Source of the DNA: a virus
Lineage: Duplodnaviria; Caudoviricetes
Virus record (IMG/VR): IMGVR_UViG_3300037067_027684
Location: 182,685 to 246,684 of that record
Length of the DNA stretch: 64,000 nt
Reading direction: 5' to 3' (one strand)
Both the position numbers and the translations under genes were made by a program. This document shows, one piece after another, positions 1 to 64,000 of the stretch. Numbering within the stretch: the stretch's first letter is position 1; every line of letters begins with the position of its first letter. The notes under the pieces were generated by a model, which was not told the origin of the DNA, made no database searches, and was given only the letters and a program-made list of their open reading frames with translations.

Positions 1-851
1 TCTTGAGTCTTTTTGATCCAGCAAGTATCTCTTGAGTGACAGATTGTGGTGAAGAGCCTTAGGACTCCCTTGGGATGGATGTCTTTGGCTTTGTACTTGT
101 CTTTAAAGAAGTCAGTCATCCATTTAATTGCTTCTTCATATGGAACTGATTTGGGTTTGTGACTTTCGGCGATTATTGAGAATACTTGTACGAATTCATG
201 GATTCTGTTTGGGTCTTTGGTGTAGGAGAGTAGTGATAGGCGTCCATCCGAGTCTGGTTGGCCTGAGAATAGGTCATTCTTGGAGGTTGTGGTTGCGATG
301 CCATCGGTTCGGATGGTGCAGGGGTATGGTTTGCTAGTGTCTGCTATTACTACTCTTAGTAGTGATCCTACTGGGTATTTGTTTAAGTCTTTTTTGTCGT
401 AGGATTCAGACACGTCTTGTAGTGGAATGAATCCTTCATATTTCTCATCGATTAGGATGTCCATTCCGTGTTGTAGGTGGGTGACTATTCTGGCTTTTCT
501 GAGTTGGTTTACTGTTGGTTCTTCGACTTCTTCGGTTGGTGTTTCTACTTCTTGTGCTACTTCTTTTTCATTGAGTTGTTCTATGTCGAATCCTTTGGGT
601 GGTCGTACTGTGATTCGCCAGCTTGAGCTTTTATCAAATGGCCTCACTGCGTAGATTGCGTATTGGTTTTCTTTTGAAATCTTACGGAGTTCTATCTTTT
701 CGGTGGTATTTTCTCCTGTTTTCTTGAATAGTTCTGCTTCCCAATCTCCTTCGTATCCTCGTTCGTTCAGGTAACTTCGGAGGATAGATTTGATTTGGTT
801 GGCTAGGTTACTTCTGATTTTGTTAGATGATGGGAAGGATAGGTTTATCAT
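1..851 (-). CDS. S1 RNA-binding-domain protein (3' end runs off the window)
   Basis: Manual translation from ATG at 851 (overlapping the stop of 848..1246) shows no stop down to about position 66. Contains ARIVTHLQHGMDILIDEKYEGFIPLQDVSESYDKKDLNKYPVGSLLRVVI, resembling an S1 OB fold. Absent from the ORF track. Confidence 0.6.
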   Translation of the reverse strand, partial: MINLSFPSSNKIRSNLANQIKSILRSYLNERGYEGDWEAELFKKTGENTTEKIELRKISKENQYAIYAVRPFDKSSSWRITVRPPKGFDIEQLNEKEVAQEVETPTEEVEEPTVNQLRKARIVTHLQHGMDILIDEKYEGFIPLQDVSESYDKKDLNKYPVGSLLRVVIADTSKPYPCTIRTDGIATTTSKNDLFSGQPDSDGRLSLLSYTKDPNRIHEFVQVFSIIAESHKPKSVPYEEAIKWMTDFFKDKYKAKDIHPKGVLRLFTTICHSRDTCWIKKTQ

Positions 852-1246
852 TGGCTTGCCTCATACTTGGCCAATATTTCTTCCATCTTCTTGATTTGGG
901 TTCGCAATTCTCGTACGAGGGGAGATTTCTTGCTAGACACAGATTCGTCGGGTGTCTTTAGTAGGAATTGTCGATTGAATCCTTCACCTTGTTGAATTAT
1001 TTGGTCTGCTTTGCATAATTTACGGCATTGGGCCATTATTACCCATCGTTTGCCCATTTGGATTTGTTCTTCTAAAGGTCTTGTTTGGTCACGTTTGCCG
1101 CTTTTTTGGTAAGTTAAGTAGATTTGTGATGCTTTTTCTGAGGTTATGCATTGTCCAGCGATATTCAGGAGTTCACCTAATTCATGCCATTGTTTATCCT
1201 GCAATATTTCAAGAATCTTCGCTCGTATGGTTTGGTTGATTGACAT
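848..1246 (-). CDS. hypothetical protein, possible winged-helix N-terminus
   Basis: ORF tightly packed with neighbours; IRAKILEILQDKQWHELGEL is HTH-like. Confidence 0.5.
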   Translation of the reverse strand: MSINQTIRAKILEILQDKQWHELGELLNIAGQCITSEKASQIYLTYQKSGKRDQTRPLEEQIQMGKRWVIMAQCRKLCKADQIIQQGEGFNRQFLLKTPDESVSSKKSPLVRELRTQIKKMEEILAKYEASQ

Positions 1247-1478
1247 TTCACGCTCCCAAGGGGTCTACTACGATGCCAATAGTGTGAGTAATTTCACCAA
1301 TGTGGTTCGGCTTGAAGAAATGCTCAACTGAATAGACTTTGAATCTGTGAGGACCATCATCAAGAAACAACATGACAACTTCCCCTACTCTAGGGATAAA
1401 CTCTAGGTTAATATCTTTAATGAAATCTTCTTTCTTAGAACCATGGCAAAATCTAGCCAACATGTGACCTCCCATCTC

Positions 1479-2429
1479 TCAGATTCTCGCTTTGAGGTCT
1501 TTGAGGGAATCAATGATTTCGTTCACGTCACTCTTGAGTTCTTTCCTTTCTTTCTTATCGTTGGTGAGTTTTTCAATTGGCGGGAAGCACTTACCATTAT
1601 TCCCCGTAGCTAGGAAGCTCCGCATCCTAGTCAATTCTCGTCGGAGGTTGGTTTCGGGGCGATTCTTCTTACCAGTATTCTGGTCATTGATTTTCTTCTT
1701 CCAAGCAACAATAACAGCAATCTGCTCGTCTTCGGTTTGCTTCTCCCTAATATCCTTGACCATTTCTTCAACTTGGGCAGTTGGAAGTTTGTAGTCAGAG
1801 ACTACTCGTCCTGCGTCCTTTAGGACGTTGATGTTGTCCTTAACGGGGGAGAGTGATGCCAGGACCGAGGAGCAGATTCCCTTGGTATCGACGTTTTTGG
1901 ATTGGAGCCTCTCCCGCACGTCTTGGGCGGTGTTTTCAGCGGTGATTTTGCTATAGGTTTCTGGTTTGCCGCCGAAGAATTGGTCGTTAAGATCTCTCAT
2001 CGAGATTTTGTACTTGCGGTGTTGTTCGACGCAGGCTGCGATTTTCTCTTCTGTGTTGAGGTTCCTGCCGTGGCGGATGTTGTCTTGGCGAATGAATGCG
2101 TCTCGTTGAAGGTCTGTGATTGAGCTATCGCAGACGTAGGCGTCTACTATTTTGAGTCCTGCTTGGATTGCGCCGTTGACTCGGTTGTTGCCGCCTAGGA
2201 TATAGCCTCCTTCGACGATTACGATTGCGGGGAAGCGTACTCCTTCTTTCATTTTGCTGGCGTAAAGGGTGCAGTCGTCATCGTTTAGGGCTTTGCCGAA
2301 TCGGGCGTTGTTTTTCTTGGAGTCCTCTACTTTGAGGGTGTTGATTTTGAGGTTCTCGACGTACTTCCATTTAATCTTGAGGGAGTCGAGCAACTGTTCA
2401 ACGGATGAGTCCTTTTCCCACATGGTCAA
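1479..2429 (-). CDS. ParB/Srx-like N-terminal domain protein
   Basis: YASKMKEGVRFPAIVIVEGGYILGGNNRVNGAIQAG matches the ParB-N pattern (P-I-V ... G-x-H/N-R). Confidence 0.6.
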   Translation of the reverse strand: MTMWEKDSSVEQLLDSLKIKWKYVENLKINTLKVEDSKKNNARFGKALNDDDCTLYASKMKEGVRFPAIVIVEGGYILGGNNRVNGAIQAGLKIVDAYVCDSSITDLQRDAFIRQDNIRHGRNLNTEEKIAACVEQHRKYKISMRDLNDQFFGGKPETYSKITAENTAQDVRERLQSKNVDTKGICSSVLASLSPVKDNINVLKDAGRVVSDYKLPTAQVEEMVKDIREKQTEDEQIAVIVAWKKKINDQNTGKKNRPETNLRRELTRMRSFLATGNNGKCFPPIEKLTNDKKERKELKSDVNEIIDSLKDLKARI

Positions 2430-2905
2430 GTATCTCCTTTTGGTTGTCCCTTGGTATTGGTGTCGCGGTTATGAGGAATTAGAAGTTACATCTAAAGAGA
2501 ATAGCTGTAATTGTTGAAATGAGCAGTCCTAATAGTAACCCAATCAGGAGTCCTCGATGATATCCTTCTTTATAACAAAAACCAGCTAATTCTGATGCTT
2601 TCGAGCAGATTTCTGTTTCCCTTTTGGTTTGCGGCCATGGCATTGGTGCTTTCGGCATTTGGATTCTCCACCCAGAGTGCGAATTAGAAATTCTATTAGA
2701 TTTTCACCACCAACTTTTCGCTCTTTGGGAGTCTTCCTGTCTTGGGTTGACAACTCTTCAATAACTAGATCGATTGCGTCTTCAAGTTGGTCAATGCGCT
2801 TTTCAACATCTTTATAGAAAACAAATTCACCATTTTTGTGTTTACATAAACGGAAGGAGGGTCCATGGAACAAGCGGGGGTTGCATCTTGATAATCGATA
2901 TCGTG

Positions 2906-3478
2906 TCATTTGTTCTCTCCGTAGAAATGGGAGATTAGGTCGGCCTGGGCACGTAACTCAGCAACCAAATTACACATTAATTCAGGTGCGTCATTCCAGA
3001 GAGCATCAGCCAATTGTAGACTTTCAAATGCATACAGCCTCTTGAAAGCAGGACTTGCCTCATCTTCCATCAATTCTTTGAGGTTATCAATCCTATCGAC
3101 TAATTTGATGATTTTGACTTCAAGCGGTTGTTTACTTAACCGTTCTCGGTCTTTCTGTTTACGTTCGGCTCTGGTCAATCCACGTTTCTTCGGTTGGTTG
3201 GTTAATCCAAGAACCCACAAGCATACTTGCTCACCGAAGATTTGATCAATATCGTCTAGGACTTTCTGGTACCGGTCTTTACCACACTCTTCTAACACAT
3301 CGTGGAGTTCGCCAGCAATACAAACGTTATCTGGTAAGCCTAATTCGATTAACCTATCGCAAACTCTATCAGGGTGGGTGATGTAGGGTCTTCCGTTATA
3401 CTTTCTGGTTTGGCCTTTATGAATTTCTGTGGCGTATTCTTTGGCTCTAACGACTTTGGGCGACATTGTTTGGGTCAT
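2906..3478 (-). CDS. HD-domain hydrolase, SpoT/Mesh1 type ((p)ppGpp-hydrolase-like)
   Basis: HKGQTRK..GRPYITHP, LHDVLE and IKLVDRIDNL motifs. Confidence 0.85.
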   Translation of the reverse strand: MTQTMSPKVVRAKEYATEIHKGQTRKYNGRPYITHPDRVCDRLIELGLPDNVCIAGELHDVLEECGKDRYQKVLDDIDQIFGEQVCLWVLGLTNQPKKRGLTRAERKQKDRERLSKQPLEVKIIKLVDRIDNLKELMEDEASPAFKRLYAFESLQLADALWNDAPELMCNLVAELRAQADLISHFYGENK

Positions 3479-3890
3479 TTAGCACTCCTTTCTCAAGTCT
3501 AGGCGTAAAATCGGGTTTACGCTTTTGTCGTTCGATTAATTCTAGGCAATGGTGGCAGATTACTTTATCATGCCAGCAACGTTCTTCGTAGTTGCAAGAG
3601 ATTTGGACCCATCCGGATGGTGGCTTAGTCAGCAGAGGGATGGTTTCGCTTGTCCAACAGAGGTCACATACCCATTTAGTCAGGTGTTCTACTGCCATTT
3701 TTGGTTTCCTCCAAATAGATTAATCGTGCTTGTTGCTTCATGGCTTCTGTTAAACCTCGTTCAAATTCTTTATATACTCGGAAGTATGCGTCCTTTTTAG
3801 TCATCTTCCCATTCTCGGTTAGTTGTTTGAATCGTTTGGTCATGACGTTTTGAATTGCTGCTATTACGTCTGGTGTTTCAAACCAAGGCA

Positions 3891-4472
3891 TTAGTTCCCC
3901 TCCATAATCAATTTTCTATCGCCAATTTCTGCATTTGGTGTTCTAGATCCAGGGATTAGTCGCCCGAGGACTTTTGGGTATGAGTATGCGCATTGAAATA
4001 TCCCAGTTTTAAGGATTGTTTCCATCTTGTAGATTACTAATTTTGGGGCGTTGATTATCATTCCTTTGTCATTTACGACATTCCCATTGAGGCATGGGTG
4101 ATTGATCAGTGGCATTGCTTCAACTAGTAACTTATCCCAATTTTGATGTAGGAAGCAAATATCATCATCTGCTTTGATGACGTATTCATATTTCGACATC
4201 CACGAGTAACTTGGGTTCATACGTAGACAATCTACATAGGAGTACCAATTCATGTATTCAACGTCGTGATGGAATATGCAGTGGGCGGTTGGTAGTCTAT
4301 CTTCTGGGAAGGTTACGTCTCTTAGGGCTGTTTTGTCCAGCATGAATATTCTTGCGACTGGGGAGTCTGCTGAGTGCAATGTCTGTCGATCAACAGATAC
4401 TGTCTCGATCAGTGAGTCGTCCATTTCGACCCAGTGGTTACAGGTTATCTTTACTAGAATTAGTACTTTCAC
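3891..4472 (-). CDS. possible GT-A fold glycosyltransferase
   Basis: YEYVIKADDDICF DxD-type motif. Confidence 0.4.
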   Translation of the reverse strand: MKVLILVKITCNHWVEMDDSLIETVSVDRQTLHSADSPVARIFMLDKTALRDVTFPEDRLPTAHCIFHHDVEYMNWYSYVDCLRMNPSYSWMSKYEYVIKADDDICFLHQNWDKLLVEAMPLINHPCLNGNVVNDKGMIINAPKLVIYKMETILKTGIFQCAYSYPKVLGRLIPGSRTPNAEIGDRKLIMEGN

Positions 4473-5688
4473 GATTTCTTTTGAAATCCACCATGGGCCT
4501 GTAGGTTGAGGGTGTCCATTTGGCGTCGGTAAGCTTGTTTGACTGCAAGAAAATGTCGTTCCATGGCCTCAATCTGTACTCGTAGTTCGCTCATGCTGTC
4601 TTGGTTGAGGTTTTTGATGCCTGGAATCAATCCGTTTTCTAGGGCGTAAAGCTCTAATTCGGCTCGACCAGCTAAATCCAAAATCAGTTTGTCAACGGCT
4701 GGATCACCTTGGCAAGGTTCACTCATTTTCTTTCTCCTTAGTGTCAGATACTCTCGATTGTTCGACTACAGCTTCAACATCTTTCTTTATCTCTTGTAGA
4801 GCTGACATAAAGGCTGCTGTGTCTTCTTCATACGTGGTGTCAGGGGTGCACCATCTAAATTCGATGCCAAGTCTTTTCATTTCTGGGCTAATGTCTTTGG
4901 TGTGTAGGTTGAATATTGTGTTGAATTTGAATTCTGGTCCTGCTTTGGAGTTATAGATGGTTTCTGCTCTGTTAATTAGTTCGAGTAGTTTCTTCATGCA
5001 TCCTCCTTGTTAAACGTCTTGGGCTAGGGCTTCTATTCTTGAGGCTAGGTCTCCTAGTTCGTTGGCTTCTTCCATGAAAGATTGCCAATTATATTTTGGC
5101 TCTTCTCCTTTTAGCTTAGATATTTGGTTTGCTGCTTTCATTGCTGCTATTCGTGCGTTACATTGATCTGCTTGGGTTCTTAGTGCTATGATTTTGCCGA
5201 CGTAGTAATTCATGGGTTACTCACCTCCCAAAGCCGCAATCATCGTGTCTAGAATGTTGCTGTACGCAACACTGGCTCTCCTAGCCTCCGAGAAGAGGGC
5301 AGGCAACATTGAATGCTCTATGTGGTCAATATTTTGACTTCTCTCGTTTCATTCATCGTTTTCTCCTACTTTCCTTACTGGAAACATTTGATCCCATTCT
5401 TAAGGATGTAATCGACCTTCTTGTAAGTCTCCCACAATGTCAAAGCATCACACAACAGTTTCTGGCGAACGTTCGGTGGAATACGTTTAAATGAAGTAAT
5501 TTTCTTGGGCTTAAAATCACCCCATTCTGCGTCTAACTCTTCGAACCACAGGAATTCAGCAATCTTAATAAGCTCTTTCTTGTGGGGGTGTTTGGCCATG
5601 AAGGTTGGACTGGGAGAATAGGTTCGTAGGTCCATTTTTCTGATTGCTTCGGACCAACCTTCAAGCCAATTTTTACAAGCTTTGTTCT

Positions 5689-6489
5689 TCATTGTAATTC
5701 CTTCTTGACGTGGACGATTTCAACTTGGGTTGAAACTCCGGACCACTCTTTCAGGTACACTGAGGTATCGATGCTGGTTGCTTCGAAAATGATACCTGTT
5801 TGGTCTTTAAACTTCTCGTATTCTTTATTCAAAACCTGTTGGTAATTCATACATCCACTGTAATGGAATGGACAGGATCGTTGGTCTACAATAAAGGTTG
5901 CAAACTTCACATATTGTAAGGCGATTTCTGCAAGCGCGTATGTGGATTTACCACCGGTATAGTTCAGGCCGGTGAAGTTGGTTGGCTTGATTTTGAGGAA
6001 GGGTGGGTTGCTGATTACCTCGTAGGCTGAGCCAATTTGTTCCCAAGTTTTGGCGTCAAAGGCATCCCCTAGAATCCATTTGGCGTCTGGGAGGATTCGT
6101 TTGCCTACTTCTATGAAGGTTGGGTTGTTTTCAACACAGATGTGTTTTGCCCCACCGCCTCCCATTATTTCTTCTGCGAAGCTTAATGCTCCAATTCCTG
6201 CACATACGTCCACAATGGTTCCGATCCCAATTACTTCTAGAGAAAAATCTCTTGCTAAGTCATAAGGGGTGAAGAATGTTCCTGTTTTGCCAACATTGTG
6301 GGAGGCTTGTGGGTTCCAGTTTTTGAGGATGTAGATTTTCTCGTCTATGGTTAGGGGTTTGTCTTGTTTGTGACATTTTACCCAATCATAGGAGTCTGTT
6401 TTTTCGTGATAGAAGAGGCATGCTGTGCCGTCAACTAATTGTTGGGCTTGTTCGTGATTTTTGGTTGCTATTTTGCTTAATTTAGACAT
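5689..6489 (-). CDS. SAM-dependent N6-adenine (amino) methyltransferase
   Basis: GTFFTP, VDVCAGIG (motif I) and ISNPPF (motif IV); start placed at the ATG with an AGGAG RBS. Confidence 0.8.
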   Translation of the reverse strand: MSKLSKIATKNHEQAQQLVDGTACLFYHEKTDSYDWVKCHKQDKPLTIDEKIYILKNWNPQASHNVGKTGTFFTPYDLARDFSLEVIGIGTIVDVCAGIGALSFAEEIMGGGGAKHICVENNPTFIEVGKRILPDAKWILGDAFDAKTWEQIGSAYEVISNPPFLKIKPTNFTGLNYTGGKSTYALAEIALQYVKFATFIVDQRSCPFHYSGCMNYQQVLNKEYEKFKDQTGIIFEATSIDTSVYLKEWSGVSTQVEIVHVKKELQ

Positions 6490-7440
6490 TTTTCTCCTTA
6501 ACCGGCCAGAGTTTGGGGAATTTACCATCACGCATTTGATTTACTCGTCGTGTGATCAATTCGATGTGATCTGTGTTTAGCCCTTCACCAAGAAGGGAGA
6601 CTAGGGCTTTGCACCATAATTTGTCTCGTTCAAGGCATTCTTGTGGCTCACTGGTTTTGTCGTTAACGAATTTAAACTCTACCATCAAATCAGGGAATCC
6701 TTGGTCGATTGTGGATTCAAGGCTCACTACAAGTTGCGCAACCGTAAGTCTCTGTGGGATGTCCGGTTCGGGTGGGTACGGGAAATCTTTTGGGTCGTAT
6801 GAGTTTACAATTGGTCTGTCTTTCATTCTTTCACCTTTAGCACTTTGGCTGTCCCTTCATCCAAATCAAGTTCAATCCTGATGTTCTCACCCCATTCGAT
6901 AAATTTTTGGGCAACTTCCTTAATCTTTTCGCACTTTTCTTCGGATTCTTCGGAGCCGTGCATTTCTATTTCGTTTTCGCAGGCGTAGGACACAACATCT
7001 GGTGTTTTGAACCTGAGGCATACTTTACCATATTTCTTCTGAGATACTCCAGTGGGCGAGTTTGCCTTTTCTTTAAGAATAGTTTCTGGAAGGTAGACGC
7101 AATAAGAGTTGCATTGGTCGAACGCTACCTCGACTTCTCTGCCAACTGGATTAGGGTAATCCTTCTTGAGGTCTTGGACATTTAGGATGCGAAATGTAGA
7201 TCCTTGGAGTCTGCCTGTGCTGAGTATTGCTTGGTATTCTTTGGTTGCTTCGTAGATTACGACGTGTGCGTGTTCTATCATTGGTCTCTCCTTCGTATGT
7301 TCTTTACTAGTTCAGCCATTTCTTTGAGCCATGGTTTGGGGATTGCTTTGCCTGCTTTCAGGTATCGGTTTCCTGCTTCGATGATTTCAAGCAAGCGTTC
7401 TTCCTCCGCTATCCAGCGGGGTCTGAGTCCTAGTGGAGGC

Positions 7441-7677
7441 TTAGTAGGTTGCTGCATCTCTGCGATTCCAGCAGTCAGCCATCTTTTGTTTGAGTTGGTC
7501 GGTATTTTGACCTTTTTCATGGAGGTCAAATTCATCGTAAATCACATGCATCGACCCGAAACAATCCTTATTCTTGCAGACTATATTGAGTGATGGGAAT
7601 GATTTCATATTCCCGTATGTTTCGGTGAATTTGGCTTCTGATCCACAGTGGGGGCATGGCTTTAGGGTCGGTTCCAC
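7441..7677 (-). CDS. Lar-family restriction alleviation zinc-finger protein
   Basis: LKPCPHCG ... CxxxxC ... WNRR signature. Confidence 0.7.
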   Translation of the reverse strand: MEPTLKPCPHCGSEAKFTETYGNMKSFPSLNIVCKNKDCFGSMHVIYDEFDLHEKGQNTDQLKQKMADCWNRRDAATY

Positions 7678-8162
7678 GTTATTTCCTCTTTAACGTTCTG
7701 GATGCCATCCACATAGCTGTATCAATTGTTTCGTAACGGAGGTCGGACATTTGATCCCGATCATTGGCATTCCAATCTTTTGGTATTACTAGGTGTTTGT
7801 TGGCTTCAGCTAGCCATTGGCTGAGCTTGACATAATTATGCTTCTCCCAATAGTGACCGTGGTTGATTATGTAGGAATGTTCATCGAACTTGGTGAAGTC
7901 AATTCCATCGTGATAACCACGGATGAACTTCATTAGGTCTTTCTTGGTGAACTTCTTCATTTTGGGCTTCATTTTTCCTCCTTAATAACTGAGACTTTGG
8001 GTACCCAGACTGCTCCTTTTTCGCCTTTGAATTTGACGAAAATCTTATTGTCGGTTCCGGCCCAATAGACTTTACCGGTTTTCTTTCCGTCTGCTGTTTT
8101 GATCTTGTCACCTTGGGTGAGGATTACTTGTTCTGGTTTCATCTTGATCCTTTCTTGTTAGC

Positions 8163-8879
8163 TCACTCATTCTTTAGCTCATTCATCATGGACCTGAGGC
8201 GCTCAAATTCGTTGTCTAAGGAGGCTCGATCTTCAATCCTGCCTGTACTTGGGTTGACCCATCTTAGTGTCTGTGCTGGTGGTCTTATTTCTGGTTTGGG
8301 TGTGGTTGGTTTATTAGGTCTAAACCAGAATTTACGAAAACGCCCCATTATAGTTCCAAACCAAGTTTTTCGATAATAATCAACTTCTGTTTCTGCTCCA
8401 TCAATTAGATCCCTAACGCGGGCATCTTCTTCAGCTTCGGCTGCGGCATCCCTAACGCGAGCATCCTCTTCAGCTTCGGCTGCGGCGATAAGGGCTTGCT
8501 GACGAATCCTACGTAAACGATCCTTAATTTCTCGATTTTCTCTGTCCCTCTGAAGTATCCTCGTCATTTGGACAGCAGCATCATCAGGTCGTGGGAGTTG
8601 AACTACGGAACATGGTGTTCTTAATTCAGTTTGATCAACAACTGCCTTCTTCGTCTCGGATTCAGCAATAATACTATCAACAGCTTTGGAGAACTTCTCC
8701 AAAACTTCTAACTGAACAGCCTTGTTGAGATTCTCAAAACTTTTAGTGAGCTTGGTGATCTGCTTAGTTAGTTCCTCAGATGGATTCTCACCAAAATCAA
8801 GCTTCCTATCACCAAGCTCACCCATGTGAACCTCACGCGACCCGCACTCTTCCGTAGTCCACGTCTGACACAATTTCAT
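8163..8879 (-). CDS. hypothetical coiled-coil protein with an internal 13-aa duplication
   Basis: AAAEAEEDARVRD occurs twice (39-bp tandem repeat near 8409-8487). Confidence 0.6.
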   Translation of the reverse strand: MKLCQTWTTEECGSREVHMGELGDRKLDFGENPSEELTKQITKLTKSFENLNKAVQLEVLEKFSKAVDSIIAESETKKAVVDQTELRTPCSVVQLPRPDDAAVQMTRILQRDRENREIKDRLRRIRQQALIAAAEAEEDARVRDAAAEAEEDARVRDLIDGAETEVDYYRKTWFGTIMGRFRKFWFRPNKPTTPKPEIRPPAQTLRWVNPSTGRIEDRASLDNEFERLRSMMNELKNE

Positions 8880-9503
8880 GACTCTCTAACCTGTCTAGCT
8901 CTTGCACCAAAGCGGAAAATTCCTCACTCGTATCCTCGTTAGTAAGATACCAAGCCATATACGCATCTTGGGCTAACGATTCGACTTCACGTACGTACTC
9001 AAGCATATTAATCCATCCTTATAACAAGGACTCGGACCGACCCACCTTTGTTCGGTGGCAATTTAGACATAACCTCCACTGATCATCTCCAAAGCCAGGA
9101 TAACCATGTTCGTCCAACACCAAAAAGCGCTTCTTCTTGATCATCTTACTGCTTCCTTTTCTGCTTCCATTTTCGACAACAGACGCTCTATTAGTTTATC
9201 CACGTTAAGATCACGCGAAAGGAATGAGTGATCACCAATACTGATTTTCAAATGATCTACCAAATACGCTTGAGCATTCTCATCCTTAGTGTCGCCCACA
9301 ACCTGCTGAACCAAATCATGACCAGCTCGGAGGAATGTCTTAGCAAGCTCAAGCTTACGCAGGTTACTGAGTTGTGATTCGTAAGACTCATCCTCAATCT
9401 CGTCAAGGCCGTCAATCTCATCCTTGACATCTTGGATGTTGACATGGTAGAGCTGGTAGTGATGTGTCTTTGTGGTCCTTGTTTCTGCCATTTTGAGTCT
9501 CCT

Positions 9504-10529
9504 TTAGAGTTTGCTCTTTGCCAAATAAGCAGGACTACGTTGTTTGAGGATTAACCTTTCAAGAGTCGGGTGTTTGATCACAAATCCCTCTCTATTGACA
9601 GCAGCAAGGCGACTCTGCCCGTCACTCATAACCTTGATAGACGATCCATTGAGGAATTCCCTCAATTTACCAACATAGAGAATTGGCACAACGTGTTCTT
9701 CTGGCATATTCTCAGCACCGTAGAATTCTGTAACCTCCTTTTTGAATTCCTCAAAGGGGAGCCAATTGAAGTTGACCTTGATGTCAAACATCCGAACTTC
9801 ATGCTCCTTTAGCTTATAAATATTGTCTTGGATGCCAGGACCGATCATTTCACCGTAAACGGCGGCTGGCTTACCATATTTCTTATTGAGTTGTAGAGCA
9901 AATTCGGTTAGCCTGCATCTTTTGGCAACCTTCCAGAAGGTGTGTTCATCACCCCCAATCGGGATTATAGTTTTGTTATGTTGATTCACCATAATCTCAC
10001 CAGAGTTAGCGAAGGTACTGAAGTTGGTGCCCTCTAACTTCTCTGTGATGACTACTTCTTGGTCCATGAGGAGTTGTGCTACATCAACATGACGATCAGC
10101 GCTCTCGATGTCGTAGGCTGACAAGCCATCAGGGAGGGGCAGTAGCTTGGCATTGTCACAAATTATTTCTGGTGGTTCATATTTGGTGACGCCAAGGTAA
10201 TTGGTGATTTCTTCTGGCTTGAGGTCGTTTGGGATCAGGTCTGTTTTGCTTACTATTCCTTGGCTGATTTGACCTCTTAGTTTGACTGTTTTGATCCTAT
10301 TCATTTCTTTTCCGGCTAGCTTCCCAGTTAGGCCGAGTTTTTCGATGAGAGGGGCTGGGAGCAAGGAGTCTACTGGGAAGTAGAGGCATTCTTCACCAAT
10401 TGTAAATTGTCCTTTGCCGATAACGAATTGGAAGTCCATTCCTTCTAGGGATGCTAGTTCTATGCGGTCGGCATCTTTGATTGGTGAGATTGTTTTGATT
10501 TTCTCTTTGGTTACTCCGAAGAATGACAT
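9504..10529 (-). CDS. ATP-dependent RNA ligase, DRB0094/Rnl5-like
   Basis: N-terminal OB module (PIKDADRIE; RIKTVKLRGQISQG), motif I EKLEGT, YGEMIG, FDIK, EGFVIK. Confidence 0.85.
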   Translation of the reverse strand: MSFFGVTKEKIKTISPIKDADRIELASLEGMDFQFVIGKGQFTIGEECLYFPVDSLLPAPLIEKLGLTGKLAGKEMNRIKTVKLRGQISQGIVSKTDLIPNDLKPEEITNYLGVTKYEPPEIICDNAKLLPLPDGLSAYDIESADRHVDVAQLLMDQEVVITEKLEGTNFSTFANSGEIMVNQHNKTIIPIGGDEHTFWKVAKRCRLTEFALQLNKKYGKPAAVYGEMIGPGIQDNIYKLKEHEVRMFDIKVNFNWLPFEEFKKEVTEFYGAENMPEEHVVPILYVGKLREFLNGSSIKVMSDGQSRLAAVNREGFVIKHPTLERLILKQRSPAYLAKSKL

Positions 10530-10538
10530 TTGGGCCTC

Positions 10539-11402
10539 CTAGTATTTCTCGTAGTATTCACAGTATCCCTTATTGCAGGATTGCAACCATTCTGCAAATT
10601 CAGGATCACACTTGGGTAATTTGGTCTTCCAAGCGTTTGCGTAGACATTACCGTAGTGTTGTACGAATTTATTTTCTTGATCCCTAGGTCGTTGCATTTC
10701 GGCGTAGTTAGAGAGGTAGAGCATACAAGGGAATTTGCATAACCAGAATGGGTTGAACCTCACATGGGGGTGAAGGTCGATTGCTTGCAATCTGGTGAGT
10801 AACCCTTCTCTGCCGTCTAGGTGGCATTGGCGGTACCATCTTTGGGCGGGGTAGGGCTTTCCATCAGGGAAATCTCTCATTAGGTCTTGGTATTTCTCGT
10901 CTTCGAAGAAGAGTCCTCCGGAGCAGTGGTCGGCTGCTTGGTAGAGTTCGTTTACTATTTGGTGTTGTTTGTCGCGTGACACTTCTGGCATGTCAGTGAA
11001 GATTTCGAAATTGACTCCTAGGTCGTTGACATGCTTCTCACATAGGGTGTGGGAGGTTATGTGTAGGTAGATGCCTCGTTTTTTGGACCAGTAGAATCGT
11101 TCTTCTTCGTGTTGGATTTTTGGTTCTGCGGTGTAGTTGGGTGAGTAGTCGAAGTTGGCTTGGTAGACTAGTTTGAATCCTAGTAGGGATTCTTCTAGGA
11201 GTTTACAGGCTTCGTCGAAGTCTAGTCCTGATCGGGTGTCGTTTATGTCTTTGAGGAATTGTTGTTTGCGTTGGTTGTGGACTAGGAACATTCCTAGTCC
11301 TAGTCTTTGGGCGTCACTGTTTTGGTCGTGTATGCTGGTGCCTGTGAGTTTTTCGGCTTGGTCTAGGGGGTCGAATCTCATGATTTCATCGAATTGGCTC
11401 AT
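10539..11402 (-). CDS. hypothetical protein
   Basis: Long ORF with an AGGAGG RBS before the ATG at 11402. Confidence 0.7.
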   Translation of the reverse strand: MSQFDEIMRFDPLDQAEKLTGTSIHDQNSDAQRLGLGMFLVHNQRKQQFLKDINDTRSGLDFDEACKLLEESLLGFKLVYQANFDYSPNYTAEPKIQHEEERFYWSKKRGIYLHITSHTLCEKHVNDLGVNFEIFTDMPEVSRDKQHQIVNELYQAADHCSGGLFFEDEKYQDLMRDFPDGKPYPAQRWYRQCHLDGREGLLTRLQAIDLHPHVRFNPFWLCKFPCMLYLSNYAEMQRPRDQENKFVQHYGNVYANAWKTKLPKCDPEFAEWLQSCNKGYCEYYEKY

Positions 11403-11456
11403 GGTGCTCCTCCTGTTAAAGGTCGTATCGTATTGGGGCATTGGGTTAAGTATTTG

Positions 11457-11672
11457 ATGACAATGGATAAAACTGAAGATCTTCTACATAATTGGAAGTT
11501 GTTGAGACAACTGCGTGATGACGCACTTAAAGAGAGAGCTAAATGTCCGACAGATTTTTCGGTCACTGACATAAGACGTGATGTTCTGCTCCAGTTGGCT
11601 TCTAGTATTGATCATCTTCTTTCGTGGTCGCCGCCAAGTACATGGAAAGAAGATCATCTCGATAACCGGTAA
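11457..11672 (+). CDS. hypothetical protein, lone plus-strand ORF in the minus-strand array
   Basis: Fills a gap without a convincing minus-strand gene; helical protein-like composition. Confidence 0.35.
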   Translation: MTMDKTEDLLHNWKLLRQLRDDALKERAKCPTDFSVTDIRRDVLLQLASSIDHLLSWSPPSTWKEDHLDNR

Positions 11673-12689
11673 ACGTGACGATTGAACGCGGGGCGGATGG
11701 TATGGGGATACCGCCCGTGCGGGGCTATTTGCACCGCATTGAGTGGTGGTCAATTACCGGTAAAGTCCGGTGGCGGTACGGCGGCTGGTCGTGGTGCTTG
11801 GCCTTCTATTCAAGTTTTAGACCTCTCCTGTACTCCCTTCGGGGGACCACCCCTAGACTCTATAATTTCACGTCCGCAATTGGTTTTCATAGCCAAGTAT
11901 TTCTCCTACGAGACGTGCCGCCCATTTGGGTGGGTTCCAAAGAGAAACGGTCGGATTGTTGCATGCTTCGATTTGCTGTACGACTCTTTCGGTGAATCTG
12001 ACTTTGGTGCCTCTGGCTAGATGTCGTACTACGTTGAGTCTTGCGATGCTCATAATTCCTCCTATGGGTCAATGTTCAAGCAATATCCACACCAGCTACA
12101 GAAATTGAAACCTTGCATTCCCCAATGACCACATTCACTCCTTAACGTTTTGAATTTCATCCTGATTTTTTCTTCTTCGTCTCTGTGTCTTTGATTTTCT
12201 TTTCGATATTGGCGTTCTAGTCTTTGTCGCTTTTTGATTATCTTGGTGACCCAGATTGGTTTATTTGGTGTCATTTGGGCACCGCTCGTCTTCCTTTTTG
12301 GCCCACCCAACCAAAAAGCCATGTACGCCATGGACGCTCGATGTTTCATATAGAACTTGGTTTCCACGCATGACTTTAAAGCGTACTCCAATTATAATCT
12401 CTAGGTGCAAATCACGCGCTATGCTCTCACTGACCTTCATGGTTCTCAGGATTTCTTCGTCGTGCATTTCTTTCTCCTCTTTCTCTTTATGCAGTAACCA
12501 TATACATCCCAAAACTTCTCACCAGTTCTATATGCCTTCCAAGCCTCCTGCGCAGCTTCCGCTGCTGTGCTGCCATAACCTCGCAATTCCCAGGTATCTC
12601 CGTCACTATCCATTACGTGAGCAAAGGATCTGAAGTCTTTATCTTTCTCATCGAATTTACACTGGATAACGATGTTGAGAAACATGGGT

Positions 12690-12854
12690 TCAAGCTTTTT
12701 CATTTTTCGTAATTAGACGAGCATCGTGCGTCTCACACTCGTTGTGATCGTCGTAAGCTGTTTGAGCAAAACGACGGTGTTCACGGATACTCTCTTTGAT
12801 TTGATCTTCTAGGGATTTCTTTGGTTTCCTCTTCATGGGTTCAAGCTTTTTCAT
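12690..12854 (-). CDS. 54-aa hypothetical protein beginning MKKLEPM, like the next gene
   Basis: Manual translation; below the ORF-track length cutoff; GGAG RBS. Confidence 0.55.
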   Translation of the reverse strand: MKKLEPMKRKPKKSLEDQIKESIREHRRFAQTAYDDHNECETHDARLITKNEKA

Positions 12855-13535
12855 TTAACTCTCCAGATTAAATTTCAGATCTTGAAATGAACCCTTAACA
12901 CCCAAAGTATCAACACGACGCCAATGATTCTTATTCCAGATAAGAATCACAACTTCCTCAAATCCACCAAAATCATCATCCTTACCAGCATAGGCAATAA
13001 TCATAGGCACAGAATCTTTCTCCTTCACAGGGACAACCTCCAGCATTTCATCTAGAATCTCGGTTGGCCCATGAGTCATCCCAAACGACTTGCCGTCGCT
13101 GGTATTACCAGTAGCATAAGTTGTCTTGTCTGGCCTTTTCCGTTTTTCTTCTTGCTTCCGGAGCGAAGACGGGGTATACTCTTGTGGGATGTTGTCAAAA
13201 TCGAATTTGGCTTCGCTCATAGAATCCTCCGGTGGGTTCTATCATTTCTAAAACCAGACTCAATTAGTCTCTCCACCCTCTAGAGTTAAAGAAGTAGGTC
13301 CCGTTCTGATTATGAAAGTGCAGAAGATGGAATTCATCGTACTTTTCACCAGTTAGGACTTTGGTCCCCAACCTAGGATTAGTCAACTTTGTCTCGCAGA
13401 AACTGAGTTCCAAATCTTCTTGTTGACTAATCCTCCCTATGAACTTTTCCTTTTCTTCAAGAGTAAGCCACCCAGGAATGACACCAACCATAGGGTTCAT
13501 CTTTGATCTGGTGAGAGTGACGATGGTGACTTTCA

Positions 13536-13811
13536 TTAGTCCTCCCGCACGACAACAGTTTTACCATTACTTTCCTGATGAAGCTCCGAAACGCCACATC
13601 CAGTAATTGCAAGATACTCCTTACCAGAATTCTTATCCTTCAAAATAAGAATCTCACGCTTATTGTTGTCATAACCGGCCTGGAATGAACCATAAGACGT
13701 GACTTCAAACCTCTCTGGTGCTTTCTCAACGGAAATGGCGTTCTTCTTTTCGATTATCTTCTCTTCCTCACAACCACAGAGGAAAAGCAGTGCTACGATG
13801 AGAATCCTCAT
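13536..13811 (-). CDS. putative small lipoprotein
   Basis: MRILIVALLFLCGC lipobox-like N-terminus. Confidence 0.55.
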   Translation of the reverse strand: MRILIVALLFLCGCEEEKIIEKKNAISVEKAPERFEVTSYGSFQAGYDNNKREILILKDKNSGKEYLAITGCGVSELHQESNGKTVVVRED

Positions 13812-14730
13812 GTTAACCTCCGAGCCAATGTTGGATGCAAGTTGCGTTAGGGATGCTTATCCTGTAAATGCATTTACCATCTTCAGTGGTGACTTCGATG
13901 TCTCCTTCATGAAGGTGGTCAATCATTATTTCTATTGCGTCTTTCAATAGTTGTTTGACGAATTCTGCATCAGATCCTTCGCCGATGTGTTTTTGGTAGT
14001 GTTTGGCTTTGATGTCAACTCGGAACATTTTATTCCCCGCTTGTCTGCTTGGTTATGTTCCATGGAATTGGAGGCTTCATATCGTCCAAAACCTCAGTTT
14101 TCATGTAACTGAGGGCAAGTTCTGCGCCAATACACATTGCTGAGAGGATAAGGTTGTAGTCACCCTCGTCTGGCTTGCCACCAAAACGTTCCTTGGCGAA
14201 TTTTCTGGCTGCTTCTTGCAGTCTTTCATTCGCGGTCATTTGTTTTCTCCAAATTCTGTTTTGAGTTTCAGAAATTGCTGATATCGATCAGCCTTCTGTT
14301 CTTCTTCTTTCTTGGTTCGGGCTGCTTTAATCTTGTCTCGGTAATTAGACCAATACTTGGCCCAAACAGTATCCCTGTCAGCTTTATCTAGGCAAAGCCA
14401 GTGGGATGGGAATCTGTAATCCCAATCATCATTAACATTATTGTCTCTATCACAAAAGTTTAGTAGAATATCTTCGCCTTCTACTTCAAAACCAGCATAA
14501 TTACGCATATAAATGCGACGTGAATTGTGTTGGAATTCCCACCTACCGTAACCAATCTCCTTGAACAACATGTCTCGTTGGGTAACGTCGAATGCCTCAA
14601 GTTCTGTAACCAGATTCGAAACAAGAGGTGTGATTGTTGCCATGGCTTCTGCGAGTGCTTCTTTGGCTTGATTGATTTTCGCCAAATTGTCCTTAATTTG
14701 AACGATTGTGTCTGTAGTCATTGCTCTCTC

Positions 14731-15234
14731 CTAATAAATGTTCAGGCCGACTTGGATACCTTCGGCCAGGGGGCCTGACCAAATTTCAGTGTGATTTTCG
14801 TTTTTGAGTTGTTGATCTGGTAATGCAAGCAGAGCAGCGGCTAACTCGTGAGTAGAGATGTTTTTATTACTGAGCAGCTCTACTGCCTCTTGTACTGAAA
14901 GCGTTTTGGGTTGGTCCTTACTCATTTGCCATCCTCCTGAAAAATGTTTAGCGGTATCCTTAAACTTCTTCCTCAACTTGAACTGAATAGCCTTACCAAC
15001 GTCATCAATGCTCCACTTCTTCCTCACACAATACGAGAATAAGCAAACCAGAGCGTCAGCCATTTCGTGGATGTCATCTGGGGCATCTTCTAGCTCTGAG
15101 ACCTCACCATGAGCGTACTTGAGGATATCTTCGTCTGGGAAGAACCCACACTTCCATCCTTTCACATGCTCGGCATGATTTTCCTCTAGGATTCTTAATT
15201 CTTTGCAAGCTTTAAGGAATTCATCTCCGTGCAT
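14731..15234 (-). CDS. MazG-like dATP/dGTP pyrophosphohydrolase (DUF550-like)
   Basis: ILKYAHGEVSELEDAPDDIHEMADALVCL has the ExxE...ExxD pattern, followed by AIQFKL. Confidence 0.65.
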   Translation of the reverse strand: MHGDEFLKACKELRILEENHAEHVKGWKCGFFPDEDILKYAHGEVSELEDAPDDIHEMADALVCLFSYCVRKKWSIDDVGKAIQFKLRKKFKDTAKHFSGGWQMSKDQPKTLSVQEAVELLSNKNISTHELAAALLALPDQQLKNENHTEIWSGPLAEGIQVGLNIY

Positions 15235-15967
15235 GTGAAACTCCTAAGCGATGTGGGTGGTTGCCCAAACTCGTTCCTGTCCAACCAAACCACCACTATG
15301 TTCCCATCTTTCCCAATGATCACCATGGGAATTATAGGGAAGCTGATTGTGAATGAATCGGACGATATCGACAATGTGTTTCTCATTGTGGTCGTCAGCT
15401 TGGTGGATTGATTCGAATAGTTCATGCTTCAGGACCGCCATTAGGAAGTCTCCAGGGTCTCTGGCGAAGAAGAGCCAGTTCCCTAGTCCTTCGATTGTGG
15501 ATTGCTTAATTCCCTTGTGGTAGGGGTTTTGCATTTGCACTGTTACCCATTGGTTAAATCTTTCTTGTTCGGTCATTTCTTTCTCCTTATATAAAGAGGA
15601 CCCCCAGGGAGTAGGGTTCTGGGGGTCCTCGTGAGGGTAATTGGACGATTGATCGTTCGGGTTTATTCGAGGCTGCAGCCTCCCCGCCAACTACCCCCAT
15701 AGACTCACCTTTGTTTTACCCACAACGGGCAACTCCAAAAGTTTCTCTAAAGCCTGCTTACACTCATCAGAACAACCAATACCCAACGTCGATGACCAAG
15801 CATCATCCAACTTAACTCGCTTATCAAAAACTGTGATATAACCAGCACCAATAACCTTCCTATCTTTACTCATAGCACGATGGGAAGGTGAGAATGGCGT
15901 TACTAACGAGAATTCAAATTCACCATTCTCAAGCTGAATGAATCGATATAGGTAATCGAGCTTCAAT

Positions 15968-16705
15968 TCAGGTTTCATTCGAATCCCCAAAGAAGAACTT
16001 GACATATGGGTCAGCCTTCAGCATATCCATATCAGAAGGGCTAACCTTAAAAAGACTCTTGATTCTAGCGTAGCCATCAGAGGTATTTATACGCTTGTTC
16101 GCTAAGCAGAATTCGGGTGTGGTTTTCTTAATGTGAGCCTCCAGATTGTTAATTTTATCCAGCCTGAATAGAACTAGTTGGAATCCCGATCCTTTGATAA
16201 CTGTTAAGCCGTTTTTCTGGTCAAATTCATGCTCTAGGATGTTGATTCCTGTACAAGTTTCTATTAGCTTGAATTGTTTAACGTAGCTGAAGGATGACCA
16301 TGGTTCAGCATTATAGAGGTTGCAGATGAAGTTCTGTTGAAGTTCTAGTGTTAGAATTTCTGTGTAGTGGGTCATTAGGCTGAGGTACCAGGAGATTGGG
16401 TCTCTGAATCCTGTGTATATTGTGATTTCTTTGGGGTTTGTTCTTAGCCTGTGTTGGATGAAGTGTTCCATTCCCCAGCCGTTTTCGCGGAGGATGTGTC
16501 CGTTGGTGACGTAGTGCCATGTTGATTCGTTGGTGTGGGCGTGGATTGCTTTAATACCCAAGTTTCTGAATCCGTCTGCTATTGAGGTTGTGCCGCATTT
16601 TGGTAGGGATAGGACGAAGATGTCGGTGTTGGGGATTTCGCTTAGGTTGCCGATGTCTTCTTGTTGGTATTCATAGGTTTTCAGAGATTCTTCAAAGGTC
16701 ATCAT
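15968..16705 (-). CDS. sulfotransferase-fold protein
   Basis: LSLPKCGTTSI (5'-PSB loop) and RDPISWYLS (3'-PB motif). Confidence 0.7.
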   Translation of the reverse strand: MMTFEESLKTYEYQQEDIGNLSEIPNTDIFVLSLPKCGTTSIADGFRNLGIKAIHAHTNESTWHYVTNGHILRENGWGMEHFIQHRLRTNPKEITIYTGFRDPISWYLSLMTHYTEILTLELQQNFICNLYNAEPWSSFSYVKQFKLIETCTGINILEHEFDQKNGLTVIKGSGFQLVLFRLDKINNLEAHIKKTTPEFCLANKRINTSDGYARIKSLFKVSPSDMDMLKADPYVKFFFGDSNET

Positions 16706-19700
16706 TTTCTCCGACGTATTTTCGATTATCCGCCAAAGCTGGTTACATCTTCCATGGCAACCATTAGTGGGATTTTATATTTAATATTCCCACCATCAAC
16801 ATGGAGGACTATTCCGCCCTCAATGGATTCGACTTTCTCTAAAGTTGAAAAGTCCAAGTCAAGAGGCCATGGTTTATTGCAACGGGTACCCAACACCAGA
16901 TTTTCCAATTGCCTTTGCTTATCTGCAAAACCTTCGATAAAAGTAAGGATCTTCTTCTCAAATTGGACTATCCTATCGATCCAAGCGACAATGTTTTTAT
17001 CGTGTTCACAACATTCGTGGAGCCATTCTCCAACTTCATCTCCGAACAGGTCGTTGACTCCGCCTTTGGTGGTTGCTTCGATTACTTCGCTCCGAGTGTA
17101 GCTTTTGCCGTCAATGACCCATCCACAGTGGTCTGGGTCTTTGTGGTCTTGCCACGCGGTGATTTTGTATTTAGTCATTGTCTTCTTCCTCGTAGGTGGT
17201 GTCGCCCCATGTTGCTGCTGTCATGTCAATCCAATCTCCACGTTCCAAATCATCAATGACGGATGCGGTTTCGACGGCACCATTTTGATTTCTAGGGAAA
17301 TTCAGAGCACCAAAATTGAAGTGACGCCACGCTTCCACAATATCTTGTTTGGTTGTTCCTTCTTCGAATTTGACGCCTGTGACTTCGTGGTTGTCGTCAA
17401 TAATTCCGATGCATTTGTCGCCGATTTCGATGAGTCCCAGGTGTCGGTATCCTTCGTGTTGGTTGTGACTCTTCCAATATTTGATGAGTTTCATTGTTAA
17501 TCCCTTAATTCAATTTCAAGGTCTTGAGTACCGACTCGTCAACGTAGACACGATCATCTCCATCGTCGTCATTTAGTTCAGTACTCATGAATTTATGGAC
17601 AGCTTGAAGAATCCGCTTGGGGAGCTTCTTGGTGGCGACAATCCAACAATCTTTACTGCCAGGTTGGATGTAGACTTGCTTATGCTTGATGATGTCTCTC
17701 AAGCTGTCGGCTTGGTCGTGTGAATCTGTGTCATCCCATACGACGGTGACGATGTTGAATCGTTTGTCGATTTGGTCGCACATCTTTTCCCATTCTCGTT
17801 CGGTGAGTTTAACTACGCATTGGCGTGTTTTCATCTTGAATCTCCTTATGGTTGGGTTGTGGAGCTAGCTACGTACATGTCTCCGCTTTCGGCCACAGTG
17901 TATCGAGCTAGTTCGGCTTTAAGGTCGATTTCGTCGTTGGCTGACATGGCTTGTAGGATGTGCTTTTTGAGGGCTTCTTTTTGTTCCTTTTTGGTTGGGT
18001 TGTGTTTGAAGGTTGCGATGACTTCTGCTCCTGTGGTGTCGGCTACTTCGCCGAGGAGTATCCAGACTTCTTGGGGTGCCTTGGCGTTTGCCTTGGCGAT
18101 TACATCAGCGAGTCGGCAAGATAATTCTCGGATTTCCGCGAAAGATAACGAACTCACGCTACATGGTGGAAGGATTGTATCGCGGATGAGCCGCCTGAGT
18201 TCTTTCTTTTGCTTATTCATGATTTCTCCTCGCTTTCCTTCTTGTCCCAATTGTAAGCTTCTCTGTATTCTTTATCCCACTCTTTGCTTACTTCTTTGTA
18301 ATCCTTCACGAAATCCGCCATATTCGGCCCAAACACATTGTCATAAGACCCAGTTCTGTCATAGATTATGAAATATGAAGCCATCTTTTTGCCTTTGGTG
18401 CAGGTATATCCTTCGAATTTACCGTCGCCCCAGTCGGGTGTTTTAAACTCATCGGCGTCACCATCGTGGTTTTGTAACACTTTACTTTCTTTAAATTTCC
18501 AGCCTTTCTTCTTCATTCTGCCGATGTAGTCGCAGTATTCTTCTTGGACATCTTTGCTAATTTTCATGATTTCTCCTCTGTTAAATGTCCAGACCGCCTG
18601 ACTGACGGAAAATCACATCACCATCTTCAGTTCGATGTATCGATGGATGATGTGCGAAAGCCGCTCCAGGATTCCCGCTACCTTCTGGGACCACGAATTG
18701 TTCCCAGATTGAACGGAGGTTTCCCTTAGCAAGCCACCTATCAACTATCAATGTTCGTGTCCAGGATTCACAATCTCCTCTGATTTGTGGTTGGATTACT
18801 GTGTTTTCTATTCGTATGGCAGTCATTCATCGTCCTCCTTTGGGGTTACGAGTTGCACTGTGATTTCATCAACTTCAACATCATCTGGGTATTCGAGGTA
18901 ATACAGGTCTTTGGCTTCCTCTGAAAGTGCGGGGTCGAGGCAGATTGTTATGTCTGTGCGCTCTTTGTTGGCCTGCTCTTGGGCCTGATTTAGAGCATCG
19001 TCATAATTCTTGAAGTACCTGTTGTTGAGCATTGTTTTCTTACTCCTTTCTAGATCATTCGGATTCCTCGTATCTCCTGCTACGGCGGTGGCATCCGCTT
19101 GTAAGTATGGGGAATATTATTCGATGGTCGGTGCTTTAATATAAAGACCAAGACAATGACTTAGGACTCTTACTCCTGCCTCTGATTGAAGCGCTGACAT
19201 CACTAAACATCGGCTCGACCAAATCCTCCACTCTGAAAAGGAGTTTAGGGTCACCACTTATGGTAACAGACCAGTCTTCAACAGAGAACCTAACCTCATG
19301 GTAAGATGCAGCTAAGTCTTCAAGATCCCAGATGTTGACCCACTGATAAGCTTTTGAGCGGGGGCATTTGTACTTTACGAGTTTCTTTTTTTCTTGATTT
19401 GAGTTCTAGTTCAAGAGCTAAGTCAATTGCGTCGTGGATTGTTTCGCCGTAGGTGGTCAGTGTTACTTGTTCTCCCTTTAGGAGGGTTAGTCTATAATTT
19501 GTAATGGTTTGCCATCCGGCAGCTGCTTCTGCTTTGAATTCGTCTCGAATTTCAATTTCACAATCGTACCAGAGTTCTTTGAGGGCTTCTCGTGCTGAGT
19601 TGCCTCTACCGACTCCAATCTGGCCTAGATGTTCCTGATTTTGACGTGGTGGGAGCGTTATTCGGGCTACGAATTCCATGCTTATGCTCCTTTTTGATTC

Positions 19701-22700
19701 GCCCATTCTTTAAATTTCTTCACACCGCACATATTATTCCTCCCAGTGATACCAAGCCAACACACCAACCTTCTTATTCTTGGGCTTCAAAGGAAGCAAT
19801 TCACAACCACAAACATAAAAACTAACTTTATTCTTTTTTAGGAAGTTCTTGACATTACGATGATCAAGTTTGGCCATGGCACAGGCACTTCGCTTATCTT
19901 CGGCAACTACGACAGCACTTGCGCCACAATATGCTCCAATCCCTATACAGAACCAGACTTTATTCATTTTAACCACCATTCAGGGTCAACTTCACTCAAT
20001 GCTGCACCAAGGTCACGAGGATACACGACGGCTTTATCACCGATACATTGATGATTAGAGGTCAACTTCGCAATGCGCTTGAAGAAATCGTCCAACCTCT
20101 TCCTTTCACTGAAAACTGTCTTAATGATGACCTTCTTCACGCGTGTGGTGCCATTGTCATCCCAAGCACCAGTTTTCTTATTACTCTTTTTCGCGTGGTG
20201 GATTAGGCTATCCAGCATTGCCTCTAATCCTTCTGTGGTCATTGCGCTGTAACTTGGTTTCTTCATGTTCACTCCTTTTTCAGGGTTTCGGGAACGCCTA
20301 CTTTGTGATGTACTCGTTCATGAAGTCGCATTGATATGTTGCAATAAACGACCGCGAAGAGGAACATAGGGAGAGGTCTAACCTCTTGGGCGAAAATCAG
20401 ATATAAACTGATTGCGACCAGAGTAACGATGTCGAGCCATCCGGAAAGATGCTTAAACATTTCTCGCCCCTTTAATTGTTCTCGAAACAGAAGGCCACGA
20501 AGTCTTGCAACTTCTGAATCTTGTGGTCCTTGATCAACTTCAGAATTTCTGATTGTTCTCCATCAGCTAGGATTCCCTTCTCGGTGGCTGTGAGTTGGGA
20601 AGCCAGCTTCTCTAAGGCAATTGGTGGGAATTTGATTTGGGTTTCGACAGAGAACCAAACTTCTGGGAATTCTTTAATTCCGTTGTTGTGGGCCAGAGTG
20701 TCCAAGATTTGGAATAGGTGTGGGCACATATTTCTGAATGTTGCCATTTTCATTTGGCGGGTTCCCTTTTTAGGGTTCGTGCTACCCAATACCCCTGTAG
20801 CAATCCAAGCAGGTAGCCTCCAACCATCAATATGTCCTTGGTGAGCGATTCTAATTCTGTGGATCGGTACTTTTGAGTTAGAATAACCCCAAGGATTACA
20901 TAACTAGCAGTGCAAAATAGCATAAACCAACCTAGTTTTTGATTCATTTTGTGGGTTCCTTTGGGGCTTGCTCCTTCTTGATGTACTGCTCATGCCATTC
21001 GAGGACTCCCGTTAGGCGGGAGAGCATAAGCATCCTACTTTCCATGGTGTCCTTTCCGACAGCTTTTTCAATGATCTTCATAACGAAGAGGCCGATTATG
21101 CTTAGGGCAATGAGACTTGCACTTCCTCCAAGGATAATCCGTCCAATCCAGAGGCACATCAAATCGAAGTTATCCATTACTCCTCCTTTGTTTTGGTTAC
21201 TTTCTTGCCAGTTAACTTGGTGAAGATCCTTCTTGCGATTGCATCAACTTCTGCCATGCCTTCTTCATAGGTCGAGTCACCTTCCTTGCGACCCCATGGC
21301 GGGGATTGCTGTATTCCACTTAGAGTGTCGAAGGCTTCATCCAGCATTCGGTGTAGTTTGTAGCATTCGGCTGCTGAGTGTTCGCCGTTGCCTAGGAAGA
21401 TTTGTTCGGGTTTACTCACTTGCCCTCCTCTGTTTTGGGCAAAAGATCCACAAACATTTCATCCTTTGCAAACCACATTCACCAGAACAGTTGTGTTCAC
21501 AATCTTCACCCGTTGTTTTGTAGAATTCATTTTGGGTTTTGGTGAATTGGTTATCTGATTGATCAGGTTTCGGCATGATTTCCCCAAACAAATCTGGCCT
21601 AAACTCACGGAGGACCATGTAGAGGATATCTTTACCTGCTCGGTTTAGATCCTCGTCTGTTGGTCCTTTCAATCCGGTGTCGGTGATTCTGTCAAAGTCT
21701 GCTAGGTAGGCGGCGATTTTCTCTTCCATGCCTACTTGTTGGCGGGCGTCGAGTTGGTCATTATAGGGAATCATTTTTACTCCTTATGGTCACTTTCTTC
21801 CAAGACCCACTTGTACACCAACAGGTCCGCCACTTTAACTCTCGGACAAAAGTCCAATGCCCATCTTCATCGGTTACTATTCTGTCCTCTACTCCATCCG
21901 ACACGAAGTATTTCTTGCCTCGGTATTCTAGTAAAGTCCCGTTTGGGAATTCCCTAATGTCTTGGACTTTCATCACCTACTCTTTTCTAACTCTTGGATT
22001 CGGATTCCTTGTTCATAGACTTGAATCATCAAGTTTATGAAGGCTTTAGAGGTTGGGTCAGCCATCCCTTTCAGAACTGTCAGATTCTCAACCATATCCT
22101 CTAAATTACGGGTGGCGGTGATCATCTTTTGCCTTGTGGAGGTTAGGTCCCTGTCCTTGGTGTTATAGATAACACGGAGTTCAATTAGCATTCGGCCCAA
22201 ATCTTCTTTGTTTCGTCCTGCGATTACTTCTTTGGTTGCTTCTTTAAGCTCTTCTTCTGGTATCATGTTAATCTCCTATCGGCACAATTGGATTGCGTGG
22301 GACTCAGCTGCTTTGATCAGTGCAATCACGTCTTCAAGTGATCCGTTGACTTGAGTGTGCGCGTGGTCATTGGTTTCAATGCCAACTATTTTGTTGGTAC
22401 CAATATACACGCTTCTAATGTCGAAGGATCGAACATAGAATTTTCTTTTCTCTCCATAGAATGTGAAATCTACCAGTGGTCCGTGCCAATTATCCAACAT
22501 GTGAATCTCCTTATTCATCAGAGCAACCTTCTTCATCGTCTGGTGGGGTATCTTCTTCGTCAAAATCTGTCTCGTCAGACTTGTCAGTCAACCTTTGTTC
22601 AATTTCTTCACTTGGGAGTGTACTGCACGATGTGCAGAGGTAATCACTCTCACCCCAACCCACACCACTGTTGAAACTGCAGCCACAAAGCGAGCATTTC

Positions 22701-24129
22701 ATCGGAGCACCCCTTCCTTTGCGCAGAAAGTTATTTTCCTTTGGCTTTGTTTGCAATCATATCCACCAAGTCCAACCACATGTAGCTAGGGCAGTCCCAA
22801 CCACGGACGCCATCGACGCTAAGAGAAAATACCTTGTAGTACTTGATGTCAAAGTTCCTGCCGCCAGCCCTGAACTCGATGTGGTAGAAATCCTCTCTTG
22901 AGTCATAGGATAATTCTATATCACTTTCGAGAACTACTTTCTTTTCAACCGCTTCGGCGAAGGGTTTGAGGTAATTGGTAACAACTCCTTCGGCGAAGTA
23001 GGGGCCACTCATTTTCTGGATGTTAATCATTCTGCCTCCTTTGGTAAGGCTGGTAAGGCTTTATATGACTCCTTCTTGGGGAGGTTTAGATCTTCTAAAT
23101 AATCAAGAACCGCTTGAACTGAAACCTCCTTTAGCTCTTCAGATCCTCGATTATCAATACCATCAGGAGTATTCACGAATTCTTCGATTACGAAGCTGTT
23201 TTTCTTGATAATAATGTCGCATTCGTATTCAGGGCCACTCCATGTACCACGATCATCCTCGTGTTCTTCCTCACCAAATTGAGCATTGACTCGTACACTT
23301 CTAGCGCGAATATCAATACTGCCTTCGAATGAGACCCATCCTTCAGCTTTATAAATCTCATTGAGCTTCTTCAATAATTCCTCTGCCATGCTTACGATCT
23401 TCGTCTTTTCGTCCTCATTCGGAGTTTCTTCGATTTTCTTAGCTGCCTCAAGCAGATCTGATCCAGGCATATAGAGAGACATTACATTACTGGATAATTT
23501 TACCAACTTCTCACCCAACTCCTTCATCAATTTAACATCGCCTGTTTGGATAATCTCGTTGGTCTTGTCTTTGATTGCTTGCTTTGCTCTCTCGACATCA
23601 GCACTCAACTTCTTGAATTCCTCCAAATTATCCATTTTTCACCTCCTGCGTTTGAGTTTTCGCTTCTTTCAACTTATTGAGTCGATCAAAACAATCGTAA
23701 GTCTCACCCTCATCAAGAGTCAAATCAAGGAGTACAAAAACAGCCCGAAGCTTGCGCTCCAACTTAGCCCGCTGCGTTCGAACATGCGACATCGAAGCCT
23801 CACCATCACAACTCAAACACTCAGGAGACAACCCATTATAAATCGACATCAAAATATGAATTTCATGTTCATGGTCAAGAATCCACCAGTCAGTGAGGTC
23901 TTTCTTGACAGGTTGCTGGATGACAACCTCATTCCCATCGGCTGGGTAAATCAGATTAAATGGAACATTCCAGATAGTTCCGATTGGGCGGCTATTTCGG
24001 TCTTCATCTTGGCGGATTTTGCACTTAGAGATGTTGATTTTCACAATGGTGCCTAGAGTCTTGATTCCATTCGGTGATCCGAATTTGACTTGCCTGCCTT
24101 GCATTGTTCGGATGGTTTCTTCGTTCACT

Positions 24130-24507
24130 TTAGTCTCCTTTCAGTGATTTCTTCAACTTGTCGATCAACTTAGAACTTCCTGAGCGCCAGTCCCAATGGT
24201 TATCAGAATAAACTAAGCCAGAGTAAACTTTCTTGAACTTCTTTGAGCCGATTTTGCAGCGATAAGGAAAATCCTCCATTATAACAAATTGAGACAGCGT
24301 GAAATCGACAACTTCGTCTCCGAAGGTAAGAACATTGTGTCCTATGAGGCCAACACTTACGTAACAGATCCTTGCTTTGACGCCTGCTTGTTCGGCGGTT
24401 ATTCTTATCGCTTCACAAACGTCGGCACATTGGTTTTCTGAGTTTCTGGGTAAGCGGTATTCATTTAGGATTGGTGTGATTGTTTTGATGAAGTGATTCT
24501 TAGTCAC
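24130..24507 (-). CDS. possible transglutaminase/papain-like (Cys-His-Asp) protein
   Basis: NQCADVC ... GHNVL ... VVDFTLSQF spacing. Confidence 0.45.
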   Translation of the reverse strand: MTKNHFIKTITPILNEYRLPRNSENQCADVCEAIRITAEQAGVKARICYVSVGLIGHNVLTFGDEVVDFTLSQFVIMEDFPYRCKIGSKKFKKVYSGLVYSDNHWDWRSGSSKLIDKLKKSLKGD

Positions 24508-26311
24508 GACTATCCCTCAATTTGTGAATCCGCTTCAACACAGATTTCTTAGTCCCAATAAAGAAGAATACATCTGGGTCTAGAGGTATTACGAATATTG
24601 GCTTTTTACCGGCTTTTTGAGCCAATTCAAAACCATTCATGAAAATCTCATAACCAGTTGAACCATCATTGTCGTAACCTCTTGTACAACCTGAGTCGGC
24701 TGCATCAGAAAGCTCATCATAGTCCTTCTTTTCGGCTAATTCAGTAATTTCTTGGTCCTGCTTGAAGTCCATTTGAATCTCCTTATTGCATCAATTTCTC
24801 GAACGCTTGTCGCCGCTTCTTAGCTGCCTGCATGACTTCTTCGTCTTCAGGGTATTTGTCCCCATGTTCTGAGACGATTTTGACACCAGTGTGGATTGCA
24901 ATTTGGTTGACCATCTCTTCAACGTCATTCCTGCCGTATCGGATAAAGTATCGAACGTACTTGGTACTACTGCCTCCATAGGCCCAAAGGTAGTCTGTGC
25001 TTTGGTCTGTGCGATACTTGAGGCATCGATCAGTTTTGGTCGTATCTTTGGTCTTTTCTTCTGTGATTCCTGGTGTTGAGAGTACATCCTTCCAGGTTAC
25101 TTTGTGTTTTCCTCTTCCGAAGAATTCGTAATCGCAACTCATTTTATTCTCCTTAACGGTCGTATGGCATTAACTTCCCGTTTTTAATCAATTCGACAAC
25201 CCCAACTACGTTGTCAATTGCTAACTCCTTAACTTCACCATTCCTTAATGTTACGTAGAGTTGTTCACCAGCTGGGTAAACTTGGATTGGTCCCAAATGG
25301 ACCGTATCTTTAAGGCAATCAAGGACGAGGAAGTCTTCACCATTACATTCATCGGGGTGGTTTTCGGTCACCACAATCATCCCGAGTTTTTCGAATTCTG
25401 TGATCAGTTGTTCTAGGCGCATTTTTAGTCCCATCCGATGTTCTGGCTTGCGGTTGTGTGGCGTTCGTCACCACCTGGAAGTTCACGTAGTTCCTTCATT
25501 CGCTTTTGCCAATATTCACCTGTTTCGCCTTGGAACCAGGGACTTCCTATTGGAGCGTTGCGCCAACGCTCTAGGAGGCTTTCATAGCTCATCCCATCGA
25601 TGTGAGCCTTGTTTTCTTTCGTGAGGTCCATTGGAATCTCCTTACAGCCGCTTCGCACATTTGGCAGAGCAGGCGACCGCACAGCCAGCGTCTTCGGGGT
25701 TGACTTCCGTGATCTTGCCACAGACTGCGCAAGGGACGTAGGCTACTTTCGCTTCCTTCACTCTGGCTAGGAGTTCTTTGTTGATTTCTTTTTCTGCGTC
25801 TCGGATTGCTTTGTCTGCTCTGGTTACATAGGGGTCTCCTTTGGAGGCGTCTCGACCGAAGCCGATTCGCATGAGGCTCAGGTATTGTGATCTGAGCATT
25901 CTGGTTGTTTCGAGAAGTTCGAACCAGATGTCTTTCTTCTGTTTCTTAGGCATGGGTTTCTCCTTTAACCAACGAACGGTACTTTATTTCTCTCGCTATC
26001 CCTGATCATCAGATCAAGAAGTATCGGCCCAATTCCCTCGCCAAGACAGCCTTGTTCAGCGAGCCATACGTCAGTGGAGGAGTTCATCTGAAACTCCCCA
26101 CCCTTCCACCCTATAAAAGTCTTACCAAGTGACGACTTAGCGCACTTTAGCATCTCACCAATTGTAACGTCTTTCATTGGCTCGAATGCGAGTTGGTCGT
26201 AATACCCTCGGTAGCTGTGTGGATTCCCGAATCCTTGTCGGGCTATCAGGGTTTTGTCTTGCTTGCTTAGAAAGTCGATCAGTTCTTCAAGTGTCATTAG
26301 TTTCTCCTTTG

Positions 26312-26689
26312 TCATCCCCGGTACTTCAAAGCGTGATACAAACATCTAACCATGAACTGCAAAGCTTCTTTTGAGAAGACAACATCGTACTTCCTAGCCA
26401 AGGCAATTCCCTTGTCCCAAGCGTCCTTCTCACAAGTGAACTTATAGACACCAAGATCAGTTATGCTGTCAATGTGGCAGTGGGGTCCAAGAATGTGGCC
26501 AACTTCGTGAAAGAAGGAGGCCAATCGAACGCTCTCATTCTTATACTTCCCAAGTAGGACTTCTCTGCCGATGACAAAACTTGCTTCTTGTAGGACTTTT
26601 CTGTCGATTGCCAAACTTGCTTCATCATAATTCCTAACTACTAGGTTGAAGTCATGAGCTACTTTCTTGATTATTTCGTCATTCGACAT
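26312..26689 (-). CDS. HExxH metallopeptidase-like protein
   Basis: SFFHEVGHI with a downstream CEKDAW glutamate. Confidence 0.5.
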   Translation of the reverse strand: MSNDEIIKKVAHDFNLVVRNYDEASLAIDRKVLQEASFVIGREVLLGKYKNESVRLASFFHEVGHILGPHCHIDSITDLGVYKFTCEKDAWDKGIALARKYDVVFSKEALQFMVRCLYHALKYRG

Positions 26690-29600
26690 TTTTATCTGTC
26701 CTTTAGTCTCCAGGCATTGGAGTGTTTACCGTTAACTTAAGAGCTTCTTGCAAAGCCAACCCAAGTTTAACCGCCATCGGGTTTAGCTTGATCACCTTCA
26801 GGAACTCGTCTTCCGTCTCAGGCAAGGCAAAGGATGATGGAGCATTTATTACTTTAACAGCTCCGGTTGATTTATTGTCAAGCACAAAACCAGCACCAGT
26901 TCGGGAATGTTCCCGCCTCCACTTCCCGTCCTTGGATTTCCAGCGGACAACACAAGGATGGAAGGAGACATGCAAATCATGAATATCCCCATAGAAGCAT
27001 ACCTCGACTTTTGTGCAATATGCTTTCATGTGGTCCTCCTTTCAACCCACTTGCCATCAACCACCCAACCCATATCGGCAGCATGATCTCTTAACTCATA
27101 GAATGAAATTGGCAAGTTAGGGAAGCGAGGCGGATCGACATCAACCCAAATGGTCTCAAACACCACCGTGGGTATTGACTTCATCGCCGTCAACCTATTA
27201 TAGACTTCCCTAAACGCATCCTTTGGGGAGTCGTAAGTCCCAACTTCCTTCATTTCAAAGGTGAGCTTGAACTTGCGTCGAAGTATCACATCTGTGGCCA
27301 AAATCTCCATTTTAGTCTCCATTCTTGGCCCTAGGGCCACTAACAATCATCCTTGAGACGGCGGTCACAACGTCATCAACGCCTTCAGAATCACGCCAGA
27401 TGAAAGTCCGTCCAACATGGGCTGCTCTGCAATCGAAACCTGCTCCATTCTCTTGGATGAGGATCACGTCTCCAAGGTAGATGACTTCGATGTTTCGATC
27501 CTCATTCAGGATGATCAGGCTTTCTTGGTTACGTTCGTGTTCTTTTTCGACTTTGTAATCCTTATTGAATGCTTCGACCAGAGCTTCGTGGCATTGGTTG
27601 TCGGTCATTTTAATCTCCTAGGAATTGCCTCAACTCAAACCAAGAGGCAAACTTCTTATCACCTTCAGAGCATCGGTCAATTGACCAATCCAGTGAAACT
27701 CGGAAGTAGCCGTTACAGAACCAAATGTGCCAATCTCCGACTTCAAAGGATTTGCCGCTGCGTAATGCTTCTTCTGTTATCTCCTGGATATAGGCATCTG
27801 CTGCTTCGTCTGTTCGAAGATTTCGCTCATCTTGCTCATCCATCTTCTTGGTTACTTCGGAGTATTTGTCAGTCATTTTAATCTCCTAGAAGAAATCGCC
27901 ACAAACTGTGGGTCATCTCCGTAAACCACAATTGAGCAACCAGGATCACCAAAAATCGGATCACCAAACACCCAATTAGGCGTCACAGAAAATTGCGCCA
28001 CTGTGCTTGGCCCGTATCGCTTCCCCAAGTAGGCGAGGATTGCCTCAAGGCCACTTGTCTCAAAGAAGTAAGTGGTCATTCCCTTGCGCCGTCGTTTGTG
28101 TCCTTCAGGGACGGGGAGTTCCTTGGCGATTGACCGCAACTTCTTAAGCACTGGCATCCAAGGCAGCGAGTCGTGAATTGACTTGGCACAGGGCGGTTCG
28201 TCTCGGTACTTAGCTCCGCATCGGTCACATTTCATTTTCGGCTCCTTATTGGTGAACATTAGCTTATCGAAATCGACTCGTAGTTTCTTCATTTTCGGCC
28301 CCTCTTTTTCAGTTCAAACCCCTCGGGGAGGTAGGCAATGTCGGCCATGATGAAGTTATCGCCATTACCTAGCTCGAAATCTGAGAAGCTGCATTTGTTT
28401 TTGAATTCCGGTTCCTCTTTATCCTCCTCATCTAAGCCATCATCACCAAAGGATGATTCATATTCTTCTGACATTTCTTTCTTGAGTTCAGCCAACGTTT
28501 CAGCGTGGATCAGTGAACCAGCTCCGGATGGTTCGTTCTGTTCGCAGACGTAAGCCCTGAGTACGAACAGGCCAGGGACGAATTTGGCGGGTTTGTCGTA
28601 TTGTGCGTTGCTCATTTTACCTCCACAAGTTCAAGTTTCTTATTGATTGAATCCCAGACGGGATCTGTCTGCGGGTTGCTCTTGCTCCGCATTAACTTCA
28701 GGACATCATCGCCAAGAGATTCAGGACAAGACGACGCTGAATCTCGGCATATTTCTAGGCATCTCAGAATGAGAGCTTTCTCTTTCTTAGTGAGGATCAT
28801 TTTGGTCTCCTTAGCGTGAGAACATTTGGATTGCCAACATCTTCTTACGATTCTCGCTGAAATCGTCGTAGAATTCCTCGTCAAGACTAGACGCTTCCTT
28901 CAGAGGCTCTTCATCCAGAAAACCAAGGTCTCCGTCAGCCACTAGGATTACGGCGCTCTCATTCGGTGGGAGTGCCGCAAAATGCTTAGCTGCTTGTTCG
29001 TTTGTCATTTGGCCTCCAGTTTGTAAAGAGGTGGCTCACCAAGAAGTGCCCTTGCTTCATCGGCGATTCGGCAATTCTCCCAAGTATCGGGGAATGCACA
29101 CTCGTAAGCGCCATCTGCGTAGCGGGTCAACTCACGAACCATGTCTTCAAGTTCCTGAATCCTACAATCACTGCAGATGAATTTCTTTGTGAGTGTTGGA
29201 GTTTCTTTCTTACATCTTTCGCAAATCATATTGACTCCTTCTTAGCTCAGCATCTTGATTGGGTAGGAGCACGGTGAAACCAAGTGCTCAACCTTCACAC
29301 CCCTCTCACCAAACACCCGCACAGCCCACTTTCGGATGACAACTGGGACATCATACCACCTGATTGCTCTGTACCAACCACTACCAGGGAAGAATTCCCC
29401 TTCCTTCTCGACTCGTTCAACGAAGAAGGAAACGCAGCCTCGTCCTTGGTATTCGGCCTTCCATTTCCGGCCTTTCTTGGTCACGTAGTTGATCTCGTTT
29501 CTGCTCATTTTAATCTCCTTTTAGAATTTAACAGCAAACACCCCATTCGGGCATTTCTTAATCAAGAGTTGATTGTCCTTATCAAGGAGTGGAATTGTAT

Positions 29601-29758
29601 CAAGCCTGTTCACCGCGTACATGTCGGACCCTCTCACGAAGGGAAAGAAGCCCTCCAATTCGGGATCAGCATTTATTACTGCTTGGATCACCGCAACCTT
29701 ATCTAATTGGGCTTGGAGGTCACTCATGTTTCATCCTCACTTCTCATGTCGAATCTCC

Positions 29759-30859
29759 TTATTTCGGAAGTCCGACGATCTTCTCTGGGGGTTTAAAACC
29801 AATGATCTTAGTTGTCTTTGGCTTTTTCCCAAGCAACTTCAACATCGCCCTGAAATCCCTCTGCTCTTTCTTGCGCTTAGCCAACTCCAATTTAGCGTTC
29901 TTGATGAACCTCTTGACTTCACTCAATCCAACTTCTGCCCTCGCCCTAAGAGCCTCATGAACCGAAACTGGGTCAGGATCGCAATAATGGTCATGTATCT
30001 TACCCGCAGCATCAATGTCACAGATTGGGTATTGACAACCACACAATGAGACATAGATCCTGCCCTTTTTCTCTCCGACTTTCTCCCTTGAGATAGAGAA
30101 GCTATTGAAGTACAAAGTGCGTTGACTCTCCCTGTGTTTGATATTCTGACCGAGAGTTCTCTTCAACAAGTCCCGCAAATACTTGACATCAGATTCTTCG
30201 AAAGTCTCAATGTGATGATCTTCTGGCAAGCAGTCAATGAAGACTTCCAATTGACCAATTCGATTGAAATAAATCTCATTGATCATTGGGTGTTCAGATT
30301 TTGTTACGTCCTTATGCATAAAGCGAATTCGCGGGCCTTCGTTGTAGCCATCGCCAACACCACCAACTGCGGTGAAGTGTAACTCGCGTCCATCTTCGCG
30401 GGTAAACCACAAGCAAGATCGCTTCCCGAGTTCAGTCTTCTTGCCGCCGAACTTCTCACCTAGGGCATCGACTTGCTCCACTGAGAGTTGGTCATGGAAG
30501 ACTTTGTCATTCCGTGATTTCTGGGATTCATCGATTACCGCTTGAGCTTTCTTAGTCAGTTCCTTCTCAGTCCCGAAGAGGATTGTGACATGCATCCACT
30601 CACCATCTAAATCGTTCAGCCACCAGATTTTGCGACCTTTGGCTTTCTCAGTGACTTTGTTCTCACCCGCAACGACCATTTCTGAGAATTCGCCAGAGCG
30701 AGCGTGTGTGTCGAGTGAGTACATCCAGTCGCATTGGAGGTCTTCTTCTTCTTCGTTGACCTTCCACATTGAGTAGACTAGCTTCTCCAACTTTGGTCCA
30801 ACCATTTTCCAGCCGCGTTTGTTCAGTACTGCTTCTGCAACTTCCCAGACTTTAGACAT
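29759..30859 (-). CDS. hypothetical protein
   Basis: 366-aa ORF with an AGGAG RBS. Confidence 0.7.
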   Translation of the reverse strand: MSKVWEVAEAVLNKRGWKMVGPKLEKLVYSMWKVNEEEEDLQCDWMYSLDTHARSGEFSEMVVAGENKVTEKAKGRKIWWLNDLDGEWMHVTILFGTEKELTKKAQAVIDESQKSRNDKVFHDQLSVEQVDALGEKFGGKKTELGKRSCLWFTREDGRELHFTAVGGVGDGYNEGPRIRFMHKDVTKSEHPMINEIYFNRIGQLEVFIDCLPEDHHIETFEESDVKYLRDLLKRTLGQNIKHRESQRTLYFNSFSISREKVGEKKGRIYVSLCGCQYPICDIDAAGKIHDHYCDPDPVSVHEALRARAEVGLSEVKRFIKNAKLELAKRKKEQRDFRAMLKLLGKKPKTTKIIGFKPPEKIVGLPK

Positions 30860-31798
30860 TTTGTAATCTCCTGTTTCCACCGTGGAAATGAAATTTATGG
30901 CTTCAAGCCAGCCTTATTCAAAGCTCGTGCGCAGATCAAGGCGAAATTCCGCTTTGCGAATTCAGCCACAAACTTGAAACCTTTCTTATCCTCAAACACA
31001 ATGTCCCACGAGATTGTAGGAGTGCATTTTCCACCAACCTCACAGTTTAGACATCGCTTCACTATGAACTTAGACTTCTTTGACTTAGCCATTTGACCTC
31101 CTAATACGTTGGAATTTCTATGAAACATCCGCTTGGAAGCTTCACCATTCCTCTCCGGTCACCCAACTCCGCCCACCTGTAAGCCTCAGATTCAGACTTC
31201 ACAGCAACCATAGCAATCTTGTCATTCAACAACGTCTGTTCACGATCAAGAACCAAACCCGAATGCCTTAAAGCCTTCTCCATTCCACCAAGACTCCATT
31301 CACCACCAACCTCATCCCATTGAACGCGCATCAGGCACCTCCAAAGTTCCCCGCAATGCACGAGCAAAATCTTCTTGAGTCCAACCACTAGCACGAAGCC
31401 GCTCAACCTCAGCTTCAGCCTCAGCCAGAACTTCAGCCTTGGTTAAAATCTTGCCCCACGGACGCTTGCACCTTGGACAACGCAGGATTCGATCCTTATC
31501 AGAATCAACTTGAACCAAACACCTTGGGCATCTCATTTCATTCTCCTTAGTACTTAGACAAATCGCAAACTTTGATCTCCCTTTGAAACCGTCGATGCTT
31601 GTATCCAGAGAATAAGCAACTGGATCTGACGCAAATCAAATAATCCAAAGCATCTCTGACTTCTAAAGAATCTGGGGCTTCAGATAGAATCTTAATCAAC
31701 TTTTCGCAAATTAGCGTAACTCCGCCACGTCCTTTGCCTCTGCTGCTTAGGAAGCGGTTCATTTTACTGTGTTTCAAGAATATTTCCTCCGTGGAAAC

Positions 31799-31826
31799 AG
31801 GGATACCCCGTTGAGGAGTATCCCTG
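31799..31826 (-). terminator. GC-rich hairpin, probable intrinsic terminator
   Basis: CAGGGATAC...GTATCCCTG inverted repeat downstream of 31861..32181. Confidence 0.5.
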
Positions 31827-31860
31827 CTTATTAATCAGTCAATTTAGAGGTGGGAGCTAC

Positions 31861-32181
31861 TCAGATTTCGTCTAATGCACTGTCCAATTTTGCGTCAAAA
31901 TCAGACGTACTCCATTTCAAAGCTTCAGCAATAGCCTGCGAGGCGGTCAGATCACCACCTTCTGCGTCATTGGGATCTTCAGCGGGCCAGAGTCCGTAAT
32001 AGAAGTTATTTGGTTGCTCTGAAGCTCCACGAAGGACGTAGACCTTCTTAGCTCCTCCTATAACCAGAGCATTCCTGGGTGAAGCATTCAGGTAAGCTTC
32101 CATTTCAGGTAGGCTCTTCTTAACCAGAGGTTGATCAGCCAACACTTCGTCATTCGTTAGGCACACCAATGTCGAATCCAC
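31861..32181 (-). CDS. hypothetical protein directly downstream of twister 1
   Basis: GGAGGTG RBS then GTG at 32181; the track's longer start reads through the ribozyme. Confidence 0.65.
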   Translation of the reverse strand: MDSTLVCLTNDEVLADQPLVKKSLPEMEAYLNASPRNALVIGGAKKVYVLRGASEQPNNFYYGLWPAEDPNDAEGGDLTASQAIAEALKWSTSDFDAKLDSALDEI

Positions 32182-32193
32182 TTTCACCTCCCT

Positions 32194-32267
32194 CAGGACT
32201 TGGGACCTGTCTCTTTCCGGACTGGAAAGAGAGTTCCTTACAGAGGGAATCACCCTCTGCCCTCGGT
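32194..32267 (-). ncRNA. twister ribozyme 1 (P5-type permutation), predicted cleavage 32240/32239
   Basis: cc-GA-GGG-[cagaggg/ccctctg]-UAA-gga-AC-[P3]-CAGG-UCCCAAGU-CCUG; all core elements present. Confidence 0.85.
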
Positions 32268-32759
32268 CTCATCCGGCTCCAACTCACGCTCACGATCAAT
32301 AAGCCTCTGATACAACGGATGAACCTCAGGCTCCACAGAACTAGTCACCGGAACCTTAGTCCCAGACGGAACCTTGCCAGTAAAGTAAAAATTCGGATCG
32401 CCATTCCCAATAAAAGCATCCTCATCCTCAAACGGCAAAGAACCACCAATAGAACTCCGATCAGCACTTGAAAAACCAGTCCACACCCCAATCGAACCAT
32501 CCCTCAACAACAGAACCTCAGACCACTCACCAATATCATTAACAGATTTTGCATTCAAAACCTGCTGAACATCCGCATCTCCCTCACTAAACCCATAATT
32601 CTTCACCATATTCGCAGCCACCAACTTCTTATACAAGGGTAACGCAGCTTCCTCATTGTCAAAAGCAATTGCATAAGGAGATTCATCCATCTCATCAACA
32701 ACCACAAATCGACCACCAGTCATCAGCGCCTCATCCAGTTTCTTGTCAAAATCAGCCAT
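32250..32759 (-). CDS. hypothetical protein; stop codon lies in the P1 loop of twister 1
   Basis: AGGAGGTG RBS before the ATG at 32759. Confidence 0.7.
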   Translation of the reverse strand: MADFDKKLDEALMTGGRFVVVDEMDESPYAIAFDNEEAALPLYKKLVAANMVKNYGFSEGDADVQQVLNAKSVNDIGEWSEVLLLRDGSIGVWTGFSSADRSSIGGSLPFEDEDAFIGNGDPNFYFTGKVPSGTKVPVTSSVEPEVHPLYQRLIDRERELEPDETEGRG

Positions 32760-34619
32760 CCAACACCTCCTCAACATTTATTTTTACTCCTTAAAGTTTC
32801 TTCAACACAGACTCCATGTCGGGCCTCAACGCAGAAGCCACACTAACAAACAATGGCTTCTCACCCTTCAGATGCCTCCCCAGAGTTGTCTGACGAATCG
32901 TGGACTCAAACTTCTTAATAATTTCAGAGAACACCGAATCCAAACCACGCTGAAGCTTGATATTCCTCATCTCAACAATCTTGCTCATGTCCCGTAAGAG
33001 AACCGAAACCAGACAACTCACAGCCACCGTCTCAGTATCAACCCACCCAGACGGAGCCGCAGCAACAAACTCATCAAGAACCTTGGCGTATTCCTTCGAT
33101 TTGCTCTTCTCCTTCAAAGCAGCCATTAATTCAGCGCTCTTCCCTTCCCACAATTTCTTGAGTTCTGCTTCATCCATTATTGTTTCCTTTTAAATTCGCC
33201 GTGGTGCTTAACCCAAATTGCAATGTACCGATCCCGATCAGCTTCAGTCCAACTTGGGTCAGGTCGAGCAAAACGCTCATCAAGGAATGCCCCGACTTCC
33301 CTCAGGTAGGCTAGTGATTTCTCCTTCTCAGCGGTGTGAGCAGGAGAGACTTCTGTGCCGCGACTATTGGTCATTCTTCCTCCTCATCAACTCTGCCAAT
33401 GAACATCATCAAACCCTCAAGGCTAACGATCTTATCGGCCTTGAAAGGCTGATTGAATTCTTCAACATCAGAGTTGACAATATCTCCACGAGCCTCAACC
33501 GCATCAACAAATTCACGAACCTCCTCTTCACTCGATCCTGTAACCCCGAAAACCCAGGGCTGATTCTCCATGTTATGGTAATGAACTCTGACACCCTTAG
33601 CGCAGTTAATCATTTCTCCTCCTTATTACTCTTCCTCATCTTCATCCTCGCCCTCACCATCCGGATCAGGCTCCTGAAAATTCAACGTCAAACGAGTCGG
33701 GTCATCTTCATTTTCATAATCCAAAATCTCCAACCCATCCTTCCGTCCCGCCACAAACTCCTTAACCTTTACCACCTCATCTGGCGTCAAGTTCGATACA
33801 GAAAATAACAATCACCACAAATAAGATCAAAATCATGCTGGGGCATGTACTCTGTATCAACCTTCTCCTTCCCAACCAGCTTCTTCAAATCCCGAAGAAT
33901 CTTAGCTCTCTCAAGCATACTTGTCTCCTCTCATTCGTAGGGGCACCACTGACACGCATTCTTAGCCAAACTCATTCCTTACCTCCTTTCAAACACCGAG
34001 TCGGTCGAATTCTGGAATTTCAACCCACACTGAGAGCAGAACCTCCGCGCCTCAGCACAACTAACAAACGGCAACTTATTCAACCGTTCACCACCCGAAT
34101 CCAACAACCACACGCCATCCTTCTCAGATGAAACCCGCACAACCTCTCCACTCTTCTGAATCAAATCCAAATTGCTCATTCTACTCATTGTACCCCTCCT
34201 TTCACAAAGTTCAATGCGTTGTCATTCATGTTGTTGAAGAATTCATTTATGTCACAACTGGGGATAACAGCCAAATCCTGAACAACCCCTTCACCAGTCA
34301 ACACCCCAACACTCTCACTAACCAATTCCCAACCCAAACAACCACAACCACGACCACCATGAACATCAAAACACTCAGCAACCAATCGACCAGCGCCGAA
34401 ACGAGTCTTCAAAAAATCAACAACCGAAGTATGCTTAGCGGGGCCAAAAACCAAAGCCCAACACCCATTAGGCTGATCACACCCACCAGAACCCTGAAAA
34501 ACAAAGAACCTCTGATTGACATCCAGAACCTTGCTCATCGTACCTAGAGCCTCAGTCTTAAACCAACTAAGTGCCTCTTCTCCAACAAAATTCTTCATCT
34601 TTTTCTTCCCTTTCAATGA

Positions 34620-34937
34620 TTAAGGTTTGGGTTTGGAGACATCGCACGTCTCCTTCAAAATTCGAGCACTCACAACCACGTACTCATCAGCAGGCAAACG
34701 CATCTGTTGGTAAACCCTGGCGAACAAATCCCCAGGTTGAGAATCACGAGCAATCTTCTCACCATCAAGAGTACACTTCAAAATCCCAATCCAATAATCC
34801 CGCGAATCACGTAATGCCTGACAATCCAACGAATTAGGATCACGCTTCACAGCATCGCAAATCCGAAGCGTATAACCAGAAATTCTCTCCTCCAGAGCAA
34901 CAACAAAAGCTTGACGAGCAATCTCGAAAGTTTTCAT
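34620..34937 (-). CDS. hypothetical protein directly downstream of twister 2
   Basis: GGAGG RBS overlapping the end of P4; ATG at 34937. Confidence 0.65.
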   Translation of the reverse strand: MKTFEIARQAFVVALEERISGYTLRICDAVKRDPNSLDCQALRDSRDYWIGILKCTLDGEKIARDSQPGDLFARVYQQMRLPADEYVVVSARILKETCDVSKPKP

Positions 34938-34945
34938 GAAACCTC

Positions 34946-35018
34946 CCTGGACTTGGGACCAGGACCCTTTCCACCGTGGAAGGGTGGCCTTACGGGGAGT
35001 CAACCTCCCCGCCCTCGG
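34946..35018 (-). ncRNA. twister ribozyme 2, predicted cleavage 34992/34991
   Basis: cc-GAGGG-[cggggag/ctccccg]-UAA-ggcc-AC-[P3]-CCUGG-UCCCAAGU-CCAGG. Confidence 0.8.
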
Positions 35019-35330
35019 TTACCGAACAGCATGAATCTCAAACCCCTCAACCGGCACATAAACCTCACGAGTCCTAAAAGACAACGCATGCTGCCACCCA
35101 TCAACATAAGGGACGCAAACATCCTGCTTCTCCAACCTGTGTAGAGCCTCCTTCGCCTCATCGTTATTCTCATCCCGCACTTCAGAACCGAGAACCAACT
35201 CCAAATCAGCAATAACCTCGTTCGCCTCCTCCTGAGTGCCAACAACCACCAAATTGCCGGTGTCAGGCGCATTCCCATCGTAGTCACCGTAAACCGCAAC
35301 CTTCTCCTCACAGACAACCTTCTTACCCAT
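35019..35330 (-). CDS. hypothetical protein ending immediately before twister 2
   Basis: AGGAGGTG RBS; TAA at 35021-35019. Confidence 0.65.
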   Translation of the reverse strand: MGKKVVCEEKVAVYGDYDGNAPDTGNLVVVGTQEEANEVIADLELVLGSEVRDENNDEAKEALHRLEKQDVCVPYVDGWQHALSFRTREVYVPVEGFEIHAVR

Positions 35331-36771
35331 TCAACACCTCCTTGACTTACATCCACTCACTCAACTTAAACCTCGGATCAACCTTCAACGCAGCCTTCAC
35401 AGCCTTAGCTGTCGCTACCCCACTCTTAGACTTCTTCCAAGCAGCCACACTCCCCCACTCACCACCAACCTCCTCCAAATGAGTAGCCTCCGCCTCAGCC
35501 GCATCAGCAAAAAGCTCAGCAACCTCAAGGTGATTCAACTCCTCAAAATGCTCAGCAATAGACGCACAACCATCAGCATGAATCCCAGAACCCTGATGCC
35601 ACCGAGACGCCTTCGCCGCAGCCTCAAAAGCCCTAACAGAAGGTTTCTTCGACTCAGACATTTCACACCTCCTAATCATTATCAGCCAAATACTGCTTAT
35701 TCAGACCCGCCAGAACATTAAGGATGTCAATGTGAAGCACATAAGCCTTCGCCCGATCATCCTTTTCAGGCAAATCCTGCCACTTCTCAAGCATCTTCGC
35801 AATCGAATCCAACTCACGAAATTCAAGAACAATCCTACCAGGATCTGCATCCGCAACGTAAATCTCCAACCTATTCAAGAAACCACGCATAACCTCAGCA
35901 TCATAATGCGACTTAGTACAAGCCCCAATAAGCCGTACATCCTCCCTCGAAAGCAACAATTCCGCCTTGGGAGTCCTGATAATCTTAGTCAGCGTCATTT
36001 GAACCTCCTAATTTTAAGGAACATAACTTTCTTCATTGTACTTCTCCATTTGCATCCTAATCATCAACCGAATAATCTTCTGAGCCTTAGGATCATTCGG
36101 AAAATGCAAAGCACCACTACCCTCACCACTCAACCACCAAAAACTCAACGGAATGCTGTTGACAGTAGTTCCAAGACAAGGCAAATGATCGTCAACCCAA
36201 TAATCAACAACCTTGACCCTAATCATCTCCTTGCCAGCTAAAGCCTTTCGAAGCCTCTCCTGCTCCTTCTCAGTCAACTCATTGAAAAACCGCTTGAATT
36301 TAGTGACCTTCATTACTCCCTCCTGGAAGTTCCAAATCCTCAACAACCTCACCACTCACACCCTTAACCCTCGGACGAGCAGCCATCCACCCACCCATCG
36401 GGTGCGGCTCCAATAGCCCCTGTCTCGCCATATCACATAAGAACTGCCCAACCAATTCACGATCAACCCACTTCTCCAGCCCAAAACCCGAATACTCAGT
36501 CGGAATCTGAGCCAGAAAACCAACCCCACTCCTCGCCCTCTCCAAATCCTCCTTCAACAACTCAGCAACCTGCCTCTTCACCCAAGCACGAGCAGCATTG
36601 TACGCAGGACGTGGGATAACCCCAGTAAACCGCTGCTGATGCAACCTCCGATTCACCCCACCATTCCGAAGTTGAAGCTGAGTCTGCCGAATCCTCAACT
36701 TATGCTCAGCAATCATCGCCTCAGCCTTCTCAGGTGGCAGCATCCTCCGACAAATCCCCTCAAAGTCCATT

Positions 36772-36987
36772 TCAACCTCCCTTCTTCACGTTGACAAACT
36801 TAATCGTAAAATCCTCCCCCTCAGGCAGAGATTCATCAACAATCATTTCAATCTGCCTCGTCAACTGCTTGACAGTCAATGGGGTCTTGCTCGCACCCCA
36901 ATACCACAATCCAACATTCCTCTGACTACTCTTGCCTGGGACCCTCGGTTTCACGAATGAACCAGCTTTGGTAACTATGACTACCAT
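36772..36987 (-). CDS. hypothetical protein downstream of twister 3
   Basis: GGAGG RBS embedded in a TTTCC-N5-GGAAA dyad; ATG at 36987. Confidence 0.6.
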   Translation of the reverse strand: MVVIVTKAGSFVKPRVPGKSSQRNVGLWYWGASKTPLTVKQLTRQIEMIVDESLPEGEDFTIKFVNVKKGG

Positions 36988-37019
36988 CTTATTTCCTCCA
37001 TGGAAAGAGAAAGTATTTT

Positions 37020-37086
37020 CTGGACTTGGGACCAGACCCACTTTCAGTGGGGGCCTTACACCCCAAAGGGGAGGGGTGCCCTCGGC
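37020..37086 (-). ncRNA. twister ribozyme 3, predicted cleavage 37058/37057
   Basis: gcc-GAGGG-[cacccc/ggggtg]-UAA-ggc-..-[P3]-CUGG-UCCCAAGU-CCAG; second pseudoknot partner imperfect. Confidence 0.7.
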
Positions 37087-37304
37087 TAATAACAATAACC
37101 ACCATGACTGTGAATAACATGCACCACCTTAAACCGACCCCCACCAACTTCCTCTTAGAAAAAGAAAGAAGAGGCCCATTCAAACCCAACAAAACCTCAC
37201 GCGGATCGTCACACTTATCAGCCTTATAAAAATCACCAACCCTCAACAACCTCCGAAACCTCCGATCCCTATAACTCCAAACCCCATAAGTCTTCCTCAT
37301 AACT

Positions 37305-37363
37305 CCTCCTTATTCACCACCAACCACACACCTCCTTATTCACCACCAACCACACACCTCCTT
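37305..37363 (-). repeat. 26-bp tandem repeat (about 2.3 copies), each unit an RBS plus a 5-codon ORF
   Basis: Minus strand reads AAGGAGG-tgt-GTG GTT GGT GGT GAA TAA twice. Confidence 0.8.
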
Positions 37364-38582
37364 TAACCCTTCATGCAATCACGACGACGCTTACGCCGCT
37401 CCCTCTTCTTACGCTGCTTACGCGTCATACCTCACCCCTTCTTAGACAACACCATCACCTCAGGCAAACTAAACTCAGGAACAGACACCCCCAACACAAG
37501 AACAGCAGCCCCCACCTCACCCTTCATCGTCAACACAGCAGCCACCCTACCCTTCATCGCCTCAGCACCAGCCCTGAAAGCAACCCGAGCAGCCTCCTTC
37601 AAATCCCCAACCCGAACCTCCACACCCTCCCTCATAGCCTCAAACGCCTCAACCTGCCCCCTCAACTCCGCAATCTCCCTCACCAAAACCTCACGCGAAG
37701 GAGAAACCCCAGCCCCCTCCACCCCCTCAGCCCGCAACACCCCCACCAACCCCTCCAACCCAACCCCCGAATGAGCAACCTCATCAGACCGACCCTCATA
37801 AGACAACTCCCACCTACCATCCCCAAACACAGCAATCTCAAAATCCCCAACAAAACCAGTCACAGGATCAGACTCATTCAAAACAACCAACAACTCACGC
37901 CCCCTCAACCAATCCAAAATCCTAACCCCCTCACACCCAAACTCACTCATCACACACCTCCACTCGCTTCGCTTGTGAAAAGACCAAAACCCCAATTTCC
38001 ACCACGGAAAAGACCAATCCCCTACCCCAAACCACCAACCACATAACAAAACCAACCACTAATCACCGAAATATTCGTACGAACCTCCTCAACCTCCAAA
38101 TCCCGAACCCAACTCAAACAACCAGGCAACTCAACCAACAACCCCAACTCCCCAGCCTCATACAACTTAAACAACTCATCCACATCCTCCACAGTAAGAG
38201 GAGCAGTAGAATAAACAGCAACAACCTCACCATCAGAATTATGAGGATTAACAATAGTCGTAATCGACACCACAGAACTCCTCACATCACCCATTCAACA
38301 CCTCCTCGCTTGTCCTCGCTTCGCTCGGAATTTCCTCCGTGGAAATAGAAACATCTTTCTATCGCCTCAAAACCAATCCCAAATTTAAAACTCTCAAACC
38401 CCGAAATCCCCTCACAAACTCACAGTACTTAGGCTAACCAATTCCCTCAATCCGAGAAATACCCCCTTAGAAATAATTCCTGAAAACCGAGTGGGTTATA
38501 ATTCGAGGTGTTCCACATGGTGATTTCTCATTCCTCACGAAGTATCTCAAAATTAAACTAATGTACTCATTGATACGAAAAG

Positions 38583-38618
38583 CCCCAACCCAGGAATTAT
38601 TTCCCCTGAGTTGGGGTT
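38583..38618. terminator. hairpin in a ~400-bp non-coding gap
   Basis: GCCCCAACCCAGG...CCTGAGTTGGGGT, followed by T residues on the minus strand. Confidence 0.45.
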
Positions 38619-39524
38619 AATTGACTATTAGAGTAGTTCTAGTTGTAGGAGAAACCATTCCAAAATTAATCAACATACACATCGAAAATATCTGATGCTT
38701 GAATCAAACGCTTGTTTGAATCACTCATTTGAAACAAGCACAAATCCCCCCTTTTTTAATCAGCGTTCCCGTCAACAAAGTGAGTAAGCTTAAACCGCCA
38801 AATCACCTCATCAGCAGTTCGGGACCAGAATCGGGGTTCCAGGATAGAATTCCTCACGATTTCGAGTAAATCCCCCTTCGTCCCAACCCACCTGAAATCG
38901 TACTCACCCCAACCAAGAGTGATTTGATTTCCTTCGTGGAAGTCCCTGATCATCTTCTTCATGTCTTCTGATTCTTCGTCCAAATCCAGCTCCAACTCAA
39001 GTGTTTCCTTGGTGAGATCGAGGATCGGACCCATTAGCCCAAGTGAGTTGGCTGGTTGGATGTTGTTGCTTTCTGTGCGGAAGACGAGAAAGAGATCTTC
39101 GCCTCCACGGTCGGTTCCGTGAACTAAGTCGCAGCTTACTTTGATTTTCATTGGCTTCCTCCCTTACTCCGTTTGGTTAGGCGTAGAGGATTGCGCAGAG
39201 TGCACGACCAGAAGCACTAACGATTTGAGACTCCTCGTCATTCCCACGTGTGACTTCAAGGAGATGAACACCACTTTGAGGTGAAGTTAAAAGCCTGACT
39301 GTAGCCTTGTACCTGTCTTTCCTCTCGTCGCCATCATTCCAACATTGGACGGTTGCTACCTTGCCCTTGATTTTCAGGAGTTTGATGTTGAAATCTAACT
39401 CCATTTTGCCGTAACTGTTGGCTCTTTGGATCACTTCTTTGAGGATGTTCATTTGGCTCTCCTTGCTGTCTGTAATCGTTTTCATCTGACCGACTTCGGA
39501 TTCAGATGTGTTTATCAGCTCTTG

Positions 39525-39806
39525 CTATTTGCTGGGGTAGACTGCCTTGCACTTGGTGCAGCGGTAAACCTCAAAAGGATGTTTCTTGATACGGTAAATC
39601 CTCTCACCGCACCTGCAGAGTCCTTTGGGGCGTCTTACCTCAAAGACTTGTTTCAAATCAGGTGGGTCGAGTGGTGGCATCCAGGCGTTGAAGAGTAAGC
39701 TCATGATTGCTTTGCCTTCGGGCATTTTACTTAGGATGACTCGGGCGTCTTTCAGGTCTTCTGGTTTGAAGGTGTTTGTGACATCTTCGATTTTTAGTGG
39801 TTCCAT
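39525..39806 (-). CDS. hypothetical zinc-ribbon protein downstream of twister 4
   Basis: CRCG...CTKC; GGAGGAG RBS directly after P4. Confidence 0.65.
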   Translation of the reverse strand: MEPLKIEDVTNTFKPEDLKDARVILSKMPEGKAIMSLLFNAWMPPLDPPDLKQVFEVRRPKGLCRCGERIYRIKKHPFEVYRCTKCKAVYPSK

Positions 39807-39818
39807 TGGCTCCTCCCT

Positions 39819-39887
39819 CAGGACTTGGGACCTGTGAGCTTAAATGCTCAGTTCCTTACAGAGAGGTTTTAGCCTCTCTGCCCTCGG
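39819..39887 (-). ncRNA. twister ribozyme 4, predicted cleavage 39858/39857
   Basis: cc-GAGGG-[cagagagg/cctctctg]-UAA-gga-AC-[tgagc/gctca]-CAGG-UCCCAAGU-CCUG. Confidence 0.85.
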
Positions 39888-39888
39888 T

Positions 39889-40212
39889 TTACTTTTTGAG
39901 TTGGGCCATTGCAGCTTTGAGGAGTTCCTTCTTGGCGGCTTTCTTCTCAGCCTTCCGCTGGTCACTGCATTTGGTGCAGGTGTCGATTTGGAAGAGGTCG
40001 GAGGTGAAGACCCAGCGGGAGTCGTCGCAGCAGAGTTGGCAGCTGATTTTCACTTTGTACTTGCCTGCGGCTTCATCGAAAGTGAGGGTGTCGCTGAAGG
40101 CGTGGGGGTATTTGTCCAGGTTGGCTTTGATTTTCTCCAACTGGAGGTCCTTCTTGGCTTTGATTTTCTCGGCGAGTGCGAGAATCTCGGGTGTGACTTC
40201 TGTCTGTGGCAT
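39889..40212 (-). CDS. Lys/Ala-rich zinc-ribbon protein, paralogue of 43831..44169
   Basis: CxxC...CxxC; shares EVTPEILA, KYPHA and VFTSDLFQIDTC; AGAGGAG RBS before the ATG at 40212. Confidence 0.75.
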   Translation of the reverse strand: MPQTEVTPEILALAEKIKAKKDLQLEKIKANLDKYPHAFSDTLTFDEAAGKYKVKISCQLCCDDSRWVFTSDLFQIDTCTKCSDQRKAEKKAAKKELLKAAMAQLKK

Positions 40213-40277
40213 GGTCTGTCTCCTCTGCCCCGTTGGGGCGTGTGGGTTTGGGCGGGTTCTCCCGCCTCTCCCGTCCT

Positions 40278-40305
40278 GTGGCGCTCCCTTGGCTCTCTGG
40301 GGAGG
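40278..40305 (-). promoter_or_regulatory. bipartite promoter-like motif, copy upstream of 39889..40212
   Basis: Plus strand GTGGCGCTCC-N7-CTCTGGGGAGG; one of five similar copies. Confidence 0.5.
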
Positions 40306-40529
40306 TGCAATTTGGTTGAAGTGGTGAGTCACCTCCTGTACCCCCGCTTGTTGGTGGCGGTTGGTTGGTATTCTGGGGATGGTTTGAATAGCAAGAGTTG
40401 ATAAATTCAATCAGAGACGATTCCCTACCTTAAGGTTCCTGACAGCAAGGGTTGCTAAATTCCAGCTTGGAAAGGGTATCCCGCTTGGACGTTCACGGAT
40501 ACCCTAGCTTCTCCCCGTTCGGGTGGTGA

Positions 40530-40560
40530 CTGGGAGGAAGAGAAACAACTCTTCCTCCCA
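40530..40560 (-). terminator. perfect hairpin just after the 40566..40937 stop
   Basis: TGGGAGGAAGAG-loop-CTCTTCCTCCCA. Confidence 0.5.
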
Positions 40561-40565
40561 TTATG

Positions 40566-40937
40566 TTAACGAACCAAATAGCGACGGAATTCTTCTGAAA
40601 CTTTCTTTCCGTCAGTTCCGATTGCATCTTCTCTGGTGACTTTCTTTCCGTCAACTCCGATTGACCATCGGTCGGAGCAATCACTTCCTGCGTTCGGAGT
40701 TTGTTTCTTTTGTTCGAAGGCTTTTTGGAAGATTTCGATGGGGTAGACGGCTTCAAGGCACGCCGTTAAATCAAGGCGGTTGAGGAAGTACCAGCTTGCG
40801 TCAACCTCGTCGTACCCGTTGATTTTTCGGGCTTCGTTTTCTTCGGCTGGGAAGTCGAAGATTTTGACGTAGTGTCCGTCCCAGTTGGTTTTGTTGCAGA
40901 TTGCAACGTAGGTTCCTGCTTTGGTGTAGTTGTGCAT
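40566..40937 (-). CDS. hypothetical protein downstream of twister 5
   Basis: GGAGG RBS after P4; C-terminal IGxDGKKV duplication. Confidence 0.6.
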   Translation of the reverse strand: MHNYTKAGTYVAICNKTNWDGHYVKIFDFPAEENEARKINGYDEVDASWYFLNRLDLTACLEAVYPIEIFQKAFEQKKQTPNAGSDCSDRWSIGVDGKKVTREDAIGTDGKKVSEEFRRYLVR

Positions 40938-40948
40938 TGGGCCTCCCT

Positions 40949-41075
40949 CCAGGACTTGGGACCTGGTCGCTTTCCGGTGTGGAAAGCGAGTTCCTTACAA
41001 GGGAGAGGGATGACTTTGGGCACCCATGTGTTGATGGGCTTTGCCGTTAGTTCTTTCGCTCTCCGTTGCCCTCGG
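40949..41075 (-). ncRNA. twister ribozyme 5 with enlarged P1, predicted cleavage 40997/40996
   Basis: cc-GAGGG-[caacggagag...ctctcccttg, ~50-nt loop]-UAA-gga-AC-[tcgctttcc/ggaaagcga]-CCAGG-UCCCAAGU-CCUGG. Confidence 0.75.
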
Positions 41076-41311
41076 GACTTCCTTAATGCGTTTTCACTTT
41101 TCTGCCCTCTGTGCCTCTTTGCTCCTAAACTCACAAAAAGAATTCAAAATGTTTTGGAGTTTACTGAGTGCCCGGTGGTCGTGTCACTTGTTCACCCCTT
41201 TCGGTTTGCTTCGCTTGCTTAATTTGTGGGAATAGGGAGGGGGGCACTGCAGTGCCCCACCAGTGAGGCGAAGCTCCGCCACAAGCGGCCTCTAGCCTCA
41301 ACTAAAAAGGC

Positions 41312-41485
41312 AGACCAGAGAGGGATTCGAACCCTCGTCTCCCCCATCACCCAACCCTCACCTGCAAGTGAGTCTTGAGTGTGGTTTCACAGTTCCACTT
41401 TGGAAGGCCAGGTTGCTTGCAGACATCCTGTTTTCTGTTGGTGGATTTTCCTGTAGGGCGCTCTAGACCACTGAGCTATCCGGCC
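41312..41485 (-). tRNA. tRNA-like RNA with a 107-nt structured insert replacing the anticodon loop; no assignable anticodon, CCA not encoded
   Basis: Acceptor GGCCGGA/TCTGGTC, D-arm GCTC-AGTGGTCTA-GAGC, anticodon stem CCCTA/TGGGG, variable loop GAGAC, T-arm GAGGG-TTCGAAT-CCCTC, discriminator U. Confidence 0.85.
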
Positions 41486-41534
41486 AAAATCTGTGGGGAA
41501 GGCCCGCAATCTGCGTCCCTTCCCCGCTCCGGTC

Positions 41535-41560
41535 GTGGCGCTCCGCTCCGCTTGGGAGGG
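41535..41560 (-). promoter_or_regulatory. bipartite promoter-like motif upstream of the tRNA-like RNA
   Basis: GTGGCGCTCC-N6-CTTGGGAGGG; about 35 nt nearly identical to 44287-44321. Confidence 0.5.
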
Positions 41561-41901
41561 ACGCTCGGGAGCCGTTTCCTTTGCTCGACCTCAAGCCGAT
41601 TCCTCAGCGAGGGAGCGAATCTTAGTGAGCGGCAGAATTCACCTGAGTATTCCCAGGACTGTTGGTCATGAGCCAATGGGGAAAGGCAGCTCTACGACTG
41701 GCTGGCTATTCCATTGACGCCTGAACCCTGCTCACTCCCCCTTCCACCTCTTAATCATCGACCCAGTGCAAATGGGGGTGGTTGGGTGCCCTTCGGGATT
41801 TGCACTCCCGTCAGGTCAAAACGTTAACAGCAAATTCCCAAACTCCGGTTCGGCTTTGATCTTAACCCGCCAGCGCAAGGCGGAGAACTAGCCCGTCAAC
41901 C

Positions 41902-41992
41902 CCAGGATTTGGGACCTGGTCTCGTCCACCAAGATTTCCTCGGTGGAATCGAGCTTCCTTACAGCGGAGAGTAACCTCCCCGCTGCCCTCGG
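41902..41992 (-). ncRNA. twister ribozyme 6 (variant loop UCCCAAAU, possibly attenuated), predicted site 41961/41960
   Basis: cc-GAGGG-[cagcgg../..ccgctg]-UAA-gga-ag-[long P3]-CCAGG-UCCCAAAU-CCUGG. Confidence 0.6.
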
Positions 41993-42057
41993 TAAACACG
42001 ACTTTCAATAGAGGAGCGCACTCCGGCCCCTCGTTCAACCACGATAGTGGCACCCCC

Positions 42058-42318
42058 TCACTTCCCTAGGGAGTCAATAACCCCCAGAATCCGCACCTCG
42101 TGAGCGTTCAACAAATCCAACGCCCCAAGGACGTTCATCATATCGTCCTTCGACGCCGAACAAATGGCATAATTACGAAGGATCTCCCCACCGATCTGCT
42201 CCACAACCCGCCTCTGCCTTGCGGTATTCTCCAGAATCCGGATCTTCATCTTCTCAATGTGTGGGTTCTGGATTACCCGCACTTCTTTCACTGTCTGAGG
42301 AATAGCTTTGACTAGCAT
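42058..42318 (-). CDS. hypothetical protein between twisters 7 and 6
   Basis: GGAGG RBS directly after P4 of twister 7. Confidence 0.65.
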   Translation of the reverse strand: MLVKAIPQTVKEVRVIQNPHIEKMKIRILENTARQRRVVEQIGGEILRNYAICSASKDDMMNVLGALDLLNAHEVRILGVIDSLGK

Positions 42319-42329
42319 GTAACCTCCCT

Positions 42330-42404
42330 CCAGGACTTGGGACCTGGACCTTTCCGGAGTGGAAAGGTGTTCCTTACACCCCTGATTTTAAGGGGTGCCC
42401 TCGG
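42330..42404 (-). ncRNA. twister ribozyme 7, predicted cleavage 42376/42375
   Basis: cc-GAGGG-[cacccct/aggggtg]-UAA-gga-AC-[acctttcc/ggaaaggt]-CCAGG-UCCCAAGU-CCUGG. Confidence 0.85.
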
Positions 42405-42756
42405 GATTCATGAAATCAACCTTCCACTTCAGAACCTTCTGGTGACCGTCGAACTCGTCGGTGTACTTGAAGACCCACGTCTTCTGTCTCAACATGAAAT
42501 CCTTGAGGAAAATGAGCGTCCCCTTGAAATCCCTGTTGGTGTGGCAGCTCCTGCCTGCGCCGAAGTGGATGAAGGCGTAGTCACCTTGGACGACGGTGTT
42601 TTGGCTGAGGAACCACCATGCGAAGTAGCCTTGGTTGTCTTTTGGTGCTGTTTTCAAGTCTTTCACTGTGGCCAGCAGGTTTTGGAGTGCTGGGATGTTG
42701 AGGATTGACTTGTGGAATGGGACAACTCCATTCCTGATTTCGATGCAGTTACTCAC
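42388..42756 (-). CDS. hypothetical protein; stop codon lies in the P1 loop of twister 7
   Basis: GAGG RBS; TAA at 42390-42388. Confidence 0.65.
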   Translation of the reverse strand: MSNCIEIRNGVVPFHKSILNIPALQNLLATVKDLKTAPKDNQGYFAWWFLSQNTVVQGDYAFIHFGAGRSCHTNRDFKGTLIFLKDFMLRQKTWVFKYTDEFDGHQKVLKWKVDFMNPEGTP

Positions 42757-42774
42757 TGCGTTTCCTCCCTGGAA

Positions 42775-43017
42775 CTAGGGGATTGTCACTAGTTCCGTGT
42801 GGAACTTCGAATTGCCGCCACCGATTCCCTCCCTCACGCGAAGGATTTGGGTTGGTGTTGCGCAATTCTTGCAGGTTGTTAACCCCAATTCCAGACGTTC
42901 GGTTGGGATTACCTCTCCACAAGTGCAGACTCGTCCTTCCCGTTTGAGTTGGATGAGTTTTTGCAGCTCGTCCAGCTCTTTGGGTGAGAGTCCTGCGAGG
43001 ATCTTTCTTATCTCCAC
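42775..43017 (-). CDS. TraR/DksA C4-type zinc-finger protein
   Basis: CTCGEVIPTERLELGLTTCKNC matches C..CGE.IP..RL....C..C. Confidence 0.65.
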   Translation of the reverse strand: MEIRKILAGLSPKELDELQKLIQLKREGRVCTCGEVIPTERLELGLTTCKNCATPTQILRVREGIGGGNSKFHTELVTIP

Positions 43018-43030
43018 TTCTCACCTCCCT

Positions 43031-43108
43031 CCAGGACTTGAGACCTGGTTACTTTCCGGAGTGGAAAGTAGTTCCTTAAGAGGGGAAAGGAATCCCCTCC
43101 CTCTCGGA
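43031..43108 (-). ncRNA. twister ribozyme 8, predicted cleavage 43078/43077
   Basis: tcc-GA-GAG-[P1]-UAA-gga-AC-[P3]-CCAGG-UCUCAAGU-CCUGG; the pseudoknot covaries (CUC/GAG instead of CCC/GGG). Confidence 0.9.
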
Positions 43109-43110
43109 CT

Positions 43111-43245
43111 TCACCGATTCCCGTCAGACTCCTGCATCCGCTCACGAATCCGATCCTTGATCTCCTGACGGGTTGGGCCGTGAGATCGGTGCTTCGACCT
43201 CCCACGAATCCTCAACCCCTCACGCAACGCATCTGCTCTGCTCAC
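43111..43245 (-). CDS. 44-aa Arg-rich small protein ending just before twister 8
   Basis: AAGGAG RBS, GTG start, MSRADALREGLRIRGRSKHRSHGPTRQEIKDRIRERMQESDGNR; not in the track. Confidence 0.5.
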   Translation of the reverse strand: MSRADALREGLRIRGRSKHRSHGPTRQEIKDRIRERMQESDGNR

Positions 43246-43271
43246 GTTCTGCTCCTTTTCCAAGGTGGAAA

Positions 43272-43562
43272 TCAACTCCTGCCAGCCGAATCCCTCACTT
43301 CCCCATCAGCGTACCGAACACAAAAATGCAAAAGCTTGTAGACGTGCATGTTCCCCTCGCCATCCAAGCGAGCAACCTTGATCCCCTCAACACCAGGAAC
43401 ACGAAACCAGAACATCCGGAGATCGTGAAACACGTACTCCGTCTCCTTCTCGTTCAGCGGAATGAACGCCGCCAAACGATCCGTGTGAAACATCTCACAC
43501 AGAGCCTTTTCCACATCCTTCGTGGTAAGGTGTGTTGCAATCGTCACAGCAACTGGGACCAT
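43272..43562 (-). CDS. hypothetical protein downstream of twister 9
   Basis: GGAGGTG RBS directly after P4. Confidence 0.65.
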   Translation of the reverse strand: MVPVAVTIATHLTTKDVEKALCEMFHTDRLAAFIPLNEKETEYVFHDLRMFWFRVPGVEGIKVARLDGEGNMHVYKLLHFCVRYADGEVRDSAGRS

Positions 43563-43575
43563 CGAACACCTCCCT

Positions 43576-43650
43576 CCAGGACTTGGGACCTGGCCCCTTT
43601 CCTCAGTGGAAAGAGGGGTCTTAAGCAGGGACGGAACCCTGCTCCCTCGA
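43576..43650 (-). ncRNA. twister ribozyme 9, predicted cleavage 43623/43622
   Basis: tc-GAGGG-[agcaggg/ccctgct]-UAA-ga-..-[P3]-CCAGG-UCCCAAGU-CCUGG; P2 covaries (tc/ga versus cc/gg). Confidence 0.8.
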
Positions 43651-43790
43651 ACAGCTTAGTGTCGAACAGCTAACTACCGCATGGCTCAACCCTCAATTGC
43701 CTTGCTTCGCTCGTCTAAGAAAGCCTCCAAGCGAATGCCGAGCTAAACCCCTCTTCAAGCGAATGTTGAGGCTTTCCACCCTGGAAACAG

Positions 43791-43826
43791 AAAGAGGGAA
43801 AGGAGGCCGATCCCCCTTTCCCTCTT
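43791..43826 (-). terminator. intrinsic terminator after 43831..44169
   Basis: AAGAGGGAAAGG...CCTTTCCCTCTT followed by TCTGTTTCC. Confidence 0.6.
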
Positions 43827-43830
43827 GGTC

Positions 43831-44169
43831 TTACTCAGCCGCCTTGTCCGCAGCGATCTTGGCCATCGCCGCCTTGATCAGCTCCTTCTTCACCGCCTGC
43901 TTCTCCTTCTTCGCCTCGCCCGCGCAGTCCACGCAGGTGTCGATCTGGAAGAGGTCGCTCGTGAACACACGGCGCGTCTTGCCGCACTTCGTGCACTCGA
44001 TCTCGACCGAGTACTTCTTGGCCTCGGGGTTGTACGTCAAGGTGTCCGCCTTGGCGTGCGGGTACTTGCTCAGACCTTCGCGGGTCTTGGCAAGCTTCGC
44101 ATCCTGCTTGGCCTGCAGCTTCTTGGCCATCGCGAGGATTTCCGGCGTGACTTCCACTTCGTTTGCCAT
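43831..44169 (-). CDS. Lys/Ala-rich zinc-ribbon protein, first gene of the leftward array, with GC-rich codons
   Basis: CTKC...CVDC; paralogue of 39889..40212; AGAGGAG RBS. Confidence 0.8.
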   Translation of the reverse strand: MANEVEVTPEILAMAKKLQAKQDAKLAKTREGLSKYPHAKADTLTYNPEAKKYSVEIECTKCGKTRRVFTSDLFQIDTCVDCAGEAKKEKQAVKKELIKAAMAKIAADKAAE

Positions 44170-44234
44170 CTTCCTGCTCCTCTGCCCCTTTGGGGCGGTT
44201 CGTGTTGGCGGTTCGTTCCGCCTGCACCCAGCTC

Positions 44235-44406
44235 GTGGCGGCTCCTGCCGCTCTGGGGGAGGCCCGCTGCCCGCTCGTGCGGTGCCCTGCGTCCTTCCCC
44301 GCTCCGGTCGTGGCGCTCCGCCCCGCTTTGGGGGAGGCGCGCTGCTTCCGTCGCGTGTGTCCTTCTCCTGCGCTCAGGTTGTGGCGCTCCGGTCCCCTCT
44401 GGGGGA
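44235..44406 (-). promoter_or_regulatory. three tandem copies of the bipartite promoter-like motif
   Basis: GTGGCG(G)CTCC-N5/6-CT(C/T)TGGGGGA at 44235, 44310 and 44381. Confidence 0.55.
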
Positions 44407-44519
44407 CATCCTCCAAAGAGCGCGGGGATGCCACAAGATAGGGATTGTACCCCCGTAGAAGTATGGCGGGGAGGGGGAGGGGACCAAGGGGGAGGGGGGT
44501 CGGCCCTCCTTTCAGCGAG

Positions 44520-44646
44520 GGGTATTTTTCCATGGCGATTCTTTTTAGGAGAAAGTATTTTGTGTTTGTGGGTGAACGAGGTTAAATATTTTACCTCCTT
44601 TTGGGTGTGCTTCTTTGGGAGGGTATTTTTCCATGGCGATTCTTTT
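44520..44646 (+). repeat. 26-bp exact direct repeat, 101 bp apart
   Basis: GGGTATTTTTCCATGGCGATTCTTTT at 44520-44545 and 44621-44646. Confidence 0.85.
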
Positions 44647-44676
44647 GATAGGAGTATTTGAGTTGGGAGGTGGTTA

Positions 44677-46098
44677 ATGGTTGCTTTACATGGTGTTCTG
44701 AAGGATGATGGGGATGATTGTCGTTGGCGTTGGTGTTGGCGTCAGGGGCCTGTGGTGTTGGTTGATCCTGCGGCGGTTGATGCTGTGGTTGGTAGGGAGT
44801 ATAAGTATCATTCTTTTCGTCCTGCGCAGGAATATTGTTTGATTTATGTTAGGGGTAATCCTTCTCCTATTGAGGTGTTTGAGTCTGTGGGGGTTGTTGA
44901 GGTTAGGTTGGGTTTGAAGAGGGAGGTGTTGGGTGGGAGAGCATAAGGTGGGTGTGTTGGGTGTGTTTTCTGATGTTGAGTTGAGGAGTTTGAAGTGGTT
45001 GGCTAGTAGGTTGAGTATATGTCCTAATTGTAGTTCGTTGGAGGATGAGGTGGGTAGGTTGAATGGTGTTATTGTTGGGTTTGTGGTGCGTAAGGTGTTT
45101 CCTGGTGTTGTTATTCGTGGGGGTAGGGGTGGGGTTGAGGCGTTTATGGTTCCGGATGATGAGGGTAAGGCGTTTATGGAGTTTGTGTTGGATGTGGTTC
45201 CTGGGGAGTTGGAGAAGGTGGGTGTTAGGTTTGTGGGGGTTATGCCTCATTCGGTGAGTAGTACTAGGGAGTTTTATCCGGAGGTTTATAGTAAGGCGTT
45301 TTTTGGGAGGGTTGTGAAGCGTAAGGTGCGTAAGGTGCGTAAGGTGCGTGGGAGGGGTTTATGAGTTTTGAGGATTTTGTTTCTCTTGTTCGATTGGGTT
45401 TGACGGTTGAGGAGAATGCGAGGGTTAGGGATTGTGATATTCGTGTTGGGTTTGATGCGGGGCTTTTGGTGGTTGAGGAGAGGCGTGAGGTTATTGAGGG
45501 GTTGGCTGCTTTGAGGGATTTTGGTTATCCTAATTCTCCTCTTCCGAGGCGTATCAAGCCAAAACCACCGTTGGGTAGGTTTATTAGGGAGGGGGATTGT
45601 GGGCCGTTTTGTGGGGTTTGTGGGTCGTCTTTTCGGTTGAGGTGGGGGTTTCTTAGGTCGAAGAGGTGTATTAATTCTGGTTGTGTTAATTCGGGGTTGG
45701 TGTGTAGGGTGTGTGGTGCTGGGGTTGGTGAGGTGTGTGATGCTGGGTTGCATGGTTGAGCAAATTTATTGTCAAAGGAGATAATAATGGGTAGAATTGA
45801 TGACATTGCGAAGTTGATTGTTGAGGGTGTGGTTCCTGGTCAATCTTCTGTGAGGATTCCTCAGACTCCTTCGCAGGTGTTTTCGCAGGTGTTTTTGCAT
45901 GGTTCTGGTGTTAATATGTCGTTGGATAATGCTCTTAGGGCTGTGCAGGAGTATGGTGTTAATGTTGGTTTGAATCCTGAGTTAATTCAGCAGGCTGTTG
46001 AGTATGCGAAGGCTAAGTATCAATTTTATGCTGATGAGATTCATCAGGCTCCTATGAATGATGTTGGGTATGAGATTCAAGGGACGCCTGGGGTTTAA
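44677..46098 (+). other. four G/T-rich hypothetical genes (44677..44946, 44933..45364, 45361..45759, ~45787..46098)
   Basis: Abutting ORFs with GGAGG/AGGAG RBSs. Confidence 0.6.
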
Positions 46099-46118
46099 AT
46101 GTTTCCTTATTCTGAGAG

Positions 46119-46745
46119 GTGGGTAGGTTGTCTGATGTTGTGGGGAAGTTGCGTTTTATTGAGAGGGGTTCGGATTTTTATTTTAATGTTATTGGGTGTG
46201 GTGTTTCTCAGGTTGAGTTGGATAGGTATATTGCTAATAGGTTGTTGAAGTCTTCTTCGCCTTCTGAGATTTCGGTTGATAGGTTGCGTGATGATATTTC
46301 GTTTTTGTTTGGGTTGGGTGGGGTTATTAGTGGTGGTTGTGCGTTGGCTTTTTTGCATAATACTCATCGTGCTAAGGATGTGGATTTTTATTTTAATGAT
46401 GAGGTTGCGTTTGTTAAGGCTTATTTGAGGACTTATGATAATCCTTTGGTTGATGTGTGTTTTTATTTTGATGAGCCGCATGAGTTACATGATATGTCGT
46501 TGGTTATGTGTAATATTTATAGTGATAGGGTGGAGACTACTCCTCAAGCGCAGTTGGCTTTGGATTCTGGGGTGTCGGAGTTGTATCCTGAGAATGTTAT
46601 TTATCCTGATAGGACTATTATGAGGATTATTAAGTATCATAAGCGTACTGGTGTTAGGTTTAGGGGTGAGCAGGTTTTGTTTATTTGTTCTATTTTTGGT
46701 GTTGATCAGGGGTTATGTAGGGATGGGTTGGGGTGTTGTGTGTGA
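46119..46745 (+). CDS. Pol-beta-superfamily nucleotidyltransferase-like protein
   Basis: ISGGCAL...KDVDFYF (GG..DxD) and C-terminal RIIKYHKR. Confidence 0.6.
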   Translation: MGRLSDVVGKLRFIERGSDFYFNVIGCGVSQVELDRYIANRLLKSSSPSEISVDRLRDDISFLFGLGGVISGGCALAFLHNTHRAKDVDFYFNDEVAFVKAYLRTYDNPLVDVCFYFDEPHELHDMSLVMCNIYSDRVETTPQAQLALDSGVSELYPENVIYPDRTIMRIIKYHKRTGVRFRGEQVLFICSIFGVDQGLCRDGLGCCV

Positions 46746-46795
46746 TTGGTGTTGTTCGGATGGGGGTACGGAAAAACTTCCTCTATAGATAAGAT

Positions 46796-47286
46796 GTGAT
46801 TATTTCTGAGTGTAATATTTCTTTGCCTTTTGTGTTGTTTGCTGATTGTGAGGTGTCGTATTGTGGGAGGGCGGAGTCTTCGTTAGTTAGGGGTAAGTAT
46901 TTGGTTGTGCGTAAGGTTGATGGTTCGTTTCTTATTATGGGTGGGGTGTTGGTTACTCCTTTGAATTATCAGGGTAGGGGTGGGGTGTTGGTGTTGGAGG
47001 GTGATGTGTTGGTGTGTAGGAGGTTGGGGGAGGTGTTGAGGGTTAGGGTGTTTGGGGTTGAGTTTTTTAGGGTGTTGGGGAGGTGTTTGAGGAGTTTCAG
47101 ACTCCTGTGGGGTGTGTTGATTTGTTGGTTGTGTCTGTTGATGGGGTGTATCATGTGGTGGAGTTTAAGAGGCGTAGGGCTAGTTTGTCTGCTGGGTCAC
47201 AGGTTGATAGGTATTGTGGTTATTTTAGGGGTTTGGTGGTTTGGCTTTGGTTTTATTTTCACATGCTTTCCTGGTTTGTTCTATGA
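46796..47286 (+). pseudogene. nucS: endonuclease NucS/EndoMS split by a frameshifting deletion near 47080
   Basis: N-domain CEVSYCGRAESSL..YLVVRKVDGS..PLNYQ in one frame; nuclease motif EFQTPVGCVDLL..VVEFKRR..QVDRY in another; linker and C-terminus missing. Confidence 0.7.
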
Positions 47287-47460
47287 GTTCTATCATTTCT
47301 TGTCGAGCTTGTCCTTGGGTGACGTATATTGGTCCGGTGAGATATATGATTTGTTCGTCTAATTTGAGTGATCCGTAGTATTTTCCGTTTATTTCTGGCG
47401 TGTCGCTGTAACATGGTGTTATTTCTTTGGTTAGGATGGTGTGTATTATTTGGTTGGGGA

Positions 47461-48015
47461 TCATAATTCTAGGTGCCTTTCTCCTGGTTCAGGTAATTCT
47501 TGTGAATTTCCAACTATGTGATTCCATTCGATTTCGCCTATTGCTCGTTTTACTTTTTCTATGTTTTGGAGTGCTTTTTGATAGTCTTTGGTTTTATTTT
47601 GTTCTTCTATTAATTGGAGTTGGTATGTTTTGGTTATTCCTTCTTGGGAGGCTTGTATTGATTCTACTTGGGATCTGAGTGCTGAGTTAGTGACTGTTAG
47701 GGCGGCGATGTTTTGGTTGGCTTGTCGAAAATTGGTTTCTGATTCTTCGGCTAATTTCTTCAATTTTTCGTATTGTGCTTTGAGGTTCTTTAATTCTTCT
47801 TGGGCGAGTTGTTCGGTGTATGCTGGGTCTTCTTGTAGTATGATTCTTGGTTTTCGGACTATTGATCTTTGGTTTACGTATGTGGTTGTTCCATTTATGT
47901 TTTGTGGTGTTGTGAATTCGTCTATGACATCTTCGTAGATTATTTCTTTTATTTCTAATGATGGGGCGCAGTATTGGAGTTGGGATGGGTTGTCTAGGTA
48001 TTGATATTTTGGCAT
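47461..48015 (-). CDS. hypothetical coiled-coil protein
   Basis: Heptad-rich C-terminal half. Confidence 0.6.
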   Translation of the reverse strand: MPKYQYLDNPSQLQYCAPSLEIKEIIYEDVIDEFTTPQNINGTTTYVNQRSIVRKPRIILQEDPAYTEQLAQEELKNLKAQYEKLKKLAEESETNFRQANQNIAALTVTNSALRSQVESIQASQEGITKTYQLQLIEEQNKTKDYQKALQNIEKVKRAIGEIEWNHIVGNSQELPEPGERHLEL

Positions 48016-48365
48016 TTGTTTATCCTTAGCAGAAGATTCTGAAGGGTGTTAGTATGATGTCTTTGATTTTGTTTGGTGGTGGGTTTATGTTTCTGAGTAC
48101 TTCTGGGTGGGTGTAATATTTGTTGTCTGGGTGCTGTTGGATTTGGGTTATTTGGTATTGGAGGGTTTTGATTTGTTTGTTTTTGACTTCGCTTCTGGCT
48201 TTGGTTATGACGTAGAGTATTAGTAGGAGTATTGCGATATGTGGTCTCCAGGGTGCTGGGATGTAATTGAAGAGTTCTTGTATCATTCGGTCCTCCGATT
48301 ATCCTAGGGAGTAGGGTATGCCTCTAGGAGTATCTGTTATGTTTTTATACCGCAAAGATAAGGGT

Positions 48366-48620
48366 ATGAAAGATTTTAATTTTGATAAGATTGAGAAGTT
48401 TGGTTTTCGTAAGCCTAAGAAGGATTATGGTGATTATGATCAAGAGCAGTTGTTGATGGGTATTGAGGTTGAGAAGGAGCATGTTGATGATGAGGAGGTT
48501 GCGGTTATTATTGCTGCTCATCATTTGGATGAGATTAGGGATTATTATTCTAGGTTGAAGAGGATGGAGGATGAGGCTAAGTCTGTTGATAAGATTGCTG
48601 AGTCTTTAGAATCTGCGTAG
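48366..48620 (+). CDS. DUF5661-like protein
   Basis: QLLMGIEVEKEH..VAVIIAAHHLDEIRDYYSRLKRME. Confidence 0.7.
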   Translation: MKDFNFDKIEKFGFRKPKKDYGDYDQEQLLMGIEVEKEHVDDEEVAVIIAAHHLDEIRDYYSRLKRMEDEAKSVDKIAESLESA

Positions 48621-49070
48621 TCTATTGGTTTTGGGTTTTTCTTGTTCGTCTGGGTCCATTTGTTTTAGTTTGATCGAGTCAATTACTTCTTCTCTTGGTG
48701 CGAAGAATACTGCTCCGTCAACTACGTTTAGTAGTATGTCTCCTTTGAGGATTCCGTCGTATATTACTTTGATTCCTTTTGCGAAGGCTATCATTTGGTA
48801 GTGGGCGAGTTTTTCTTTGTTTGTGAATTCGTTTATTTCTGGGATTTCTTCGGTTGAGTTTACATGTTCTTGGAGATTTTCTATTTGGGTTTTGAGGCCA
48901 AGGAACCAAGATCTTAGCATGTTTATTTCGTAGTCTGAGTGGGGTCCTAGTTTGGCTATTGTGCGCCAGTCTGAGATTGAGTTGTAGATTGCTAGTCCTT
49001 CTTCTTCTGTGATATATGGCATATGTCGCTCCTCTGTGTATTATATCGAATTAGAATATTATGGAAATTA

Positions 49071-49871
49071 TTAGTTTAATGGTTCTTGGTCTGTCATTGC
49101 TTCTAGTTCTTCTATCTCTTGGGCGGATGGGCCTTGATCTTCTTCAGCTATTTCATAGGCGATAATTATAGCTAATCGACCTCCGCCAAGATCTTCTTGG
49201 ATTACATAATAATTTCCTTGTTTCCTTACATGTAGGACTTCTACGCTAACTAATTCAAAAATTTCGCTAACTTTGTCACTAATCATTTTACCAACGAGTT
49301 GATCGTCCGCGTCAGTTGGTAGTGCAATGTTAATTTTTGTTTGAGTGAAATGTTGATTGTCGTCAACTTCGTCCCAAATTTTTAATACATAAGTTTTCTG
49401 GATTTGTTGTACACTTGGTTCTTGTGGTTCTAAATTTTCTATTAGCAATCCATTGTTGAATTTGATGTCTTCGGTTAGGCAATTTGCTATTTTACTGATT
49501 TCTTCCATTCCACGGACACTTTGCCCTTTTACTGATTGGACTTGTCTGGCTTCTGCTTGGAGTCCTTTGATCAATTGAGCGAGTTCTTGTAATTTCTTGG
49601 CTTTGGCTAATGAAAGAAGGTTCTGTCTTAATTTACCAATTTGTGGGTCACCTTCATATGTTTTGAATAGTCCGTCTATGAGTATTGCTGTGTCTTTGGC
49701 TCCTGGGGTGTTTGCTATCATTGCTATTTTCTTTGGCTCTTTGGCATATAACTTATCCCAGGTATTTCTATCGAGGTATCTGAATCCACTCGATTGGCCT
49801 GTTAGTTTGCCCCACATATCTCCTAATCCTTCTTTTAGGGCTTCTTCTAACAGAGTTTCTAGTTGTGTCAT
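49071..49871 (-). CDS. hypothetical protein, possible internal virion protein
   Basis: LLEEALKEG and IANCLTEDIKFNNG motifs. Confidence 0.6.
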   Translation of the reverse strand: MTQLETLLEEALKEGLGDMWGKLTGQSSGFRYLDRNTWDKLYAKEPKKIAMIANTPGAKDTAILIDGLFKTYEGDPQIGKLRQNLLSLAKAKKLQELAQLIKGLQAEARQVQSVKGQSVRGMEEISKIANCLTEDIKFNNGLLIENLEPQEPSVQQIQKTYVLKIWDEVDDNQHFTQTKINIALPTDADDQLVGKMISDKVSEIFELVSVEVLHVRKQGNYYVIQEDLGGGRLAIIIAYEIAEEDQGPSAQEIEELEAMTDQEPLN

Positions 49872-50304
49872 GGATGATCCCCTATAGTCTAACTCTATTT
49901 TTGTACAAATCCAAGCTCTTGCATAACTTCTAGATTAGCTTCTTTATGAGACTTTGGCCCATTGCCTTTCATTAGATAGGCACCTAGTTTAGATAGTTTC
50001 TGTCCAACCCAATAGGAGAATCTTTGACGGAGTGTCTTTTTCTGATGCCATTTCCAGTATATGAGGTCACGGATGGCAACATATATTTCTTCGATTTGTT
50101 TGTCGCGTTCGTCTTGGGCACTCATTGTTAGAGTATGTCCGCAGGAGAGAACTGGATCATCTCTGTCATAATCGATAATTGATTGTTCAGTGTCGCAGAA
50201 GGGGCATTTGGTCGTTCTCATGTGTTTCTCCTCCTGCTTTAGGATATCCTTCTAGTTGTCTCTGTATAGATTTTTGTTTGGTTGAATAGCAAACATATTG
50301 TGAG

Positions 50305-51179
50305 GTGCAGAATATGGTTGATTATGGGTCTGGCGAAACTATTTGTATTAATCCGCTTTTTTCCAATCACTTTGGCGTAGTTCGTAAGAATTTTATTGAT
50401 TGGCGTATTAGAGCGATTGGTGCTGGTATTAAGGTTGGTAGTTTAGTTAGGCTTAAGTCTGGTCGTCGTAGTTTGACTAATGGTAAGGTAATAACTGGTT
50501 TAGGTTCTGACAGATCTGTATTGAAGGTGTTTGATTATAGATATGCGAATAATTTTGATGCACAAGGGTTTTATACTAATCCAGAATCAGTTACTCAATG
50601 TCCTGGTTTTCCTGCTCAAGCCACCACCATTTTTGTCCAAATTGCTGAGGGCATATTTCCTCTTAGTAGTTTGGATATCATTAGGACTTGAGGTAAATAT
50701 AGATTATGATGACACCTGAACAAATTGCTGCTTTAATCTCTGAGGATATTTCCATTAATAATGGTCTTCCACCCGAATCTATTATTAATAAATCCACATC
50801 TGTTGATGTTGATATTGATGAGATTGCAAGGATGATGTCTGAGCAGCCTACGATTGATGTTCCTAATATTGCCGAGACGCCTCGCCCACGTAGGGTAGTT
50901 GATAATTCATTTGATAGTATGTCTCGCGTGATTGCTGAGTTAAGAGATTCTGGTTCTTATCGTGATGCTCCGGCAAGAGTTCCTTTGAGATTGCCTAGTC
51001 CTCCTATTCAATCTAATGATGTTAGATTGCCTGGTGAGGGTATTTTCTTGTGTGCTGGTGGTAGGATTACCCCAATTGGTGAGAGTAGGATTACTCCGGT
51101 TCAAGCTCCTGCACCTAGGTCTGTTAGGTCTGGTAAATCTGTGATTTCTGATTTAGGTTGTCGTCAATTGGAAATTTAG
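50305..51179 (+). other. two hypothetical genes (50305..50691, 50706..51179)
   Basis: ORFs with plausible RBSs. Confidence 0.55.
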
Positions 51180-51697
51180 TATACTTGCCTGTGTTTCGTT
51201 TGGAAGAAACCTGTTGAATCTCCTACGCTTAATGGTGGTAATGCTCCATTCTTGGTTGATATTACTCGTGAAGTTATGTCTCCATATTTGTCTTTACTTA
51301 ATATTTCTGTGATAAAGTGGATAATTCTAGATGGTGTGGCGTAATTTTTAAATCTACCCATGTTATTGTTGATACCTGCGATTGGGCTTCGTACTTCGGA
51401 TAAGCTAGTGACGGTTGATTCTCCGAGGTACATCCTACTAGTTCCTAATATGAATAGATTCCATCCTAATGTGACTACTCCGTTATTTGGATTTATTTCT
51501 TCTACGTAGGGTGTGACTTCAACTCTCCCAGCAAATTGAGGTATTTGTAATACCATATCTTGTAGAAGTTGTGGGTTTATTCTTTTGTCGAAGTTTTCGC
51601 TAAATCCTTTTTGGGTGAAATATTTAACCAATAGTCTCTTCATTAATTCTTTATTGAGTGCGGCGTGAATACGATCTGATAGTAATGTAGTATCCAT
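51176..51697 (-). CDS. hypothetical protein
   Basis: 173-aa ORF following the sigma-like gene. Confidence 0.6.
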   Translation of the reverse strand: MDTTLLSDRIHAALNKELMKRLLVKYFTQKGFSENFDKRINPQLLQDMVLQIPQFAGRVEVTPYVEEINPNNGVVTLGWNLFILGTSRMYLGESTVTSLSEVRSPIAGINNNMGRFKNYATPSRIIHFITEILSKDKYGDITSRVISTKNGALPPLSVGDSTGFFQTKHRQVY

Positions 51698-51716
51698 TCC
51701 ATCATATTTTTGACAA

Positions 51717-52775
51717 TTAATGTCCTAGTTGCATCGCCATACATTGTACCTTGATTATGTTTAGGTGTCGTTTTACTTCTCTTGGTGATTTGTTTAGGAA
51801 TTCTGCAACGTGGACTACTTTGGGAGATCCTGCTCCGTATTTATTGATAAATTCGTTTGGTCTTAGATCTTCCATGAAGATGTCAAGTATTGGTTTGGTG
51901 TCTTCTGGGATTCTTTCTCGTAGTCTGTCAAGAGTTTCTTGTTCTTCCATCGGCAAATCTCCTTTTTGGGTGTATGACCATACTTTCATTTCTAGTTGGT
52001 CACCACCATCTTCTCCGTCTTTATTGGTGTGGTCGAAACTTTGTGGTCGTATTGGTGTTTCTGTTGATTGTCTGATTGTGACTAATGATGTCTGGTCGCT
52101 TGTGCTTCTAATCATGATACCAGTCTCCGTTTGGGTTATTTCTACTCCGTGTGTTAAATACATAGCACTTAATTTCTTGAGTTCTGTAACAATCATTATC
52201 GGGTATATCCAATGGTCAAAGTATAATTCATAGCTAGTATCTTTCTCAATGATTTTCATATTTTCTAAATCAGATTTGAGACTTCTTTTATAAGATAGAT
52301 CGTGGACGGTTTCTATTGTTGCTTGTATGATATTCTTAACTTCATATAATGCTGTGTCTAGGGCTGGTAATTTTACCATTTTAGATTTATGAATTGTTGG
52401 TATTTTGTTTTCTCTTAGGATTTGTCTGAGATAATTGAAAGCCCATGTCTGGAACCATTTCTTTCTCTGAATAGGGTCAGTTAATGCTTTAAGAGTTGGT
52501 GGTTTGTTTGCCCATCCGCATAGTGCGGCTACTGCGGCTCGCATTATTGCTATTCTATAATCTTGTTCTCCGACATCTCTGTCATCGTATTCATTTTTAA
52601 TAGTTCGGGCAAGAGCATTGCAGAATTCAACTTTACATTGTGTTAGATTTGGGTCGTCCATTACTATGTTGACTATTTTTTCTAATTCGTCTTTTTGTTC
52701 AACGCTTAATTTTTTAAGTGTTTCATTACATAACGATCCTCGGAGGTATAATTTTGCGATTTGTGCGAACCCCAT
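51717..52775 (-). CDS. divergent sigma-70-like factor
   Basis: Region-2-like KKWFQTWAFNYLRQILRE; region-4 HTH VVHVAEFLNKSPREVKRHLNIIK preceded by LRERIPEDTKPIL. Confidence 0.5.
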   Translation of the reverse strand: MGFAQIAKLYLRGSLCNETLKKLSVEQKDELEKIVNIVMDDPNLTQCKVEFCNALARTIKNEYDDRDVGEQDYRIAIMRAAVAALCGWANKPPTLKALTDPIQRKKWFQTWAFNYLRQILRENKIPTIHKSKMVKLPALDTALYEVKNIIQATIETVHDLSYKRSLKSDLENMKIIEKDTSYELYFDHWIYPIMIVTELKKLSAMYLTHGVEITQTETGIMIRSTSDQTSLVTIRQSTETPIRPQSFDHTNKDGEDGGDQLEMKVWSYTQKGDLPMEEQETLDRLRERIPEDTKPILDIFMEDLRPNEFINKYGAGSPKVVHVAEFLNKSPREVKRHLNIIKVQCMAMQLGH

Positions 52776-52839
52776 GCTTGGTCTCCAATCAGTTCTGTTG
52801 CCTGTAGGGATGTATTTTACCACAAGGAGGAACATTGTT

Positions 52840-53280
52840 ATGCAAAGAATTAAGGTTAAAAAGCATTATGTGAATACTATTGAATTGGAGGAATGGTGGC
52901 AGGGGTGGATTGTTACTCAGGACCAATTCTCGTGGGATGAAGTATCTGATAGAATTTATAAGATGTGTTCTGGAATCGCGACTAAATTTAATCCCAAGGA
53001 TGAAGAGGAATACAACGAGCATGTTCATGATGCTTGGGCACAGACTATGGATAAAATCCGAACTGGGAAATTGCGTTTTATTAGGGGTAAAGCACCAGTT
53101 TTTAACTTGATCACCACCACTGTTTTTAGGATTTTGTACTCCAAAATGAATAAACAAAAGAAACAGCGTGAACATCAAAAGAAGTATGCTATCCAATACA
53201 TCCAGAAACATAACCCAGAATTGTTGAAGGGTGACAACAATTCTATGGACGATGATCATGATGGTTGTCTCGCGTCCTGA
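52840..53280 (+). CDS. T4 gp55-like late-transcription sigma factor
   Basis: HYVNTIEL, IATKFN, EHVHDA and APVFNLITTTVFRILYSKMNKQKKQ parallel gp55 YVNNKEL/LSKRFN/EMIAD/NPHAYITQ; AAGGAGG RBS. Confidence 0.65.
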   Translation: MQRIKVKKHYVNTIELEEWWQGWIVTQDQFSWDEVSDRIYKMCSGIATKFNPKDEEEYNEHVHDAWAQTMDKIRTGKLRFIRGKAPVFNLITTTVFRILYSKMNKQKKQREHQKKYAIQYIQKHNPELLKGDNNSMDDDHDGCLAS

Positions 53281-53376
53281 ACAATTCTTGACGAATTCTA
53301 CTATCATGTGTTCTCGAAATGTAAAGTATCATAAATCTCGAAGTATTAAATAATTATAGATTAATTTGGAGGTATT

Positions 53377-54480
53377 ATGTTAGACAGATTGAAGGCTAAG
53401 GTTCAAGTTCCAACTAGACCAAATAAAATTAGGATTCCGGCAGTTAAACCAGAAGATTTTAAAAGATTTAGGCCAAGAGTTATTTATGATAAACCCAAAC
53501 CAAATGCAGTTGTGATCTCTCCAAGAGCATCGAAATCCAATATAACGCCCAATATTGGCTTAAGACAAGTTTATCCGATTAAAGTTGTTCAGAAGGGTCC
53601 TCAGAAGGGTCCTCCCCCTAAACCTCCCGTCAGGAATCAGGTTAGAGCTGTTTCTGCTAAGAATCACCCTAAATCAATTATTACACCGAAACCAAGTCCT
53701 GATCAAATTACTGAACTTAGGAGGTTGGCTTTAGAAAGAGCTAAGACAGTTAAGGTAGTTAAGGCTCCTCGCAACCCCATTAAAACACAAATTTCTGCAT
53801 CTGTCCTTGGTAATCGCACGCAAATTCTTAGAAATGTTGGTGTTGGTAGAATATTAATTATGATTGCTGCTGGCCCATCAGTTCTTGAAGTTGATTTTTC
53901 TCCATTGGTAAATCAGCCGCTAATAGATTTTATGTGTATTAATCAACCGAATACGCAGGTCTGGCCCGCTAAATATTGGGCGTTTTGTGATCATACCCAA
54001 TATAAGCGTAATGTTGCTGTTTGGGATTCTTATAATGGTATTATTATTAACTCTTATAATGTAACGGCACGTAAAGGCAATCAAGTTCTTATTAGGAATC
54101 GTGCTGGTAAAGGTTTTAGTCTTGATATTACTTCTGGTTATCATATTGGACGCTCTAGTACATATGCCGCAATGCAAGTTGCTTATTTTATGAATTTTAA
54201 GAGGGTCTATATTTTTGGTGTCGATATGTGTGAGGTTGGTGGTAAATTACATTATTATGGGCAAAACCCAGATGTAACCAATGAGATTAGAAAGCAGCGA
54301 TTCGCCAATGAGGCAGAGAATTATTTATGGGCAGGTCAACATTTACAATCAGAGATTAGGGAGCGCTTTTATTTCTGTTCTACATATTTAAATTGGCCTT
54401 TTGTCAGTTATTTCAATAAACTTGATCATCATGAAGCTAATACTCATATTCTTGATTATATTAATGGATTACCCAAATGA
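53377..54480 (+). CDS. Pro/Lys-rich N-terminus plus MptE/Maf/sialyltransferase-like (DUF115-type) domain
   Basis: MIAAGPSV, CINQ, AFCD, SSTYAAMQVAYFMNFKRVYIFGVDM, HYYG. Confidence 0.65.
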   Translation: MLDRLKAKVQVPTRPNKIRIPAVKPEDFKRFRPRVIYDKPKPNAVVISPRASKSNITPNIGLRQVYPIKVVQKGPQKGPPPKPPVRNQVRAVSAKNHPKSIITPKPSPDQITELRRLALERAKTVKVVKAPRNPIKTQISASVLGNRTQILRNVGVGRILIMIAAGPSVLEVDFSPLVNQPLIDFMCINQPNTQVWPAKYWAFCDHTQYKRNVAVWDSYNGIIINSYNVTARKGNQVLIRNRAGKGFSLDITSGYHIGRSSTYAAMQVAYFMNFKRVYIFGVDMCEVGGKLHYYGQNPDVTNEIRKQRFANEAENYLWAGQHLQSEIRERFYFCSTYLNWPFVSYFNKLDHHEANTHILDYINGLPK

Positions 54481-54878
54481 TTTCCGGCAAAGATATGTGT
54501 GACATGACACCGCTGCTACGACATACTCTGCCTCATAATCAAACTGCTGAAAACAGGTATTGTAGTAAGTGCCGCATGACCACAAAACATGGGATTGATG
54601 GATCAACATATACTTGTGAGAGGTGTGGTAGTGTTGCTGACAAAATGGCAGGACCTTTGTGGAGAAAAGCGCCCGTGAAACCACCATTTGAAGAGAAAAT
54701 TAGAATTGCTCTCGGATTGGTGGAGTCTACTGATAAGCCTGTCAGGGTTAAGTTAGAGGGTGAATCAAAAACTTCCGCTGAGGGTGCTCATCGTCCAGAT
54801 AAAGGTGTGAAGTTTGTTCAAATGAAGTATGATGATCAATTCAAAACCAAAGAAAATGACCGTTCTCTCCGTAGTTGA
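54477..54878 (+). CDS. zinc-ribbon hypothetical protein
   Basis: CSKC..H...CERC. Confidence 0.55.
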   Translation: MISGKDMCDMTPLLRHTLPHNQTAENRYCSKCRMTTKHGIDGSTYTCERCGSVADKMAGPLWRKAPVKPPFEEKIRIALGLVESTDKPVRVKLEGESKTSAEGAHRPDKGVKFVQMKYDDQFKTKENDRSLRS

Positions 54879-55534
54879 TCCCCCTTACTGTTTTGTCGGT
54901 AAGGTGTGAAGCCGCTTCCAAGCGGCTTCTGTATTTGAATTTTATGAATTTGCTTAGAGGTGTTAAGGTTTATCTCGGTGGTCCAGTAGAAGCATCTTTA
55001 GATCCAAATAATTGGCGTAATTCTATAACAACTATTCTTGAGAAAATGGGGATGGTAGTTCTAAATCCGCTTGTGAAGCCAGCATGGATGCCTCCTGTTG
55101 ACGGAGTGCGTCAAAATGAATTAAAGCATATTTTGAGCCAGCGTGGGGTTACGCCTAGTACTATTTCTCATGATGCAATAACGATTGAAAACGATGTTGC
55201 CAGGAGGTACTGTTTGTCATTGGTGCGTGCGGCAGATATATTGATCATTAATATTTCTCATAAGACATTTTCAGTTGGCACCTGGGAAGAAGTAACGTTA
55301 GCACACGATAAACCTATATTTGTTATCTGTGAAGATGATATTCCATCGATGTGGTTATATTCGATGCTAGGCATTAGCTCCCATATTGAGCGTGAGAGAT
55401 ATTTCAAGAGAGATGTTAATAGTGTTTTAAGTGAATTTTCTGTTATTAATGACTTGCACATATCTAATCTTGAGATGACATATTTTACCACTAATGATCT
55501 GTTTAGATGGATATTTCTTACGTACAATAAATAG
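54875..55534 (+). CDS. nucleoside 2-deoxyribosyltransferase/nucleotide N-hydrolase-like protein
   Basis: VYLGGP, WR, LNP, ADILI and SVGTWEE motifs; true start may be about 54944. Confidence 0.7.
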   Translation: MIPLTVLSVRCEAASKRLLYLNFMNLLRGVKVYLGGPVEASLDPNNWRNSITTILEKMGMVVLNPLVKPAWMPPVDGVRQNELKHILSQRGVTPSTISHDAITIENDVARRYCLSLVRAADILIINISHKTFSVGTWEEVTLAHDKPIFVICEDDIPSMWLYSMLGISSHIERERYFKRDVNSVLSEFSVINDLHISNLEMTYFTTNDLFRWIFLTYNK

Positions 55535-55556
55535 TGAACATTGATTGGAGAAAAAC

Positions 55557-56273
55557 ATGTTTGATGTCACTACTCGATTAGAGGTCAACATTGTCCGTGG
55601 CAAGACGGCTTCTACAGATATGGCTTCAATGTCTAATTTTGTGATTAAGTATCGTGTGCCTACTGTTGTTGTCGATCCGCAGTTTGTTGAACAGATCATG
55701 ATTGAAAGACAACGTTATAGGGGGTCTTATAAGATAATTTGTACAGTTGATTTTGATAATGGTAAGAATTATGCTATGGATAAGCTTCGTTCAATACCTA
55801 AAGCTGCACTGGCTGTTGATGGGTTTGATATTTTGGTTACTGCTGGTAAAACTGACAAAGAAAGTCTAAATGAACTTAAAGCTATCTCGGAATTCTTAAA
55901 AAAGGCAGTAGATCCATTAAAGGAAATTAGATGGACTCTTGGGATGCGTTTGCGTCAGACTAATGATTTATTGAATGTTATGAAACATCTCAAAACTTAT
56001 CCTGCTGCTTTCATTCGTACTGACCATAATCTCGTAGCTCAGAATTTGACTTTGGAGAAGCATGAGAATGATGTAAAATTTATAAAGAGTCATGTTGGCA
56101 CACCTATTAAGGTGTGTGGTAATGTAGATGTTGAAACAATCAGGTCTTTACGTGGGAAAGTCTCTCGTTTTGATGTGTCTATGACTCAGGCGGCACGTAT
56201 TTTGAAAAAGTTAAGCGAGGCTCCTGTAGTCGAACCTGTAGCCGAACCTGTAGTCGAAGAAGAGGCCGAATAA
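55557..56273 (+). CDS. deoxyribose-phosphate aldolase (DeoC)-like TIM barrel with degenerate active site
   Basis: VVVDP, KIICTVDF..G, DGFDIL, AFIRT and IKVCG align with DeoC motifs. Confidence 0.55.
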   Translation: MFDVTTRLEVNIVRGKTASTDMASMSNFVIKYRVPTVVVDPQFVEQIMIERQRYRGSYKIICTVDFDNGKNYAMDKLRSIPKAALAVDGFDILVTAGKTDKESLNELKAISEFLKKAVDPLKEIRWTLGMRLRQTNDLLNVMKHLKTYPAAFIRTDHNLVAQNLTLEKHENDVKFIKSHVGTPIKVCGNVDVETIRSLRGKVSRFDVSMTQAARILKKLSEAPVVEPVAEPVVEEEAE

Positions 56274-56860
56274 TGATATTAAATGGTGATGAGATCATAT
56301 ATCGTCACGACAGGTCAGATATTGTGTTGGAACCTTGGGATTTAAAAAAAGTTGGTACCAATTCCTACGATGTGGCGTTACATCCAATACTTAAAGCATA
56401 TGAAAGATATAATATACTCAATGAAGAAGATAAGCCGCTTTGTCTAATAGATAAAGGTCCCTCACATGAATTTGCTATAGATCCAAAGAAAAATAATAAA
56501 CTAATTGAATTTACAGTCCCAGAACGTGGATTTTTGTTGCAGCGTGGTCAGTTTGTGCTTGGTGCTACTAATGAAACTAATTTAAATCAAGCTGACGATA
56601 TAGTTCCAATGATTGAAGGTCGTTCTAGTATAGCACGTCTAGGTTTATCCATTCATGTGACTGCTGGTTTTGGTGATATTGGTTTTTGTGGTCGTTGGAC
56701 TCTCGAAATTACTGCTGCTGAAAATATTGTATTATATCCATATATGCCAATAGGACAACTTTATTGGATCAAAACCAACCCCACAACTAGGCGATATAAG
56801 GGAAAATATCAAGGGGAGGCTGAAGCGACTGGTTCCAAGCTTTGTACTGAATACAAATGA
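56273..56860 (+). CDS. dcd: dCTP deaminase
   Basis: NSYDV, EGRSSIARLGL, AGFGDIGFCGRWTLE, IGQL, YKGKYQ. Confidence 0.92.
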   Translation: MILNGDEIIYRHDRSDIVLEPWDLKKVGTNSYDVALHPILKAYERYNILNEEDKPLCLIDKGPSHEFAIDPKKNNKLIEFTVPERGFLLQRGQFVLGATNETNLNQADDIVPMIEGRSSIARLGLSIHVTAGFGDIGFCGRWTLEITAAENIVLYPYMPIGQLYWIKTNPTTRRYKGKYQGEAEATGSKLCTEYK

Positions 56861-57240
56861 AATGTCCATTGTGTAATAATGATCTTCAAGAGTCATATGC
56901 TCCTCATGAAACTCGACCATTGTATTGTGTACATTGTGACAAGATTTGGATAGCTGAACCAGGTGATGATAAAATCATTTATAATGAAGATATCAATATT
57001 GATCGAAATTCATCAAATGATACTAAAATCGCAGAAAACATACCAGAGATGAGGGAAGGGACTCCTGTTTACGTTAATTGTAGGGAAAATAAATTTTTCT
57101 TAGAATTAGGTAAAATCGTGGCACGAGACCATAAGTATTATAGAATTCAATTTAGAAGTCAAGATCAAAACGTTGATGGTAAGTGTATTTGGTTTCCGGA
57201 ACATTGGGTCGAACCGATACCAAAGGAGTTGAGGGGATGA
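56857..57240 (+). CDS. zinc-ribbon plus SH3-like hypothetical protein
   Basis: CPLC...CVHC at the N-terminus. Confidence 0.55.
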   Translation: MKCPLCNNDLQESYAPHETRPLYCVHCDKIWIAEPGDDKIIYNEDINIDRNSSNDTKIAENIPEMREGTPVYVNCRENKFFLELGKIVARDHKYYRIQFRSQDQNVDGKCIWFPEHWVEPIPKELRG

Positions 57241-57518
57241 TAGAAGTTGATGAACAACCATATATTCCGTCACAACCGAGTCATATTCAAAGAAGACCAG
57301 AACCGTGGGAAATTCAAAAAGCTCGTTTTTTCGGTAGAGTGAAATACTTTAATCAAGTTCATGGTAATGGGTTTATTGTGGGAGATGACAAGCGAGATGT
57401 GTTCTTCAACATATCTGAATATAGAATAGGAAAGCCAACTCTAAATGCCAGAGTTAGCTTTTCAGTTAGACAAACACAACGCGGATTAACAGCAGTTAAC
57501 ATCAAATGTAAGAATTAG
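57237..57518 (+). CDS. cold-shock domain protein
   Basis: GRVKYFN..GNGFI...DVFFNIS...VSF...RGLTAVNI. Confidence 0.8.
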   Translation: MIEVDEQPYIPSQPSHIQRRPEPWEIQKARFFGRVKYFNQVHGNGFIVGDDKRDVFFNISEYRIGKPTLNARVSFSVRQTQRGLTAVNIKCKN

Positions 57519-58761
57519 GGTCACATCCATGAACATCCATTACTATTTGATCGTCAAGATATTGACCTGTCCCAACGAAGCGAACCAAAGAACTTAGGCT
57601 ACCAAGATTTTCTTCGCACCATTGTAATACTTTAATCGGCAATTGTGGTGCTCTTAAATTACCGTTCATTCCAGTTAGATTGGCATCAACATAGTTCATG
57701 AAGTTCAATGACAGAATGATATCACCATTGGCTTGATTAAACTTGATTGCGTCTTCTAAGTTTTGTTTTGAGAACGTGAATACTCGCCGTGGGAGTTTGG
57801 TTACAGATGTAATCTCCATTATGGGTTCTTTAGAACTACTATCTTGTGTAATTTGTTCCCAAGTAGTTTCTTTTTGATCTGGGTAACCTGGCCCACTATT
57901 TCCGACGTAGATTTCAAGTGGCTTCCCATCTTTCTTATATTGTTCGACCTCTACCCAAGTTAGATGTTTTCCGGTTTCTTTGTCTAGATATTTGTTATTA
58001 TTAATTCTGATTGGGAATGTTCTTAGGTTTAGAATTACGTGTCCAGCATAATGAACTGGCAACATTGCGTCATCCATGCCAGCCATCGTTGTACAATTTC
58101 TGCTTGTACAGTAGGGGAACATTTCTGGTAGGAGATATGACAGCTGGAACCCTTGTGCTATCTCAAACATACCAGCCTGTCCATGATCTAACCTATTCAT
58201 TATTTCGCGTGGTGTGTCACAAATAAATTCTTTGAGTTCTGGTATGTCTCGTGCGTATCTTGCTTCTGGCCGTCTCAGCACTCTTCTTGCTCTATTGGCA
58301 CCACATCCATGAGCAGTTGTGCCTCGTTTCATGGTCCCGTCGTGTCTCTCTTTAACTGTGTGGCCGTCAAAATCTACAATACCTCTTTCGAAGGCTCCAT
58401 CTATTTCCTGTAATATGGACACTAGTGGACTGATTCCAATTTTGTTGTGAGGAATTTTGTTTTTCTCTATTTCTTTCCAGAAGGCTGGAAGTTCAATCAT
58501 ACAGCCTGGAGACAAATAAAGTTTCTCGTATCTTTCTGGTTGATAGGCACAACTATTAAATGTTTGATAAAAATAGCTGTCTCCATTTCTAATCTTAACC
58601 CAGTGCCCTGCTTGCGGCATGAACGTATTGACTGCGAATTGCCAGTTGTTGGCATGGTGTGTGATAAATGAGCCGATTTTGCCTTTCCCAGACGATCCTG
58701 CTTGGGCGTCAAGCAGGATCGTAAGTTTACCAGGTTTAAAGCAGAAGTTGGTGTTGTACAT
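57502..58761 (-). CDS. purZ: PurZ-type N6-succino-2-amino-dAMP synthetase (adenylosuccinate synthetase family)
   Basis: GSSGKG (Ser for the PurA catalytic Asp), AQGF, YCTSR, RTFPIR, SGPGYPDQKE, TSVTKLPRRVFTFS, NFMN. Confidence 0.8.
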   Translation of the reverse strand: MYNTNFCFKPGKLTILLDAQAGSSGKGKIGSFITHHANNWQFAVNTFMPQAGHWVKIRNGDSYFYQTFNSCAYQPERYEKLYLSPGCMIELPAFWKEIEKNKIPHNKIGISPLVSILQEIDGAFERGIVDFDGHTVKERHDGTMKRGTTAHGCGANRARRVLRRPEARYARDIPELKEFICDTPREIMNRLDHGQAGMFEIAQGFQLSYLLPEMFPYCTSRNCTTMAGMDDAMLPVHYAGHVILNLRTFPIRINNNKYLDKETGKHLTWVEVEQYKKDGKPLEIYVGNSGPGYPDQKETTWEQITQDSSSKEPIMEITSVTKLPRRVFTFSKQNLEDAIKFNQANGDIILSLNFMNYVDANLTGMNGNLRAPQLPIKVLQWCEENLGSLSSLVRFVGTGQYLDDQIVMDVHGCDPNSYI

Positions 58762-58787
58762 TAAGATCTCCTTTTGGAGATTAAATA

Positions 58788-59338
58788 CTATCCGAGTATG
58801 ACTCGGTTATTTGCTTGACGTATTATATCTTCGGCCATTGATCTTTCTAGATCCTTGATAACAGCTACCCATCCTGCTGTTGTTTTGATTTCTATGACTA
58901 CTTTATTTCCTTTTGGTGTTATTTTGACTTCTTCGGCTTTTCGTATTCTTTCTACTACGTCTTGGAGAGACATGTTTGGCTCCTAAACCATGTTGGCTTG
59001 GGTCCAGTTAAAACCCAAGCGTGGGTAAATTGGGAAATTATTTCATCTTTTACACTTTGGATCATAATTGCCTCGATAATCCAATCATCGACATATTTAG
59101 ATTTAATTTGTTCTTGTAATTCTGTGATTTTGTTTTCGAAATGATCATAAGTATTGTCTTTTATGATCATTAGGTAATATTTAGTAAATGCTTGATGATA
59201 GGTCAAATTTTGAATCCATCTAAAATTAATTATGGACTGATGTGCGTGGTGATATATCGTTTTACGTAGGAAATCGTTTATTTCTTCAATCATCTGGACT
59301 GCATTTTCATTATCGCTTATCTCAAATATCGATTCCAT
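58788..59338 (-). other. two hypothetical genes upstream of purZ (58788..58973, 58955..59338)
   Basis: Overlapping co-oriented ORFs. Confidence 0.55.
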
Positions 59339-59399
59339 GTTATTATTTATGATGAGAGTTATTTATGAGAATAGTCAAAAGTACTAAGAGGGATAAGCT

Positions 59400-59942
59400 A
59401 TGCATCTTTGGTTTTGCACCATGGCGGCTGATACGGTTGATTCGGATTTAGCAATGTGGATTGGGGGTGGTTTACTCACAATAATTGCTGGTTTAATTGT
59501 TATTATATATAGGTCTAAAACCAGTGTATTAGTTAAGCATAATAAAGAAATATCAGATCTCAAGACTGATATTGATAATCTCAAGAAAGAAATATCTTTG
59601 GTTAGAGAAAGTTCTAATGTTGAACGGTCAGAGAGATTGGTTAAATGCGAAGGAGAAATTAAGACCATAAATACGCTGGAACAAACTATTACTAATCTGT
59701 CTATAAAAATCGATGATTTAAACAAACGTATAGATGAAGAGTCACGAAGGCGTCAAGATAAGCATGATAATTTAGCACAACGGGTTTTTGGAGAATTAGA
59801 CAAGACTAAAGAAAAGGTTGGAGACATTGATGCGACTTGTCAAGGTTTTGGCGCTACATTCATCAGCCGCTCGGAGCATCAACATGATAAGGATCAACTA
59901 ATGGAATCAATGCGCGAGCTAAAGAAGGAGCATTTAAAATGA
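59400..59942 (+). CDS. membrane-anchored coiled-coil protein
   Basis: One TM segment (LAMWIGGGLLTIIAGLIVIIY) followed by a long coiled coil. Confidence 0.6.
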   Translation: MHLWFCTMAADTVDSDLAMWIGGGLLTIIAGLIVIIYRSKTSVLVKHNKEISDLKTDIDNLKKEISLVRESSNVERSERLVKCEGEIKTINTLEQTITNLSIKIDDLNKRIDEESRRRQDKHDNLAQRVFGELDKTKEKVGDIDATCQGFGATFISRSEHQHDKDQLMESMRELKKEHLK

Positions 59943-60283
59943 GGATCTTAGTCGTTGATTCTAATATAGTATATGCGAAAAAAGTTAGAGATTGGTTAAT
60001 AGAAAATGTTAAGGATATGCAAGTTGATATTGCCTGGAATGCACAAGTGATGCATAAAAGACTATCTGATAAAAAGTATGACTTAATTATTGCTGATATT
60101 ATCTCAACGTTTGACTCAAAAACTGTGTCAGAGGAGTTACAGAAAGTTACTATCCCACAGATAATTTGGACAGTTATACAAAATGGCAACGCCATTAAAG
60201 ATATTCTTGATAAGAAAATAATTCATAAACCTAGTTGTGATGCAGAATTCACACAAGCATTAGCAGAGATAGTGCCTCAGTAA
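59939..60283 (+). CDS. stand-alone response-regulator receiver domain
   Basis: MRILVVDS, YDLIIADI, IHKP. Confidence 0.7.
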   Translation: MRILVVDSNIVYAKKVRDWLIENVKDMQVDIAWNAQVMHKRLSDKKYDLIIADIISTFDSKTVSEELQKVTIPQIIWTVIQNGNAIKDILDKKIIHKPSCDAEFTQALAEIVPQ

Positions 60284-60291
60284 ATATTCGC

Positions 60292-61171
60292 ATGGATAAG
60301 ACTAATAAGACGTTAATTTTAACAGTTGATCTAAGTGGTGCTCCCGAATGGCAAGTCGTTGCCATGCAAAAACAAATGTCAGCGTGGTTGGTGAAGAATA
60401 AAACTTTATTGCCCTACGAAAATTTAATTATTCTTCCTACGGTTGGTGAGACCAGATTATATTGGTTAGAAGGGACTGCAGAAAAAGTCAAGACGCTTGA
60501 AGAAATTAAGGATCGTATTAAGCCAATTTTAGAAGTAGCACTTGGGTTGAAAATTGATAAGAAGAAAGTATTTGCTGATCCAGGCAAGAAATATAACAAA
60601 GCAGTACAAGAGTTGCAGAAAATGAGAGTGAACCATGGCAAAACTGCTCAAAACAATTGATTTTCCACCATTGTCGAGAAAATTAAATCGTTATAATTAT
60701 AATAACGAAATAACCGACGATTTTGATATTTCAAAAACCAAGAGGTTCAAGGTGACTATTAAATCAACATCTTCTAATAATTTTTTAATTTATCCTGAAT
60801 CTTTCTATAATGGAGTCTGGCATAAGATTAACAACAATGGTGTCCAGTTCGTATCGAAATGTAATCGTTTACGCATCAATGGTTTTGATCTAGATATAAC
60901 ACGAGATCGGATTGCTGAGATTAAAAGTGAATGGGCCAAATGGCTCATGGAATTACTGCCTGGGATTCCTATAGGAGAGAATGAACAAGAAGTAGAAGAC
61001 AATAAATCTGAAGAATTGAAGAAGCACCGATTGCGGCTATTGGTTATTAGCCGTGCCGAGAAGATTGCTAACACCTATCAAGATGGTTCGCAAGAAAAGA
61101 AAAGAATTCTAAACAGAATCAATGTGCTTAAGACAAAGGAACACCGTCGTCATCTTCGTGAGAGACAATAG
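60292..61171 (+). other. two hypothetical genes (60292..60660, 60635..61171)
   Basis: Overlapping co-oriented ORFs. Confidence 0.55.
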
Positions 61172-62216
61172 GTTTTTGCCAATTATCGATATTAAGTGAC
61201 GAATATTGATTATGAGTGTTACTAAGTGAACCAAGATATTCTAGCATCTCTCGATTAATCACATGGTGTGCGATATATGGCATGTCTGTGTGGACAATAT
61301 GTAGATTATCTTCATAATCAAAACAATAATTTGGGTATGACCCACCACGTTCACCTAATTTTACTATTGGTTCGGCTGTTTTGGTTGATTGTTTCCATTT
61401 ACCAAGCACGATTTTCTGTCGTCCTGATCCGTCATTCCACACCAGCCATGGGCCGAGTGGGTTCAATGATTTTTGGTCTTGTATTGCTACTATTGAATTA
61501 TTGTAGTTAGTAACTGTCGTAGATTGGGGGAATGTCCAAGTCTTTCCTAAATTAGATGAATATGAATACCATGCTTTTTTATGTTCACTAATATCTCTAG
61601 ACAACGAATGGAGATATTTGTTATCATACCACAATGTTGGTTGGATCAATATACCACTTCCAAATCTACCATTAGATGCGGTAATCTCGGCTCCTATTCT
61701 GCCCACATAACACCATCGATCAAGACCAGTTTCACTTCTCATGATTAACCCATAACAATCATGCTCTCGATACATTGGTAAGATCCAAGAATTTTTAATT
61801 CTAATTGGGGCACATCTAGTTAAATATCCTACTCTGGGACCAAATCTTTTTGGCTCTGTGGTAATGATACCATTATCAGTATATTCTAAAGTTATCGACC
61901 AATTTGAACAAAATCTCCATCTTTCTACCGCACTTTTAGGTGCCTCTTTGCCATTAGTGTCTTCGAAATATGAGTATATTAATAAGGCTTTATCTGGTGT
62001 TATTGGTAGTAAAACACAATTTCCTGTTTTAATAGGCAATGTAATTCCACAAATCTTTTGTTCTGCTTTCTGGTAATATTCTACTACTACTCTTTGTGCA
62101 TTAGTACATTCTGGTCCTTTATAATATGCAAGTAGAATTCCTGTCTGGTGAGGACAAATGGTTGCACAATGTCCATATGGTCGTACTTGATGCTTGATCG
62201 TTATTGCATTTTTCAT
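61128..62216 (-). CDS. BNR/Asp-box sialidase-fold beta-propeller
   Basis: HCATI, ILPMYRE, IQPTL, Asp-box SSNLGKTWT, SYPN; start placed at MKNAIT. Confidence 0.75.
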   Translation of the reverse strand: MKNAITIKHQVRPYGHCATICPHQTGILLAYYKGPECTNAQRVVVEYYQKAEQKICGITLPIKTGNCVLLPITPDKALLIYSYFEDTNGKEAPKSAVERWRFCSNWSITLEYTDNGIITTEPKRFGPRVGYLTRCAPIRIKNSWILPMYREHDCYGLIMRSETGLDRWCYVGRIGAEITASNGRFGSGILIQPTLWYDNKYLHSLSRDISEHKKAWYSYSSNLGKTWTFPQSTTVTNYNNSIVAIQDQKSLNPLGPWLVWNDGSGRQKIVLGKWKQSTKTAEPIVKLGERGGSYPNYCFDYEDNLHIVHTDMPYIAHHVINREMLEYLGSLSNTHNQYSSLNIDNWQKPIVSHEDDDGVPLS

Positions 62217-62263
62217 GAACTTAGGTACTGTTGCCCCAAATATACAGAGGACGAGGTAATTCC

Positions 62264-64000
62264 ATGGATTATGATCTGTATTTATATAAGCAAATTGAGA
62301 AATGGTTGGAACATCGTTTATTAGGTATCCAGGCCGGATCTGGAACTGGTCCAACTGGTCCTGGTGGTGGCGGAACTGGTCCAACTGGTCCTGGTGGTGG
62401 AGGGACTGGCCCGACTGGGGCATCTTCTACAGTTACTGGCCCGACCGGAGCTGGTTCGACCACTGGACCTACGGGTCCTGGAAGTGGGACTGGGCCAACT
62501 GGAGCAGATTCTATCGTTACTGGCCCTACCGGCACAAGCACTACTGGCCCTACTGGTGTTCCTAGCATAATAACTGGTCCTACTGGTTCTGGATCAACTG
62601 GTCCGACTGGCGCGGATTCAACAATAACTGGCCCGACTGGCGCGGATTCAACTACTGGACCAACCGGCTCTGGAATCACAGGCCCAACTGGCTTAGACTC
62701 TAATATAACAGGTCCTACTGGTAGTGTTGGTCCGACAGGCGATGTCATAACAGGGCCAACTGGTTTCGGGAGTGGCACGGGTCCAACTGGCCCAACTATT
62801 ACCGGTCCTACTGGTTCTGGTTCAACAGGTCCTACTGGTACAGATTCTATAGTGACTGGTCCTACTGGTGCTGGGTCAACTACAGGTCCAACAGGATCTG
62901 GGAGTACTGGTCCAACTGGTGCTGATAATACTATAACTGGTCCGACAGGTTCTGGAATTACAGGACCAACAGGAGCAGATTCAAATGTAACAGGTCCTAC
63001 GGGAGATCAAGGACCAACAGGAAATGGGATTACTGGCCCAACAGGATTCGGGAGTGGAACAGGTCCAACAGGTCCTGTTGTTACTGGTCCTACTGGCGCT
63101 GGGGCTACTGGCCCCACTGGCGCTGATTCCTTAATTACAGGGCCAACAGGAGCAATCCAAACAGGACCAACTGGTGCTGAAAGTACCATAACAGGTCCAA
63201 CTGGATTTATTGGTCCCACCGGTTCGGATTCTTTGATTACTGGTCCAACTGGGGCTGGTTATACTGGTCCTACTGGTTCTGGTTCAACTGGTCCTACTGG
63301 TTCTGGTTCAACTGGTCCAACTGGTGCTGATTCTAACATAACTGGTCCTACTGGTTCTGGTTCAACTGGTCCTACTGGTGCTGATAGTATAATTACTGGT
63401 CCTACTGGTTCTGGTTCAACTGGCCCAACTGGCGCTGATTCTAATATAACTGGCCCAACTGGGGCTAATTCCATAATGACAGGCCCAACTGGGCCGGCAC
63501 AGACAGGTCCTACAGGCACAGATAGTGTCATTACTGGACCAACGGGTTTTGGTATGACTGGTATGACTGGTCCGACTGGTCCGACTGGTTCTGATTCTAA
63601 TGTAACAGGCCCAACTGGACCAGTTCAGACTGGCCCAACTGGTGGGGTTGGTGCGACTGGTCCCGGTATAACTGTCACTGGCGACACTTACCACGGCGAC
63701 ATGATTTACTATGACTCCGAAACAGGCTGGACTGTTCTGCCCGCTGGAGCCTTGGGTTGTGTTCTCATTAGCCAGGGTAACGAGGGCGATCCGTTCTGGG
63801 GTTACATGGCGACTGGCCCGACTGGTGCAACCGGACCTACGGGACGGACTGGTCCGACAGGTGTGACAGGTCCGGTTCAGACAGGTCCGACAGGTTCGAG
63901 TGGAATAGATGGTATAACCGGTCCAGAAGGTCCTTCCGGTAATACCGGTCCTACTGGTCCTCAAGGAAATCCTGGAATAGATGGTATAACCGGTCCAGAA
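62264..64000 (+). CDS. collagen-like GPT-repeat fibre protein (runs off the window)
   Basis: ATG at 62264 after GAGG; [23 protein letters not shown] followed by dozens of TGPTG repeats with a non-repetitive GDMIYYD..W..LPAG..G.VL insert. Confidence 0.85.

Follow-up and report, generated by a model that had tools for sequence, protein, structure and literature searches.

A palindrome of fixed spacing between the early genes of a jumbo phage, often carried in twister ribozymes, is probably a protein-binding site

A short palindrome, TTTCC-N5-GGAAA, occurs in 23 perfect copies in the 247-kb genome of a jumbo phage, where about 0.3 would be expected, and is probably (at a probability of roughly 0.7, judged from sequence) a site at which double-stranded DNA is bound by a dimeric protein of two-fold symmetry, itself probably encoded by the phage. 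The phages bearing this dyad are a group of uncultured giant bacterial viruses, in which it lies between early (first-expressed) genes and is likely to be bound by protein. Twelve of the perfect copies, together with five near-perfect ones of one mismatch each, are crowded into an early-gene cluster of the window, the 64,000-nucleotide stretch that was analysed, and the remaining 11 are scattered across the next 115 kb, such that dyads recur about every 11 kb over half of the genome. An earlier note on this DNA had noticed none outside a 13-kb segment, which does not hold: perfect copies were found at 5370-5384 of the window (at a stop codon, with a ribosome-binding site, RBS, just after), at 10858-10872 (within the ORF 10539-11441) and at nine further places at genome 98341-174943. 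In a whole-record search the other 117 kb (genome 1-98 kb and 227-247 kb) contained zero perfect sites, and the distribution is far from uniform.

The 12 cluster copies were confirmed at every start that had been given for them, against 0.18 perfect copies per window in shuffles. The array, read along the transcribed minus strand, opens at 43773-43787, immediately behind a 15-bp hairpin (43792-43826) which in turn comes after the stop codon of a zinc-ribbon gene; at the equivalent position relatives carry an intact twister with a dyad, and this phage only the hairpin. Five perfect copies, as previously recognised, form the P3 tips of twister ribozymes, namely 43598-43612 (twister 43577-43651), 43053-43067 (43032-43108), 42351-42365 (42331-42405), 40971-40985 (40950-41076) and 32214-32228 (32194-32267). 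The solo perfect copies are located at 43257-43271 and 30874-30888, each with a stop codon on one side and an RBS on the other, at 38331-38345 in a gene leader, at 37996-38010 in intergenic DNA, at 36992-37006 overlapping an RBS, and at 31783-31797 overlapping the 3' arm of a preceding P1-like hairpin. Four near-perfect copies listed before are real: those at 41935-41949 and 34968-34982 (in P3 of twisters 41903-41993 and 34947-35019) and the solo copy at 40459-40473, preceded by a hairpin, have one mismatch, and that at 41392-41406, CTTCCAAAGTGGAAC on the minus strand, has two and lies within the ~100-nt insert at the anticodon loop of a tRNA-like RNA (41312-41485, minus strand). That list had missed two one-mismatch copies, a solo one overlapping an RBS at 42761-42775 and another within the ORF 38756-39151 at 38928-38942.

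The spacing proved as rigid as had been claimed, since genome-wide a spacer of 5 nt gives 23 matches and all other spacers from 0 to 12 together give one (a spacer of 2). The spacer ends in T in 11 of the 12 perfect cluster copies, bearing out the earlier "nearly always"; this corresponds to an A at position 6 (A6) on the transcribed minus strand, and the extended half-site reads TTTCCA[C/G]. Most of the 23 perfect and 5 near sites are intergenic, many in short gaps, and in the cluster a dyad turns up at gene junctions every 200-500 bp, in many cases next to an RBS. The dispersed copies are separated by gaps of 4-20 kb and are spaced more regularly than random (CV 0.47, P=0.008 in a post-hoc test); one intergenic gap harbors an inverted pair of identical dyads (genome 102639/102682). 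Five dispersed dyads are inside coding sequence, about 12-fold above the 0.4 expected from synonymous shuffles. Outside the cluster no one-mismatch dyad was observed where 8 were expected, and this depletion is also present within the marked half of the genome; the depletion of two-mismatch dyads is not extreme when set against arbitrary dyads. Avoidance of a short restriction-like core was ruled out, as neither CC-N5-GG nor TCC-N5-GGA is depleted. The distances within close pairs (21, 38, 43, 43, 49 and 66 bp) are too sparse for helical phasing to be read from them.

Nine RNAs of the cluster (32194-43651, minus strand) match Rfam family RF02684 and are, from their sequence, type-P5 twister ribozymes predicted to self-cleave; the gathering score is reached by four of them, with the other five below it, and the core motifs (GAGGG, P1, UAA, P2 and the P4 loop) are present in all nine. 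Seven have the dyad in P3, five in perfect and two in near-perfect form, and those at 39819-39888 and 37020-37086 have none. Most run straight into a GGAGG RBS, which gives a cassette in the order hairpin, twister cut, dyad, P4 and RBS. This cassette is clearly duplicated, and near its junctions strain contigs differ by gene swaps. It is retained in about 20 related contigs, where, as in the phage itself, the spacer stays at 5 nt; since the motif itself served to select the metagenome set, some of the dyad's invariance is built in, and the spacer is also constantly 5 nt in loci retrieved by protein rather than by motif. Relatives included, P3 carries the dyad in 52 of 65 twisters, and predictions usually show it fully paired there; in five relatives it is found at the tip of P1, on the upstream side of the cut. 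Among the relatives G001-G005 (52-62% identical in a core protein, where measured) no perfect dyad was found, and G006 has one; a twister RNA search in five relatives, run without a positive control, gave no match, and their strongest "dyads" are tandem or collagen-like repeats. Twister-pattern scans of viral_contigs were likewise without a match. In genome_contigs none of 33 dyad matches stood in a twister context and they look like chance, therefore no host or prophage was found; Cas3-based inference indicated no host either.

The double-stranded-DNA reading is favoured because the dyad shows no covariation, the dispersed sites are blind to direction and five of them lie in genes, for many sites no folding is predicted, and near-sites are rarer than expected. 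Across 57 P3 stems, 69 double changes and 5-6 pair types were counted at the basal pairs; four dyad pairs are invariant, and the outer dyad pair departs by mismatch only. Single-pair variants among 102 perfect sites comprise 19 that break the pair, one that is compensatory and no wobble, and the spacer, or loop, takes 58 different sequences at constant length. When examined as a protein-binding RNA hairpin of the boxB, CsrA-site, ANTAR or Csy4 type, the dyad displayed neither a conserved loop nor a covarying stem. A6 lies with transcription in five and against it in four of the dispersed, independently arisen sites, and in the early clusters it favours the transcribed strand (28 versus 9, p=0.003; 20 versus 8 for unique spacers, p=0.036). 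Such a strand bias is predicted by an RNA element, and could also be produced by cassette copying and RBS overlap.

The earlier note had offered a dimeric DNA site or an RNA hairpin tag, and it is the former that is better supported. An RNA tag, in which a 5-bp stem with a 5-nt loop is bound by a protein on processed mRNAs and sets their stability or translation, appears unlikely. After twister cleavage most fragments would begin with this hairpin 20-35 nt ahead of the RBS, and the proposal draws on the paired P3 copies, on the A6 bias in clusters and on the solo dyad that stands 14 nt downstream of the dyad-less twister 37020-37086. Stems of 5 bp capped by a pentaloop are indeed recognised by some proteins, for example Csy4/Cas6f. 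Against it, the stem is fixed while the loop is free, the dispersed copies are orientation-free and partly coding, the P1-tip copies of the five relatives precede the cut, and the hairpin on its own is worth just about -3 kcal/mol, with predictions often leaving it unfolded outside P3. Either strand of a palindrome is able to fold; most P3-tip dyads are predicted folded, and many solo dyads have a near-zero predicted hairpin probability in context.

If the dyad is read as DNA, a stoperator-like transcription roadblock across the early/middle half is the best mechanism, put forward tentatively and at less than even odds. The bound protein would block or slow the elongating RNA polymerase, as has been proposed for L5 stoperators, a step that takes about half of the weight of the DNA reading. 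Thirteen promoter-like boxes, CTCCC-N16-YGCCAY, occur at genome 103.6-227 kb, in the same half as the dyads (~98-227 kb). Three in tandem, of the form CTCCC-N16-YGCCAC, head the cluster (44381-44407, 44310-44336 and 44235-44261, minus strand), another, CTCCC-N16-TGCCAC, is at 42047-42073, and two (40354-40380 and 40278-40304) precede a second zinc-ribbon gene, all on the minus strand. No dyad overlaps a box; dyads lie downstream of boxes, the nearest at 138 bp, and are densest behind the tandem ones. Sigma-70-like promoter matches in 29-46 kb are at chance level. The first gene of the cluster encodes a zinc ribbon of the FTSDLFQ family (43831-44169, minus strand), and a zinc-ribbon gene precedes every dyad array; in five dyad-array loci no dyad was found upstream of it, with up to 9.5 kb inspected. 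The dense array may then turn the early cluster down or off and still leave its first gene readable, and the dispersed sites may extend the roadblock over the early/middle half. The lack of box overlap, the dyad-free DNA upstream of the zinc ribbon, the density behind boxes and the short intergenic gaps, as in L5, argue for a roadblock. Depletion of near-sites in the marked half, which pure silencing does not require, counts against it, as does the palindromic form of the dyads, L5 stoperators being asymmetric and directional. Roadblock-assisted termination at adjacent hairpins was dropped on geometry, the dyad beginning no more than about 5 nt from the hairpin.

The dyad most likely rides harmlessly in the ribozyme hairpin tips. 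The tips of P3 and P1 probably house it because they offer non-coding space to spare in a packed cluster, where a palindrome folds without disturbing the ribozyme, and because the hairpin-ribozyme-RBS cassette, presumably copied between gene junctions, would carry it along. A coupling of ribozymes to one regulator, as the earlier note had suggested, is unsupported with respect to catalysis: the palindrome at 43773 has no twister, its place shifts between P3 and P1, and 16 of the 28 genome sites with at most one mismatch are not in a twister, several being in coding sequence and none being tied to a twister by the tests run.

The zinc ribbon is a candidate dyad binder on circumstantial grounds. 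Its paralogue in the cluster (39889-40212, minus strand) is 56% identical, homologues are present also in dyad-less phages, and in the tree the dyad-bearing copies cluster, within a mostly unresolved topology that cannot show co-evolution. Zinc-ribbon fold searches gave no clear PDB match, and none of the protein searches identified a dyad-binding protein. An HTH_3 gene (genome 100115-100414) has no dyad in its promoter or nearby and only two homologues. Searches of the record, which is 91% complete, turned up no tyrosine integrase, serine recombinase or S24/CI-type peptidase, so nothing points to lysogeny despite the "provirus" label that IMG/VR gives it.

Among the other proposals, an architectural DNA site comes next, a possible but doubtful one. 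It would set the early/middle half apart as a domain so that the DNA could be anchored, compacted, segregated or taken in stepwise, and the dense cluster would serve as a loading zone close to what may be a genome end. The even spacing of the dispersed dyads, their freedom of orientation, their frequent location in genes and their restriction to one 128-kb half are consistent with it. The NBS sites of Noc are dispersed over part of a replicon. Precedents are provided by the Noc site, ATTTCC-CG-GGAAAT, whose half-site is identical (PMC7383237), and by matS, a 13-bp target with 23 copies inside a single 800-kb domain (PMC3330122). Gene control is a better fit to the junctional density beside RBSs, the spacer is 5 nt rather than 2, the 91% complete record yielded no ParB_N, HTH_ParB or ParA, and assembled contigs continue unbroken across window 44.5 kb.

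It is improbable that the dyad acts positively as DNA, by loading an activator or processivity factor that serves the CTCCC-N16-YGCCAY promoters or by working as its enhancer. The shared interval (dyads 98-226 kb, boxes 103.6-227 kb), the inverted dyad pair, which precedes by about 1 kb the tandem boxes opening a rightward block, the one clear and one weak sigma-70-type protein encoded by the phage, and an even spacing suited to reloading speak for it; the dyad-box distance, however, varies from 138 bp to 7 kb, and mid-gene dyads are unusual for activators. A sigma-54 enhancer was rejected for this phage (4 sites versus 0-4 in controls). Slightly more improbable is a dual role, in which a phage protein of uncharacterised family, possibly the FTSDLFQ zinc ribbon, would read the palindrome both in DNA, over half of the genome, and in the nascent-RNA P3 hairpin, so that elongation or domain organisation would be linked to the processing of early mRNAs by protein-gated ribozymes. 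Least likely of all is a host-regulator site or a neutral passenger of cassette duplication, since the clear duplication of the cassette, the gene swaps near junctions and the single dyad near the zinc-ribbon genes of an apparently smaller, different phage (L056) are set against solo and in-gene dyads sharing no flanks with the cassette, the in-gene excess, the depleted near-sites and the 20 of 20 inspected matches within ORFs, with no sign of a regulon, in 121 genomes of a Pirellulales MAG's phylum, the only phylum sampled.

The dyad-bearing twister arrays would represent a second, sequence-level code, conserved in about 20 related contigs, over half of a jumbo-phage genome. Being short and defined, the dyad could be used as bait to find a new phage regulator or genome organiser, and the arrays offer a natural test of whether ribozyme cassettes act as mobile operator carriers. 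A roadblock, if true, would extend stoperator-type control beyond mycobacteriophages and to a palindromic site; an architectural role would amount to domain marking in a phage, for which we know of no example.

The operators and stoperators of L5 and cluster A phages likewise comprise more than 20 short sites spread over the genome, many of them away from promoters in the short gaps between genes, and have been proposed to halt elongation (PMC9283540). Each of those is an asymmetric 13-mer that points along transcription and is recognised by the monomeric repressor of a temperate phage (PMC9283540), whereas the present site is a 15-bp palindrome, embedded in ribozymes, orientation-free when dispersed and mildly biased in clusters only; some L5 sites overlap early promoters, unlike the dyads and the putative promoter boxes here, and no repressor or integrase was identified in the phage. 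The NBS core of the Noc and ParB/parS family has the same TTTCC/GGAAA half-sites around a 2-bp CG centre (PMC7383237), in place of the 5-nt phage spacer, and its ParB_N, HTH_ParB and ParA partners were not found. With MatP/matS the phage shares a short site, 23 repeats, and confinement to and spread through one genome domain; the sequence is unrelated, and the phage dyad is six-fold denser, has a junction cluster and stands in a phage setting. The PeSL cassettes of T4-type phages, a sigma-70-like promoter with a terminator stem-loop, resemble the present ones as repeated small regulatory cassettes at junctions of a variable, small-gene-rich region with gene shuffling (PMC2839356), and differ in that the unit here is a ribozyme cassette. 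What self-cleaving ribozymes do biologically in bacteria and phages has been described as largely elusive, and polycistronic mRNA processing has been suggested for type-P5 twisters (PMC6765202). In the literature searched, no description was found of an invariant palindrome in twister P3, of twister arrays ending directly in an RBS or of the dyad motif itself, nor anything relevant on phage polycistronic twisters or jumbo-phage palindromes. The phage RNAs match the RF02684 twisters in family and in gene-junction location, and are set apart by the invariant palindrome in their optional P3 stem.

No other dyad in the genome of this phage is as strong as the palindrome TTTCC-N5-GGAAA, which has 23 perfect copies against 0.26 expected; spacers of 0-12 other than 5 together yield a single match. 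The twelve perfect copies counted in the window by the earlier note, where 0.18 are expected, were all confirmed in place, while its statement that none was noticed outside their 13-kb stretch proved wrong, 11 of the 23 being found between genome positions 98,341 and 193,542. The whole-genome count revealed no perfect dyad in 1-98 kb or 227-247 kb. Five one-mismatch copies exist, every one in the cluster; outside it, none is present against 7.5-8 expected, and the depletion of two-mismatch sites is only suggestive. The dispersed sites outside the cluster of small genes at window 29-44.4 kb are separated by gaps of 4-20 kb, which a post hoc test found to be more even than random (P=0.008), and five lie in coding sequence compared with 0.4 from synonymous shuffles. 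This spacing might be expected of a domain marker or an entry aid, a rather doubtful alternative. A search of the 91% complete record found no ParB, ParA, integrase, recombinase or S24 peptidase.

The window is the final 64 kb of a 246,684-bp IMG/VR virus record labelled "provirus". Among the genes of this jumbo phage, from landfill and groundwater metagenomes, are those for a tail protein and an NAD-dependent ligase; it also has a type I-E-like CRISPR-Cas locus (genome 46545-54000, segment L003) with Cas3 and an array of about ten repeats and 32-nt spacers. A CUA-anticodon tRNA is located at genome 301-374 (segment L001), as one is in the distant relative G001, and long ORFs use all three stop codons.

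A metagenome scan yielded about 20 related contigs bearing twister arrays with the dyad, in which N5 accounts for 93 matches versus 4 for all other spacers, in a set selected with the motif itself. For that reason, further loci were fetched via homologues of the zinc ribbon encoded by the first gene of the cluster, and these hold N5 throughout, with nine perfect sites in the near-twin L053, whose contig is 250 kb long, seven in L146, four in L147 and two in L148. Three members of the family at a greater distance (G001, G003 and G005) lack the dyad, so the system is limited to a clade. Within it the dyad, whose conservation, spacing and layout are directly observed, is a real, selected and clade-wide element. 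In a different phage with an SU10-type capsid gene, a stretch of under 3 kb (L056:9927-12580) combines a single perfect dyad with two homologues of the zinc ribbon and four sigma-54-like TGGCAY-N5-TTGC sites.

Nine type-P5 twister ribozymes lie in the cluster, seven of which carry the dyad in stem P3; a tenth, at genome ~161910-161970 (segment L009), is located outside it and has no dyad. Among the twisters of this phage and its relatives, where P3 lacks the dyad its tip is unrelated in sequence, and in five such twisters, all from relatives, the dyad is placed at the P1 tip instead. Four relatives possess an intact twister with dyad 3' of the first zinc-ribbon gene, and at this place a hairpin with dyad is all that is present in the phage and its twin, which we read as a decayed ribozyme that retained the dyad, implying that the latter is independent of catalysis. 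A tRNA body at window 41312-41485, conserved in L053, harbors at its anticodon loop an insert of ~100 nt with a two-mismatch dyad. The function of twisters in phages is an open question (PMC6765202). Genes near the cassette junctions (window 31899-32182, 34188-34652, 36780-37709 and 38748-39177) are missing or replaced in strain contigs, in a manner like PeSL shuffling.

Each of the three basal pairs in 57 P3 stems occurs as 5-6 pair types, and these pairs show 69 double changes, demonstrating that the P3 RNA helix is real. In the same stems the four inner dyad pairs are invariant and the outer one deviates by mismatch only, and the single-pair variants among 102 perfect sites comprise no wobble, one compensatory and 19 pair-breaking changes. 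The spacer takes 58 forms, with roughly symmetric preferences for A at position 6, T at 10, and G or C at 7 and 9. The dyad is probably read as DNA, since five dispersed sites are oriented with transcription and four against it, identical dyads occupy one 82-bp gap as an inverted pair, sites occur inside genes, one-mismatch sites are lacking, and for many sites outside twisters no fold is predicted. An RNA tag is unlikely, though it would account for the preference of A6 in clusters for the transcribed strand (p=0.003; p=0.036 for unique spacers), and processed fragments would mostly start with one dyad hairpin. Within genome 102044-102710 (L006:2044-2710), the inverted pair just mentioned, its copies spaced by 43 bp and kept in the twin phage, precedes a gene with an HxK...GSxN PLD-like signature and a weak PLDc_2 match (E=0.019).

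Small minus-strand genes with strong RBSs stand in a row at window 29-44.4 kb, and their size, their density and the promoter-like boxes at the head suggest an early cluster. The box CTCCC-N16-YGCCAY, which may be a promoter recognised by a phage or alternative sigma factor, is present in 13 copies, other spacings giving 0-2. All are oriented with transcription, the plus-strand copies falling at genome 103.6-132 kb (103603-131997) and the minus-strand copies at 167-227 kb (genome 166859 and 177426; window 40278-40380, 42047-42073 and 44235-44407). Two sigma-70-type genes, one of them weak, are located at genome 77071-78771 and 133732-135654. Boxes and dyads share one genome interval and never overlap; three tandem boxes stand at the cluster head, dyads start only past the first gene, and in five dyad-array loci the sequence upstream of the zinc-ribbon gene is free of them. 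What we infer beyond a DNA reading is a protein and a roadblock: in the likeliest mechanism, with a probability of a little under 0.4, a putative dimeric protein would bind the dyads in DNA and block transcription elongation, damping the early/middle half, most strongly just behind the tandem boxes, and the ribozyme cassette would be the carrier of the dyad, not its target. A positive loading site is quite improbable.

Elsewhere in the cluster, same-strand neighbours are extremely G/T-rich versus A/C-rich in coding sequence (window 33800-38300 versus 39700-40900), and a 21-residue Arg/Lys-rich minigene (37363-37428, minus strand) encodes a second basic peptide besides that at 43111-43275. In runs X2, X3 and X5, contig depth at window ~35.5-44.3 kb is above that of the flanks (10.7 vs 6.1-6.8 in X2), and base skew reverses near 44.4 kb. 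This hints weakly at a terminal repeat, though a mixture of strains could account for it just as well.

A candidate for the binding partner of the proposed roadblock, the zinc ribbon (window 43831-44169, minus strand; CxxC...CxxC, FTSDLFQ; 661 clusters) is encoded 5' of the array in every locus retaining the array head, and its predicted structure resembles the treble-clef domains DUF723/CapR/DUF4379 (TM 0.5-0.6); homologues are present in dyad-less phages as well. The sole HTH_3 gene in the genome, at 100115-100414, has a promoter without the dyad. That the dyad is a host site or passenger is hardly probable, a sample of one bacterial phylum having given no sign of a host regulon with it.

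No description of the element was found in the literature. The L5 stoperators (PMC9283540) offer the nearest likeness in working mode, but they are defined by asymmetry and promoter overlap, neither of which the dyad displays, and it is therefore not classed with them. The Noc site (PMC7383237) has the half-sites in common with the dyad but differs in spacer and protein, while the distribution of the dyad recalls the domain-limited spread of matS (PMC3330122), and the ribozyme cassette recalls PeSLs (PMC2839356). The dyad probably represents a novel variant of phage control exerted at many sites, with a putative partner and function, in which a probable DNA site unusually overlaps a catalytic RNA.

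Follow-up and report, generated by a model that had tools for sequence, protein, structure and literature searches.

The window analysed here, a 64,000-nt stretch of a 247-kb phage record (G000), carries a leftward run of small genes, in which nine minus-strand elements were confirmed as type-P5 twister ribozymes. The exact P4/L4 12-mer occurs nine times, always on the minus strand and always within 32.2-43.6 kb. Seven of the nine ribozymes hold at the tip of P3 a 15-bp dyad, TTTCC-N5-GGAAA, referred to below as the box. The ribozymes and the gene that heads the run are as follows.

32194-32267, minus strand: copy 1; cut 32240/32239; Rfam 40 bits; upstream ORF ends within P1 (32250); box in P3, 32214-32228
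34947-35019, minus strand: copy 2; cut 34992/34991; Rfam 33 bits; upstream stop 5 nt ahead of GAG; box with one mismatch, 34968-34982
37020-37086, minus strand: copy 3; cut 37058/37057; Rfam 38 bits; P3 without box, a single pair left in T1; missing from two other assemblies; box immediately downstream, over the RBS, 36992-37006
39819-39888, minus strand: copy 4; cut 39858/39857; Rfam 44.3 bits; stop 6 nt ahead of GAG; no box in P3
40950-41076, minus strand: copy 5; cut 40997/40996; partial Rfam match, fold z -4.5; long branched P1 insertion; box 40971-40985
41903-41993, minus strand: copy 6; cut 41961/41960; Rfam 30.6 bits; G-to-A change in L4 and damaged T1, cleavage perhaps slow or lost; the next element resembles a non-coding RNA and is no RBS; box with one mismatch, 41935-41949, in the 5' strand of P3, which is longer here
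42331-42405, minus strand: copy 7; cut 42376/42375; Rfam 36.7 bits; upstream ORF ends within P1 (42388); box 42351-42365
43032-43108, minus strand: copy 8; cut 43078/43077; Rfam 39 bits; T2 pseudoknot compensated, P2 of 3 bp; box 43053-43067
43577-43651, minus strand: copy 9; cut 43623/43622; Rfam 33.6 bits; weak P2, MFE fold unlike the ribozyme fold; box 43598-43612
43831-44169, minus strand: gene at the head of the leftward run; product of 112 aa resembling a zinc ribbon; paralog 39889-40209

Identity and architecture of the ribozymes

The initial annotation had proposed nine minus-strand type-P5 twisters and had pointed to the Rfam twister models as a check. Rfam cmscan matched Twister-P5 (RF02684) on the minus strand at eight of the nine sites (30.6-44.3 bits, E 6e-6 to 0.019), four copies of the window exceeding the gathering score of 37.6, and the proposed cut positions agreed to the base for all nine. 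Insertions lower the RF02684 score: copy 5 (40950) was matched only partially because of a ~90-nt insertion in P1, and was assigned from its fold, which has the same P2/P1/P3/P4 layout as the other copies (z -4.5). A tenth twister lies outside the window, at 161909-161974 of G000; across the genome, Rfam found no other ribozyme class, and a relaxed twister descriptor gave zero additional copies. The U^A cut site, the next A and the catalytic G of GA-G are present in all ten copies. In the Rfam alignments and folds, a loop caps P1 and the open ends of the RNA fall between P4 and P2, which is the type-P5 permutation. Twister cleavage at U^A is known chemistry and gives a cyclic phosphate and a 5'-OH. 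The type-P5 class is credited to Roth et al. 2014 in passages of PMC6765202 and PMC10085705.

Compared with RF02684, the copies share the order P2-GAGGG-P1-UAA-P2-T1-P4, the catalytic G and A, T2, the L4 sequence and the cut site, but their P2 is only 2-3 bp long, a P3 hairpin that the Rfam model lacks is inserted, T1 often consists of one pair, and their scores fall near or under the gathering threshold. The 3-bp T2 pseudoknot between L4 and GGG is found in every copy and is compensated in copies 8 and 10; the CUC/GAG double change that had been pointed out in copy 8 is indeed there, as is the U-A pair behind the P2 covariation claimed for copy 9. Among 113 P3-bearing copies, T2 is CCC/GGG in 103 and CUC/GAG in eight, P4 occurs as eight fully Watson-Crick pair sets, and P2 is 2 bp long in 81 copies and 3 bp long in 29, with a search pattern that favoured CC/GG. 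The matching of the loop GU by AC, described earlier for the whole set, applies to copies 1, 4, 5, 7, 8 and probably 2, and not to copies 3 and 9 (CC, one pair) or copy 6, where the L4 G is lost. Accordingly, T1 has two pairs in copies 1, 4, 5, 7 and 8 and one pair in copies 3, 9 and 10 and in most relatives, and is damaged in copy 6. Since short twister helices are sensitive to mutation (PMC9901934) and a short P2 with a one-pair T1 departs from the twisters that have been tested, some copies may be slow.

In the literature accessible to us, no description was found of a twister subtype with a P2 of 2-3 bp and an added P3, although the P3-bearing P5 form may already stand in the Roth 2014 or Weinberg 2015 alignments. 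Most members of this subtype score near or below the Rfam threshold, and hence the number of twisters in phages is probably underestimated.

Placement at gene junctions

As the initial annotation had stated, copies 1, 2, 4, 7 and 8 start at or overlap the upstream stop codon, and a GGAGG RBS is found at the 3' end of seven copies. The stop codon-twister-RBS placement is real and recurs in 130 distinct copies on other contigs: the stop of the upstream ORF falls within -25..+5 nt in 76% of them against 17% at random, and an RBS with a start codon follows within 30 nt in 49% against 10%. The commonest position of the upstream stop is 5 nt ahead of the ribozyme core.

Within the nine-copy array, same-strand ribozymes stand close together and flank single genes or short blocks; the majority of gene junctions in the region have no ribozyme. 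The proximal cuts alone would give units of one or two genes, the distal units containing at least four. Terminator-like hairpins at 43792 and 38583, inside the region, suggest more than one transcript, and the single polycistronic RNA previously assumed is thus improbable; the array RNA may be early. Sigma-70 promoters were not enriched in the region (10 found, 10.8 expected). Opening of the RBS after cleavage was predicted for three of eight copies (4, 5 and 7), and a general unmasking of the RBS by cleavage was therefore rejected. The predicted 3' cleavage products start with a hairpin and have short unpaired 5' ends of 1-7 nt.

Strain variation and gene turnover

The array is not an assembly artefact, since two other assemblies are identical to the window from copy 4 to copy 8, and in the longer of them (L269) the identity extends over copy 9. 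Copy 3 is missing from two assemblies, and the edges of that deletion lie at neither ribozymes nor boxes. A sister strain of ~95% identity retains all nine ribozymes with changed neighbours at copies 1, 2, 3 and 8, and has gained, together with an inserted gene, an extra (tenth) ribozyme whose 3' end is identical to that of copy 8; after the gene swaps, the stop codon stays within 5-8 nt. The flanked genes are not constant and gene order varies between related phages. Cultured phages gave no DNA match to the array, and CRISPR spacers gave zero matches in the loci compared.

From such turnover one might suppose that the modules persist chiefly as repeated cassettes at which recombination shuffles genes, cleavage being secondary, as in the PeSL precedent (PMC2839356): breakpoints between the strains coincide with the edges of copies 1, 2, 3 and 8, the new gene arrived with a twister sharing the 3' end of copy 8, and the differing gene order among relatives fits shuffling. 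We regard this as unlikely, since the copies have diverged in sequence yet retain the catalytic core and its pairing, which recombination would not need; moreover, the majority of strain breakpoints lie away from twisters, and the copy 3 deletion is bounded by neither ribozymes nor boxes.

A dyad shared by ribozymes and gene starts

Beyond the seven ribozymes, the box occurs alone at 21 further sites, many of them just ahead of start codons, giving 28 sites in total, 18 of which are intergenic by the ORF set used. Those near the array are as follows.

43773-43787: stand-alone box, right after the terminator-like hairpin (43826-43792)
43257-43271: stand-alone box at a gene junction, immediately ahead of the RBS
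42761-42775: stand-alone box with one mismatch, over the RBS of a 122-aa gene
40459-40473: stand-alone box with one mismatch, intergenic
38928-38942: box with one mismatch, within a 131-aa ORF
38331-38345: stand-alone box, start codon 36 nt further on
37996-38010: stand-alone box, start codon 45 nt further on
36992-37006: stand-alone box, over the RBS following copy 3
31783-31797: stand-alone box, intergenic
30874-30888: stand-alone box, immediately ahead of the RBS of a 366-aa gene

The exact box was found at 23 sites, every other spacer length from 0 to 15 giving 0-2, and five other viral records contain 0-1; a scan of viral contigs returned apparent chance matches only. In the clade of related phages the box is present in 57 of ~70 twisters, and in contigs L125 and L168 it sits in a P1 insert rather than in P3, still inside the ribozyme; a related 235-kb phage has neither twister nor box. 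The dyad in P3 was absent from the account given by the initial annotation. No paper was found that carries the motif as a written string.

The box is most likely a putative DNA site for a dimeric phage regulator controlling these genes as a set, judging from its symmetry and distribution. Stand-alone boxes lack extended stems, and their inner positions are symmetrically conserved though unable to pair. The other reading, in which the box acts as an RNA hairpin and a phage protein bound to the P3 tip or the RBS blocks translation, shields the 5' end or turns the ribozyme on or off, seems to us doubtful. It would account for the position of the box at the top of a stable predicted hairpin in P3, for several stand-alone boxes that overlap or abut an RBS, for the boxes of L125 and L168 that lie in the P1 insert and thus still in the ribozyme, and for the strand bias of P3 boxes (30/35 have A at position 6, and 30/35 have G at position 9), although this bias may descend from one ancestor. 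However, half of the stand-alone boxes have a low hairpin probability, and flanks pair no more often than expected by chance; positions 6 and 10 are complementary in only 6/20, and the symmetric positions 7 and 9 are unable to pair; changes at outer positions break the pair rather than giving G-U, and some sites fall within ORFs. No compensated version of the box exists among the clade twisters, whereas the pairs beneath it do covary.

Several candidates for the protein and for other roles of the box were rejected. The 112-aa first gene, whose homologues likewise head the arrays of related phages and whose structure model (pLDDT 88) led to uninformative fold searches, also occurs in a phage that has no box. 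The one small HTH gene found in the record, G000 100115-100414, has no box in the 160 nt upstream and few homologues. A promoter role was rejected on account of several boxes that end 3-5 nt ahead of a start codon, leaving no space for a leader. We take the box to resemble a DnaA box or parS, but the flanking bases misfit; neither ParB nor sigma-70 region 4 was found in the record, which is 91% complete and was seemingly cut from a 372-kb contig.

Proposed function of cleavage

Taking sequence, predicted structure, placement and conservation together, we infer that the ribozymes cut transcripts into units in vivo, with an effect on expression, and that the box in P3 is bound by a phage regulator, a reading that we consider rather probable. 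As for mRNA processing, proposed for this array earlier, it is the best reading of the ribozymes, but the idea and the layout were already published (PMC3088659, PMC6765202). Each element is a compact module made of the upstream stop codon, the type-P5 twister and the RBS. In the proposed mechanism, the twister would fold during transcription and then cut at U^A, leaving an upstream piece with the P1 hairpin and a cyclic phosphate at its 3' end, and a downstream piece that begins with a 5'-OH, followed by a hairpin-rich leader of 51-70 nt up to the start codon. Such protein-free cutting would divide transcripts of the variable small-gene region into units of 0.4-2.8 kb that would be independent of the neighbour in both stability and translation, so that genes could be gained, lost or swapped. 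The dispensable P3 in this clade doubles as a carrier of the 15-bp dyad found at other gene starts.

Decay resistance of the 5'-OH ends would depend on the host, because self-cleavage of glmS triggers RNA decay (PMC6765202). Following this precedent, cleavage might destabilise the downstream RNA and provide fast shut-off or graded expression, possibly gated by ribosomes: with the upstream stop typically 5 nt from the core, and 5-8 nt after swaps, a terminating ribosome would cover P2. The stop position may, however, reflect tight packing alone, and the hairpin starts and short unpaired 5' ends of the predicted 3' products argue against destabilisation, which we find improbable.

That RNA pieces released between two ribozymes are ligated, giving mRNAs in circular or shuffled form, is more improbable still. 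RtcB joins 5'-OH and cyclic phosphate ends, which are the predicted ends here, and positions 9504-10529 of the window hold a phage gene for an RNA ligase (PF09414). However, ligases of this type require a 5'-phosphate, and the gene is 22 kb distant and common in phages (342 records). RtcB, Rnl1 and a clear polynucleotide kinase were not found in the 91% complete record, the Rnl1 control giving no match, and circles were not detected for phage hammerhead clusters (PMC3088659).

Returning to cleavage into units, a tentative extension, possible at best, is that the junction element is two in one, a ribozyme with a regulator binding site in its dispensable P3. If so, a DNA-bound protein would halt RNA polymerase within P3, ahead of P4 synthesis, and a single DNA site would prevent the next gene from being transcribed and the ribozyme from being completed; an RNA-bound protein would make a natural protein-controlled twister. 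Phage ribozyme arrays would then be under a regulator, the first handle on their function.

Comparison with known systems

Early RNA of T7 and SPO1 is processed by RNase III, a host protein that leaves a 5'-phosphate, and the RiboJ insulator is an engineered hammerhead; in these systems, as proposed for the array, a long RNA is cut at junctions into units with defined ends. Stoperators of mycobacteriophage L5 type (PMC9283540) are similarly short sites present in over 20 copies across the genome, many in short intergenic gaps, but are asymmetric 13-mers of fixed orientation bound by a known monomeric phage repressor that stops elongation, whereas the box is a dyad of symmetric consensus, with no such orientation, and lies inside ribozymes. 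PeSL of T4-type phages (PMC2839356) is likewise a regulatory cassette repeated amid non-essential genes in a variable region, at which strain differences break; it is made of a sigma-70 promoter and a terminator, whereas the cassette here is a ribozyme, with no promoter excess. Theta ribozymes of gut phages (PMC10879173) are, like copy 6, small phage ribozymes beside RNA genes, but are HDV-like and cut at tRNA 3' ends, while copy 6 is cut 58 nt upstream of its RNA-like element. No description of the embedded dyad, scattered also at other gene starts, was found in the literature searched; it suggests that cut sites may belong to a regulon, for which no description was found there either.

The density and placement of the array, for which the initial annotation knew of no described counterpart, both have parallels: other viral contigs hold 10-12 copies, L055's record having 11 over-threshold copies in 6.5 kb, and ribozyme clusters around prophage genes were described in 2011 (PMC3088659). 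For these, Perreault 2011 proposed cutting of polycistrons (PMC3088659), and a review presents the same idea and layout with phages named (PMC6765202); the clustered phage hammerheads cut themselves both in vitro and in E. coli (PMC3088659). In both systems several self-cleaving RNAs flank variable single genes or short blocks, but the class here is twister, nine copies stand against the triple arrangements tested there, and a dyad is embedded; in place of prophages, the genome carrying the array is probably that of a lytic jumbo phage, since no tyrosine integrase was found in its record (91% complete). What self-cleaving ribozymes between small genes are for has been asked since 2011 (PMC3088659, PMC6765202), and this locus, with its nine copies, some of them naturally weak, its sister strain in which neighbouring genes were swapped and the strains that lack one copy, makes the question testable in reporters.

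Ribozyme identity and structure

The nine minus-strand twisters proposed in the initial annotation proved well founded: the Rfam Twister-P5 model matched eight of the nine sites, four of them above the gathering score, and the ninth (copy 5), which carries a long P1 insert and gave no full Rfam match, has a predicted fold of the same layout. The proposed cleavage sites were exact at all copies. A tenth copy lies outside the window, at positions 161909-161974 of the whole record; beyond it, a relaxed descriptor detected no further twisters in the record, and Rfam searches of the record found no other ribozyme classes. Two other assemblies are identical to the window throughout copies 4-8, and the identity in contig L269 also extends across copy 9.

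Every copy retains U^A, the catalytic G and a T2 pseudoknot, and this conservation points to ribozyme activity. Both strands of T2 are changed in copy 8, as had been claimed, and likewise in copy 10. The other tertiary contact, T1, had been described as GU matched by AC; two such pairs are present in copies 1, 4, 5, 7 and 8, but copies 3 and 9 have one pair, as do copy 10 and most relatives, and in copy 6 the contact is damaged. Since short helices in twisters tolerate single changes poorly (PMC9901934), cleavage rates may differ between copies.

In contrast to the Rfam Twister-P5 model, P2 in these copies measures 2-3 bp and a P3 is inserted. A pattern for this short-P2, P3-bearing twister matched 70 metagenome stretches, and the form is a recurring natural subtype; because the pattern favoured a short P2, counts of P2 length are biased. 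Among 113 distinct P3-bearing copies, T2 was CCC/GGG in 103 and CUC/GAG in 8, while P4 took eight fully Watson-Crick forms. Three groups of contigs with the same subtype (L135, L140, L149; L122, L163, L170; L116, L127, L145) each have their own conserved P3-tip sequence, and for two of these three motifs no stand-alone copies were seen.

Phage record and gene setting

The 246,684-bp record, of which the window is the final 64 kb, is labelled a provirus in IMG/VR. No tyrosine integrase was found in it, and contigs of 250 kb and 372 kb carry proteins near-identical to its own; it is therefore probably a trimmed jumbo phage. The genes flanking the ribozymes are small, and those scanned gave no convincing Pfam or PHROG family. 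The following features were recorded in the setting of the array (window coordinates, unless the whole record is named).

43831-44169 and 39889-40209 (-): a small zinc-ribbon-like protein encoded by two paralogous genes, for which fold searches gave no family; homologues stand at the head of related phages' twister arrays, with up to three copies in contig L150
44170-44520: GC-rich repeats separating divergent gene runs, at the point where GC skew changes sign; a 42-nt unit is repeated at 41518-41559, but a sister strain lacks it there
43704, 41208, 38318 and 37966 (-): the 8-mer AGCGAAGC in four intergenic gaps; the sister strain has three copies, and in most relatives the 8-mer was not seen
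41312-41485 (-): tRNA-like body whose acceptor, D and T arms are intact, the anticodon loop being replaced by a structured insert of ~100 nt; the element is also present in the sister strain, and Rfam matches only its T arm (contig L154 has a similar intron-type tRNA call)
41770-41904 (-): RNA-like element of 135 nt that immediately follows copy 6; its ends pair, and it includes a T-loop-like hairpin; the sister strain retains it (~98% conserved), and Rfam gave no hit
36989-37300 (-): 103-aa ORF running through copy 3; another frame has a TAG 5 nt before the ribozyme, so the ORF may reflect a frameshift in the gene or an error in a run of G
Whole record, 301-374 (+): tRNA with a CUA anticodon (amber suppressor-like)
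Whole record, 46545-53304: Type I-E cas genes; for Cas7, annotated homologues were matched
Whole record, 53377-53830: CRISPR array of ~8 repeats, whose spacers had no match within the loci compared

Placement between genes and neighbour turnover

The placement at gene junctions was borne out: in five copies the upstream stop lies at or overlaps the ribozyme start, and in seven a GGAGG lies at the ribozyme end. The same holds more widely. Across 130 distinct copies on other contigs, an upstream ORF stop falls within -25 to +5 nt of the core in 76% (17% at random positions), most commonly 5 nt before it; an RBS and start follow within 30 nt of P4 in 49% (10% at random), and both features occur together in 40% (2.4% at random). 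In two other phages (L150, ~2930-3200; L277, ~8420-8597), a non-coding stretch common to both, rather than an RBS, comes after a long-P3 twister. Predicted cut pieces in the window measure 415-2800 nt, the proximal ones with one or two genes and the distal ones with four or more. Terminator-like hairpins at 43792 and 38583 suggest that the region yields more than one transcript.

All nine ribozymes are kept in the sister strain (~95% identical), which has an additional tenth that arrived with an inserted gene, while the genes adjoining copies 1, 2, 3 and 8 differ; the modules thus outlast their neighbours. Where the upstream gene has changed, a stop is again present 5-8 nt ahead of the core. 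Gene shuffling like that at PeSL cassettes (PMC2839356) is a plausible by-product of such repeated modules, but it is not likely to be the reason for keeping a catalytic core: most strain breakpoints lie away from the modules, and an 830-bp segment including copy 3, absent from two assemblies, has ends unrelated to ribozymes or boxes.

A conserved dyad within P3

The initial annotation missed a 15-base dyad, TTTCC-N5-GGAAA (the box), which has 23 exact sites in the record and five more with one mismatch; any other spacer of 0 to 15 gives 0 to 2 sites, and five other viral records (26-235 kb) hold 0 or 1 each. Seven sites lie within P3 (copies 1, 2, 5, 6, 7, 8 and 9). The 21 stand-alone sites range over 98-227 kb of the record; many of them immediately precede a start codon or overlap an RBS, and some fall inside ORFs. 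In copy 6 the box is predicted to occupy one arm of a longer hairpin and may be a relic.

The box is present in 57 of ~70 twisters of related phage contigs (related by shared ORFs). None of these twisters has a compensated version, while pairs directly below the box covary freely, so the box sequence itself is under selection. Recognition of the box by a protein as an RNA hairpin would suit the several copies that cover an RBS. At 20 stand-alone sites, however, flank pairing is at chance level; A or T stands at position 6 in 18 sites and at position 10 likewise in 18, yet the two pair at no more than 6; and C and G occur symmetrically at positions 7 and 9 (21/40) though unable to pair. We consider the RNA reading rather unlikely; the sequence evidence leans to DNA recognition, and a DNA site is the reading we somewhat prefer.

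The search for a binding protein gave no candidate. The gene that heads the run (43831-44169) also occurs in a phage that has neither box nor twister, and the sole HTH gene has no box upstream. The motif as spelled here was not described in the literature searched.

Proposed mechanism and fate of the cleaved RNA

We think it fairly probable that the modules cut RNA co-transcriptionally and uncouple neighbouring genes in a region where genes turn over fast, with control added by a phage protein acting on the box. Cleavage would leave the upstream piece with a hairpin-capped 3' end and the downstream piece with a structured 5'-OH leader of 51-70 nt. The host's nucleases determine whether a 5'-OH end stabilises the RNA or exposes it to decay; glmS cleavage leads to decay (PMC6765202). 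An opening of the RBS after cleavage is predicted for three copies only, so folding alone does not support a uniform insulator effect. Circularisation of the pieces could draw on an RNA ligase encoded in the window,

9504-10529 (-): RNA ligase gene (PF09414, with a PHA02142 OB-fold)

but is unlikely, because neither RtcB nor a clear kinase was found in the record.

Comparison with known arrays

The suggestion that an array of this density is without parallel did not hold. In a 16-base scan of viral contigs, one record (L055, 2972-9496) has 11 over-threshold twister-P5 in 6.5 kb and another at least 10; related phage contigs carry ~11 twisters each. L055 is one of four unrelated viral contigs (with L024, L028 and L034) whose arrays consist of 10-12 canonical twister-P5 and lack both P3 and box. 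In prophages, multiple hammerheads flank single genes or short blocks; three such clusters were shown to cleave, and the authors proposed that long transcripts of phages are divided in this way into mRNAs the length of an operon or a gene (Perreault et al. 2011, PMC3088659). A 2019 review restated the proposal for twisters and called it unproven (PMC6765202). The present array is real, dense and well placed, but both its ribozyme class and its kind of arrangement are known; it is set apart by its P3-bearing subtype and by the regulator-like dyad that P3 contains, which make it a good test system.

What the first reader, a model, noticed from the sequence alone, without database searches (positions are those of the whole stretch)
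41312..41485. tRNA body carrying a 107-nt kissing-loop domain in place of the anticodon loop
Seen: acceptor, D, anticodon and T stems are intact, but 41453-41347 replaces the 7-nt loop. The insert is closed by CACCAAC/GTTG-GGTG. It holds hairpin CAGGATGT-CTGCAA-GCAACCTG (41430-41409) and hairpin CTCAC-TTGCAG-GTGAG (41372-41357), whose 6-nt loops are perfectly complementary, plus a TTCCA-AAGT-GGAA hairpin. No U33-type anticodon loop can be rebuilt at either junction, and the insert is too short for a group I or II intron. Inference: a natural tRNA scaffold, in which host RNase P/Z processing stabilises a cargo RNA. The loops could pair within one molecule or interlock between molecules, as phi29 pRNA does. 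A decoy for anticodon nucleases is an alternative.
Basis: partly seen in the sequence, partly recalled or inferred. Interest (0 to 1): 0.88.

Follow-up and report, generated by a model that had tools for sequence, protein, structure and literature searches.

The report
Phage tRNA frame with kissing arms
An uncultured giant phage encodes a 174-base RNA that keeps a complete tRNA body but replaces the codon-reading loop with two long arms whose tips pair with each other; it is conserved by selection, almost certainly cannot decode, and shares its design with phage T4's still unexplained 'species 1' RNA.

Summary
Real and under selection. A 247-kb phage encodes a 174-nt RNA (41485-41312, minus strand) with an intact tRNA elbow, but its anticodon loop is replaced by a three-way junction carrying two long arms whose 6-nt loops are complementary. 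In a 78%-identical relative, 12 pairs change and all 12 still pair, while the loops stay fixed. A distant, 5'-truncated probable homologue has the loops swapped, a compensatory change. No conserved splice rebuilds an anticodon loop, so it is not an intron. No Rfam family fits the insert. The arm lengths and 6-nt kiss closely match T4 species 1 RNA (rnaC, function unknown), but rnaC lacks a D arm and the insert model does not detect it, so this works like rnaC without being shown to be an ortholog. It lies in a twister-bounded non-coding cassette with other conserved RNAs. Best reading: a stable, non-decoding tRNA mimic with an intramolecular kiss (about 0.85), acting as a decoy for a host tRNA-binding factor (about 0.45). 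Expression is untested. The scan has noted similar tRNA-shaped phage RNAs on other DNA.

The parts
41312..41485 (-). Whole tRNA-framed RNA, 174 nt; CCA not encoded in this strain
   Evidence: Rfam tRNA 41.5 bits; fold; homologues L042, L115, L050
41479..41485 (-). Acceptor stem 5' strand (pairs with 41319-41313; discriminator U at 41312, A in L115 and L050)
41460..41476 (-). D arm, 4-bp stem, A14, G15, GG
   Evidence: stem invariant in three full-length homologues
41341..41458 (-). 3-bp anticodon-stem remnant (41458-41456 with 41343-41341) opening into a three-way junction (linkers 0, 3, 0 nt)
   Evidence: best fold (pair probability 0.49) and RNAalifold consensus
41388..41455 (-). Arm A: long irregular hairpin, strands 33 and 29 nt
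   Evidence: 4 pairs changed on both sides in its apical helix
41417..41422 (-). Kissing loop A (CUGCAA; UUGCAG in L050)
41344..41384 (-). Arm B: 15 pairs, strands 17 and 18 nt
   Evidence: 3 pairs changed on both sides, 2 on one side, none broken
41362..41367 (-). Kissing loop B (UUGCAG; CUGCAA in L050)
41320..41336 (-). T arm with canonical T loop
41393..41405 (.).
41903..41993 (-). Upstream twister-P5-like ribozyme (5' boundary of the non-coding cassette)
   Evidence: 30.6 bits, below the gathering score; syntenic copy in L115
41575..41902 (-). Conserved upstream non-coding RNA with its own complementary loop pair (41805-41799 with 41772-41766); abuts the tRNA body directly in L042
   Evidence: no Rfam match
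41487..41575 (-). 90-nt GC-rich repeat insertion, absent in L042 and replaced in L115; related copies lie upstream of the zinc-ribbon gene; possible promoter
41227..41308 (-). 82-nt conserved structured element after the discriminator (96% identical in L115)
40950..41076 (-). Downstream twister-P5-like ribozyme (3' boundary)
   Evidence: 23.7 bits; repeat family D1

Best explanation
This is a gene for a stable, non-decoding tRNA mimic of the same design as T4 species 1 RNA, but with a complete tRNA body. Shown from sequence comparison: the acceptor, D and T arms and the elbow contacts are kept; the anticodon stem is cut to 3 bp and opens into a three-way junction whose two arms are held by covariation and end in complementary 6-nt loops. 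Inferred: it is transcribed with the small-gene, twister-punctuated region; the flanking twisters cut out the non-coding cassette; host RNase P and 3' tRNA-maturation enzymes free the RNA and CCA is added (CCA is encoded in L050); the long arm A bends at its internal loops so that the loops kiss within one molecule and lock a compact, nuclease-resistant domain where the anticodon loop would be. Most likely job (inferred, untested): acting in trans as a decoy or inhibitor for a host factor that reads the tRNA elbow or acceptor end, such as a tRNA-targeting defence nuclease or sensor, while offering no anticodon loop to cut. About 0.85 for the non-decoding intramolecular-kiss RNA, about 0.45 for the whole statement including the decoy role.
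For: Structure under selection: against L115, 19 substitutions hit 12 pairs and all 12 still pair; 0 of 200000 random placements do so; 7 pairs change on both sides, 100% of cells pair, slid controls 33-55% (only three sequences). Loops are invariant while their stems change. Probable distant homologue L050/L098 has the loops exchanged, both outer kiss pairs compensated. Discriminator (U or A) and acceptor pairs 5 and 7 vary, which argues against a fixed aminoacyl identity. T4 rnaC folds with arm A strands of 34 and 30 nt (here 33 and 29), 18 nt from arm A to loop B (here 20) and a perfect 6-nt loop pair kept in 82-86% identical homologues. Context: twisters on both sides, among small genes of unknown function, in a phage whose only ordinary tRNA has a CUA anticodon.
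Against: No expression, processing or binding data. Only three distinct full-length sequences; loop covariation rests on one truncated, weakly scoring homologue (38.1 bits with the whole model, equal to the best ordinary tRNA; 17.2 bits, E 0.1, with the insert-only model). The 3-bp stem at the junction has pair probability 0.49. The element is deleted or absent in several related strains and phages, so it is dispensable in some lineages. No target is identified; the decoy role rests on genomic context alone.
Confidence: 0.45

Rival explanations
1. Scaffold and cargo: the tRNA body serves only as a processing and stability tag (as mascRNA does for MALAT1), freeing itself and the neighbouring RNAs of the cassette, and the kissing domain is an aptamer for a small molecule or a phage protein.
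For: In L042 the tRNA body abuts the 330-nt upstream RNA directly, so an RNase P cut would set that RNA's 3' end; L115 holds several more modules and a second tRNA-shaped element in the same cassette. Junction plus kissing loops is the layout of several riboswitch aptamers (own knowledge).
Against: No Rfam aptamer match. Unpaired internal-loop bases vary between homologues; the one invariant stretch is explained by the genome-wide dyad and is absent in L050.
Confidence: 0.22
2. The loops pair between molecules and build rings or cages, as phi29 pRNA, ROOL and GOLLD do.
For: Both loops have a palindromic UGCA core; the upstream RNA carries a second complementary loop pair with the same core. 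In ROOL and GOLLD, kissing loops first read as tertiary proved intermolecular (10.1101/2024.12.08.627333).
Against: Arm lengths suit a bent single-molecule fold and match rnaC; no Rfam ROOL or GOLLD match; the gene lies among small non-structural genes. Sequence alone cannot separate intra- from intermolecular pairing.
Confidence: 0.15
3. It is aminoacylated and enters the ribosome without a codon, like the tRNA-like domain of tmRNA, to rescue, stall or divert host ribosomes.
For: Complete acceptor and T arm; CCA encoded in L050; a large domain in place of the anticodon arm is the tmRNA layout.
Against: No G3:U70, a D stem is present, no tag frame, ARAGORN finds no tmRNA; discriminator varies.
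Confidence: 0.1
4. It is an ordinary tRNA gene with an intron that is spliced out, by itself or by phage enzymes.
For: The body is a good tRNA; ARAGORN with introns calls it tRNA-Leu or tRNA-Ala; the phage encodes an RNA ligase (PF09414).
Against: Of all single deletions, the window gives only one loop with U33, needing a 6-nt variable region, a 4/5 stem and U at 37, and L115 gives none. ARAGORN's anticodon differs between 96% identical strains. No group I or II match; no RtcB. The would-be exon bases covary with the insert (pairs 103-141, 104-140).
Confidence: 0.04
5. It is a decaying tRNA pseudogene with a chance insertion.
For: Sequence identity to L115 (82%) is no higher than that of the two upstream genes (83%, 79%); truncated in L050.
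Against: All changed pairs are kept; third codon positions are at 70%; a further strain shows 3 changes in 184 nt here against 38 plus 7 gaps in the adjacent 562 nt.
Confidence: 0.02

Closest known systems
Phage T4 species 1 RNA (rnaC; NC_000866 70908-71046; expressed late, function unknown: PMC9697503, PMC3014915)
   Same: Acceptor stem, T arm, no anticodon, one long and one short arm with perfectly complementary 6-nt loops; nearly the same arm lengths. The loops of L050 differ from T4's only by a compensated exchange of two central pairs (4 of 6 bases equal; suggestive only).
   Different: rnaC has no D arm and no anticodon-stem remnant and lies in a tRNA cluster; here the D arm, G15:C48 and a 3-bp stem are kept, and the gene lies in a twister-bounded cassette with no ordinary tRNA nearby. 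No sequence-level link: the insert model does not find rnaC; the whole model gives 12.7 bits on a partial match.
Canonical tRNA (Rfam RF00005)
   Same: Acceptor, D and T arms with elbow nucleotides; 41.5 bits.
   Different: No 7-nt anticodon loop, 3-bp stem, 111-nt structured domain; variable discriminator.
YrlA bacterial and phage Y RNAs (PMC4201824)
   Same: Non-decoding tRNA mimic that keeps D/T tertiary contacts.
   Different: YrlA is permuted (T, closed acceptor stem-loop, D) with a Ro60-binding stem; here the order is that of tRNA, and the phage has no TROVE/Ro60 gene.
ROOL and GOLLD RNAs; phi29 pRNA
   Same: Phage RNAs with kissing loops, often near tRNAs (10.1101/2024.12.08.627333; PMC12990946).
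   Different: Far smaller than ROOL and GOLLD, no Rfam match to any of them; the kissing domain sits inside the tRNA rather than beside or around it.
tmRNA
   Same: tRNA-like top half with a large insert in place of the anticodon arm.
   Different: D stem present, no alanine identity pair, no tag frame, not found by ARAGORN or Rfam.

Membership tests
T4 species 1 RNA (rnaC) type | Acceptor stem plus T arm, no anticodon loop | tested here: met
T4 species 1 RNA (rnaC) type | One long and one short arm with complementary 6-nt loops | tested here: met
T4 species 1 RNA (rnaC) type | No D arm; arms join the acceptor directly | tested here: not met
   full D arm and 3-bp stem in all three full-length copies
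T4 species 1 RNA (rnaC) type | Detectable sequence or model homology | tested here: not met
   only the T arm aligns; insert model finds no rnaC
T4 species 1 RNA (rnaC) type | Abundant stable RNA processed like tRNA | not testable with these tools
   no RNA run holds the stretch
Decoding tRNA | 5-bp anticodon stem with 7-nt loop, U33, purine 37 | tested here: not met
Decoding tRNA | Elbow nucleotides U8, A14, G15:C48, GG, T loop | tested here: met
Intron-containing tRNA (group I, group II, bulge-helix-bulge) | A conserved excision that restores a canonical anticodon arm | tested here: not met
   no intron family in Rfam searches
YrlA Y RNA | Permuted T-AS-D order | tested here: not met
   order is acceptor-D-insert-T-acceptor against PMC4201824
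YrlA Y RNA | Ro60/TROVE gene nearby | tested here: not met
   (record about 91% complete; host gene not excluded)
tmRNA | G3:U70, no D stem, tag reading frame | tested here: not met
   C3-G70 and a 4-bp D stem
ROOL / GOLLD / pRNA | Match to the family model | tested here: not met
ROOL / GOLLD / pRNA | Oligomer formation through intermolecular loop pairing | not testable with these tools
   needs native gels or cryo-EM

The most novel reading that the evidence does not exclude
The RNA is the intact-tRNA form of a widespread phage module that T4 species 1 RNA represents in reduced form, and it is one of several co-processed structured RNAs in a ribozyme-excised cassette that disable a host tRNA-sensing or tRNA-cutting defence, or assemble with each other through their shared UGCA loops: an RNA-only counter-defence operon.
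Probability: 0.2. Interest if true: 0.85.

Novelty: new variant of a known kind. Interest (0 to 1): 0.6.

Why it matters
T4 species 1 RNA is a long-known, expressed phage RNA that still has no function, and I found no paper describing its class. This family shows the same two-arm kissing domain grafted onto a complete tRNA, which suggests how such RNAs arise from tRNA genes and which surface (elbow and acceptor) is worth keeping. The natural loop swap gives a ready rescue experiment, and rnaC gives a laboratory model in which the decoy idea can be tested. It is also a natural counterpart of the engineered tRNA-scaffold method, and such genes are missed by default tRNA finders and by Rfam's fast search.

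Tried and rejected
Pattern scans: tRNA-with-long-insert and loop patterns in viral contigs gave only chance hits, tandem tRNAs or other tRNA-shaped RNAs; the metagenome and genome scans gave chance hits. BLAST against described phages found only short tRNA matches or nothing. More distant phages reached through the zinc-ribbon gene lack the element, though most are fragments. No RNA holder listed; only DNA contigs could be laid, so expression and splicing are untested. Sigma-70 promoter and terminator scan: nothing upstream. Host not identified (uninformative). Literature searches found no description of this family.

Full report
Setting. The window is the last 64 kb of a 246,684-base virus record, held by landfill and groundwater DNA runs. 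The finding lies on the minus strand among small genes separated by twister-P5-like ribozymes (nine matches in the genome, eight in this region). The only ordinary tRNA in the record has a CUA anticodon. The host is unknown.

Observation. Rfam scores 41485-41312 as a tRNA (41.5 bits, E 4e-7) with the anticodon region looped out. U8, A14, G15:C48, the D-loop GG and the T loop are all in place; CCA is not encoded. The loops CUGCAA and UUGCAG are perfect complements, which 24 of 4677 shuffled inserts match. A loose scan with no energy filter finds such hairpin pairs about once per 4 kb of this genome, so the single sequence is suggestive and the homologues carry the weight. The best fold keeps three pairs of the anticodon stem and opens into a three-way junction with arm A (41455-41388) and arm B (41384-41344).

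Homologues. DNA pattern scans failed, so I went through neighbouring proteins. L042 is 96% identical; its seven changes leave the junction fold intact. L115 (same as L114) is 78% identical, syntenic and full length (128.6 bits). On the three-sequence alignment, RNAalifold returns the junction fold; every cell pairs, seven pairs change on both sides, and slid controls fall to 33-55%. Against L115, 19 substitutions hit 12 pairs and none breaks; no random placement in 200,000 does that. Overall identity (82%) equals that of the neighbouring genes (83%, 79%) and exceeds third codon positions (70%), so selection acts on the fold, with the loops fixed. With three sequences these counts are few events, but they all point one way.

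A loop swap. L050/L098, from a more distant phage with the same cassette layout and neighbour gene families, holds the 3' three quarters of a similar RNA: two arms, T arm, acceptor strand and an encoded CCA, followed by a twister. Its loops are UUGCAG then CUGCAA, the reverse order, so both outer pairs of the kiss are compensated. Its 5' end is lost to a deletion into a reading frame. Homology is probable, not proven: 83% over the 3' 36 nt (E 0.001), 38.1 bits with the whole model (an ordinary tRNA reaches the same), and best background-beating but weak score with an insert-only model (17.2 bits, E 0.1).

Not an intron. Testing every single deletion, the window yields one loop with U33, with a 4/5 stem, a 6-nt variable region and U at 37; L115 yields none. 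Bases that would be 3' exon covary with the insert. No intron family matches and there is no RtcB, although a different RNA ligase is encoded.

The third hairpin. That pattern suggests a DNA operator (inference). It explains why this stretch is invariant in the three close copies; the L050 element lacks it.

Neighbourhood. Between two twisters (41993-41903 and 41076-40950) lie a 330-nt non-coding RNA with a second complementary loop pair of the same UGCA core, the element, and an 82-nt element 96% identical in L115. In L042 the 330-nt RNA abuts the tRNA body; the window has a 90-nt repeat inserted there. L115 adds further modules and a second tRNA-shaped sequence. None matches Rfam or described phages. 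The element is thus one member of a modular non-coding cassette.

Comparison. Earlier scan notes pointed to T4 species 1 RNA, so I fetched and folded it. It has an acceptor stem, a long arm (strands 34 and 30 nt; here 33 and 29), a short arm whose loop lies 18 nt after arm A (here 20), a T arm, and loops UUGACG and CGUCAA that stay fixed in homologues 82-86% identical. It has no D arm, and my models do not detect it beyond the T arm. The papers call it expressed and of unknown function (PMC9697503; PMC3014915). So this RNA works like rnaC but fails the membership test; shared ancestry is possible and unproven. YrlA, tmRNA, ROOL, GOLLD and pRNA fail on order of arms, identity elements or model match.

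Mechanism. Shown: a selected tRNA elbow and acceptor with a selected two-arm domain and complementary loops, unable to present an anticodon. Inferred from established tRNA and twister biology: release by the twisters, maturation by host tRNA enzymes, and a compact kiss within one molecule. Inferred from context only: a decoy or inhibitor of a host tRNA-binding factor during takeover, favoured because discriminator and acceptor pairs vary while elbow contacts do not. I give 0.45 to this whole account, 0.22 to a processing tag with aptamer cargo, 0.15 to an oligomer, 0.10 to a tmRNA-like ribosome ligand, and 0.06 to intron or pseudogene.

Verdict. A real, uncatalogued RNA family; a new variant of the tRNA-shaped stable phage RNAs typified by T4 species 1, distinguished by a complete tRNA body, a natural loop swap and a ribozyme-bounded RNA cassette. 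The scan has noted similar RNAs in other phages; those notes are unchecked leads and were not counted as support. Function and expression are untested. Interest 0.6.

Noticed in passing
window 41575-41902 (-); L115:1605-1891; L042:5824-6149: Conserved 330-nt non-coding RNA with no Rfam match, a 7-nt complementary loop pair (41805-41799 with 41772-41766) invariant in L115 while the stem changes, and a possible long-range pairing of 41859-41850 with 41600-41592.
   Followed up: partly
window 41227-41308 (-); L115:2479-2560: 82-nt element 96% identical where neighbours are about 80%; ends in a perfect 18-nt palindrome.
   Followed up: partly
L115:2348-2476, and 1486-1604, 1892-2118, 2560-2690: A second tRNA-shaped sequence (acceptor, T-like arm, inserted hairpins) and three further structured non-coding modules in the same twister-bounded cassette, absent from the window.
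   Followed up: partly
window 30874-43787; genome C1 98-227 kb: TTCC-N5-GGAA dyad, 29 copies, strict spacing, in twister hairpins and before genes, also in related phages; looks like a repeated operator.
   Followed up: partly
window 32194-43650 (-); L045-L050, L090-L099, L123: At least nine twister-P5-like ribozymes punctuate the small-gene region; related phages show the same gene-plus-twister cassettes, shuffled and with many different deletions.
   Followed up: partly
L133:3875-4022 (+) and L132:1737-1827 (+): Two other phage tRNA-shaped RNAs of different design: one of 148 nt with encoded CCA and a very long extra arm, one of about 91 nt with an extended anticodon arm.
   Followed up: partly
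G000 C1:301-374 (L002): The only ordinary tRNA has a CUA anticodon, and several TAG-ended frames run on for 300 or more codons: possible TAG read-through or recoding in part of the genome.
   Followed up: partly
G000 C1:46545-53830 (L034): CRISPR array of eight repeats at 61-nt spacing preceded by genes that look like type I-E cas genes (read by eye, not confirmed with profiles).
   Followed up: no
window 57502-58761 (-): Divergent adenylosuccinate-synthetase-like gene (PF00709, E 5e-11, N-terminal part only); could be a PurZ-type enzyme.
   Followed up: no
window 9504-10529 (-): RNA ligase with OB fold (PF09414, PF21189), a possible tRNA repair enzyme.
   Followed up: no
window 43831-44169 and 39889-40212 (-): Two paralogous zinc-ribbon proteins of an unnamed family with 661 representatives at 50% identity, often first in early cassettes and preceded by a GC-rich repeat.
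   Followed up: partly
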